From the NCBI GenBank assembly GCA_051362555.1, contig CM120644.1, forward strand, positions 17,754,534 to 17,818,533: DNA of 64,000 nt, in the 5' to 3' direction. The notes under the pieces were generated by a model that was not told the origin of the DNA, ran no database searches, and worked only from the letters and a program-made list of their open reading frames with translations. Position numbers and translations under genes: made by a program. How positions within the stretch are numbered: position 1 is the first letter of the stretch; every line of letters begins with the position of its first letter. The DNA comes from Lingula anatina (taxonomy: Eukaryota > Animalia > Brachiopoda). This document shows, one piece after another, positions 1 to 64,000 of the stretch.

Positions 1-1392
1 AACGCATTGAATAACTTAAATATGACAGCTAATTTTGGACCTCGCCTGCAGCCTGTTAATGAAGGGTACAACCCACAAGTATGTCTTACTATTCGTATTC
101 ATAAAGCAAGTATTTATGCCAAACCATTGCCCCTTAATTCGACAAAATGCAGCCATATGGTTTCAAATGGTATAACTTCGTCCCTTTACACCCTATCCTG
201 AAATATTTTCGCAGATACCGTGTAGCTATTAAAAAACACGACTACTGGTACGCGTTTAATCGATAACTGATTTAATACTCGTCAGATTACCATCCGCCCC
301 CTTCCTTATGAATAGGTATTACTTTATTAATACAATGCAACCGACGTGTAGCCGCATGTTAGAAGACAATGTGTGACTACGCACAACAGTATGAGGCCGC
401 TACCCCTTCCCAGCAAGGAGTCAACACAGCAGCGCGTAACCCGGGGTTAATTAGGGGTTATTAGCTGTCCACTTATGATCGGTATTGTTCGTCTTAATGC
501 AGCACACTTCCTACTCACTATTGGTTCGCCCGCCTCTTCTTTAAATGTTCTCTCAAACCTTTCCTCAGTCAGCCGAGAATGGAAACACGTTTATCTGCCG
601 ATAAACTTCGTCGTTGATGTATTTTTTGGCATCCTTATACAGTGGGCCATAAGGCTCTATCTATGATTTTTTTCGTCCGGCATTTTACCAGATTAAGCTG
701 ACGCTTGAAAACTAAATTAAATGAATAATTTTCTTACGTGCACGTATCCAGCTAATTTTACGACAATAACTTCCACGGCACCTCCGCCATTTGCAATTGT
801 AGACGAACCACGTGTTTCCAACTGATAGGCCAATACAACTATGCCAGACCCATTGCACGATAAAAAACCGTTTATATTTAATGAATTAAAAAAACATTTG
901 GGAATCACGATTTTCTATTGATAAACTTTCGATGGTATCCCTGTATTAAATCATCCACTGCTACCCCCTCTATTGTAGTGTAGCATGACTCGTATCACAA
1001 GATGGTCTTAGAAGTAAGACAGGCCTACACTCTGATAGTTTTAGTCTATTATTAACCCTAATGTCGTTTCTTGTCATTCATTCTAGAACTCTCTGAGCCA
1101 TCGCAAAGTTATTTGCCAGGACATTAAAAGGCTACTTCTTAACGGATTTTTTTTTTTTCACTGAGTCCAAAAATGTTCGAGGACGTCTCTGTCGTTATCG
1201 CCGTTTCTCGAACGTCATTTAAACGGCGTTGAACGGCAGTCCCAGACAAAGGATCGGGAGTTTCTAAATAAAAGAACTTATAAATGCTGCCACTAGCCAG
1301 TTATTGTTCCTAAGTAAAGAGAGGCGATAATGATCTGTTCTTTCTTCTAGCTTAGTCTGTCGACTAAAATGAACAAGGTTAGGCCTACAATG

Positions 1393-2470
1393 CAACCACC
1401 AATTATTACGACCATTAATGAGGTTCTTTGCTACACTCCCTTTCTTCATGATCGCGAAACCCGTGGGGTGCTGTGTTTTAAATATATATAAAAGGGGTTT
1501 CGCGAGGTGAAGCTATAATAATGAACTAAAATCCGATGAATAATAAACCTATCTAATAAACCATGGCCTATCTAATAAACCATGAAGCACAGGCCTCTTC
1601 TTTGACCGACATCAAATTTTTACATTCTTTGTTTTAATAAGAGGGCGAACGTAGTCTAATTTGTCTTTTCGTGGTGATTTTGCTCAAGTAACGGAGTCAA
1701 GTAAATCGGTGATTTACCGTTGGTAAGGGTAGCAATCATCCCTCCTGCGTCCTCACAGATTACTTTCTAATCCCCCGTAATTAACGCAGTCAGGAAGAAG
1801 CGCTGAAATAGGGGATTTTGTATCAGGGAAAAGTTTAGTATTAATCTTATGTTATCACGTATCTGTATTATGTAATCATGTAACTCATTTTCCCAAGGCA
1901 ACCACCAATTATGACGACCATTAATGAAGTTCTCTGCTACACACTTTCCTCTCCTCTCTCGTGAAACCCTGGAGGTGTTGGGTATATTTGGGGTAGTTTA
2001 CTATAGCATGCTACACTCTCCTCATGATCACTTGCTCGATCGTGAAATCTGGAGTGAAACCCTTGGTTTATCTAACAATGGTTTAAATAAATAAAAAGGG
2101 TGTCACGGAGGTGAAGCTGCTTAACTCATAAGAATAATGAACGAAAAAATACGATGAACATTTAATACACCACGAGGAACGTATGTTTTGACCGTCATCG
2201 CCTTTTTTACATAAGATGTTTCATCAAGAGGGCAGATGTAGTCCAATTTGTCTTTTGTTGGTGATTCTGCTTCAGGTGGCTGAGTGTAGTTGATCGGTGA
2301 AGTACCGTTGGTAAGAGTAGCAATCATCACATCCGCGTCCGAACGGATTACTTTCCAACCCCCCCATAATTAACGCAGCCAGGAATAGGCGCTGAAATAG
2401 GGGGTATTATATCAGAAATTAATTTTTGTAATTATCTATCCGTAAAATAAGAATCGTTACATTATCACGT
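1393..2470. repeat. Diverged tandem duplication, two copies of ~500-590 bp
   Basis: caaccaccaattatkacgaccattaatga occurs at ~1393 and ~1898. The block tttgaccg...ccgttggtaagrgtagcaatcatc...gcgctgaaataggg occurs at ~1601-1830 and ~2187-2420. Confidence 0.8.
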
Positions 2471-4990
2471 ATTTTTCCAGATGGAAAATATATTATAATA
2501 TGCACATTGATCAAATTATAAAGAAAATCTCCAGATGTAAACAAAGGTCAGTCAAGTATCACTCATCCCAGGCTGCAGGGCAGATAAAGAGAATTGAATG
2601 AAGCGCGAGTGATCTGGCAACCCTACAATTTCGTCATAATGATTCGTGGGCAAACAATAGAAGCATGAAATTAACACCTTTTACAGTGTGAAGGACGACA
2701 CCTAATGAGGCTTTTGTTTTTTCCCTGGGTGGTTATTACAAAGTAAGAATGTTGACGTAAGTGTTATCTGCTTCCTGGTGAAGACTTTTGCGTGTTCAAA
2801 GGAACAATGGAAATGTCATTTCAAAACAAAGAGCCACATTTCCCTACTTAGGTGGCCAAAATATTGTCAATGAAACGCAAAAAAAAAAGACAAAATCACC
2901 AGCTGTTACTGACTGAGTCTAACTCAAATGCAAAAAGGTACGCACAGCGACAAAGCGCTATTGTAAACAATGACCCGACGATGAGATCAATAGATGTATA
3001 AATGACTTATTGTACTATCAAATTGTACCCCTGCCCCTACTTGTATATTATTGCACACATAAGGCCACCCTATACCAGAGTTTCAGATTGATTTTTTATT
3101 ACGCAGTCTCTTGCACTGAAGAAAAATACTCATATATAATTTGCGGTCCTAGTAGAGGGTCGGTCTTCTCTCAATTTTCTCAAATCAAAACATGACTAAC
3201 AAACATGAAAATTGACAAGCTGTATTAGGATGTAAAGTGTTGAGAACCCTTTAACAAGGTATATGGTAATATGCACGTTTAGACAAATTTTAATTTTAAT
3301 TTCATTTAAATTTGATTTTAATTTTAATTAAAATTGATATTACCGAAATTAGTAAATGTCGTTTGCGTCATGTATCAATATTTATGCGCATAATAGTACC
3401 TACGTTATAAACATTCAGCAAAGATCTTTGGAAGGCCGCTCTTTCGTCGTTTATATCAAATGAAAACTATCTGATACCCATCGTATCAATCATTATACCA
3501 TGATAAGCGATTAGCATACTAATTTATGTCCCCAGTCATGATAACTTTAACAATTACAACAAACCTGCTTACTCTGCTTTTCGTTGCAAAAACAATTAGC
3601 CAAAACTGTTTTTATATTAAAAGATATCAATAATAATGACAATTTCAAAATTTCAAAAGTACCTTTGGGGTACGAACTCCCGTCGGGCAGGTTACAACGT
3701 TTGCAACGACGTTAACCGTTATTCCACCAATTCTATTATACTTTCACCGATATCGAGATATCTGTATTGCCGGGCATGCCGAAGCTTTGCGGAAATTGCC
3801 GAAGGCTAGGAAATTCTTCAAAATATATTTTTATTACTTTTAATCAAATCCAGACTATCTCTCACTGCCCTGAGGTATGGTTAAAACCTTTCAGTTGTCA
3901 TCAGACTTTGTAATTTGGGAGAAAAAAGTGAAACAGGAACTTCTGGTGATGAATAATATATTATAGTGCTGCAAGGTCTTGTTTTCTATCCCTGATGTAC
4001 GAGTAGCTTTTTCTACAGTTTCTATAATTCTCTTAACGTATGAAAATATGCAGGTTTTCTGATACAATAAGACTTTGATAAAATCAAAACCAATAATACT
4101 TTTCAAGTCGCGAGTCGGGATAAATATCGGCAAGGTGGAGATATGTCCCGCCGGCGCTTCCGCAACAGCAAGACTGAAGGACACAAGTTACAAAGCAAAA
4201 CATGTTTAGTCAAGTTAAAGACTTAATTACCGGCCTAACAGCGGCGATAGTGACTCCCGCTGTGAGCGACTTGCGCTGTCTATCGTAATCCCCCTATCAT
4301 TAACACTGTCGGGGGCACACGCACGTTCGACGTGCGTGTGCTATTAAAGTGACCGGGGACTAAATAGCTACACGGTACATTATATTCTCTCTGTGCTTTA
4401 AAGCCAGGAGGAAAATAAGCACTGGTGAGTCTAATTTACTACCCGAATTGTGAAGAATCTGCACGCTGAAGCTTATCTTTAGCTGCACGGGACACTTATT
4501 CTTTTTTAGTATTTGGCTTTTATTTGTGTTGTACTTATATCTGGAATTTATTATTAATATGGGTCAGAGGGCATGTGCTCTCACTTCTTATACATATTTG
4601 ATCGCCACCTGCTGCCAAAGTGACCAATGGTGACACCCTGGTACCAAATATAGTAAAAACTTTGATGAAAACCATACTTAATTATCATATGATATTGGGA
4701 TGGCCAAACTCCTTGTGATATGAAATTATCTGTACCCTGATGAACCCTCAGGTGCAACAAAACTAAACGGTTGTCGGGTAAAATTTGGTAAATACTGTAA
4801 ATTATCATTATTTTCCCCTCATCTTAACATATGTGAACATGTTTCATGAACAGTTTTGTGTAAAGAGCCACTCCTTTGTATTAAAATGATGCTTTAAATT
4901 AATGTTTTCTCATGTAAACTCAACAAGTAAATTTTTCAAATAGCAATATATGTTTCCCTAGCGTTTACTGGTAAATACTATTATCTTTAG

Positions 4991-7990
4991 GGAACAGGGA
5001 ACTTCATGTTTTCTGAAGTTTTTGTGACCAGTGTGTGTTACGTCAATGGGAATTGCACAGACCGAGGCGATCCCATAATTGGGAAAGCAATAGAAGGTAT
5101 GTAATATATAAAAAGACTAACGTTTTTTTGACTTCATTTCAAGTGTGCGTTTTTCGGCATGTCTGTTTACTGGTTGATTTGAAGTATTATACATGTATGC
5201 TGTCACTCCATCTGTTTGTGTCAGGTATGCATGTTTGCATGTCCGGCTGTAAGTGCTAAAATATCATTTACGTCCCAAATGTGTGATCCTCACGTATACA
5301 TCATTATCATCGTAGACTGGTATGCAGCTGCTCCAGCAAAACTGATCGACCTTTTTACACTGTGCGACACTCTTTCCACCATTTATGGAATGGAGCTGAT
5401 TCTGTCCAACGTCTTCCGTGGAAGATTGGTGCCCACAGCCACACAGCAGGCTTGGATCAAACGCCCGCATTCAGCATCTTTGTTTGCTGGCTCTGTTGGG
5501 ATACAGGTGAAATCCATTCTAACGGACATTAAGTGGTTTAACACACCCTTGAAATCGCAATTACTCACTGAGTTTGGCAAGCGTAATTCGTTATCAATTA
5601 AGTTTAATCTTGATATGTACTACCCAGACAGATATGAAAAATACTTTCTTTTTGGTCGCATAGTGGGAACAATAGGGACGCATCATAACGAAGATTCAGT
5701 TCCTTCTATGAGATTCACTAGGTTATTACGTGCTAAGCATGAGGAATGTCTTGGTTTGATGTTTTGTCATGCTCCTTTTGTAGTCGATAATGGCTTGAAA
5801 CTTCTCACCTTAGATATGGGAAATAGCATTCGAATTAATGATACCGGAGACTTTGATAAGGCTGAAACTGGAAAGATATTTGTCAGTATATCTCCGAGCG
5901 AGAACGCAATAATCGGCTCTGATTGCGAAAGTTACATGAATTCTTCAGATGCAACAGAAGTCAGGTATGATGACTCGCAATGGTATCTCACTTTTGGTGG
6001 AGTAGTTTCTATTAATATATCGAAAATTTTCAAGAAAAATATTGCTCATGTACCACTCATCATGTTTCGGACTATAACCAAAAGAGGTAAATTAACATGT
6101 AAGGTCATCCTTGCTGAAAGCCAAACTGGTATCACGATTGGGCCAATGTATCAAAGTTCGTACAGAAGAAGCCCTCATGAAACGCTTTTGTTTACCACCT
6201 TTGTGAGTCAGTTTGGAGAACCGGCCAAAGGTCTGACAGTAGGTCTGCAGTTTGGGAATAAATCGATATGTCGTTTCCAGCTGTGTGGACCATGTAGCAT
6301 GCCCTTTAGTAAACCGCGTTCGGCACTTGAGATAGGTCCGCCCGTTACAACAGACACAACCGGTACAGCGACAATCATGATTAAGACGAATGATTTAAAA
6401 TCTAAAGGATATTATAGTCAAAGAACCATACTTCACGATGGCCAGTTATATCTGTTGTTCACTTGCGTTACTGACAATACAGGAATCTCGATTTTCGCAA
6501 CATCTTTTTTGGGAATAACAATTTATAAATACTATAAAATCCCTGATATGCCAACTTGGTATGACGACGTGAGACCGATATTCGAATATTATAGCAAGCT
6601 CTACCCAGTTATGAACCATTTTGTTTATTTGCTTGACTATGAAAATGTTCTACGAAACAAAGAGAAAATAAAAAGAACGTTAGATCTACCTATTCATGAT
6701 CCGCATTATATGCCAACGACTCGGGACTTGTCTCCAAGTAAGAGAGACATGATAAAGAAATGGTTGAGTAATCCTGTATTAGGAAACGTGGCAACTATTC
6801 CTGAGCTCAAGAAACTTTTACAACAAGCTTTGTTACTTGAATTCACCACGATTCCACCTTATCTAACGGCCTTAATGTCCATCAAAGAAGGAACAAATGT
6901 ATACATTGCAGAAACTATTCGATCGGTACTAGTAGAAGAAATGCTACATATAGTGCTGGTAGCTAACATTCTAAATGCCGTAGGTGGGACTCCCCTCATT
7001 GCCAGCCCCCGGGCTGTTCCTATATACCCTACCCGCCTACCAGGAGGAGTGAGACCAGATCTGGATATTAATCTTCAGGGTCTTTCTAGGGAATACGTTG
7101 AATCCGTTTTCATGGAAATAGAAAGACCCGAGCAGATTCTCACAACCAAATGCACTGAAAATATGTCATTTCAGTCGAACTTTATGTATCGTTATAAATA
7201 CCAAAACCATCCCAGTCATGAGCATGGATTAAGACAGACCTGTTTCAAAAGGAATTATACCAATACTATATCAGTTTTCTATAAAAGAATTAAAACACTT
7301 ATCACAAGCCTTGCTAAAGATAACGATATATTTATAGGGAACCTCACAAAGCAAATAAATAGTAGCTTTTGGTACGGCCAAGAAAATACAGCAAGACCTT
7401 TCTCCGTTGATAATCTAACCCAAGCTATAAATGCTATTGATACGATAACTGAACAGGGGGAGGGAAGTAACGCCTGCCTTCCCCTTACCTCAGATAAACA
7501 TCTGTCTCACTTTTTCAAATTTTCCCAAATTGTACAAGGTAAAGAAATCAGGGTAACGGGATTATGCGGCGGCGTTGATCAAGCTCCAAAGTACAGTAGA
7601 TCTTGTGATAGAAACATTAATCAGTATTGCCAAGAGGAAACAATGGAGTGCAATACATTATTTGACTACACTGGAGAATCAATTCCATTTAACCCGCATG
7701 GCGTTTGGCCAATCACCCATAACCCCACGTTTGAAAAGCTCATTCCATTCTCGAGAGGTTATAGATTAGCAAAGGCATTTATTAGAATGTTTACTGGTCT
7801 TTTATATTGTTTGCAAGAAGGCCTGAACGGTCGCCCAAGCAAGATCCCAGACTGCATTGGTTTGATGCACGCGCTGTATGTTCAAGGCAAGGTGCTTGCG
7901 CAGACTCCTTTAGATGACAAAGGAAATCCGAATATAGGGCCAAATATTGGTCCAATTTTTCAGTTTGTTAATTATCAAAATGTGCCATAA
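4991..7990 (+). CDS. VioB/RebD/StaD-like protein (iminophenyl-pyruvate dimer synthase / chromopyrrolic acid synthase family) with C-terminal ferritin-like domain; exons 4991-5096 and 5316-7990, 5' exon(s) unresolved
   Basis: Long uninterrupted frame in ORF 5216-7990. Family-like motifs: AKLIDL...STIYG; PTWYDDVRPIFEYYSKLYPVM; HYMPTTRDLSPSKRDMIKKWL; ferritin-like LQQALLLEFTTIPPYLTALMSIK...EEMLHIVLVANILNAVGG...YPTRLPGG; AIDTITEQGEG; SHFFKF. The upstream exon (tttag|GGA ACA GGG AAC...ATA GAA G|gtat) encodes GTGNFMFSEVFVTSVCYVNGNCTDRGDPIIG and joins in phase 1 at cgtag|AC TGG. Confidence 0.85.
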
Positions 7991-8370
7991 ATAACAAACA
8001 TAAAAAAACGTCATTAGACCCAATATAATTTTTCACTTTTCTATGGTAGATTATGTTTTCTTTTATAAGGGATTAATTAGTTTTTTTTCAGTGGCTTGAA
8101 TCCGTATTAGGATGACATGATCGCAAAAATGCCTGCCTAGATTACATTTGCCATGCGATGTCGTTACGGTGCTCGTAAACTGCTAGTATATACCTTTTTG
8201 TGCGGCGTCTATCGAAGACAGGCGGTGGCCGTGCCCCACGACCTCCGTATAGTCTACGATTTTTGTCAAGCTCAAACTTAGACAAAGTTTAAAAATCGTA
8301 AGCCCGAAAGCCGTACCACTGTCGTAAACGGCTTTGCGCAGTTCCCAGACGGCCATTGTTCGGTGGACTT

Positions 8371-8518
8371 GGGCTCCGTATCTCGAAAGGTTCGCTATGT
8401 TGCGCACGTGCGTTAGTGTCTCGATTCCATAACCGATTCTATTTCGAGATACGGGGCTATGGAATCGAGACGCACTTGCACGTGCGCAACATAGCGAACC
8501 TTTCGAGATACGGAGCCC
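8371..8518. mobile_element. Short palindromic MITE
   Basis: ~41-bp perfect inverted termini gggctccgtatctcgaaaggttcgctatgttgcgcacgtgc ... gcacgtgcgcaacatagcgaacctttcgagatacggagccc. It explains the mirror-image ORFs on both strands. Confidence 0.8.
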
Positions 8519-9798
8519 TGGTTGAATCTGTTGTTGATCTCTTTCCCTTCCACCTTTGGCGGTTTTAGGGGGCATAACAATAGTGAAATACACTTAAGGG
8601 TATTGTAATCCTTCATTATCACCCACATACAGAAAATGAGGTTTATCCTGCATCGAATTATTCAATAATGAATCTTTGTGGTGATTTAAAACAATAAAAA
8701 TCCCCTCGAAAATAGAAAATATGGACATTTTATATTTCTCGTTGCAAGGTCTAAGCATAGAATTTCATCATATGTGTTATATTATTTATAAAAATGATGT
8801 GTATTGCTTCTAAGACTTTTCGTAGTGTTCACTGTCAATAGCTTTGATTTTATTTATTTATTATTATTATTATTATTTTTTTTTTTGAGGTAATCAGATT
8901 CAATATTAGCTGTTGATTGAAGAAGAATCCTTTCTTTTCGACTAAGACAATTCCTGACAGATTATGTGTTCATGTACATAAAATGGATACATTTTCATTT
9001 CATCAATGACTCAAGTAACAGTTTTAATATCAAATGTCATTTAATTTTTGCATTAAACCAATATCCAATGCAAGTATTGCAAGAAAAAGGCCTATTTTAG
9101 AGAAAAAAGTAATAGCTGGACATAAATGTGTATGTATGAGTGGTAACAGCATCAACCATAGTGTATGTACACAGGTATTAAAATTTCATCAATATAACAA
9201 TTTGTACGGCTATGTTACATGGGCAATTTTGTTTTTTCACATGTTAAGCAAGATCTTTTCTGCTTAAAGGAAGAAATTCATTCATGGTATTAATTACCAG
9301 CCATCTGCTGTATTATTGTTGTCATAGTTCCGGTGATAAATTGTATAAATGACTGAACGTCCATTCCAGTATACTCTGCTATCTAAATAAAAATGAATAA
9401 ATTTCTAGAAAAAAATTAATTTTTGTTTGCCTGAGATAACTGGAACCAGTTCGGTAATTATAGCTACCGCTCAAAGTTTGTGAATATGCAGGCCACGAAG
9501 AAACCGATACCTTTCATTTTCATTACCCCTACGCCCAAACGGGTTTAGCCCAATTTCCGATTTACACGCCATAAATTCTTTTAAAAATTCCTAAATTTCC
9601 ATAAAAGAGGGAGGGCAACATAATTGCCAGTACGTCCCAAATACTTTCAGGTACTTCGTTTTTGTTTCGTTAATTTATTTTATTATATCATATTCTTGGT
9701 GGAGCTCAAGAAGATCTGTCGAATATCAAGTAATTCCCCTTTACACTTGGCGGCGACTTTTCTGCGTCCCGTAATACGGCCTTGTTTGAGAGCAAAAA

Positions 9799-9799
<1 letters not shown>

Positions 9800-9853
<54 letters not shown>
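9800..9853. repeat. (AAT)n microsatellite
   Basis: Direct reading. Confidence 0.95.
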
Positions 9854-9856
<3 letters not shown>

Positions 9857-10485
9857 TATGTGCCGACACCTGGCAGATCATTAAACATTCTTTTTGCAAC
9901 CAAAGCGATGCTTGTGCCTCCTTTCTGCGACCACAGCGATGCCAGTTTCATGTCGCAGAAAGGGCGCCGTTCAGTGTAAAGGGGGTTTTAAGATCACTGA
10001 AACTTAGGCAAATTGCACAGTGAACTTAACCAAGTTCATACGTGCTTATTAACTCTGTGTATATTTCTCCTGGAGTTTCGATAATATTTGGTAATATTTT
10101 TAAATATTATGTTAAAACATTTATCCACCGTTATTTGTCAGATAAAGGAATATTATAAAAGTCAAATAACAATAAAATCACTACGAGAACAGTAAAAAAA
10201 AAGTCGCTTTCATGAAATACGTCAAATAATATTTTAGAAAACCACCGTGTATTGCATAACTGGAGAAAATATATGATAGTATGCCACTTAAAAGAGGTTT
10301 AGCCGGATATGCAATACGTCCTGGGTTACAGATTCAACGACCTTTGACTCCAAGACTCGGTGCTCTAAGGCCTACTGCCATTTATCATGACACATGTATA
10401 AATACTGCTTAAAGGAACACTTAGAAAAGCAGACATTAAAAATATCGTTTATTGTTCATTAACTAAAAATGTAAAAATTGCCTAT

Positions 10486-12492
10486 TAGTCTAGATGACTG
10501 GTGCAAAAATTGCTCAAAAGGTGGAAAAAGCATGAAACTTGGCACAAATGTTCTTTGGACTATGCTGATCATTTTCAAGGGCAGTGCCCAAAATTTCAAA
10601 GTGTTGCTTAGCAACCGTTGCTAAGGAAGTGATTTACCTTAGTAACAAGCTTATTGGACCTTTCTTGTTCAGTTTAAATTATTTAAAAAGGCTTTTAATA
10701 ATGTTTCAAACCATCAGAACTATCACTATACTATTTTAAGACATTAAAAACCCAAGTAAACCATTGCAACAGTTGCTAGGCAGCATATTACCCTAGCAAC
10801 AAGTATTTAACATGCTGAATTAGCCCAGACAGTTAGTGTTTAGGTTGATTTTTTTGTTGAGTTCCTCTAGACAGAGGGGATTTCAAATGTCATTTATAAT
10901 ATCATTGATGTAAAAAAACCAAAATCATTTTTACACCATCTTTTATAGAAAATAGCTTTTTAATTTCTTTCAATTTTTGAGTTTTGACATAATGGTTGTG
11001 ATAAGATTTCATCTGGGGTTAAATTGAAATTTTCCTGAATTTCACACAAAGAACCAATAATCTTTGCCAAAAGGGATAAGAAGTTGCTTTTAGTATTTTT
11101 AATCCACCTTTTGTTACTACCGATTCCTGACATTTCGCCGAGAAAAACGCTCTCCACTTACTCTTATTTTCTTCATAAAGAAGTCTTTTAAGCCATGTAA
11201 AGTTTAGGGCCTTGGTAAAATTTTTATTTGCGGTACCTTTACCGTCCATTTTTGTAATCAGACGCCATCCTTGCTCATTTTATTTTGTATCTTTTTCCAT
11301 TCCTGATAAAGTTAAATATGATATGCATATTTTAAGTATTGAGGGAGGGGGGGGGGGGCTGGTAGGAGAGTTTATACATGCCCTACGTTAGATGAGAAAT
11401 ACTAAAGGTTTAACCACTGTTGACTTTCCTATTATTGAAAGGTTTCTCAGAGACCAGATTTCCAAGATATTTTTCATTTTGTTCAATATTTTCTAAAAAG
11501 TTTTTTCACATTGTATTTTGTCAGTTTCTATTCTCTACCAAGTAACTTAAATACACCTGCATGGTTCTATTTTAATTCTATTTGTTAATCAATGAAGTTC
11601 AAAAGTTTCTGTTCACACCCAAAGTCCGTTAGATGCCATATCTTACTTCCACCAAGGCTGCTCTACAACAATATAAGTGTATTCTTGCGAGATGAACATA
11701 TCTGAATCAGCACTACGGTGCCATGTCATCAGATACCATGTGCTCACTCTGGTTGGACTTGTGCGGAACAGTGGGCCTAAGTGGACACATTTGCCAGAAG
11801 CTATTGACCTGTCCAGAGTTGCTCCAGTGTGCATGTAGGTGCAGATGTAGAGGCTGACAATGTGCAAGGGCAAAATGCACTGTATATTGCACATACAAGG
11901 GAGAATTTATTATTATTATTATTATTAACTATTGCAAAGTTTTATAAAGAGTCATAAGGTGATGAAAGCATGGAAATGGCTGGTTACTAATTTTGAACAT
12001 GCTGCCTTAAGTATCTGCACTAGCAATTTATTTGATCGGATATGTGTAAACACACAATTGGTTCAACTTACTGGATTAAAAGTATGAACATCTTGCTCAA
12101 AAGTGTAGTTCTTAGCTAGTATTATAGATTTGCCTTACTTAATAGACTAACGCAACTTTAAATGCTTGTTGCTAGGGTAATATGCTGCCTAGCAATCGTG
12201 CCTAAGGTTAATTTGGGTTTTAATTGCTTTAAAATAGTGTACTGATAGTTCTGATGCCCTAAAACATAGTTATTAGCATTTCTAAACCATTTAAACTGGA
12301 CAAGAAAGGTCTAATTAGCTTGTTACTAAGGAAATTCACTTCCATAGTAACGGTTGCTAAGCAACGGTTTGAAATTTTGGGCACTGCCATTGAAAATGAT
12401 CAGCATAGACCCAAGAACATTTGTGCCAAGTTTCATGCTTTTTCCACATTTTGAGCAATTTGGCCAAAATATAGCACCAGTCATCCAGACTA
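10486..12492 (+). mobile_element. Decayed Academ-like DNA transposon with long TIRs and 3-bp TSD (TAT)
   Basis: ~325-bp imperfect inverted repeats start TAGTCTAGATGACTGGTGC and end GCACCAGTCATCCAGACTA, with tat at 10483-10485 and 12493-12495. Internal 11640-11910 encodes frameshifted transposase C-terminal motifs TKAALQQ, GWTCAEQW, KWTHLPEA and TCPELLQCACRCRC. Confidence 0.7.
10850..11335 (-). mobile_element. Decayed L1/Tx1-clade LINE ORF2 fragment (post-RT region) nested in the Academ-like element
   Basis: Broken frames give IFNFIRNGKRYKIK, FTKALNFTWLKRLL...KSKW, FWQ and EILSQPLCQNSKI, typical of L1/Tx1 ORF2 downstream of RT. Confidence 0.65.
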
Positions 12493-13310
12493 TATCATCA
12501 TTATGCAAATGAACATGAAAATAAAGGGGGGGGGGCAAAAATTTAATTTAGTACAGCTCTTAGTCTTTTCAGTATCACCTGCACTCTCTCGCTCTCGGCA
12601 GCGGCAGCACCTTGGCTCTACGGCAACGGCGACAGTGGCAGCACCTGGACTCTCAGCAGCGATAGCTGTCCTCTCATCGGCCCTCGGCGACAGCTGTCTG
12701 TTCAGCAACGGTCTTCTAAGCAGCAATCATCACTAGCGGTGATCTCTCAGCAGCCTTCTGCAGTTAATTGTTTTTAATCGATTTTTTACATTGTTATTTT
12801 TTGTTACATAAAATTCATTATTTTTGCGTGCGAAATGTGTTTGTTGCGCTTATCGAACATTTTTGAGTTGTGCCCACTGTGTTCGTCTTCTTTCAATATT
12901 TTTTATCAAATCAGCGATGAAAATAAAAATATAATCAAATAGACTGTAATTTTGAAGATATCTAAAAATGATTAAAATGATTAACTTAAACATAAAGATT
13001 CATATTCAAACCGATTTTATCTGTATCAGATCTTTTCCTTCGTGATCACAAAGTTGGTTCCACAGCATAGTGCATTGTAGTCCACAAATGAACTGATGGA
13101 AGCCTGAGCAACAGTTTCCAACACAATCTTCAGAACCCCCCTGCCCCCCCTCCCCCCCCTCCCCCCCACCACGAACGCATCATGTAACACGTTAAACACG
13201 CGTTGAAGAAGGAAATCTTGAGTAAGCATAAAAACGAGACACGCCCTCACTGAAGCAGTTGGCGACAACTTGAACTCTGAACGTGTACTTAAAGTTAGTG
13301 ACATGAAGGA

Positions 13311-13464
13311 CGGTGTCACGAAACTTAGGGTCCATGCTCCATATAGTTATATTGGATAGGGTTAGTTTGATCTACGTAGGTCAAAATCTAGGGCAAGGCT
13401 CACCTGTACAAATGAATGGGAAGCGGAATCTCTGTCACGGGGAACTTTCTGGTACATGACACCG
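13311..13464. mobile_element. Possible small MITE
   Basis: Short inverted termini cggtgtcacg ... catgacaccg; no clear TSD. Confidence 0.35.
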
Positions 13465-15077
13465 GGCCTGTTTTTTTTTCATTAAAAAGTCGATGACAAT
13501 AACGAATAACGAAGGACCAAAGATTTTATACTATAATAACATTTATTTCAATAAATGTTAAATGTACAGTAGGCCTTCACACTAGAATACACTCACATGA
13601 ACTGGGGTAAATGAAACTGACACCGTGAGCTTGGCGACCTAGATCTAACCCTGTGTCTAATCGATGTCTTCGTCGTGGAAGAATTGTGAACTGGGGTATC
13701 TCGGGGAACCTTAAGGTAACATTCTCTATAATCACGGCTGAACGCCCGCTTTATTCCTCTGCATATTTTCTCATGCTTCACCCCGTCAGGTGAAGCAAAG
13801 CCCCAGTGTCCCCGATGTGGTTATTGTGCACTATGTTGTTATGATGCGATTTCATTGCTGATTTTGGCTATCACAGAATGTGTGACAACAATGATGATAA
13901 TAACATAATGGATAAAAAATTATAATGGGGGGTGTCGGATTTGATCCTAGGCAATTTTCAAGTCACCTATGGGGACAGGCTGGTACATGTACTCGCAACA
14001 AACAACTTTCAATATGTGACACGAAAGGAATTTCTTCAAAAGCCATAGGTCATAGGAGGGAGGCCACAAAAGATGCATAATTATTACATTATTACTTATG
14101 TCAAATCAGTGTCGCTAAACTCGCCCAAATACCTCTTCATGAATAGTTTTTAAATAGCTAAACCTTAAAGAAGACGATAGATTATTCCTCAAAACATTAT
14201 ACTCGTACAGATATTACATGTAGCAGTTGCATACTATTACTCTATATATTGAAGAGAAAATCAGTAGGTAATTTTCAGGACCAGATATTTAAAGCAGTGC
14301 AATTTTAAAGCTTTTTTTCTGCTACATTATTATTTCTATTTTTCATTTTATTTATTTTTCTTTGAACGTGGATTTTATTTTCGCTTTGTAAGAAATTTGG
14401 TACTTATATTTCATAAACGGTGCAAGGTATGTATGCTCACCTCTTTAGTACCATTGTGAATACCTTTAAATACATGTAAATCATAAAAAACTACGTCGCG
14501 GGTCGAGGCCCTTGTCAACCTGCGTCAAGTTTCAAGTTCATTTTTTTAAATATATTTTTGTCGCTTTAACAAGGAAAATGTTAATTTCCAACATGCATGG
14601 TCAGCTAACCCTATCGTCTTGCAGATCGGGCCATTTGCGCCATAGTAGATCCACAGATCTCTGACTCGGTATCTGACCCTTGAACACCCTGCCTGCAGGG
14701 CACGGCAGTTACCATTACTTGCACGTTTTTGGACGTGACCGCGATAGCACTTTGATACGAGATTTTTGTGACGTACTTCAAACCGGTTTTGGCAGGGACG
14801 ACTATACAGAGTAGAAAAAAAATTAACAAGAGTTTGACTTGGTCGCAGATCTAGAGCTAGAGGACGCAATATACAAGTAAAAGCTGCGTTGTCATTTTTT
14901 AGGTGCCGGCTTGGGGACCATGGCCGTCTTCCTGTTGGCCGTGTGTAATACCGGTAGATGCTTTTTCTAAAGAACGGTACTCTTAAAAGTGGTAAAAATA
15001 TCGACTTTACATTCTTATGAGCTCACTTTCAGTACTTTAAAAGAGAACACCCAACAGGAGGAGTAAAAGCGTGTAAC

Positions 15078-18000
15078 ATGACAACGGATAAATTCGCCGT
15101 GATATTTAGTTCGTTTTATTACCATAGTCTCTTCAATGGAGTTGAGTATTCATCAGGCCTGTATATTGGCTTATTGTCGGATTATTTCAAAGCAAAAGAA
15201 GAAAGTATTGCATGGATTTTAGCTTTACTCCTTTGCGCCTTTGGATTGTTTGGTGAGTAATGGCGCACTTAGCTGTGGAGGGGGCGTGAACAAATGTAGT
15301 TGCTTTTATCAGGAATCACTTTTAGTTGTAGCTTATGGAAGAGGGCGCTTGGTTGCACTGCCCGCATTACCTACCCTTGCTGTGGCAGGAATGGTAGTCT
15401 TCTAGGAACCGTAGTGCTTTCCCCATTACTTTGTACAGGTGACTTTTGTCTTATATACTAACCCCAATACTCCGACTAATCTTATCCTGTACTCATAATA
15501 TGGGACTCTGGACTGCCATTCCTAGTACAACCATTACTGTCACACCTGTGTTCAGGAACCCGCATACGGGACCATTCACACTGTGCTAACTGCTTAAGAC
15601 CCTTTCTATATTGAGGTTACATGAACGCCGCGTATTTTATACGTTACCAAACTCGCAAAGTGCACCCACCGGTAGATTGTATAGCTTAACTATACCACTT
15701 CAAGTGAGAAGGACCTAAATAAATAAAGACCACAGAGGTTGCAATGAAGAGTCTACTAGTACTTTTTGAAATAGGGACTATTAAAGCGTGCTTCGCGGAA
15801 TCTGCCTTGGAAGCGCCCCCCCCCCCCCCCCACCCACCTCCTAACGCAGTCAATACACCCTCCCAGTAAACCTGGCATCAATATAGTGTTATTGTGCCAA
15901 GTAAGTGATCATAAGGAAAATTGAGTGCTAGTACGTTGCATATTATTCTATTTGCCTTTTTTCGTACTTTTTAAAACTTTTTTTGTGAACTTTTTTTCCA
16001 CTTCAGGTATGCCCGCCGGAATTTTGGTTCCAGTACTGGGCTTCCGGCTTTCGGCTGTGATTGGCTCTGTCCTAGCGTTCTTGGGGCTGGTTCTCAGCAG
16101 TATGGCCCCAAGTCTGGATTTTCTGCGCGTCTCCTTCGGCATCCTCCAAGCCATGGGGCTCAGTTTCCTTGGAATCACCAGCTCCGTGAGCGTCCAGCAC
16201 TGCTTCGATGATAGCCCACTAAAGGGGTTGGCACTGGGAATTGCAACTTCTGGCAGTGGCGCTGGACTTTTCGTCCTTTCTCCGTTGGTACAGTCAATGG
16301 CGTCCATGTTTAACTGGAGGGTGGCAATGATTGCCACGGCCGCGTATTCTTCTATTGGAATACTGCTTGGACTTTTCTTAAGATTTGAGTACAAGAATGA
16401 CAAGGCTATATCGAACGAAAGCCAAAAGGGCAATCAGGGTCTTGGATCTCTGTCGGACTTGTTTCAGCCGAAAACCCAGCAAGGCTATTCAGGAGAAGCG
16501 GACAATTCAACAAGCACCTCATGGATGGCGATCGTGTGCAATTTACGATACCTTCGTGTCATATTATCGGTGTCATTTTTCCAATGGGGAAAAAACATGA
16601 CCTTGGCGTTCTTGCCATCTTTTGCCAAAGAAAAAGGGATGAGTTCAGACAACGCCTCCTGTTTGCTTGTAGTCATTGGCATATTCGTCGTCATAGGGCG
16701 CATAGGAGCAACGTGCCTGACGGATGTTCGGTTTTTCTCGGTAGCAACATGGCTTGTCATATATGGTCTTCTTGGTGGCGGTTCTGTTGCTCTTCTTGTC
16801 GTGAGCTCTAAGTTGGTCCATCTGCTCATACTCGTTGCACTGTTTGGGTTTTGCCAAGGTAAGGTTAAAGTTGAGTTTGTTCGTCTACTTCAATATATTT
16901 ACGCAGCCAGCAAGGGGTGTCAGTTCTTTGGGGTTTCTGAAAAATCTATCGGATCGAAAGTTTTCCCCGGGTCACCCCTCGATATCATTGATACGCCAGT
17001 GCTCGTACTTTGTAATGCAAAAGCTCAGAAATGGGTGGGGTTCAACACAGTTAGTGTCCAAGAAGGAGCAGGTGTGTGTTTATGTTGTTGTTATCTATGT
17101 ATTTAATTCATACCTGTATATCAAAACTCGTGTATGCAACAGCAATTTTCACAGTAAATGTTTTCAGGGTTAAAACAGTTCGGTTCAGGATATTGACATA
17201 TTTTGGGAATGTAGGAGCCTCAGATGTCATGTCTGAACTGTAGCATTATAAAGGGGAGCCCCTGATTTTGGAACCTGTTTTACAGTTATATGCGTTTAAA
17301 AATCAATGTAACGATATTGTAAGTTTGAACACTGGACCCCTTTCACAAAATAACTTATTCAGTAGCATGGTTACTTTTTAAGTTCAACCACTGTAGGCTA
17401 CTTATATTTGATCCAAGAAAAATCTTAGGGCAGCGAGCGGTCTAAAACCTTTTAGTCTCACGTTGATCAATTACTGAAATAGATCAGATCATCGTGAGAC
17501 TAACCTTCCGTACTACTGATAAAAGGGATAGTTTAATTCTCAGAGCTAGATATGCTTTTCTGCAAGTTGAAGATCTACAATCCTAATTTTTAGGGGCAAA
17601 GCTTACCATTCCTTGCTTGCTGTTGCGTGATGTAGTGGGCTTCGACCATCTACCGCATGCATTTGGCTTAATGTCGGTCTCCCAGGGACTTATTGCATTA
17701 GCGACACCACTGGGTGGTAAGTGAGTAAAACTTTTAAAAAGATGAAAGATGAGATATAAACTTTTTAAAGCATGACGAAAACATCTTTGTATGTGTTAAG
17801 TTATTATAGTTCTAAAGTTGTCATACATAAGGGTGTGGCATTATTTATGGACTGCGTTAGAATAAACCGCTAGGCCTACTGATCCGAATGGGGATTCATG
17901 CGGATTTTTAAAAACACTCGATATAAGAATAAGATGTACACAAATGCATCAAAAGAATGGCATTTTTCTCATTTCTCAACAACAAGCATCAAATATTGAA

Positions 18001-18572
18001 GGTACAGAATGCAGGGGCGGATCCAGGATTATTTGAAGGGGGGTCCGCAGATGCGAAGCCGATACTCCCCCTCCCCCCTGCCCCTTGGTGTGGGGTTCGG
18101 TGCCCGGTGAAGGGCCCCGAAAATTTTAGGTATTTTATAGGGCGAAAGGTGCCATTTGGTACGGTTTAGGATTATGTTTCAGCTAGTCAAAATTCAAGAG
18201 GGGACCATTGTTTGATTCTTCTGTGAGAACGAAGGGGGGGTGGTGGTCAGGACCCCCTGCCATCCCCTAAAGCCGCCACTGATATGATTGAGCAGTATAC
18301 TCCTAGCAAATTAGACACGCTAGGAGGAAGGGGGAGGGGGGCGGGGCGATCCCTCTTGTGGCGTAAAAAAGCAATATTCAAATTGTGTTAGTTGCGCTGA
18401 CGGTGCATATGTGAGTTGTGCCCGTTGTGTTCCGCTTATTCCGATATTGATTATCATATCAGCTACGAAAAACTATAATATAATAGCTGTTAATTCCTAA
18501 GATATCTCAAAGTGATGAAAATGATCAACTTAACCGTAAGGTATGTATCTCGTAACGATTTATGTCTCCTTG

Positions 18573-18615
<43 letters not shown>

Positions 18616-18733
18616 ATATCGAATTATTTTACTTCTAGGTTGGTTAAAGGACCATTTCTCCACTCATCAAATCACCTTCATTGCAAGCAGCTGTATGATA
18701 TTTTCCTCGGGACTACTTATGTTATCATTATGA
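15078..18733 (+). CDS. SLC16/monocarboxylate transporter-like MFS protein; exons 15078-15252, 16007-16858, 17594-17716, 18639-18733
   Basis: Multiple hydrophobic helices with MCT-like segments (GLSFLG...SVQHCF...KGLALGIATSGSGAG, FLPSFAKEKG, IGRI, LRDVVGFDHLPHAFGLM, GWLKD). All three introns are GT-AG and phase 1, giving one continuous frame to TGA at 18731-18733. Confidence 0.88.
18012..18281. mobile_element. hAT-like MITE remnant
   Basis: Termini caggggcggatccagg ... gccgccactg resemble common invertebrate non-autonomous elements; TSD not preserved. Confidence 0.45.
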
Positions 18734-19687
18734 AGTTAAAGGACAGAAGACATTGACTTTGATTGAAACTACACGTATCCATCCTTAAAGTGACAAGGAG
18801 AATTTGTTTCTTGATTCATCTGTTTTAATTTATGTCGTCCTGACATACCATTGTATTATGAAATTCAACACAACCGGAAATACACATACAACTTGGTGTA
18901 TATTAATATTGATTGACATATAATTATTGTCTATAACTCCGTCACGTGTTGCCTATCAAATTTAAACTCCGCGGGAAAGAAGGAAGCTCATGTGACAAAC
19001 ATCTCAATCTTTGATCTCGGGAGATTTTATGTGATCCTCAGTTTTTTCTTTAATAGAGAACAGCACTTTTGACAACGATGGATGACTCTTCCTTGAACGC
19101 CCTTGTTCTGTGAAAAATTATAGTTAAAGTTCTGAGGTCGCAACACCAGTAGCTGGTGTCCTAATATCTAACAAAAAAGCCTTTACCTTTGGTATTTAGA
19201 TTTCATAAAGATCTGTCGATCCCAACCTCGCCACTTTTTACTCCCTTGGGGACTCGGTTCACAAAAGGTCTAAACGCTGTTTCGTAAATACCCGACTTAG
19301 ATTCAATATAAACATAATGTAAGATTCAACGAAGCGACTTCCCAAGATTATAAGAGGCTTTGAGTGTAATCCGTAGAGCAGGTGTCAAATTCAAAAACTA
19401 CAACTATAAAAAAATGGTTACTGGTGTAAATTGCATACACTTTTCACTTGTATTAAAAGCCCAGCCATGGTTGAATTCCAAGGGCCGGATTTACAGAATA
19501 AATATAAAAAGTCAAATGTTAAAATGTCGGTCCTTTCTTCACAAACGTACTCTTTGGGCTGCTTTTTCTCCAGTTGTAACCCAAGGAACTGGATCAACTG
19601 AAAACACTAGTAGTTCCATACATTATGTAAATTTAACCCAAGAAATGCCCTAATTTATGAAGATCGAAACCAATTTATCTTAAAAAA

Positions 19688-19887
19688 AGAGCGCATTAGG
19701 AACAGCGAACTAACAGATTCGCGGATCAAATATGGCCGACCCATCTGAATGCTTGTTGCGTAATCCCTGGCCTAATTCCGCACGGGGAATCTATTCAATG
19801 TCTAATAGAGGATTAAGCCACAAGTTTTTTAGTGGGTCGCCATATTTGATCCGCGGATCTGTCAGTCCGCTGTTCTGAATGCGTTCT
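19688..19887. mobile_element. MITE family A (PIF/Harbinger-like), copy 1
   Basis: Inverted arms gcgcatt...cgcggatcaaatatggc / gccatatttgatccgcg...aatgcgt; related copies at ~34116-34333, ~36934-37139 and ~48500-48785. Confidence 0.7.
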
Positions 19888-20136
19888 TAAAGCAAGGACC
19901 AACGTTTGGTTTATGCTCTGTACAAGTGCAACGGGGCTTTCTTGGAGATGTCCCTTGTCGGTAGGAGTTACCCTGGCTGTCTTTAACAAATTAACCTAGT
20001 CAATGCAACGCACAGGTGCCCGTCCTCTCCCCGTCTAATCTCGGGTCACGACTGCATGTCACCTCCAGTTCACTAATCTTCTGCCCCAGACGGTTTCTTT
20101 GCAACAGACGCGGTGTTATATCTTGCGCGCATCGTA

Positions 20137-20301
20137 ATGGCTGAGCGCAAGACTAAACGAGGTGAGCAATTGATCATATAGTTATATACAGACCGAACTA
20201 TTTGATGTAACGGTAGTCATAGTTAAACAGCGGAACTCTTGTGTGCGTGTGTGTGTGTGTGTGTTTGTGTGTGCGTGTGTGCGAGAGAGAGCGAGAGAGA
20301 C

Positions 20302-20333
<32 letters not shown>

Positions 20334-21153
20334 CGTAGCTGCAAGCCAACCTGCAGTAACAGAAGAGGGTTAAAAAGTGGAGCGCAAGATTGGGTCAAAC
20401 TGGAACGTGCACAAGGCGGGCTGTGTGTGTGGGGGAAGGGGGGGGGGGGAATACTAGGTATATTTTACAGTACTTCCATATCGCAGTCTAATACATGCGG
20501 GAAAGAACGTATCCTTTGAAAACTAAAGGAAGGCAAATGACAACAAAATTAATGAGGCGGGGATCGTCTATAGCACAGGTAAGTTCTCAGGTAAACCTAC
20601 AATTACGTACATATTGCAATAGCAGTATACATAACGTGCTCTAATAATTCACGCTAATACAAGGGCAGCACTATAAAAAAAACATCAGTGCAAAATATAG
20701 GCCTTGTTGTATCTTTTGTTTGCTTAGCAAACATATGGAGCACATTCACCCGATGATTTACATAAATGAAACGTTTGATGGTAGAAGATCTTTAAAAAAT
20801 CGCTCAAGAACGTGAGATCTCTCCAGTGGGCAAGCCTTGCGTAATTAGAATGGAGGTCCTTGCATTTACAGCTAAGGTATAGCATAGGCACAGGGACATG
20901 TGCTTTAACTTCACTATATGCCTCACAACAACGTTAACCCAGAATACCCTCCCAGGGAATTTAAAACCAAACAAATGTCCCGGGGGGACACTGGTGCGTG
21001 CCCCCAACCCCCACTTTCCTAAGCTCCGAATCACCCCCCCCCCCCCACGCTACCCCCTTAAAAAAAGGCATCTGCCAACGAAATGGAAGACTCGTAGCGG
21101 ATCCCGATCAACTATGCGTAACTTATATACGACATAACATCTCCCCCCCCCCC

Positions 21154-21195
<42 letters not shown>

Positions 21196-21846
21196 GAATT
21201 CTAATTCCTACAGCGCTTCCCCACATCTAAACTGTTCGATGATGAAGACCAAGGAAACGCGTTCATACTCTCACGCTATAAAGGAGCACGTTTATACTAT
21301 CCAGCCTACATTGTAAAGAAATGCAGCTCCACGCTTGAGGTTTTTAATCAGGGCTCATATCCCAGTTACGGGAGAGCTACAAAGAAACCAAACTGTTTAC
21401 TTTGTCTTGCTAAGATCACTGCCGTGTCACTTGCCCCATATTTTGGGATAAGAGTTGACAAGAATATACAAGCACCGCGTCTCATTTTTGATAATTTTGA
21501 ACAGAAGAAGCAGCCCAGCTACACAGTGCACTCAGCCAGCCCCCTTTAATCTCAGCCGATTGCTTCCGACATCCATATATTTCGTACCAATCGGAAACAT
21601 CTCCAGATTTTTTTAAAACAAAGATTGGCGTATTAGGTATAATTCCACATTGCTCATTCCCCGTATTACCTATCTCTCCACACATGTATTTAATTTTATT
21701 AATAAAATTCTAACGCTTATCCTAATATGATAATAGTAGCGGCAAAAACTGTTTTAAAGGGGGGAAATACAGTGGAGTTGCCCTTTACTATATCTTAATT
21801 AATCTCTTCGTAGTTTATTTTTACTTTACTTGATTTATATATGTTT

Positions 21847-21892
<46 letters not shown>

Positions 21893-21894
21893 AC

Positions 21895-21943
<49 letters not shown>

Positions 21944-24900
21944 AAATGCTCTTTTTTTCTGCGCGTGCAGGTCTTGTTGAACGCCTTCAAGCTGGGGAAA
22001 ATATCTTGGTCGCTGAGGGATATTTGTTTGAACTAGAGAGGCGCGGCTATTTGGAGGCCGGGGAATTCGTACCGGAAGTGGTTCTGGAAAACCCAGATGT
22101 TGTTCGCCAAATTCAGAAAGAGTTTGTACATGCCGGAAGTGACGTTGTTCTGGCCTTCACGGTACGTTATTTTGTTAAAGTATTTTTTAGCTCCAACATT
22201 TTAATGTAAATAACTATGAAACAATATGAAAGGTCAACCTAATTTTCCAAATACTAAAGATAAAAATGATTAAACATTTAAAAAAACTGAATGGGAATTT
22301 ACTAGACATCTCGTGTTATACAAGATCACACGCGCGAACGAATGCAGACACGCTTAGTATGGTTACAAATAGATATAATGATTGGTTATTGCCGGTAAAT
22401 GTCACTTCCATCTCAGTGTTGCAGTCTAACAAAATTCTTTATTTAAAAAATTGTTTGGTACGATATTATATTTTGTTTATCTGCCAACAGTTTTGTTTTA
22501 CAAATGTGGCTTAAATCTCTTTTTATTAAACAGTACTTTGGTTATCGAGAAAAACTGAAAAGAATCGGTAGAGAGGAAGACTTGGAGAAACTCAATCGTA
22601 CTGCGCTTAAAATGGCAAGAGAGGTAGCAGACGAGTCGGGAACCTTAATGGCGGGAAACATTTCCAATTCCACCATCTATGATCCAGATAATCCAGAAGT
22701 GAATGCATACGTGAAAGAAATGTTTAAGGTAAGATAACAACTAAACATTTTATACTAGTGCATGCTTGTGAAAAAGCGTACAATAAAAACGGTAGAAACC
22801 CAATGTTTATAATGAAGACACGCGAATCACACTTATTACTTTTACTGAAAACAAAAAATTATTTGTATTCAATTTGTCATGCTAAACGAAGTTCATGTAT
22901 CTTTTGAAGACCAAGAAGATAAAATGGGATGCGTACACTGAAACACGCGTACAGTGAAAGTACCATCCAAACACGAAGTAGTCTGTGTAACATAAACGTG
23001 CTAACTCTGTAAGCCGCCATGCTGGAACACACGTGTATTATTTTAAGTCGCTTACAACATTGTAAAATAAGAGGTGGTCGCTTAAGACAAATAAAATGTT
23101 ACATCTCCCTCTTTATAATCAACTAAGATTAATAAAGTAAATAAAAGCATGTAAATTAAAATAAATTCAGTTTTTGGTGTTCACAGTTCTTTGTGAGTGT
23201 TCACTTTAACTTAAAGTCTTTCAATGTTCAATGTGAGAAGAGCATTCAGAGTCTCTGATCGTCTAGTCCTTTTGTAAATAATTTTTATTTTTACTTTAAC
23301 TTAAAATTATTTCATGCTCCACAGAGAATGTCTTTAACAGTCCATTTAAATGAAAGAAAAGAAAATTAAAGAAAAGTCTTTGGCTGAGTCTTTGCATTAT
23401 AACCTAAAACTGCTTTAAAGCAAGTCCACATGAAAATCCACATGTAGTATTAAATTAATACTGAATCGCTCACAAAACACAAGTTATAAATTTAATCTGT
23501 CTGGCGGTTTCACCACACGACCAGATCTTGTTACAATCCTTGGGGTATTAAGGTGACTGATAGTAAAAGGACCAAAGTCATAGAAACAAAGCCCTGGGCT
23601 TATAAGTTTTTATAAAAAATTAAAACAAACTTCCCAAAAGGCCAATTAAAGACGGGGATTAAGTACAGTGTCCAACGGATGACGCTCTGGCGCCAATTTG
23701 AGGGGAAAAATGCTGTTTTCGGTATTGGGATTTTCTCTATAACCAAGACAGCTATTCAAGTGATTCAAAAGGCCTCATAAAGCTGGGTGAAAGCACTACA
23801 GCGCGGTACCAGGGAATTGTCTTAAACTATTTACTTTTGATTTTATCATCTTTTACGTTAAATCAGCCCATATTTCAATGGGTTATTCACTTCAAAAGGC
23901 GATAACTTTCAAACAAATAATAGTGAGATATACTTGGCAGCGATTCACTTATCTCGTCAATATAGAAAGCTGTTAAAACAGCCAAAAACGTTCACAGGTT
24001 GGTTAACAGGGCTTATTAGTCAAATGCTTAGCTGGCAAATTTACCTGTTATCGGTTATACGATCAGATGGAACCATTGTTTATTGTCATCTAAAAATATT
24101 TTGTTTGGGTGCTTTGAAGGGGCAGAAAATCGTGCTTTTGTTACATTTTCCGACCACTCGTTAGGCATGTAAGCGTGCCGCCATTTTGATTGACAGCTCT
24201 GGAGAGGGCCCTAGCCTAGTGATGCCCCGTAGGGTGTCAAGGATATGGAGAAGGAAGCGCTAACAAAGGCGATTACGTTTAACCGCAATTAAGAGGTGTG
24301 AAGTTACATTTGAACGTTTCAATGGCTCTTTCTCGGCAATCGAGTAATTTTACCTGAGTGATTCCTTCTTTGTTATCGGCAAAGTGATCACATAAAACTG
24401 TGTCGAGAGCAAGTGTCCGTCACTTGTGTTAATACGAGTTTTTTGACGGGTAACGCTGCAGGATTATTTTGCACGACACTTGGTAATCGTCAGATCAACG
24501 GAAAAAGTCCAGTGATTACTTCATAGTGGTATCTCTCAAAATGCCAGCTAAGATAAAGGGGAGACGCTCAGCTGCACAAGAATCAGCGATAAAAGTGGCT
24601 GAGAGAAGGCTTTTGAATAAATATTTTATTTTTACACACATGACACTTAGACCCTATTTGCTTTTTACCTGCTAGTCTTGACTATTCTCGGGGTCTTTTT
24701 GTGATTTTCATTTTTGGATACATTTTGAACTCTTTCTTCCCGCTTGATCAGTGATTTTGAAATTGTTTTTCTCCAAACATCGCAAAATGCAAAGCCGCTA
24801 ACATGCGTTTTTATTTTTATTGTTTTAATCATGCTGTCAACCCTTGCTTGGGTTTCTCTCGTTTGTCCATTCACATCACAATTTTTCGCGTGTCTCTCAA

Positions 24901-27900
24901 GCTCCATGATATTATATTTTGGAGAATAAAATTTTATTTTGGCAACATTAGATTTACCTTTTGCAAACGGCGACCAACAATCATTTTCGGTTTCGTAACG
25001 TGTCGCAGATACGCTCGCCGATATATATTGCAAAAATTAGCTAGGCTAAAAGTATCCTTTTTAGCGTTTTTTTTTATTTATCGATTTTTCTTTCATTTGT
25101 CAATTAATTTAGATGATTCGATTAACTCTTTTGTCCATTTATTAGGTATTCAGAAATCAGTCATCCGTATGAACAAATAGGACCGGTTTTCCCCAGCCGC
25201 CACGCATAGGCCCTACTCTCTTTCAAAATTTTCTTTCTTTCCTCAGGAAATGGACTTTTTACACGAACTTTTCTCTTCCCCATAGTGTACTAGCTAGACT
25301 TCTTCGCTGCTAAGCTGATGTGAGACTTATGACCTATTACGGCACACGTAATCGGCTTATAACTCATTAAATGTGCTCCGACCCCCTCATGGCAACGGCC
25401 CTTAGTAACAGAGGCGTGGCTTAGTTGTCAGCCTGACTGGGGCGCGTGCCGGTTGAAAAACTCATCAAAAGACTCATTTTGCGATGCAAATTCATAAAAA
25501 ATATTACATCCAACGTTAGATACTTTTTTTGATTAATATAAACACACAAAAAACTCAAAAACATGATTTTAAGCGTATTTAACCCTATCACCGGCCTTAA
25601 TTGCTGGTGTCACTGTTTTTGTTGGTGTTTTACACTGATCCTTGACAATATCTCGGGTTGGTGTTACTGTCTCCTCAGGTACTATATGCTGATCCTTGAT
25701 AGGTGAATGTAATGGCTCATCACATGGCTCCAAGTCAACAAAATTAGGGTTATAGTGATGTGCTTTTTCTGTTGATGATCTTAAGTGCTGACGATTACGT
25801 CTGTATACACGGTCATTTCCTTCCACTATGTATGATCTTGGATGTGTATGACGTTTAACAACAATGGCTGGTGCCCATGTTTTTGAACCTGGATGAGGCT
25901 GCATTCTCGCATGTTCTGCAGGGTTGAAAGCTTTCAGTTCTTTAGCACCTTTCCTTTGATCATAATAATATTTCTGCTTTAGTTTCTCCTGGCTAAAATG
26001 ACGTTTCACCTCTCGTTGGTTATATGCCTGTGGTTTTAACAGATTTCGAGCTGCAGGCAGTGTGTTTCTAGGTCTGCGTCCCATTAACAACTGCGAAGGG
26101 GACAAGTTTATGCCTTCCAAAGGTGTAGTTCTGTAGTAGAGTAGAGCAAGATACTTGTCATCACATTTTTTCCACATTTTCTTCACAATTTGAATAGCTC
26201 TCTCAGCTTCCCCATTTGAACCTGGTTACTGAGGACTGGAGGTCATATGTTCAATATCATACACTTTGCAAAATTGTTTGAATTCACATGAACTAAACTG
26301 TGGTCCATTGTCTGATCTGATTTTAAGAGGTATGCCATGACAACTAAACACATATTTCATAGCATTGATTGTAGCAGTTGTAGTTGCGGCATTCAGTTCT
26401 ACAACATCAATGTACTTTGAATAGTAATCAATGAGAAGTAGGTACTTCTTTGCTCCAAAGTCAAATATGTCACAACCAACTTCAGTATAGGGTAGATCTG
26501 GAGGGACGGTCGGTTTCAACGGTTCTGCGGGTAACCTGTTTTGATACTCAGAACATTTTATGCAGTCTCTCACCATGTTTTCAATTTCCATATTCATTCC
26601 AGGCCAAAACATGACTTCCCTTGCACGCTGTTTGCATTTCACAACTCCAAGATGTGACTCGTGTATCAAGCTAAGCATGTACTTTTGTAATGACGGTGGA
26701 ATAACTATTCTGAGGCCTTTGTAGATTACACCATCAAACACAGACAATTGGTCTCTGGAGTCCCAGAAATTTCTAATTTCATAAGGTGTCTCTCTACGCG
26801 TATCTGGCCATCCTTGAACAATTGTGTTGTATAGAGGCTGTAGCTCTCTTTGCGTTCTTGTTCTAATATCAGAGTATCTCTCGCTGCTCACAGAGATCAT
26901 ATCAATTAAACATAAATCATCTAGTCCTGTCACGTCAGAACTGGTGTCTGGTAAGTATGCTCTCGACAATGTATCTGCTACCACCATATCTTTGCCTTTC
27001 CTGTATACAACATTGAGATTGTACCACTGTAGACGTAGCAACATCTTCTGCAATCTCATTGGAGCTGACAGTAATGGCTTCTTATAAATGCTCTCTAATG
27101 GCTTGTGGTCTGTGTACACTGTTGTTTCCTTACCGAAGATGTAGCAGTGGAATTTTATAGCTCCATGGACAATGGCGAGCATTTCCTTCTCTATTTGAGC
27201 ATAACGCATTTCAACATCAGTAAGAGAACGTGACGTGTATGCTATAGGTCGGCCATCTTGTATTAGCACTGCCCCTAGTCCACTTCTTGATGCATCACAC
27301 TGAATCTCTACGGGCTTGTTCACATCATAATAAGCTAATACAGGCGGTGTGCTACACAAGTGTTTGAGTTCCTCAAAACTTGCTCGTTGCTCATGTTCCC
27401 ACTTGAATGACACATCATTCTTCAATAATGCTCTCAGTGGGGCATCCACCTGACTCAGGTTTGGTATGAACTTGGCTAGATACTGTACAAGACCAAGTAT
27501 TCTTCGTACTCCATCTTTATCTGTGGGTGGTGTCATCTCAGTTATTGCGCGCACTTTTTCTGGATCTGGGCTCAGGCCCTCTGCTGTGAAGATATGTCCC
27601 ACATACTGAACTCTGGGCTGACGCACCTGACACTTATCAAAATTGAGCTTTAGGTTGTATTCAGTAGCTCTCTGAATAACCTTCTTGAAAATCGAATCAT
27701 GATGCTCACGATCTGTGCCTGCTATCAATATGTCATCCATTATAGCTGTGGCACCTTCTATGCCTTCAAGCATTTCATCCATGATTCTCTGAAAGATTTC
27801 TGGCGCTGATTTAATACCAAAGGGTAGGCGAAGCCATCTGTACCTGCCAATTGGAGTTTTGAAAGTAGTCAAAAAGGATGACTGCTCATCAAGCTGTATC

Positions 27901-30900
27901 TGCAAAAATCCCTGTGTGGCGTCTAACACAGAAAACACTGTGGCTTTTGGAATACTAGCTACAACTTCTTCAATAGTTTTCAGTGGATGATGCTCCCTTT
28001 TGATTGCATTGTTCAAATCACATGGGTCTATACAGATTCTCACTTTATCATTTCTTAATGAAACAACCATTGAACTGACCCATTCAGTTGGCTCATGGAC
28101 TCGGGTAATGAAGCCATCTGATTCCATTTCCTGTAATTTCTCTACGATGCGTGGCTTCAGTGATGCTGGCTGTCGTCTGGCTGGATGTATAACTCCCTTT
28201 GCTGTTGGGTCTATCTTTATGGTATGCTTACCTGGTAGCGTACCTGTGTTCTTGGCAAGTTCAGTGAAATCATCTACACTGTTTACCTTGTTTACTCTGA
28301 CTCTATGGAGGTGCCCAAGTTTCTCTGAAACTTCACCGTTAATGACATTTTCCTGGTCTATGTCTACTATTTCAAAGTCAACTGGCAACTGAGTAGTATT
28401 GTATGCCACTGAAAGCTGTGCTTTTCCGATTGGGCGGATCTTGTGATTAGAGTAGGAGCGAAGAAATTTAGTTGTTTGGTTCAAGTTCTTGTGAAGACTA
28501 AGTTTTTCATAATCAGCTTTCACTAGAATGTTACATTTTGCTCCAGTATCTATACGAAATTTAAGTGGCTTGTCTTGGACATCTAGTGTCACTATCCATT
28601 TATCTTCAGCTGCACTGACAGAGTCAACATTTTCATCATCAACTTCAGTTGTATGAATGTACAGTGGATCATTGTTGCCATCTTCACTCACTGAATCATC
28701 ATAGTAAACATCATTATCACTTTCCTGTAAAGTGTGTACTGCCTTGGCTTTTCGTTTTCTGCATACTGAATACCAATGGTCTGGTTTCTTGCAATATCTG
28801 CATTTGGTTCCTTTTGCCGGGCAAGTATTGTTTCTATGGGCTGTTGCAATATCTAAACCACACTGACCACATTTCTTGTTCTTTTGCTTCCAAGGTACGT
28901 GTTCCTGTCTCTTAGAGGCTTGTGAGGGATTTCTACTAGCATGGCTTTCCTTACTCTTATGTGACTTGTGATTAATGGCGGAAACTTCAACTTCTGGTCT
29001 TAGAATCTTCATTTGTTGCTGGGATGACTCATACTGTCTGCCTATTTCTAATGCTTGAGCTAGAGTAAGTCTTTCCCCTTTTTCTAACAGTTTCTCTTGA
29101 ACTCGAGGATAGTACACCCCACGTATTATACAGTCAATTAAAATGTCTTCAGCGTCTTGGTACTCACAATCCATAAGAATCAATCTGATGTCTTTTACAA
29201 AATTGTCAAATGTCTCACCTTCCTCCTGCTTCCTTTTCTGGAGATTAAATCTTTGTGCACGTTTGTTTTTTCTGGGTCTTACATAATTTTCAAGCTTGCC
29301 GAATATTGCTTCTGGTTTATCCTCTTCATCTTCTTCCCAAGTGCATGTTTTGTAAATTTCTCTCCCTTGTTTTCCAATCCACATGCCTAACCATCCTGCC
29401 CTTATCTTATCATCTGTTTGTGATAGTGGACCCTTGAAAACGAGCTCAGCATGCTGTCGGAATCGAGTAAATTCCAAGTACAAATTTTTAGACTCCCAAT
29501 CGAAACTGGGTTGCTCGAATGCATATGCCATTTTAATTAGTGTCTCGCACAATTAAAAATGTTATGTGGCATGTGTAAGGACTCACTAATAGCTTGAAAA
29601 GTTCAACTTCTGACACCATGTAACATAAACGTGCTAACTCTGTAAGCCGCCATGCTGGAACACACGTGTATTATTTTAAGTCGCTTACAACATTGTAAAA
29701 TAAGAGGTGGTCGCTTAAGACAAATAAAATGTTACAGTCTGTGATATCTGTGATAGTCGACTCGCCTTCAAAAATTGCTCTAGTACATGTTATTGAAGTG
29801 TAAGCAAAACATTTTTGTATCTTTTAAGGAACAAGTGGTATGGGCCGTGGAAGAGGGAGCCGATTATATTGTGGGGGAAACATACCGCCATTTTGGAGAA
29901 GCCATGTTGGCTCTGGAGGCAATTAAAGAGTTTGGCCAAGGTAAAGTCGATTTTTTTCCCAGCGGGTAGGCCTAATTACTCTGAACAATAATGGCAAAAG
30001 AAAAAAAAAACTCCGAGGACCGAGGAACCTTTGGAGTTTTTTGACAAAAATTACAATTTAATTTTTCCACCTCTGGAACGACGAATAGGGTGTTCATCTA
30101 CTTACACGTTCGTGTATAATATTTGATTGGCCGCAAATTTTAAGAAAGTACAGTTTAAGAAAGTATACCCTACAATATACGTATATGCTTTATCAACTCA
30201 AGCTCATAAAAAGAAAACCTCTTGGAGCCTGTTTGTAAAAAAAAAAAAAAATAATAATAATAAAAATAAAAACTTGTATCATCGGCGGGTTTGGCCATTC
30301 AAATAAGTGTCCCTATTTTTACATAAAAAAGGAACATTCAATGCCCATACATTTTCCACTTTTATTTTTATTATTTCAGGAGTCCCAGCTGTTATAACGA
30401 TGGTTGCTTACAAAGACAAAAGTGTAGAGGGCGTGCCAATCCCGGAAGCCATGAGGAGACTGCAGGACGCTGGAGCAGCCGTAGTGGGGTTAAACTGTGG
30501 CCGTGGCCCAGCCACCACCATTCCTATGATGAGAAAAATTAAAAAGGCTTGTAAAGTAGGTGTTTTGATTTATATTCCATCATCTCAAAAACTTTTTAAT
30601 GTTTATATGCTCTTCTCTCCTTTAAATATTAGGGTCCAGAATTAGAACATTTGCTGTTGGCTCGTTGCCTAATTTCCTGACGTTAACGATGTTATGAAGT
30701 TTCAGATGGTCAAAAGTTAGTTTAATCATATAGACACAATGCATCTCTTCTTCCCTAACTGTAGTATTTCAGAGATCTCAGCTCATGTTTAACGCATACA
30801 TTCGTCCATTTTTGTATTTTCTGCATACAAATTAAAATTTCAGGGTGCAGTTGGTTGTTTGCCGGTTTGTTACAGAACCACCCCAGATAAACCGGTGATG

Positions 30901-31695
30901 CAAGCTTTCTATAACCCAGGTGAGGCAATACGGGTTCACTTATAGAAGTAGTGGTGTATATTGAACAAAACTGATCCATGTTTTATTTTACACATACCCA
31001 TGCGACAAAACCCTTAGAACTCCGTATCAGTAGCTCCTTCAGCTCCAACACTATATGATAATCGCTCTGGTTGGCTGATGACTCCAATAACCCATATTTG
31101 TTTGTTCTTAGATCAATTTTAATTTTGACGTGAAGCGATTTGTGCTCCTTCTAACTTCGGGGTTTGTGCCTACCAATTAGTACCAATTATAACTAGCGGT
31201 ATGAAAGTAGATTATTTTAGGCATATTTTATTTTGACGATTTGTTTTAATGGAATAGGCCTATAGTTGTTACCAATAAGTTCTTCTCAAATGAATTTTAA
31301 AGGGTACTCGGACACGTAAAATAAAATAAAATAAAGTGGGATACAGATACCAATATAGGGAGAATTTACAGAGTCAATCTAATCTATGCATGTACTTTTT
31401 AATCCTGACAAGTTTAAAACTAGATAATTCTATCGATTTCCTTTTTTCAGATAACGACAGCAATCCTTACTACGACCTGCCAGCCTGGCTGTGTAGCCGT
31501 ACTCAGATAGGGGAATACGCCGCCCAGGCCAGGGAGATCGGTATACAGTACATAGGCCTATGCTGTGGTAACGCCCCCCACTATTTCCGAATAGTGGCGG
31601 AAACGTACGGAAGGCGGCCCCCTGCTAGTCGCTACTCCTCCAGTGCCAAGACAATCCTGCAGAATAACCCAGTCTTTGAGCCACTGAAGTCTTAA
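20137..31695 (+). CDS. Betaine-homocysteine S-methyltransferase-like Zn enzyme; exons 20137-20161, 21971-22161, 22534-22728, 29829-29940, 30380-30555, 30844-30919, 31451-31695
   Basis: Motifs [31 protein letters not shown], Zn-ligand GLNCGRGP and [16 protein letters not shown]. All junctions are GT-AG and phase-compatible, from MAERKTKRG to the stop at 31693-31695. Confidence 0.9.
20240..20335. repeat. Compound (TG)n/(AG)n microsatellite; a similar one lies at 21849-21940
   Basis: Direct reading. Confidence 0.9.
23484..29531 (-). pseudogene. Gypsy gag-pol polyprotein (Zn knuckle, protease, RT, RNase H, integrase), disrupted by one nonsense codon and one insertion
   Basis: Motifs [62 protein letters not shown]. 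In-frame TAA at 26226-26228 in [14 protein letters not shown]. The C-terminus [21 protein letters not shown] (23484-23551) is separated from the rest by the insertion. Confidence 0.92.
23552..25596. mobile_element. Non-autonomous TTAA-targeting DNA element (Kolobok-like) inserted in the Gypsy integrase tail
   Basis: Flanked by TTAA at 23548-23551 and 25597-25600. Termini read GGTGACTGATAG and, reverse-complemented, GGCCGGTGATAG. Removing it restores the pol frame (..[14 protein letters not shown]). Confidence 0.75.
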
Positions 31696-32758
31696 GGAAC
31701 CGGTTGTTTAAACCGTTTACAGATGGGTCCAAGTTTTTGGAAAATAAGTTGATATAATAATTTGCTTTATATGATTTATCTTCATAATTTGAACAATGCG
31801 TAGCATTGTATTTTAAAAAATGAATAAACAATTGATGTAGCTCAAGGGACTGTTTCACAAAATGATTTAAGTGAAAAAAAAAACGGTCGAAGTATTGCGT
31901 TTCATAAAGCAGCTTGATTGCCGATTGCTTCGTTTATTTCGGCTTTTTGATTTAATTCCTAAAGCAAAATGTGCTTATCTCAACAACAGCAATTCCTACC
32001 AGTGGTTACTATAGATGTATAGTTCATTTATGTACTTCATCTACATACATCACCATTCAAAATCCATTAAACGCGCTTAGACTAATAAATAATCAATAAT
32101 AATTGACTGCGTTGATGACTATAGGATTAAAGCAGACTACTTTAAGCCGAAATTCTTCTGACTTTTTGTCCATAAAAAAAAAAGAAACTCACTTGGCACA
32201 ACAAAAAAATGGATTTTTTTATGTGTAAATAAGATACCTATAATTGTACTGTACAACGAGGTAATATCCCCTGCTGAATTAACTCTCATCAAGGAACGAG
32301 GAAAGTGTGTGAACATATCTAAAGAAAAGAGGAAGTAATGTTCAGTGCTTCATCTGATTAATTCACCATTGATAAAATTGCACAAGAGATAACTAAAAAT
32401 AAATGCTGACTGAGAAACACTACAGTAAATATCGCACACACCCCCTTCAGGTAGGTCAGTGAGAAACAGATATAAGGGTACTTATATACCAAACACTTTT
32501 GGGTTTGTAAAGTTTATGAAAAGAACTAAAGGCAGTGGAAATTGCAACATCTGTAAATAAATAAAACAATGACAAGGTAATATGCTCCAACAGTAATATA
32601 ATGATAAGAGGTATAATCATGTAACGAAGAAACACATTTAAACAATTTTGGCTCTACACTCAGGGTGCACGCTCTGTACTTGTTTAAAAGCACCGGTTGA
32701 TATGTGATTCAAAGCCACGTGCCTTTTTAAGGTCACTCCCCTATCAAACACGCGGCAG

Positions 32759-32942
32759 TATAAATATAGACATAACACTGCGCTGGAAAACAACGGGCAT
32801 TTACAAGTGCGTGGTCGGTGACGTTCTGTTGAGTGTGTGAGGTCGTTTGTTACTGAGAAGAAAGTGGCAACATCACGTAGGCTGCGTTGACGGACATAGA
32901 TACAGGATCTGCGGTGGACTAGTCAGTCTTTGAGACATTAAG
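32759..32942 (+). promoter_or_regulatory. Putative TATA box and non-coding first exon of the PLAC8-like gene
   Basis: TATAAATA at 32759; donor AG|gtaagc at 32942/32943; acceptor tttccag at ~33322, upstream of ATG 33376. Confidence 0.5.
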
Positions 32943-33092
32943 GTAAGCGTTGATTGGTCACACCTCCTTTGCTGGAATTTGTACAACTTTGACACGCTGG
33001 CCGTGGTGCTGGGAGTATAATAAATATCAAAACGTTGTCAAGGCCAGAAATTTTCCATTTCAGTGTTTTTAGACCAGATTTGCTAGCTATAC

Positions 33093-33132
<40 letters not shown>

Positions 33133-33375
33133 TTTGAAATAATTTCTGATCATGGACCAAGGAACAACCACTTTGCCTTGCCAAATAGGGCGAAAAATAA
33201 AACCCAGCTCAATTAATTTCGGATTTTTGTTCATTAATCGAAATTATGATCGCGCTCAATTTGATACATTCATACTAATTAACTGATAGTAATTCATGCA
33301 TCCATCTTTTAATTATTTCCAGATTATCCCCAGAGTTAAAAGGCTGTTTGGGTTGTAGACACAATATACTGAAAT

Positions 33376-36300
33376 ATGTCCGGCTATTGGAGACATGGTC
33401 TTTGCGGGTGCTTTAACAACCTGGGGATTTGTATTATAACCTATTTCGTCCCTTGCTACACGATAGGCAAGAACGCGGAGGCAGTCGACGAGAGTTGCTG
33501 TCTCTACTGTTGTATAGGTGTGATTGAGCCTTTTGGAACTTTCTTCCGAGCGAACACCAGAAGTAAGATCAGGGAGAGGCAGGGTATACCAGTAAGTAAT
33601 GTTATTTTAGATAGGTGTTTATAGGACGGACACGGCGGATTTGATGGTAGAGAGATAGACGTATGGCACCAGCAATTAATTCTGTCTATGTCTGTAACTG
33701 ACTTTTGAACTAGACTATAGCTACATGTACTTACATGTACAACCACCCTCTCCAGATTCTACATTCGCGGCTTTGTGCTATTCTTAGAGACATTTAGTGA
33801 ACCATAAAAGACTTATAATTAAATTACATAGAACTTTACATTCGGGTCCATTTTGAATTTCTCGCGTAATCTTTAAAATTTACGGAAATCGGTCTCAAAC
33901 CAGAGGCCAGTTGAGTGATACCATAATAGGGATGCAATATTCTCACTACAGCAATTAGCTCAACTAGTGAATAGCCTGAGAAATTTCTTTGACAATCTAG
34001 TGGAAAATTATTTCTGCGACCTGGCCTGTCACAGACACATATTGAAATGGGGTTACCTTATAGCGTGACCCATACTAAAGATGAGGACAAGTGTGTGACT
34101 CGGGGGCGTAGACTTAGGCCGCATTCACAACCAAGTTGATCCGCGGACTAACTAGTCCGCTGATCAAATATGGCGTGCAATTGACAATGGATTCCTGCCT
34201 CTCATGCGAGTCGTCCCAGCGGGGGCAGGGCAATTAAATCTCGGCACACTTTGAAGTGGATCGAGCCATATTTGATCCGCAGATCAATATATACACAGTT
34301 AGTTCGCGGACCAAGTGGTTCCGAATGCGCCCTGAGTCAAGACTGGACCTAAAGGGGAGTGAACTGCATTGATAAAACGTCTCCCAAATAACCTTGACCA
34401 GGGAGTGTGTGTGTGTTTGAGTGCACACATGTATGTGTGGGAGGAGGGGGGGGGGTGAAACCCCAAACTCGAAAGACGTTGAGTAGGTAGACAATTTTGG
34501 CGTTTTGTATCCTTTACACACAGCTAGTACACTTAGACCCCATTCCCAGATATTAGATCGATCCAACTAGATCGACCTAACTCCCTGGGGGTTCACGCTA
34601 AATAGCTGTCAACCGAGCAGGCACGAAAGTTAATTACTCCCTTACAGCTTGTAGTAGGCGGGACGGACATTTAAGCCGGATTATCTGACAGTAATCTAGT
34701 GAGACTCCCCACGGGGATAGATCGATCTAAAATCCATGGGAATGCGCCCTTAAATAAATGTGCACGGAATAACACTATACATATTGGCTTTCGTCGCCCA
34801 AGATATGGCCATGAAATATAGCACAAGTGCTGAGTGCTGAGCTTATTTATGTCACTATTTGGTGAGGTGCCAGCTAGGTGTCAAAATGTATCTACTCAAC
34901 GTATTTTCGGCTTGGAAGTTCCTTTGTTGACATTTCTACAAAACATATCTTGTGCTGTGCGTCCTTTTGTCGGAGTTAACTATATTTCTTTATTAGTCCT
35001 TTATCGGGGTAAAAATATTTGTTTAAGATTTTATCGATTCTCATCTTGTGTGCTATAGCAACAACTTTATAAATTTTCACGATTCTCTACAGTCATTTTT
35101 ATTTTGTATACATATAAACAGGTGTTCTACCTGTTTGATTATGACATTGCTTTCGTAATGTTGAAATTAAATTTTGATAAGCTTTATGGAAAATTATCGT
35201 GAAACATCTGCTTGCGAAAGTGTTTAATATATACAAGTATTTATTATTTATGGCTTTCCTTGCAGACGACATCTATATTAACCTAAATTGCTCATCAAAT
35301 TTCCGCGGTAGGCTACTTATCGTACATATCGTAAGAGTTGAAGTCAGCTTAAGCTTAGTGCTCATTGTTTTACAATTTTTGCTAAAAACTGGCAAATTTT
35401 GTCCCAAGCCTTAGGGTTGTTAAAGGTGCATAAATGTTAAGCTGTAACATTACACGATCGTTGATAGTATTTCTTTATCTAGGGAGCCACCCCATTGAGA
35501 TAAACCAGCCGCCTGTGACGTTTTGTATACAACATCATTTATATAGAGTTGACCCAGGCACATGTGACTGTTTGTATAAAACGTAGCTTTGTGTTTGTGA
35601 AAAAAAAAGCTTATTTTATCTCTCGTATCACGATCGAGTTTCGTATTTGTTTTTCCAGATCACGAGGTTTCATTTTACGGCGTTCCATAAATCAAAGAAT
35701 TTAAATATCAACTTCCTTGCTAAAATGTAACGAGCATACTATAGCTAATACACCTGTAAGACCGCAGAATTTGCTCTCAAAGTTATTAAATAATAATTAA
35801 CCGGAACATTTCCTAAAATATATTTGAAAAGACAGCATTTTTTCATCTCCGGTGAACCATTAAGTGGGAATTCTACTTTTAATCAGAACAAAAGGAATAT
35901 AATGATGTTAGGGAAAAAACATTCGCCGAGAAATCTGATCAGTTTGTTAAATTTTCAAAAAGAATGAAGGAGAACCCGACCTAAGCAGATCAAGCACAGT
36001 TAACAAAGTTAACTAAAAGTAAAATATAAAGTAATAAATGCAGTTAACTTTAATTTCCTATTCACACAATAGAAACAATTGACAGTACGGGGATATATAT
36101 GAAGGTCTATCAAATTGATCCGCGAATTTGTAGTCCGCTGTTCTAATTACGCTCATGGACTGTCATGTCAGCAATTACATGTGTACCTACCTTTACGATA
36201 ATATGGTAACGGCAGAGGCATAGTACTGTAGAGGTGAATAAATTTTAACTCGTTTATGAATGCCAATGTCGGAATTCGACGCCAAAAGCTGAATAACACG

Positions 36301-36845
36301 AGAAATTATTTAAACTGTACACCATTTTAGAACAAAATTATTTTGCAGCAGAACATATCTTTATTTTTTTTATCTTCCAGGGTTCGTATCTTGGCGACTG
36401 CCTTATGCATCTGTTCTGTCCATTTTGTTCTCTTGTACAGGAGGCTCAGGTAAATGAATTCCGCTAAATAACCTCTTTCTCGGTGCTATTTACAGCGACT
36501 GTTTTTGCGGCCACTATGAGGCGATTTAAAGATGAATTAACGGTGGAAACAATGTTGTTTTTTAGATTAAGTTTGTCTGCTTTAAAATTTGCTTTTGAAA
36601 AATGCAATTAGAATGGATATAAGAATATAACCGATTTGTCTACGAAATCAAATTTCGATCACGTTTTCTCTTATCTTCGGCAGTTTGCATAGATCAGGAT
36701 TTGCATTTAGCTCCCACGAAATGGTGGCGGGATAATCAAGTGACTATCGATTATTTCCCTTTTCTGTTCCTTACAAAACCTCTTTTTCTTTTCTTCAAAC
36801 TAGGAGGTGCAAGGCTGGGGGCAGCTTATGATGGTCCGAGAATAA
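33376..36845 (+). CDS. PLAC8/cornifelin-family Cys-rich protein; exons 33376-33591, 36381-36449, 36804-36845
   Basis: WRHGLCGCFNNLGICIITYFVPCYTIGKNAE...RSKIRERQGIP|GSYLGDCLMHLFCPFCSLVQEAQ|EVQGWGQLMMVRE*; phase-0 GT-AG junctions. Confidence 0.9.
34116..34333. mobile_element. MITE family A, copy 2
   Basis: ggccgcattc...gatcaaatatggc / gccatatttgatc...gaatgcgccc. Confidence 0.65.
34535..34751. mobile_element. MITE family B, uninterrupted copy
   Basis: Near-identical, in reverse complement, to 56155-56283 plus 56854-56952. Confidence 0.7.
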
Positions 36846-36933
36846 GACCAAGATGGAGTGAAGCGACAAAAAGCTGCATGGCCATCGTGTCGGTCGCTAC
36901 CAAACTTTTTAAAATACGTTAGTCGCAGGTTAA

Positions 36934-37139
36934 GGCTGCATTCACTACCAAACCTGATCCTCATACTAACAGATCCGCGGATCAAATATGGCCGACAGAC
37001 TTGAAAGTTAACCGCGTAATCCCCGAGAGGAATCTATACAGTGTCTGTTGGGGATTTAGGTGACAATCTTTCAAGTGGATCGGCCATATTTGATCTGCGA
37101 GTCTGTTAGGCCGGAGATCGCCTTGTTCCGAATACCCCT
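36934..37139. mobile_element. MITE family A, copy 3
   Basis: ggctgcattc...ccgcggatcaaatatggccga / tcggccatatttgatc...gaataccc. Confidence 0.65.
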
Positions 37140-38514
37140 TTATTCAAGTAAGAATGTGCCAAGGGTACGGTAATGAATGGAGCTTGTTTCTGAGCCAGGA
37201 ATTTAGTGCAGTGTGCCAGTACTCTACCAAAACTCTGAAAATGCACGAGATGACAAATTTTCCAAGACTGCAATTGTTAAAAGTTGTAGGGGCATTATAC
37301 CTAGACGGTTCTCATAAGGAACTTCACAACAAAGGTCTTAAATGAAGAACACAAGATACTGGTTTAAAATGTATATAAATTTAATAAAGGTATTTTATAG
37401 AATTCTCTATTGCTATTCACATCATGTTCATTTTGTAGCAGTAGCATGTTTTCCAATTCATATAACTAATAAACAAAATATTAAAACCATGATATGAAAG
37501 CATCCCTTGTTGTTTTTAACATCAGTGCATCATTTCCAATCAGTCAAACAAACCTTTTACACTTACATTAAAACTGAATTATCAAGAAAAAATTGTGAAT
37601 TGGCTTATCCAAAACAAATTTTCCCAAGTGCACGAAGCACTAGGATTTAGCAAAACCACAGTGGCAATATTCATAAAATTAAGGAAATCTGTTTTTTCTT
37701 ATATTAACCATGGCTATTATTACCAGTAAACACTTCTGAAAAACAAATATTTTATCAAGAGTTTCTCTCTTTAAAGGTTCTGTTTGTCAGTCTACACAAA
37801 GTTCAAAAGTCCATCCTAAGCACTGAATAAATTGAAAAAAAAAAGTGTTTACAATTCAATTTGATCTCTTGCTAGTCTTTAGTGACACAAAAAATACTTA
37901 TACAGATACATCTCACTATTGGCTCCATAAATAAATTATTTATATATTTACAAAGTTTACAAGATCTTCACATGTGACATGAAATGTACAGTATACAAAA
38001 TCAACTGGGATACAAAAGCCCAGTTGGGGATGACTTTGCTCGCCTGGAGCTGGCATTTCGTTAGATGAGATGTACTTTTTTTTCTTCCAATGCAACAATG
38101 TGTTATGTGTGCCCTTCATTTCCTATGAACCAGCACTGCGTTAGATGAGCGTTACTTTCTCTTCCCATTCAACATTGCGTTGGGTGTGCCATTCATTTCC
38201 TTTGAGCCAGCATTGCATTAGGTGAGCTGTTTGTTCTCTTGCTGCCACTAGTCAAGACTGCTCAAGCAAACTGTGAACACACCTTAAGATTCCCTTGCTG
38301 CTAATGGGGTCAATATCATTGGAAGGCATCTTTGACCAAGTAACAACATTTCCCAAGTGGTTGTTAAAGAAAATAGTCCTGTGAGAGCATTTCAGCCACA
38401 GAGCACAGGCAGAGTTACATCAACAGACAGGGATGGTTTGTGTGGTGATGTCAGCTACAGCACAGAGGTGCTCCTCACTGTTATACTAGGTATTAAGGTA
38501 TTGCCTCTTCTCCC

Positions 38515-41500
38515 TCACTGGCACAACAATTGCTTGGTTAATATCTCGTACGTCATGGCTCTTCTGAAGTACGGCATGTGTTCCTGGATAGAAGGACATC
38601 AGTCTTAGATAGGACTTCATTTATATTTCTGCTAACAAAGCATATACGATGAGACATTTGCTAACAACGTATTCTACAGATTCACATCTTTCTGCCACGA
38701 AAGTTTTGGAAAGGACAACATATATTTCTGCTAACAAACATCAGCCCTGGCAATGTTGTCTTCTTTTATTACTGCTGATTTATTGCTAAAGCTCTATACA
38801 AGCCCCCCCCCCCCCCCCCATATCACTCACCCTTACCCACCACAACCAATACCACCACCACCTCATCTCTTAAAATACTGGGTATATATTTAGTTCATAC
38901 CTGAGTAAAAGTGATCTTGGCTCCCCTGGTGGCGTACTCTGCATATTTACATGCAAACACACCACAGTCACTGCCATTCATCTGCTGAGGTATATCCTAC
39001 AAAATAGATATATAAATAAATAAATAAATTCATTTTTACACCAACAGAACACACCCACCTTTACAATCTCATCCCTCCAGCCTGTCATGTCAAAGTACAC
39101 CCACCTTTACAATCTCATCCCTCCGGCCTGTCATGTCAAAGTACCCCCACGTTTACAATTTCATCCCTCCAGCCTGTCATGTGAAAGTACACCCACCTTT
39201 ACAATCTCATCCCTCCAGCCTGTCATGTCAAAGTTCACCCACCTTTACAATCTCATCCCTCCAGCCTGTCATGTCAAAGTACACCCACCTTTACAATCTC
39301 ATCCCTCCAGCCTGTCATGTCAAAGTGCACCCACCTTTACAATCTCATCCCTCCGGCCTGTCATGTCAAAGTACACCCACCTTTACAATCTCATCCCTCC
39401 AGCCTGTCATGTCAAAGTGCACCCACCTTTACAATCTCATCCCTCCGGCCTGTCATGTCAAAGTGCACCCACCTTTACAATCTCATCCCTCCAGCCTGTC
39501 ATGTCAAAGTGCACCCACCTTTACAATCTCATCCCTCCAGCCTGTCATGTCAAAGTACACCCACCTTTACAATCTCATCCCTCCAGCCTGTCATGTCAAA
39601 GTGCACCCACCTTTACAATCTCATCCCTCCAGCCTGTCATGTCAAAGTACACCCACCTTTACAATCTCATCCCTCCAGCCTGTCATGTCAAAGTGCACCC
39701 ACCTTTACAATCTCATCCCTCCAGCCTGTCATGTCAAAGGGTCGTTTCTTCTTGTCCAAACTCTCGTCCAATAAATACTGCCTGTAAACATACAGATTGC
39801 AAAGTCTAAACTTATGAGGAGCATTATGAATACAAGATCAAAACTGTACAAGTACACATCTGAGAGTTGTTAACTTTGAAGAATTAGACAAGAGAGTAGT
39901 CAACTTTAAAGAATTAAATAACAGACCAAATTTGATGGGCCAAGACAAGAGTATTAGCCTGCTTACTAACTTTTATCCAAATAGGTAACTTTATGAAAAA
40001 TAGGAGACAAAGACATAATTTAGGGAACATAATTTCTACATATTTTACAAAGAAACCAAAAAACTGAAAAAGTCCTCCAGCTTGATTTCATGAAGCCACA
40101 GTATTGTTTTATCTTCTTTCTTTACACTGGTATAGGAGAGGAGGGATGGGGGGGGTTAGACTTTCATCTGGGAACTCCCATACTAAAACAGGTCAACCCT
40201 CTCACCTTAATGCCTTCAGACACCCGGTGTTCTTGCCTCCCATGGAGTCAAAATACTTGATTGCTTTTTCTTTGAAGTCAACAAGCTGAAAAAAAGTTAA
40301 ATTTTGATAAAGAAAAATGATGGCTATTTAGTTAGCATAGATTTTGATATATAATATCCATGTATCCATAAGGTCAGATAAAATATAGTACTGATGGATG
40401 ACATCATCACAAAAAATTACATTGATCAATAGTGTTATTGACAATTTTTTGACCAATAAGAGAAAAAGAACCAATGTTAATCAGGAAACATTGTTGGATG
40501 ACAGCGATTTTGAAACTTTCATGTTATTATAGAGGATGCTAACATATAGGTATTAAATTATGTAATAACACAAAGATTTTTTTCTTTTTGGTCAAAGTGT
40601 TGTTTAGACCTAAGAAAAGTAACAACAATTAAAATGTCACGAAAAATTCCAAATTTCCTAAAAATGTTAGACTTGAATTGACTTTTACTCACCGCTAAGC
40701 ACCAATGCATTCCTAGATGAACAGGAACCACTATGTAATCAACTGCGAACACGTCCACCTTTCTCGTCCACCGTTTCAAAGCAGCATGTCCTCCACTCAT
40801 CAACTTGGGGTAGAAGAACGTGTTGAAAGCATGTACTTTACTGCAGTCTTTCTGTTTTCCACGTTCAATGAGAAGATTCATGTAGAAGTTGATCACCTGG
40901 AAATTTTGTTTCATTAAATTTTTCATCATTTTGTTTTCATAAATTTAAATTAAAATTTGAGCAAAATCATGAAAATATTTACTCAAACTGGCCTCCCTTA
41001 TTCCTATATCAAAGAGCACATTTCTAATAAAGCTATCATTCTACGTTTATCTCTAGTTCTAATTCCATCATTGTCCATACATTTAATCTGACAATAAATT
41101 CCAAATCATTCAAACAACTCAAAACAATCAAGGTGCTCATATCTCCTCTCTAAGGTTCTAATACCATCTTTAGTTAATTCACACACTTAATCATTAGGCT
41201 TGTTAAGGACCACAAACTGGGCAAAGGCTGCACTTTGTAAGAATGTCCGACTTGGCATGCATGTTCCTTGGGACAAAAGAAATTTTTATCCCCAGAGACA
41301 ATCTCTATTGATGCATTAATTAGTATAAATATGACTACAAGTACCTCGTCACTCAGCCAGTTCAGCCCTAACAAAGTGCTCATATCTCGTTTTTAAGGTT
41401 TTAAAACCATTTTTTGGTTAATTCACATATTTAATATGACTACGCATACCTCATCATTCGGCCAGTTCAGCCCTAACAAAGTGCTCATATCTCTTTTTTA

Positions 41501-41806
41501 AGGTTTTAAAACCATTTTTTGGTTAATTCACACATTTAATATGACTACAAGTACCTCATCATTCAGCCAGTTCAGCCCTATCAAGGTGCATATAGCTCGT
41601 CTTTAAGGTTTTAAACCATTTTTGGTTAATTCACACATTTAATATGGCTACAAGTACCTCGTCATTCAACCAGTTCAGCCCTAACAAAGTGCTCATATCG
41701 CGTCTTGCTATTCGCAACCCAAATGCCTCCACAAGAATCTGTCCCTCTGGGAAAGGGACCAAAGCATTGTCCACCATGTCTTCCTGCTCGACTGTCAACT
41801 CTGAGG

Positions 41807-41850
<44 letters not shown>

Positions 41851-44800
41851 TAGAGGATCAGAGAGGCGATACCGCCTCCGGATATTGTACCACCAGCTGG
41901 AGTAAGCGCATTTGTATGCCCCCCCCCCCTCCTAAAAGGGACACCATCACCAGTCTTGTGTTTGAAAGGCTCTATAAGATGCAATCAACAAGAGTTCTCA
42001 AAATATGCAAAAAAATATAACTAAAAATGGTACAATCAAGCAGATTTTCGAATTGACTTGCATTTTCCTACCCTTGATCACTACTGTATTCTCTAGACAA
42101 AAGGCCTATTGGTTTTCCTTGAAATGTGTTGTCAATGGTGCATATATGCTGACAAAAGAGAAAACCTAGGGGAAACATGGGCACATCTCTGCTAGTTTTA
42201 AAGATATGAGAGGCAAGAAAATATGCAAAGCTAAGTTCATGGTGAAAAAGTAGGTCAAAGGTCAATTTCAATATCATAGTATATGAATTTCTATTCAAGT
42301 TCCATAGCAACCATGGGCATTTCTTTGCCAATTTTGCAGATTTAAAGGCCAGAAAACATGCAAAAGTAGGTCAAAGGTCAATTTCAAGGTCACAGATTGC
42401 TAGTGTATTACTTCCTATTCAAGTTCAATAGTAACTATGGACCTATCTCTGTCAGTTTTGAAGATAAAGGTGAGCAAAAATTTGCTAAGTTCAGTTCATA
42501 GTAAAAGGAAGGTCAAAGGTTAATTTAAAGGTCACACTTAGATAGCCAGTATATGACTTCCTATTTAAGTTCAATAGTAACTATGGACCTATCTCTGCCA
42601 GTTTTGGAGATAAAAGGGAAAGAAAATCTGCAAAGTTCAATTCATGATGAAAAGTAGGTCAAAGGTCAATTTCAAGGTCACACTTAGATTGCCAGTATAT
42701 AACTTCCTATTCAAGTTCAATAGTAACTATGGACCTATCTCTGCCTGTTTTGGAGATATAAGGGAACGAAAATTTGCAAAGTTCAGTTCATAGTGAAAAG
42801 TAGGTCAATGGTCAATTTTAAGGTCACAATAAATTGCCTCTAATGACTTTCTATTCAAATTCAATAGTAACTTTGGGCATATCTTTGCCAGTTTTGGAGA
42901 TAAAAGAGAACAAAAATTTGCAAAGTTCAGTTCATGGTTAAAAGTAGGTCAAAGGTCAAATTTAAGGTCAGAGTAAATTGTCAGTATATGACTTCCTATT
43001 CAAATTCAATAGTGACTATGGACCTATCTCTGCCAGTTTTGGAGATAAAAGGGAAAGAAAATCTGCAAAGTTCAATTCATGATGAAAAGTAGGTCAAAGG
43101 TCAATTTCAAGGTCACACTTAGATTGCCAGTATATGACTTCCTATTCAAGTTCAATAGTAACTATGGACCTATCTCTGCCAGTTTTGGAGATATAAGGGA
43201 ACAAAATTTTGTAAACTTCAATTCATGGTGAAAAGTAGGTCAAAGGTCAATTTTAAGGTCACAATAAATTGCCTCTAATGACTTTCTATTCAAATTCAAT
43301 AGTAACTATGGGTGTATCTTTGCCAGTTTTGCAGATAAAAGGGAACAAAAATTTGCAAAGTTCAGTTCATGGTAAAAAGTAGGTCAAAGGTCAAATTTAA
43401 GGTCACAGTAAATTGTCAGTATATGACTTCCTATTCAAATTCAATAGTGACTATAGACCTATCTCTGCCAGTTTTGGAGATAAAAGGGAAAGAAAATTGT
43501 CAAAGTTCAATTCATGGTGAAAAGTAGGTCAAAGGTCAATTTTAAGGTCACTGTTAAATTGCCAGTATGCGACTTCCTATTCAACTTTAACAGAAACTAT
43601 GGACCTATCTCTGCCAGTTTTGGAATTATAAGGGAACGAAAATTGGTAAACTTCAATTCATGATGAAAAGTAGGTCAAATGTCAATTTCAAGATCAGAGT
43701 AAATTGCCTCTAATGACTTCCTATTCAAGCTCAATTGTAACTATGGACCTATCTCTGCCAGTTTTGGAGATTAAACGGAACCAAAATTTGCAATGTTAAG
43801 TTCATGGTTAAAAGTAGGTCAAAGGTCAATTTCAAGGTCACACTTAGATAGCCAGTATATGACTTCCTATTCAACTTTAATAGTAACTATTGACCTATCT
43901 CTGCCAGTTTTGGAGATAAAAGGGAACAAAAATTTGCAAAGTTCAGTTCATGGTGAAAAGTAGGTCAAAGGTCAATTTCAAGGTCACATCTAGATTGCAA
44001 GTAAATGACTTCCTATTCAACTTAAATAATAACTATTGACCTATCTCTGCCAGTTTTGGAGATATAAGGGACTAAATGTTACAATTCTGAGTTACATATT
44101 TTATGGCCGCTACTCCCGTGAAAATGCACTGATTGACCCCAAATTCATGGAGATGAAAGATGACCCAAAGGGTAACACTTTCCAATATAATTATTGGTTA
44201 AGTCTGTGTAGTGTCTGAATAACAGTGCAAATAAAATTTTTTTTCGTAAAAAATTTCATTTTTTTGAAAATTTTGGCCCATTTGACCTTGAAATAAAGGT
44301 CAAAGATCTAATCCAAGGGCATATTTGAAATCTACACATATGACTTTTGGAAAGCCGTCTGTAGAAAATTTTCCCATAATTCCTTCCGTAGGGTAGATAA
44401 TTGGCATTGAATTTTCAAAAATTTTGACAAGGGTGCATTTCAACTAGCGTCACGACCAGGTTAATGCACCGACTGAGACAAAAAAACCTGGGGGTTCAAG
44501 TTGAGGTTATATGTGACCTAAATCCAAGAGATGGGGACAGGGGTCCTTGCGGTCTAGGAGGAGAAGCGGTAACGGTGACTTGTATCCGGCGCCAGTACGC
44601 GGAGCCGGCGGAGCCAACGGAGCCGGCGGAGCCAACGGAGCCGGCGGAGCCGGACGAGACGGGTCGGGACTAAAACCATGAGTACCGCCAGCGTACACGC
44701 TGGTGGTACTAATAATGGGATCATCACGGGAACCCTCTGCATGTAAGGTAGATGTGATAACCACTACTTCATGGATAATAATGATTTGAATACCTTTTTT

Positions 44801-47800
44801 TATCTATTAATTGCGGCAAATAGAATAAAGTTTTGCATTCTTCAAACAAATTCAAAAATTACCCAAGACACGAAAAATTAATCATTAACTGGCTACATAT
44901 TAAAACTGCATGCATACTGCTATTTCACAATCAGATGTACACTTTCAAAATGGAGCATGTTACACTGCCTCTAAATATTATCAAAACCAATCAAGTGCCC
45001 ATTCTTTGTCCAATCTGGTAGATGGCACTTAGTCGGAGCAATCAAAAAATTTTTTTGGAAAATCGAACATAAAGTGCTCTATGTTTAAAGTAACCATTTG
45101 ACTACCTGTTTAAGGGTACTCAGAACAGTAATTCTTGCTAGAAATCATTTTGCCTCATTATGCCCAATAATAAAACAAATGTCTCACTGCAAATGGTAAT
45201 TACTCAAGACAAGGGGAAAATTTTATTCTCATTGTTACCTTATGGCCAGCTCAGTCAAAGGCCTTCTCCAGAAATTTAATTTAGGGTCCTGACCAACATC
45301 TACTCACATCAGTAAAAAGAAGGCCTCCAACTGAGTTGACTGTAAGCTAAAGGTGAGGAATAAAATTTAGCTTGTGTTACATAAGTATTGTATATAAGAC
45401 AGTTTGTTACCTGGGAATTCTTCCTCTTCCTCCTTCTCCTCTTCTTCCTCCTCCTCTTCCTCTATGTAAGCCTCCTCTACAACTGGTGGGATGGTTTCTG
45501 TGAGCACCATACGCTGCCTGATCTGTTCTTCTAGAGCTGCTTCTTGTTCTTTACGCTGAAATCAGAATACTTCCCCTCAAAAAACTGTGCATCTGATAAA
45601 CCAATGTAACCAATGGAAAGTTATCCACAGGATTTTGCGTCCTTAATCTCGTTATTCAAGATTTATTTTTTATTGAGACTAGTGATTCTCTGCCACACTT
45701 TTTCTTTAACTGGAATTGCATAGCAAAGATGACAGTTGTTAATCTTATTATGTGCATAATTTCCATGCAGATTTTGATACTATTTTCCTCTGTTATCCTT
45801 AATTGTTTTTTTTTTTTTTTATTATTTCACAACAGTGGTATTTCTTGTGTGGAAACTTACCTAAACAAAAACTGCATGTCAACTTTGTTTTCTTAATTAT
45901 AAAAATCTCAGAAATATGTAGATTATACCTTTTCCTCAAAGTAACTAGACTTGATTTTCTCTTCCTCTATCTGCCTCTTTCTTGCTAATGTTTCACTTTC
46001 AAATCTCTCTTTTCTACAAAAAAAATATTCAAATTTAACAAATACTTCACGCTTTGAAAAGTCATCTTTTAAAAAAATATTTCCAAAATGACATACCTGA
46101 GTAAAATTAATTCATCCTCTTCATATATATTCTTGCAGCATTCTTGCAATAATGAAAATTCAAAAAACGAAATTTCGCCACTCACAGAATATCGACTACT
46201 GTATTAGGTAAAAAGTGTGTAAATAATTGATTGGATCTAGAGTCAAATCACCATGTGGAAGGAGAAATAATCTTACAAGCTATTTATCCACTCGTCAGTC
46301 CAGTAAGGGGAACTTTGTAGTACATCTTGGAAAGCCGGAGGGGACCTGTGGATGAGAAAATCCATTTTTTTTTGTTTATCATCTAAGGAGAACGACCAAA
46401 AAACAAACTATTCAAAAAAGCTTTTATCATCAAAGACATTACTGACTTTCATAAAAAACATTGTACTTTTCAACCAGTTCTTTTCAACTGAAAATTCACT
46501 GAGCTAATATATATCGACTAACAACTACAAAACTTATTAAAAAAACCTTTTCAAATAAAAATCTTATTTGAACTAAGCATCCCTTACTTGGAAGGAGGCT
46601 TTTCATCTAGAATCTCCACAATATCTGGTTCTGCATCTGAAAAATTCCAAAATACATCAAGATTCTGTTCTATTTTTTACTTGTAATCCAAACAGATAAA
46701 ATTTCTTACATTTAACAAGTAGCACTTTATACAAGTAGCACTGTTTAAAGGGATGGGGCTATCTTAGTGACAATATTTTTTAAAACAAGATTAGGGGGTA
46801 ATTAAACTATTGCTTAGCAGCTTCAACAGGCGTGCCAGACATTCAAGCCGCTAAATCTGAATGCAATTTAGTGAGAATCTCCTTGAAGATGGGTCGATCC
46901 TGCTAGATCCATCTAGATATGGGAATGGGGTCTTACCTAAATCTACAATGACAGGCTGATGCCTACCAAGCTTCTTCCTATGTCCAATAGGTGGCGACTC
47001 TGTACTGGTATTCACTAAAGACACCCCTGTGTCACTACTTTTGGTTTTTGGAGGCAGGTGGGTTATAATACTGGCATCTAGATCATTGGGGACCTTCTCT
47101 GTGCTCTCTTTGAGTTCTGGTCTTTTCTGCGACAAAGTCATGTCAGAGGGAGAGATACGCTGCCTCGTGGTGGGAACCAAAACTTCTTGCTGGAATGCTT
47201 TTGGAGCTTTTGGGATGTCGCTTCCAAGGAGAGTGGTGTTGGTCAATGTGCTGAAAGTGAAAAGCTATCATATAGTTTGCTGTCTTTTTTTACATCCTTT
47301 CTGTTAACCACAACTATGCATATACAAATGTTTTCCCAGTGAACCGTCCAGCCGTCATTTGGACAGCCACCAGCATCACTGGATGCTCTATATTTTCAAA
47401 AACAGCTGGACAGCTTATGGATTTTTTGAAAAGATGACGGCTTTAGGCATACTTGGACTCCCTGAAATTTTGTAAGAAATTATAGGAGGTAAATTTAGAG
47501 GGCCTGTACCCCTAATCCTGGGAAAAGCCCTGATATACATATACACACTGGTTATCACACCAAACATGCAAACCAAATATACATGTGCACCTGGTCAAAA
47601 CACGCACACAGGCAAGCATATGCACACATACACCAAACTAACCTATTGCTCGCCATCATGGCCAATGGCAAAGGTCTTTGCCGTGCCGTCACAGAGAAGG
47701 TTCCAGGGAGGATGGGGGTGGTGGTGAACTGTTGTAACAGCTGTCTGTAGCGCTCCTTTTCTTCCATATTTATACTCTGATAAATAAACAAACGATTACT

Positions 47801-50800
47801 ACACAACACAACCTGTCATTTTTTATCATAAGCCAATTAGAAATATTTTTACACAATTTAATTCTCTAAAAAACAACAAGTACAACATGTTTATAAACTT
47901 TTGATGATGCAAGAATTTGAAAAAAATCTTACCTATAAAATGATTAATCATTCATTCATGTCATTTATATAAGTAAAACAAATTCAATAACTTGGCTAAC
48001 CAACAATTCATTTCTTTTCAATGGTTACAAAAAATTTACCTTCTCTTTCTTCAATACAACTTTCTTGATGCTTTCATTGTTCACAGTAACAGGAGTACTA
48101 AATTAAAATAAATGATAAACACACACACACAAAAAAAAAAAAAAGATTCTCTCCTCTTCAGAGAACACGGAAGAATCCCCACCTGTTTGGCTGTGTACAC
48201 TTTTGGAGCAAGCCGACTCGACTGGCCGCTGCTGGTCCGATGGAAACTCTGGCCATTACTCATGTGGAAACTTCCGCCATTTTGCTGTGGGGTCGCCTCA
48301 AAAGTCTTTTCGAACACTGATCTGTAAGAGGGCGGTATGAATTGCTTCTGCTGCTGTTGTGGAGTCTGTGTGGCAGAAGGGATCCTGGTAGAACTGCAAG
48401 GAAAAATGTGAAAATAAAAATGTGTATAAATGACAATAAACCTCACTTTGCAATTACATTAAGGATCTCAGGGACAAGGAAATGAATTATGACATCAAAT
48501 GGGCAATTCCTAACTGATCCGCGGACTATATATGGCCAACCCCACTTCAAAAGTGATGTCACTAATTCCATGATGGTCTCCCCATCTCCACACGTGCTGT
48601 CGCAGCAGGGGCCTAGCAATTAAACTTGGGAGCTGAGATTTCATCCATTTAACGGCACGTGTGGAGTCGGGGAGACCATCATGGAATTAGGGGCATCACT
48701 TTTAAAGTGTGGTCGTCCATATTTAGTCGGCTGATCAGTTAGTACTCAGATCGGATCCTCAGATCATCTATTTTAAATGGCCCCCTAGAGCAGCCAAGCC
48801 AAATTCCAATATTTCCAAACAAACGGTCAATTATGTTTATGTTACAAATATTATAACATCACAGCATTGTCAGCATACCAAAAAGAATGAGCTACTAAAA
48901 AAGGTAGACATGTAAGAAATCCTCTACAAATCAATGAAAATGCCAACAACAACAACAACAAATGTTGCCACAATGACTTATACAGTAATTAAGTGGGGGT
49001 CTTGGGAACATAAATGCACAACAGCCAAATATCTGAATTTCCAAAATTTGGAAAACTTTCCTTTCCATATTAAAGTATTCATGCAACCACCCCTGTGGGA
49101 AAACCTATACATAGATGTGATGCCAACCTGCGTGGAGGGGCCACTCCTCGTCCTGTACTCCCTGGTTTAGACCCAGGGGGTCTGTCTCCTCGACCCCCTT
49201 CTCTGTACCCCCGGGGTTGGCCTTCCTCTGATCTCCCACTGCTTCTGTCTGTTTATAATAATGGTAACAGGAAGAATTAGTCATGTTTCACACTTGTGCT
49301 CATTATTTCCTTTCACTAACAGCAATGTTTATTTAAATGCACGTTATAAACAAAATATTCAAAAATTCAAAAGAGCATCACTTCATTTAAAACAGATCCC
49401 TAATACTGATTATATTATTTCAATATTATAAATCAAACAAAATTCTACAAAATAAAGCTTCAATACCAAAACAATCTTACTGAAGTTCCTGAAGTTTACA
49501 TAATTTAAAATAAATTTTTTATATTTTTCTTAGCAACCTTTAAATATCTAAATCAAAGCAAATGAATATAAGCCACCTGACCTGGTTTCATCCCAGCTGA
49601 CGAAGCAGCAGATGATGAGGATGGAGGGACGGGATAGGAGCGGAAGAGATTCAGCTTGCGTATGTCAGCATTGGGCGGTGGTGGAGGATGCCACTCCTCT
49701 GGCTCTGACCTCTGACCTATGGACAGCATCAGAAGATTTATAACGTGTACAAAGGGTCCATAAGCTGGTGGCCATTGTTACTGTAGCTATTCCTCTGTGA
49801 TAGCATACATACACATTATTTTTTATTAATCTCTCTCCGGACTCATAATGTATATCACGAAATATACTATTTTATGATTTCATGTTGATGCTGGTGATAA
49901 TGACATGACCTTCTTTTCTGACATGAGAATTTTTATCTGGTCCCTCCAGTCAGTTCACCTGTGTAATAATAAACCTTACGTGCGAGATATAACAGCCTAA
50001 AAATGTGTTTCAAAGCTAAGCATAGATCGCACTCGAGTGACAATTTTAATATCATAACTACGCTTATGCTGACAGCACATTATGCCAAATGCATATCACC
50101 ATTAAAATTGGCAGCTGGTATTATAAAATATATTCATAATAAATATCTAGTGGAAACCCCTGGGTACATAACAGTAAAATCATTTCTATAAGTCTGGGCA
50201 TACTTTTTTCAAATATTACATGATGAAAAGCACATCAGCCCCACAAAGCAATTTTAATCAAGAACTGATAACAAAAGATTACATATCTGATCAAGACATA
50301 ACAGTCAAAAGAAAAGTATGCGATTAAAATTTGGGTTCTGATCCCCAACAATTCCAAGATCACAGTTTCTTCAAATCAAATGTTCTCCAATGTTAAGTTG
50401 TAGATTTTATTGTCTAATTCATATGAATTTTCTGCGTGAGTAGTAAAAATAGGAACAGTAGTCCTGCAAATCAAATGACTTAAGATATTTATGGTATTTA
50501 TGGCTCTTTTTTACAGGGTCTAAATATTCCATCATTCTCTCAAGGCCTAAGTGTTTCATCAGCAAATGCCTACTAGCACAGTATAGTAATATTTGTACAA
50601 GATAAATTTATTCAATGCTAGTCAAGGACTACTTGTCAATCACTGATAGAAAAGTTAATTTTTCGAGGTTAAAAAAAGTTGTGCAAAAGGGCAACTATGT
50701 AGGAAGCTGCCGAAAGAAGTGTTACGTCTGCAAACACTGTTGAAAACAGACACATGGCCCACAGCTGTTCAGCCGAACGTGGAATCACAGCACACCACTG

Positions 50801-51423
50801 CAAACCAAAGGTGTCGCCAGCAGTTACAAGACAAGCTGCATCCAAAGTGCCACCAACAGAACTGGCAAACTGAGGCTATTCAAATATTCCCCAGAAATTA
50901 GTAAAAGGAATATCAGATCAGTGTTCCCTGATTTTTCTTCTGTGACACTCCCAATTTGTCTACTGTCATTTGATAAGATATCAAATAATGTAACAAAGTA
51001 AAATTTTTATCTTCAAAAAAAAAAAAAAAAAATTACTAAGCCATAAAAAAATTACATCCCAATCAATTTTTTTATAAAATAGCAAGCAACAAAATAAAGT
51101 CCTGTAATAATTCATAATTTTTTCTCTCAAAAGACATATAGATATGAAACCAAAGTACAACGTTTCAACCTCACCAAGACTTTCTTTAGTTCAAGCTGAG
51201 TGCAAATGAAGGAAAACTGCATAATTCTCCCAAATTTTCAAAACAATCCCAAAACACCAAGCATTAGACTGTGCTATCAGTCACCACACTCTTTACCTTC
51301 ACAATTGAATGATTTTCCAGAATGAATCGAAGGCCTTGCAAATGCACTTTTGGCAGCTTCTAATTATGCAAAATAGAGGTGTGTATGCATTTTTAATTAT
51401 TTCTTTTGAGCAATTGTGCATGC

Positions 51424-51474
<51 letters not shown>

Positions 51475-54400
51475 AGGGAGCTAGCACATGTATGTACTAG
51501 TATGTGTGTTTGAAAGAGCATGAAAGTCTTTTGCTTCTGAATACCATTTTTAACATTTAAAAGAAATTCTCCGTCATCTGTGCTTATATAAAAATGTCCA
51601 CTACCAATAAATCCACAAGAAAACACTCGCACGTACCTTCATTGTTGCTCCTTGACACTCTCATCCCCATACTTCTTCCCACAGGATCAGAAGGACGGTA
51701 GTGGGAGAACTGACCATCTGACAAGTACTGAAATGTGCACAATTTAACATGAATTAGCATGCTTGTTTGTTATTTACTGCCACTACACACTTGCCACTGA
51801 CACACCTCTCTTCCAAATCCTGTGAAATCCTGTTATTTTACACTAAGTCGTGGGACTTTGGGTTATCTCAGATTATTCCCATTCCACTTGGATCCTTATA
51901 TGCTATATCAGAACCTTGTTATTCTGACCCCAATGCTGTATTAGGACCTCACTATTCAAAGCCCTATGCTGTATTATTACCTCTTTTTCCCCCCTCCTCA
52001 CACGATAATCAAGATGAGACTGCAACTTACTATAAAAAAGTCGAAAAATATGCATGGGGACCAAGAAGCTGCCTAGGCCAATGACATTTTTGAGCTCCCA
52101 AAAAGTTGGAAAACTGCCAATATTTGGAAAATTCTCATCCCTGCATAATAACATTCTTTCTGCCTTTGAGCCTATACTGTATAATTACATCATTACTCTA
52201 AGCCCAGTGCTGTTTTATGACCTTATTATTCTAAGCCCAATGCTGTATAAATATTTTTCCTAACACCATAATGCATTTCTTTCTCACTCTGAGCCCTATG
52301 CTGTATTATTACCTCATTATTCCTGGCCCTGGCCCTGGGTTCAGGATTAGTATGGTACCTGTCTAAGAAGCTGTCCTTCTGTTTCACTATCCATTCAGCC
52401 ACTTTGGAAAATGGTACACCGAGGGCTTGGAAAACTGCAATATAAAAACAGCGCAAATCTAATATATAACTAGAGGATCAGAGAGGCGATACCGCCTCCA
52501 AATATTGTACCACCAGCTGGAGCAAACGCATTCGTATAGACCCCCACATACACAAAATAAGGGACACAGCCACCAGTTTTGTGCTTGACAAGCTGTAAAA
52601 ATGCAATCAACAAGAATTTTTTAACTATTGCAAAAAATATATATGGTACAATCAAATTTAAGTTCTTCGTAAGGTAGGTCAAGGGTCAATTTCAAGGTCA
52701 CAGTAAATTGCCAGTATATGACTTCCTATTCAAGTTCAAGAATAACTATGGACCTATCTCTGTCAAGTTTGAAGTTAAAAGAGAAAGAAATTAGCAGAGT
52801 TCAGTTCATGATAAAAAGTAGGTCAAAGGTCAATTTCAAGGTCACACTTAGATTGCCAGTATAGGACTTCCTATTCAACTTCAATAGTAACTATGGACCT
52901 ATCTCAGCCAGTTTTGGAGATAAAAGGGAAGCAAAATTTGCAAAATTCAGTTCATGGTGAAAAGTAGGTCAAAGGTCAATTTCAAGGTCACATTTAGATT
53001 GCCAGTATATGACTTTCTATTCAAGTTCAATAGTAACTATGGACCTATCTCTGCCAGTTTTGAAGATAAAAGGGAAGCAAAATTTGCAAAGTTCAGTTTA
53101 TGGTGAAAAGTAGGACAAAGGTCAATTTTAATGTCACATTTATAATGCCAGTATATGACTTCCTATTCAAGTTCAATAGTAACTACGGACCTATCTCAGC
53201 CAGTTTTGGAGATAAAAAGAAAGCAAAATTTGCAAAATTCAGTTCATGGTGTAAAGTAGGTCAAAGGTCAATTTTAAGGTCACATTTAGATTGCCAGTAT
53301 ATGACTTCCTTTTCAAGTTCAATAGTAACTATGGACCTATGTCTGCCAGTTTTGGAGATAAAAGGGCAGAAAAGTTTGCAAAGTTCAGTTCATGGTGAAA
53401 AGTAGGTCAAAGGTCAATTTCAAGGTCACATTTAGATTGCCAGTATATGACTTCCTATTCAACTTCAATAGTAACTATAGACCTATCTCAGCCAGTTTTG
53501 GAGATAAAAGGGAAGCAAAATTTGCAAAATTCAGTTCATGGTGAAAAGTAGGTCAAAGGTCAATTTCAAGGTCACATTTAGATTGCCAGTATATGACTTC
53601 CTATTCAAGTTCAATAGTAACTACGGACCTATCTCAGCCAGTTTTGGAGATAAAAGGAAAGCAAAATTTGCAAAATTCAGTTCATGGTGAAAAGTAGGTC
53701 AAAGGTCAATTTTAAGGTCACATTTAGATTGCCAGTATATGACTTCCTATTCAAGTTCAATAGTAACTATGGACCTATCTCTGCCAGTTTTGGAGATAAA
53801 AGGGAAGCAAATTTTGCAAAGTTCAGTTTATGGTGAAAAGTAGGTCAAAGGTCAATTTTAAGGTCACATTTAGATTGCCAGTATATGACTTTCTATTCAA
53901 TTCAATAGTAACTACGGACCTATCTCAGCCAGTTTTGGAGATAAAAGGAAAGCAAAATTTGCAAAATTCAGTTCATGGTGAAAAGTAGGTCAAAGGTCAA
54001 TTTTAATGTCACATATAGATTCCCAGTATATGACTTCCTATTCAAGTTCAATAGTAACTACGGACCTATCTCTGCCAGTTTTGGAGATAAAAGGAAAGCA
54101 AAATTTGCAAAATTCAGTTCATGGTGTAAAGTAGGTCAAAGGTCAATTTTAAGGTCACATTTACATTGCCAGTATATGACTTCCTATTCAACTTCAATAG
54201 TAACTATGGACCTATCTCTGCCAGTTTTGGAGATAAAAGGGAAGAAAAATTTGCAAAGTTCAGTTCATGGTGAAAAGTAGGTCAAAGGTCAATTTCAAGG
54301 TCATAGTAAGATTGCCAGTATATGACTTCCTATTCAACTTCAATAGTAACTATGGACCTATCTCTGCCAGTTTTGGAGATATAAGGGACTAGATGTTATA

Positions 54401-55778
54401 ATTTTGGAGTTACCATAATGTGCCTTAAATTTCGTACAGAAAAAATTAATTAAAATAAAGAAAATGTCATTTTGGTCAAAATTCTTGAAATAGGAGGTGC
54501 TCTGAAGTTTCAGAAGTTCAAATTTGATGAAATAATGTCATTTTTGAACACAAGTTGTCTGCTTTGCCAAGCCTTATGTTTTATTTTTCCAGAGTTCAAA
54601 ATTTATTATCCATTACCGTACTGCACATTTTGCTTTTACCACCAATATGTACTTTTTGATACAGCGTAACTCGAAAACCGTATGGAATACAAAAAAACCG
54701 AGACCACCTCCAGTGTTGGGCTTTACATGCTCTACAAAATGAAAAAAAGAATGGGTCTCTAGCATTAACGGTTCCCAAATTAGAGACAGTTTTCAGTTTC
54801 GGTATCTTATGGCCGCTACTCCCGTGAAAATGCACCGATTGACCCCAAATTCATGGAGATGAAAGATGACCTGAAGGGTAACACTTTCCAATAATATTAT
54901 TGGTTAAGTCTGTGTGGTGTCTGAATAACAGGGCAAAAAAATTTTTTTTCGTAAAAAATTTAATTTTTTTGAAAATTTTGGCCCATTTGACCTTGAAGTA
55001 GAGGTCAAAGGTCAAATCCAAGGGTATATTTGAAATCTACACATATGACTTTTGGAAAGCCGTCTATAGAAATTTTTCCCATAACTCCTTCCGTAGGGTA
55101 GATAATTAGCATTTAATTTTGCCATTTTTAGACAAGGGTGCATTGCAATGAGTGCCACACCCAGACCCCAATACCGACAAAGCCCAAATTTTACGTGGAA
55201 CGAGTTGAGATTATAGGTGACCTAAATCCATGAGATGGGTACGGGGGCCCTTACCGTCTAGGAGGAGAAGCGGTAACGGTAGCCGTCCGGCGGAGCCGGC
55301 GGAGCCAACGGAGCCGGCGGAACGATCCGGACGGGACCGAAACCATGTGTACCGCCAGCGCTAACGCTGGTGGTACAATAATTACTCAAGTTTCCCTGTC
55401 TGTGGAATGAACACTAACTCTGGTAAACATGAAACTTGGCCAGTAAAAGCTAGGTGAATTTGCTTAGGTCCTGTGTTGGTTTGAGACCAGTAGATTCTTG
55501 AACCTTGTTGCAGAAAGGTACAGATGACTAAAATATTTTTGACACTGAGTTTTCCTTTTGTTTTAGCATATATATGTACTAGTAAGGCAATTTTCAGCCT
55601 TAACAGGTGGGAGATTACATATACTCAAGCTATTCTGCTAGACTTATTTTTCAAGAAGTTGAGGGCGCCCTCTTAAATACAGAAACAATATTTATAACAC
55701 AATTTATGTAACACAATGAAGAACCCCAAGTAGCTACCCTTTATATGCAATGTGTGTGTGTGTGTGTCTGTGTATGTG

Positions 55779-55843
<65 letters not shown>

Positions 55844-56980
55844 AGTCTTCAAACCATACGCTGATCCACATAGCAGTCAGAGGTCTCCACTTTTAGCTTT
55901 TCACTTTGATCTCTCTGAAGGGGGTCTGGGAAAAGTGCTCTTTGTAGATTTGTGAAAATAATGATAAAAATGGATGGCCCCTTACCTGTGCAATGTACAA
56001 CTTACCCCCTTCACTGATCTTTTGCCTCTTGTTTTCTGGTGTCTCAATAAGGTCCGCTTCTACTTCAAGAAGACTGAAATTCAAAGATGGTAAACACTAC
56101 ATCAGAAACAGGCCCAGGATCTTGTTACATTGACCTAGGTATGGAAACCCCATCTAAGGAAGCATTTCCATAGATTTTAGAACGATCTATCCCCATGGGG
56201 AGTCCCACTAGATTACTGTCAGATAATCCGGCTTAAATGTCCGTTCCGCCAACTGCAAGCTGTAAGGGGGTAATTAACTTTCGGGTACTTTTGTAGTATA
56301 CCCCCCCACCCTGTAACTTCCTGAAACTTTCATTTTTCAAACATTTTTTTACTTTGTCTTTTTCACCTATGTCAAAGCTGTTGAAATAAAATGTTTTTGT
56401 TATTACCTTTGGTCTTTTCATTAGTTTTAATCACGTTTAATCCACCCCATTGAAATACAATGTGAAAATTTACAATGTACCTGCAGTCAATAACTTGCCG
56501 CATATTCGTTGGCTAACTCTACCTTATTTTATGTGAACATGGGATTGATACATTGTATACTTGGACTTCCTCTGTGAAATTATTAGGAGCAACTTGTTCA
56601 CATAAAATTACCTAAGAGTTAGCCAACAAAAATGCGGCAAGTTATTGACTGCGGGTGTAAATTGAAGATTCTAACATTGTATTTCAATGGGCTGGATTAA
56701 ACGTGATTAAAACTAATAAAAAGTCCACAGGTAATTACAAAAGCATTTTATTTCAACAGCTTTGACATAGATGAACAAGAAAATGTAAAAAACTGTTTGA
56801 AAAGTGAAAATTACAGAAAGTTACAGGGTGGGGGGGTATACTACAAAAGTACCAACTTTCGTGCCTGCTCGGCTGACAGCTATTTAGCGTGAACCCCCAG
56901 GGAGTTAGGTCGATGTAGTTGGATCGACCTAATCTCTGGGAATGGGGTCTAGGATACTTCTGCACTTCAACATACAGCAC

Positions 56981-57013
<33 letters not shown>

Positions 57014-57369
57014 AGTAGTACAACCTGGGAAACACTCGAAAGCCGCGACATGTGTGGTGTTTGAACCAACTTAATTTTGATAATTAAATTGCTTGTCATC
57101 TGCATCTCGCGAAAATTAAGGGGGGCTACTTCATTATTTGCACGAATTTTAATTTTCGTTAGTTCGATTTGAAACGCTGTGGACTATATCACTAGTAATA
57201 TCACTAATTTAAATGCAAGGTGAAACATTAAATACGGTTGTGTTGTAGCGATTTAAATGCGTTACCTGCTAGCAGGACGCTTTCTGCTGCCACCACGAGA
57301 GTCTTGGGAATCTTTTTCTTTTTCTGGCTGAATAAATGAACGAATCCTATTCCCCAATGAAGAGAGCAT
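38515..57369 (-). CDS. SENP1/2-like SUMO-specific protease (Ulp1, peptidase C48), about 18 coding exons; catalytic-region exons 41658-41800, 40693-40896, 40206-40285, 39703-39781, 38901-38996, 38515-38583
   Basis: Motifs [31 protein letters not shown] (His), YFDSMG (Asp), [13 protein letters not shown] (Gln/Cys), MPYFR. Upstream exons (57266-57369 [18 protein letters not shown]; 56006-56073 NKRQK; 52313-52434; ~47643-47776 [10 protein letters not shown]; 45411-45555) join in compatible phase. N-terminal exon boundaries are less certain. Confidence 0.9.
39051..39740 (-). repeat. 46-bp minisatellite, 15 units, each made of a SENP exon 3' end plus its splice donor
   Basis: Unit on the minus strand is TTTGACATGACAGGCTGGAGGGATGAGATTGTAAAG|GTGGGTGYAC; the first unit is the true exon end [12 protein letters not shown]. 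Confidence 0.95.
41129..41700 (-). repeat. ~105-bp tandem repeat (4 copies plus a partial) of a SENP exon end plus donor
   Basis: GAG|GTA donors at 41657, 41554, 41449 and 41344, each preceded by a variant of the sequence encoding [14 protein letters not shown]. Confidence 0.9.
41849..44712 (-). mobile_element. Helentron/HINE-type non-autonomous element, copy 1, with a central ~145-bp satellite array (~42246-44070)
   Basis: Sub-terminal inverted repeat gtaccaccagc/gctggtggtac; stem-loop agtaccgccagcg..cgctggtggtact at one end; hairpin gaggcgataccgcctc plus CTAG at the other; (cggagccgg)-type microsatellite; A/T-rich insertion site. Confidence 0.8.
52469..55380 (-). mobile_element. Helentron/HINE-type element, copy 2, with about 12 x 146-bp satellite units (~52671-54390)
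   Basis: Same termini and internal blocks as copy 1; unit starts at 52961, 53107 and 53253 give a 146-bp period; carries an extra segment ~54410-54805 absent from copy 1. Confidence 0.8.
55751..55838. repeat. (TG)n microsatellite
   Basis: Direct reading. Confidence 0.95.
56284..56853. mobile_element. Merlin-like foldback MITE (~570 bp, almost fully palindromic) inserted in a family B MITE (56155-56952)
   Basis: Termini GGTACTTTTGTAGTATACCCC / GGGGTATACTACAAAAGTACC; 8-bp TSD AACTTTCG at 56276-56283 and 56854-56861. Confidence 0.8.
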
Positions 57370-57728
57370 TGGAGCTTTTGTTGTTTTCTCCCGGCCTCGA
57401 GAGAGCAAATATGGCGGGCAGGAAGCAGTACTACGGACCCATTTTGTGTTATGTTTGTAAGAATCTGATTGGCAATCAGTACAATGAAATAATGTTTAAC
57501 TAGTTCATAATTTCCTGTTATTTCCATCATTGCCAATAAAAATTGTACTTTAACCAAATTGTCGAAAAAATATTTGTTAATATTTTATCAACTGGGCACT
57601 GCAAGACTATTCTTGACCTATTTCCAAAGTTACTAAATTTAGAACCTGGAAAATTTGTCAGGGAAAACTTCACACCAAGAAACAATCAAGTGATGTAGGG
57701 TCGTCGCTATTTTCGTTATTTCAGAATT
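57370..57728. promoter_or_regulatory. Short divergent (bidirectional) promoter region between the SENP and DED-helicase start codons
   Basis: Divergent ATGs at 57369 (-) and 57729 (+); YY1-like AAATATGGCGG at 57407-57417. Confidence 0.6.
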
Positions 57729-60700
57729 ATGGCTGAATCAAAAATCAGATTAAAACCATATGCGAAATTGCGTATTCGTGTATGCAAAGAACTGCAGACA
57801 GCAGACTTTGATTTTATAAAATTGGCACTGCAGGATGAAATACCTGCCGGCGAATTGGAGGAGATTTCAAACCCTCAGAAGCTTTGGAATGCCATGAAAA
57901 AAAGGAACCTTATTGAACCTAATGACGTTGGTTTTCTCAAGGAAATTATGGAACACATCGATCGACTTGATTTGGTAAAAGTCATTGAAGAATATGAAGA
58001 GGATCGTGGTAATTTATTGAATTCTTGGTCTACTTTCACTTTCAAAAATTTGACCAAATGCATTAATGTAGTAACACTAGTTGGTAATTTTATATAAACA
58101 TGTACTATAAATTACATATTAGCAAATATGCATATAAAAAAAAAACTAAATCAGAGTGCTTAGACATGATTTACTCGACAGATGTGGCTTTTTTAATTAA
58201 TTAATTTTTATTTTTTATTCAATTATTTATTTATTATTATTATTATTATTTTGTACAGTTTGATTCTCCCCTAGTACCGTTATATGTATATTTTCTATTC
58301 CTTCAGTTAACATATGTATTGAACTGTCCTGACACAACTCACAGACATAAAAAGAGATAAAAATCAGGTGTTGATAATTTAAGCATATAATTTTCAATTA
58401 ATAGCGCGGAACCCTGAATTGCAAGCACCTGACAAGGACGCGAGATATCCAGAGGTGAGTGATATTAGTACTGGTTTTAATAGCATTTAACAAGCCATCT
58501 TAATCATTAGTAAAGTAGAAAAAATATCAAGACTTAAGCCATTTCTCTCATCAATAAAGCAGGAAAATGTATATTGTTAATTTTCTGACATGCTACAGTA
58601 TTAGTGCATACATGTACCAGTAATATTACTAGGTCCTATATATATATATATATACCTTTGCAGAGCCAGCCCTTAACTGTAGATCTGTGGTTTTTTATTG
58701 TCTGGGTTTGACATACACATTGTACCTGTTGTCTTTACTTGCCCAACAAAAGTGATTTCTACAGTCAGGCAACTAACATTTATAGTAATTTTTGTCATCA
58801 AACAAGAGGGGAAATAGTGGTGCCTTTAATTTTTTTCAATGCGGAGAATTGTGAATTTAACAGAAACCTTTTTTTTTGAGTTGTTAATTCTTAAAATGAG
58901 AACATTCTTATTGAGTGATTGCAACAAATATGAAATGTGGCCTAGCCTATAGTTCTATTCTGTAATACATTTGTACCACAGCAGATGCTTAATAGAAACA
59001 GTTTTTAATAGTTTTTAATTAATGATTTCAAAACTATGTTTTCGAAAGACTGATAATTTATGCTGTTGAAAAGGTCCACTCATTATAACTTCAGTTTCTG
59101 CTGTTTTAAAGTTTGTGTCACAGTATGGAAAAATAACAGAATAATTAATATTATTAAATACTTTTGCAGCAAGTGGAAAGCCCTGGAGAAGAGACTGCTA
59201 AAAAAGAGGCTCTCCCACTACATACAGCATCGTCTGATTCTCAGCTTCAGAAAAGTGCCAAGCCATCAAACAGATATCATTTGCTCCATTCAGAGTCATC
59301 TCCAGGCTTATCAAATGCCAATCAACCAGTAATAGGTAGCACAGGTGGACAATCTCCTCTTTTAGATGTCCAAGGAACAACTGGCAGTCAGCCAGGAACT
59401 CGTAACATTGGTGCAAGCCCCCTTAGCCCTTTAAATGGGAACACAAGCCTTACTTTCTCTAACCATGTTGAGAGTAAAGAGACATTTCCAAAACAGCGAG
59501 TTGGCTTCGATGGAAATGCCCCCAGTTCTGGCCCTCAGTGTGAGCAGACAGCTGTTAAAGTTGTTAACTCGTCTGATGGCGTTGGCAACTTTGAAAGACC
59601 CCAACTTCCAGCTTCTCTTGATAGTCTGAGTTCACAAACTGCACGCAAGCCAGTGTATGGTGATAGCGAAGACTTAGAGGAAGATTCTTCATGTGGTGCT
59701 TCTACAGGTAAATATGAGACACACGGTTATATAAACTGACTTTGTAAATATTTCTGTAAGTGATTGAATATGTACTGAATATATGGGATTATACTGAGCA
59801 TTAGGTTTAATGCATGTCTTCATTTACAAATTGCTATACTAGTATGTGCATGCTTATTGCACTCCGACATTCAATGACAAGTTTGATTTAAGTTTACAGC
59901 ACTAATCCCAAATTTAAATGCGCATTCAGTCAATCGGATAGCGTGCCTACTAGTACATGTACTTTGGGACGTGAAAGAGCATGTGACATACTCCACACTG
60001 AATAGACTGATTTGTAAGGTATTTGTGACTGATGCATGAACTTCAATCAAGAGCTGCTGAATTCCAGATGCAAATTAAAACAAGCTGCACGTATGAAAAA
60101 TTTGAATATCTGAAAGGCTTGACTCTGAACTTTTAATCGGTATATTAATTGTTTATCCTATTATAAGTCTTATATTGGTGCTGCATGCACAACACAGCAA
60201 TGTTTTTTTCTTTTCTTGAAATAAATACTTATTAAATAGGTACCTGACTCTCCTGATTTATCATACCCCGTTCACACTACAATCTGAAATATCCGAATTT
60301 TTGCAATGCGAATTACGGTTGAAAAATCCGATTCGATTTTCTGGCCACACACAGCAAAGGGAAACCGAATCGTGCACTGAAAATTCAGGTGGAGGTTCCG
60401 GTTTGAAGAATTGCGCATGCGCAGAATCCATGAAAACAAAAATATAGCGCCAATCATTGCTCTTCTCGCACTCAGTTTTTTTTCTCGTGTAATTTGTTTT
60501 TGGAACATCAAATTTAACCCAAAAGTCGTCAAAAGGGAGATTTAAGTAAGATCTGGAAGAATTTGACGGATACAAGAAGGAGAATAGCTGGGTTTCGATG
60601 GAGAGTGTGGGTCCACTGACCTGGCATGTTGCTTTTCTTTCCCGCGAGATTTGCTAGTGCATGCGCAGTGCGATCTAAACAGGTGGCCCTTCCGGTAAAG

Positions 60701-62406
60701 TAACCGAATCGCTGGAGAGAATCCAGCTCGCTAGTAGGATTTTTGGAAACCGGTTTACAAAAATCCTCATGCGTTCAGACTACCGCAATAATTCGAATCT
60801 TGACCTAATTCGCTATTTAACCGGTTAAATGACTGCAGTGTGAACGGGGTATGATATGCCCTGGCTTAGCTCAATTAAACCATTCTAGGACTTTCTTTGT
60901 TTTTCATTTCATCTTTTAAAAAATAATTCTAGTGTTTTATGAATGTTTCATAGGAATTATTATATTGATAAAAACGCATATTTTAAATAAAATATACTTC
61001 TGGTTTAGAATTTGTAATTGCAATTATTTAAGGGTATTGCTTTTGGTTAGATGCATGTGTATCTTTCAAATATGAGATGAGTTTGCACCTCCATTCACGT
61101 GCTTAAAATTGTATATGCTGTTCCTAATTATTATATTTGTTTTTATAAATTTTGTGATGAAAATCATTTCTATTAAATAAAATATATATTACTGTCATAG
61201 CAATTATACCTTGTAATTAGGATCTAGTATCATAATTCTGTCATTGATCTTAATTTTTATCTTTTAGCTCAAGCAGTGTTCATTGGTAGTGAACCAGTGG
61301 TAGAGGCAGCAGGTGAAATGACAGAAAGAAATGAAGGCATAATCAGACAGGCGTCTGTCCCTCTGGAGCATCTTGTCCAAGATGGTGTCCCAACAAAGAA
61401 GAAATTTTCTTTGCGTAAATATCAGCGCGAGTTGGCCAACGAGGCCATAAAAGGTACAAATACCATCATCTGTGCCCCCACTGGAAGTGGCAAGACCCTG
61501 ACTGCAGCGTATATCTCTCGCATCAGAAGAAGCCAGGTGCTGAAAAATGGCCAGAAATTCAAAGCAGTTTTCATCGTTTGTATTCGAAATCTAATCCAGC
61601 AGCAAAAAGATGCCTTTCAAACCATTTTCCCGCCCCAGGATAAAATAGTTGGTGCCATAAGTCAGACTTCGGACAATTTGAAGACATGTTTGTTAAACTA
61701 TGACATTATGATGCTTACAGCACAGATTCTTGTCAATGATATCAAAGAAGGAGATGTGAAAATCACCGATTTCGACCTAATGATAATGGACGAGTGTCAT
61801 CACACAGATTTGGATCACCCATACAACATGATAATGAGGTTGTACATGACGGAGAAAAAGAATCGAGAGCAAAGAGGGGAGTCTACAGAGTGCCTTCCTC
61901 AGATTATTGGGCTTTCAGCCTCGCTGGGCACTGGAAAGGGGAACGATCCTCTGCAGCATTATTATCGGGTCTGCGCCAATTTAGACTGCTTCACCATCAG
62001 TCATGTGAGGAACCCAGTGAATGAAAGAGAGCTGCTTTGCATTAACCCCAAACCCAAAACAGATCAGATCAAACTGGTACAGCCTCGTTCGTCTGATGAT
62101 CCCTTCATCTTAATGGTAAAACAAATGATGGAAGCAAGTGAAAAGGAAGTCAGCTTTCCCATGGAGTTGTCCAAGAAGTTTGATAAGGGCAGTCAGGGGT
62201 ACGAAAATTGGGTCATTGAAAATAAAAACGAAGCCGAGTGCCAAGCGCTTCATACACCTGAAATGCGTAATACAGTCATAACTTGTCGATTTCTGAGAGA
62301 TCTGAATTCTGCTCTTATGCTGTACGATGACCTGAGAGGAAAAGATGCCCTGGAATTCCTAAGAAAAAAGATACTGGAAAATGATGACCGCAGTATTCAC
62401 AGTAAG
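57729..62406 (+). CDS. RIG-I-like receptor-type DExD/H helicase with N-terminal death effector domain (5' part); exons 57729-58008, 58405-58454, 59170-59707, 61268-62406; continues downstream
   Basis: Exon 1 is DED-like (..LWNAMKKRNLIEPNDVGFLKEIMEHIDRLDLVKVIEEY, RxDL motif). The helicase exon has LRKYQRELA, ICAPTGSGKT, TAQILVN, DECHH..HPYNMIM, LPQIIGLSASLG and a Hel2i-like GSQGYENW. Junction phases 1, 0 and 1 join all four exons in one frame. Confidence 0.87.
60264..60851. mobile_element. MITE with 15-bp TIRs (Harbinger-like) in a helicase intron
   Basis: taccccgttcacact ... agtgtgaacggggta. Confidence 0.65.
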
Positions 62407-63868
62407 GTAAGTGAAACTTGAAGCCTTCGAAGCCAAGATTTTTCCACCATACACTCATATTAAGGTAGTAATTAACAGTAAATTGTCAAAATTTGGATGT
62501 TTTTCTGAATTTGTCAGTATTACATAGATGAAATATCAACTACATATCAGCCTATCTTAAAATAATGGAAGTTTACAAATAAACCCGTAATTTTAGCCTT
62601 ATTGCTGATTTACCCCTGTGGTAGCGTGTCTGAGTTTTAAAGTAGGTCACACTTGTCCATATATGTGTTTGATTGGCAGCTCCACTGTGCAGCTGTATAT
62701 TTCCCATACTAGATTGCTGCTAAGCCTGTCACATTCTGTGAGTAACGTCGCGCTTTCACTTGCCAAACAATACTTTTCATTTTGAATTTATCAGTGAACT
62801 TAATTCTGACGATCTATTAAAGCTTTAAAAAGCAGACATATAGATGAGACGTATATGGACAAAGGCACTCCCCCTAGGTGTCACGTGGTGAAGAAGGCTG
62901 ACGTCACGACTAACATGGTGGCTGCTGTCAATGCATGGAGAGGGCCTCCGGTTGAAAATGTTCAATAATAATGTTGAAAATGGATGAAAGACATAGTGAC
63001 AGTTACATAGGCAGTGAGTAGAGGGCTGAACCAGTATAAATAACTAAATTTCTCAGCTTGCCAATGCAGCTCACTGATTATATAACGTTGGAATCTCCGG
63101 GGAGCACTAAAAGGCTGATTTCTCCGCTTCAGTTTATGGCTTCAAGAGAACGATTTAGACCAGTGTCAAAATTAATTAGAACTCTCAACCGATGAAAGCT
63201 GGTATTCATTCGTTAGATCTAAGGTTTGTCTGAAAGTATGTGTCTGGGATTTCATAACATCAGCTCCGTTTTCAACTTAGGCATGCTTTAGTTAGGCTAG
63301 GGGGTCTCGTTGAACTGGAAACCAAGTTTATTTTGATATCTCTGCTAATTTAACACATATCGCTAATTTGAGGCGCATTCTTGTTGATCCCTATGAGGGC
63401 TCATGAGTCAAGCTGTCTACACATGTCCATTTGTAGTGGACTTCTAGTTTTTAAGGTGTAAAGATCATGTTGAGCACACCTATTAAGCATTATATCTCAT
63501 TACGTAATGATTACATATTAAAATAAGGATATGAAATGAAGAGCAGTTGAAAAAAGCTTTCTATTGATATGTAACATGTTGGTATATCTTGGCCGGTTTA
63601 GAAGATAGCTACCCATGTTATCTACATCCTTAAATGAATTTTTCCAGGGTAAACAACATGTCCCCCCCCCCCCCCCCCCCCAAGTTACCAACCTTTAATC
63701 TTCCTTTTCTGACATTTGCCATAACTCTGCAAAAAACGAAATATTGAAAAAAAAAACAAAAGATCAAAACCTGTGCTTTAAGGAGACTTTGGTGCAGGAC
63801 CTGACTCAAGAACATGCATTATTTTCAAACTGTGTCAAGATGATTGACTACTGAGGTTGGCAAGAACA

Positions 63869-63919
<51 letters not shown>

Positions 63920-64000
63920 TTTTTTGCCACCTTGATTAAGGCCATTTATCTGTTAATACATATTTTAAATGTTTTAATTGTCCTTGGGTAAGTTAAAAAA

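Follow-up and report, generated by a model that had tools for sequence, protein, structure and literature searches.

The analysed window was a stretch of 64,000 nucleotides of a Lingula anatina chromosome, in which an open frame at positions 5183-7990 of the forward strand runs for 935 codons from stop to stop. This frame belongs to a gene of three exons (Table 1), which together give 952 codons with a single, terminal stop. An earlier note made from the sequence alone had described some 890 uninterrupted codons in a gene starting at 4991. The length agrees with the 891 codons of the last exon, an open stretch expected by chance at about 1e-26 per start at the composition of the window, and 4991 is indeed the start of an exon, but a further exon upstream had been overlooked. 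The gene is confirmed as real and is larger than that note had it.

Table 1. Positions of the gene, its protein regions, other elements of the window and a related bacterial gene cluster.
Feature	Position	Strand	Description
Exon	1..78	+	26 codons ending in NPQ; GTATGT donor from 79; truncated by the window edge
Intron	79..4990	+	4,912 nt, GT...AG, phase 0, full of high-copy host repeats
Exon	4991..5096	+	106 nt, GTGNFMF...KAIE; AG acceptor, GTATGT donor
Intron	5097..5315	+	219 nt, GT...AG, phase 1
Last exon	5316..7990	+	891 codons + TAA
Ig-like domain of the beta-rich N-terminal region	~residues 270-405		Within exon 5316-7990
Helical linker	residues 415-487		YPVM and YMPxTRDLS; within exon 5316-7990
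Ferritin-like domain	~residues 490-885		E509, E542, H545, E603, E716, H732
Inverted repeat	8371-8518		64 nt, 91% complementary, very high copy, in RNA reads; MITE-like
MFS_1 transporter exon	15925-16860	+	~8 kb downstream of the gene, same strand
LTR-retrotransposon-like gag-pol	25569-29552	-	1,108-codon frame then 218-codon frame; looks young; domain labels by eye
Tandem array	39024-39809		~63-nt unit, open in three frames
RIG-I/DHX58-like helicase	57699-62421	+	Death effector domain exon upstream (PF01335, E 9.9e-17); exon 61273-62418 has 97% identity to annotated Lingula anatina DHX58
Bacterial P450 + VioB-like + aminotransferase-methyltransferase cluster	L012:8145-14679; L013:8400-14636; L016:8491-14562

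The first exon has 58% identity with residues 58-81 of a Lingula paralog and scored 33.3 bits against it, the best of 30 shuffles reaching 23.2 bits. It was missed by a profile of the family N-terminus and picked up in a short-word search with the paralog. It lies within a single-copy contig covering 1-245, and the summed contig depth was in the thousands across most of 1-4480. A segment at 4680-4750 (HMILGWP...MNPQ) was considered as a decayed first exon and rejected; it contains a stop and a 27-nt replacement between individuals, and the real exon is that at 1-78. The second exon matched the N-terminal family profile (E 1.6e-07), and its splice to the last exon is in frame, giving AIE-DWY where the paralog has SVE-DWF. 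The splice sites are inferred from sequence and homology, and no spliced reads across the introns of the gene were found in the RNA runs examined. The protein of the three exons and residues 58-1045 of XP_013383910.1 are 44% identical over 997 columns. About 57 N-terminal residues, including a signal peptide and the SYLxxPRxxFxG start, are expected 5' of the window.

Animal repeats and animal genes were said to surround the gene, and this was borne out; the helicase exon in Table 1 points to Lingula anatina as the likely host. In the DNA run X1, which may be the source of the assembly, depth over the gene was flat and single-copy at about 50-85, and contigs bridged the gene to host repeats at both ends. 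No single contig spanned the whole stretch. Together with the introns, these contigs place the gene in an animal chromosome. Two further studies contributed runs X3 and X5; in each, a single contig extends across 4593-8372 and shows about 3.5% differences within 5270-8372. Upstream of 4593, the contigs of these two other individuals continue with unlike sequence; the structure of the long intron thus varies among individuals. In the short intron about 110 nt are replaced in the two other individuals, and the exons still align. All indels among the 12 of 15 listed lie outside the exons. Among the 40 of 156 entries listed, the second allele has 16 coding differences, 8 synonymous and 8 non-synonymous, which gives a dN/dS of about 0.29 (p 0.014). 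This value suggests purifying selection. The gene has a GC3 of 0.37; two host exons nearby have 0.45 and 0.52.

Transcription, which the earlier note had proposed to look for, was essentially undetected in five RNA runs from unspecified tissues, of which 6-30% each was read. Depth over 4481-8320 was zero in X9, X12 and X15, no reads fell on the gene in X17, and X14 contained about one read pair near the 3' end of the gene. In the sampled material the gene is thus silent, rarely transcribed or restricted to certain tissues.

The ferritin-like domain proposed at the C-terminus was recovered by an HMM search as PF12902, with 185.3 bits (gathering cut-off 22.3), E 1.9e-54 and coverage of profile positions 1-220 of 221. 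The motifs named with it, YMPTTRDLS, EFTTIPPYLTA, EEMLH, EQGEG and SHFFKF, are all present. A predicted model of the window protein had a pLDDT of 74 and a pTM of 0.59. Its C-terminal domain superimposed on 3HL1 (the CC_0557 ferritin-like protein, PF12902) with Z 26.7, rmsd 2.4 and 30% identity over 255 residues. The two share this fold, 3HL1 being a stand-alone domain of 317 residues whose entry title gives no function. The next structural matches were Dps, bacterioferritin and Mn-catalase folds at Z 11-13, values below 13 being unspecific for helical bundles. Residues 270-405 matched Ig-like domains (Z ~10). Limited searches with Foldseek and VIA gave no clear structural match for residues 1-270, and in the Atlas the front half retrieved only PF12902 clusters and bacterial clusters under 0.9.

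The model places a four-helix bundle with a Glu/His ligand set of the di-iron type in this domain. The window protein has all six predicted ligands, E509, E542, H545, E603, E716 and H732, which also occur in 98-99% of the 121 rows of the family and in 7/7 VioB/StaD rows. Conservation extends to the non-ferritin half and the linker, where R136, E268, M466, P467 and R470 are invariant. Of the 103 positions conserved in the family, the window protein keeps 96; the second Asp of DLD is among the seven lost. As heme ligands, the invariant Met residues are no more than candidates; the heme of bacterioferritin has bis-Met ligation.

The first reading had called the gene VioB/RebD/StaD-like. In the literature, VioB, StaD and RebD (iminophenyl-pyruvate dimer synthase, chromopyrrolic acid synthase) appear as heme oxidases dimerising indolepyruvate imine (PMC10847564, PMC12710047, PMC12525477), the heme cofactor being covered in PMC10847564 and PMC12710047. 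For comparison, three VioB and six StaD-type proteins were drawn from genomes, the StaD-type clusters having an upstream oxidase. Aligned to these nine proteins with hhalign, the family profile gave a probability of 100 and E 3e-47 over 852 columns at 15% identity, an alignment that is uncertain in the front half. With the VioB model TIGR04492 of NCBIfam, the window protein scored 17.6 bits against a cut-off of 1250; true VioB scored 1833-1908 bits and StaD-type controls 830 bits. Only 76 of the 261 residues invariant in VioB/StaD occur in the window protein, and the family lacks 6/8 invariant His and 3/3 invariant Cys columns. No VioB structure was found in PDB searches, and a predicted VioB model (pLDDT 53.8) was too poor for structural comparison.

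The features shared with VioB, StaD and RebD comprise the domain order, the full-length homology, the YMPxTRDLS linker and, in the family, the PRxxFxG start. Those shared with VioB/StaD further include the ligand set E...ExxH...E...E...H and the invariant residues W415, Y426, M433, M466, Y516 and M543. In contrast, the window protein lacks WGHYN, CKxETY, WQMCDP, the LACG insert and GEHHLF, and its gene is spliced and has no adjacent Trp oxidase; the animal members are likely secreted and richer in Cys. The full-length homology in the original assignment therefore stood, but membership proper did not. Judged by sequence, the window protein is a distant full-length relative outside VioB/StaD proper. 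It likely works as a related metallo-oxidase and not as a member of that group, since the ligands and the full-length match are shared, yet so few of the invariants are.

A word search yielded 113 relatives, and a 21-sequence profile run against 1.84 billion representatives gave 6,587 matches (E<=0.001). The listing covered the best 150 of these matches, and 30 clusters were looked up. Animal members came from the corals Oculina, Orbicella, Montipora and Porites, the anemone Actinostola, the jellyfish Sanderia, the sponges Corticium and Oscarella, and the bilaterians Lingula, Saccoglossus and Glandiceps (hemichordates), several Branchiostoma, and Ciona and Styela (tunicates). No vertebrate, arthropod, mollusc, annelid or echinoderm names appeared among the best 150 of the 6,587 matches and the 30 clusters. 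The closest relatives are the Lingula proteins of LOC106154185 and LOC106173762 (XP_013383910.1, XP_013410453.1), which are sister in the tree (100/100), are annotated as uncharacterised and are paralogs at a different locus. Bacterial relatives are uncharacterised fused (~900 aa) or split (~600 + 350 aa) VioB-like proteins with about 30% identity over the full length and the same conserved columns; unlike the likely secreted animal members, they are cytoplasmic and lie in varied neighbourhoods with ebo genes, P450 + aminotransferase, NRPS or multicopper oxidase.

An adaptation to the secretory environment had been suspected from the extra cysteines, and the relatives support this. In a crude test, a hydrophobic N-terminal stretch was found in 18 of 19 named animal proteins, both Lingula paralogs among the positives, and in none of 25 bacterial proteins. 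Cys content is 0.9-3.9% in animal members against 0.59% in their bacterial kin. All four scanned proteins of the tunicate clade carry a TSP1 domain, and one amphioxus protein has LDLa repeats. Taken at the sequence level, the animal subfamily is likely secreted. Some animal members are automatically labelled in databases with the VioB domain name. No study of the animal family was found in the open-access literature searched.

A maximum-likelihood tree was built from 44 rows, taken from 122 non-redundant full-length sequences, over 866 columns (LG+G4, without a mixture model). In this tree of bacterial and metazoan homologues, the animal copies formed a single clade (100/98) with Lingula nested in Bilateria. 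Within it, Bilateria (100/99), Cnidaria (100/98) and homoscleromorph sponges (100/100) were recovered beside a fourth, large group (100/100), which is probably also sponge. Forcing Lingula outside the other animals was rejected by the AU test (p-AU 0.0034). The tree does not fix the order among the four animal groups, composition is uneven, and the branching inside Bilateria departs from the species tree, with tunicates beside Lingula (94/82). VioB/StaD as outgroup formed a long branch, with low support for the root position. No usable intron positions were obtained from coral and sponge gene fragments. The single animal clade and the rejection of a separate Lingula origin argue for old vertical inheritance, and the gene likely goes back beyond the divergence of sponges and bilaterians. 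Consequently, of the two histories first proposed, an ancient, patchily kept gene stands and a transfer specific to Lingula does not. Because of its wide bacterial diversity, the family is likely of bacterial origin. The sister of the animal clade consists of four proteins (95/95), one of which, P0244, has a C-terminal fusion to an OTU-like protease (PF02338, E 8.5e-16); its source organism would bear on the donor lineage.

The partner oxidase that had been suggested was not found in the DNA searched. The 64-kb window gave no match to a VioA/StaO/RebO-type tryptophan oxidase. Eighty bacterial loci were kept; the analysis took the 35 among them whose matches were nearly full-length, and none has a VioA/StaO-type oxidase beside the gene within the fetched flank. 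Two of these loci gave matches to the FAD motif only, and the controls L098 and L104 matched at E<1e-160. A PF01593 search of five whole genomes matched 14/14 controls and was uninformative. The gene is split in two in at least seven of the 35 loci. Most neighbourhoods varied, and seven of them, in about three independent settings, include ebo genes, which have been tied to thallusin made from cyclitol and aspartate with one oxidative step unexplained (10.64898/2026.05.21.724671). The proposed product thallusin is not derived from tryptophan. In three actinomycete loci (L012, L013 and L016), the gene lies between a P450 and an HisC-like aminotransferase whose fusion partner resembles 2-ketoarginine methyltransferase. 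The P450s have 34-38% identity to the P450 at the StaP position of L098, and the layout may mirror StaO-StaD-StaP, the keto acid then coming from a transaminase. This cluster may make a coupled keto-acid product that has yet to be described. Multicopper-oxidase or tyrosinase neighbours occur in three loci (L001, L019 and L040), and fungal PF12902 genes are described near lodA-type amino-acid oxidases (PMC4417212). These clues lean towards the oxidation of amino-acid-derived keto or imino acids, without singling out a substrate.

In the reading we prefer, with a probability of about 0.45, the gene encodes an ancient, likely secreted, predicted di-iron oxidase that likely couples aromatic keto or imino acids. 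The protein would very probably be exported, going by the signal-peptide-like N-termini of its relatives. Two metals would probably be bound by the six Glu/His ligands and would activate O2 or H2O2. With roughly even chances, the beta-rich front half would form a substrate or heme site together with the YMPxTRDLS linker, as both are kept in VioB. The substrate could be an aryl-pyruvate or its imine, at somewhat less than even odds, and the dimers could serve in defence or tissue tanning; tryptophan as the specific substrate is improbable. Animals have secreted amino-acid oxidases, and either such an enzyme or an aminotransferase might supply the keto acid or imine.

Two alternatives concern the gene itself. 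A recent transfer from a bacterium to Lingula, or a contaminating bacterial contig, is largely refuted and extremely improbable. The single 2.7-kb exon, the low GC3 and bacterial matches scoring almost as high as the non-Lingula animal ones would suit it, but the gene has two spliceosomal introns, single-copy depth of about 50 with contigs running into host repeats, and a Lingula paralog as its closest relative; it was found in three studies and is nested in Bilateria. It is very improbable that the window copy is a silent or decaying duplicate and the annotated paralog the working gene. For such decay speak the near-zero RNA, the seven lost conserved positions, the repeat-filled 4.9-kb intron and two same-species runs (X18 and X19) that share 0.00 of the gene words, with 0.08 in X8. 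However, the 952 open codons, canonical splice sites and complete ligand set speak against it, as do the dN/dS of the second allele and the absence of any indel of the large exon from those listed for the two other individuals, and 44% identity to the paralog indicates an old duplication.

Other alternatives concern function. An extracellular protein handling iron or peroxide (a ferroxidase, catalase or peroxidase-like protein) with no small-molecule product is fairly unlikely. The Dps, bacterioferritin and Mn-catalase matches agree with it, although these are unspecific; RebD has catalase activity, and a broad animal spread with no partner genes fits a stand-alone role. Such a role explains neither the conservation of the non-ferritin half of 490 residues nor why the two halves stay together in bacteria even where the gene is split. 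Unlikely as well is a secreted oxidase that cross-links or tans matrix (phenols, catechols, protein-bound Tyr/Trp) in tunic, shell, cuticle or sponge skeleton. The TSP1 and LDLa domains and the multicopper-oxidase or tyrosinase neighbours are in its favour, and near-absence from five RNA runs would suit a narrow tissue or stage, but most animal members have no matrix-binding domain and the bacterial members no signal peptides. The strong form of the first reading, a genuine VioB/StaD-type enzyme forming animal bis-indole pigments by dimerisation of indolepyruvate imine, would explain the full-length homology and common ligand set; the failure to approach the VioB cut-off, the missing diagnostic motifs, the want of an oxidase partner in the window and the 35 bacterial loci, and the long branch to VioB/StaD make it improbable.

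A bolder version of the preferred reading, which we consider quite unlikely, is that animals have had their own secreted enzyme resembling chromopyrrolic acid synthase since before sponges, and that it makes diarylpyrrole or bis-indole cores in sponges and tunicates. Lamellarin-type and related cores, whose source is unsettled, would then arise through oxidative dimerisation of arylpyruvates. Lamellarins are known from ascidians, sponges and one mollusc, and their biomimetic synthesis is an oxidative dimerisation of arylpyruvic acids (PMC4278223). Any link of the family to a metabolite is a hypothesis.

The family is thus an unstudied, likely secreted metalloenzyme family of marine invertebrates in at least six phyla or subphyla, kept since early animals, and its sole characterised relatives make bacterial bis-indole alkaloids. 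If matrix tanning or peroxide handling proved true, it would still be a new class of extracellular oxidases. Since this family ranges from sponges to sea squirts, is likely secreted and likely acts as an iron oxidase on derivatives of aromatic amino acids, animals may themselves carry out some of the chemistry commonly ascribed to their symbionts. With a candidate encoded by the host, Ciona, amphioxus or coral could be used to test which of the two partners is responsible.
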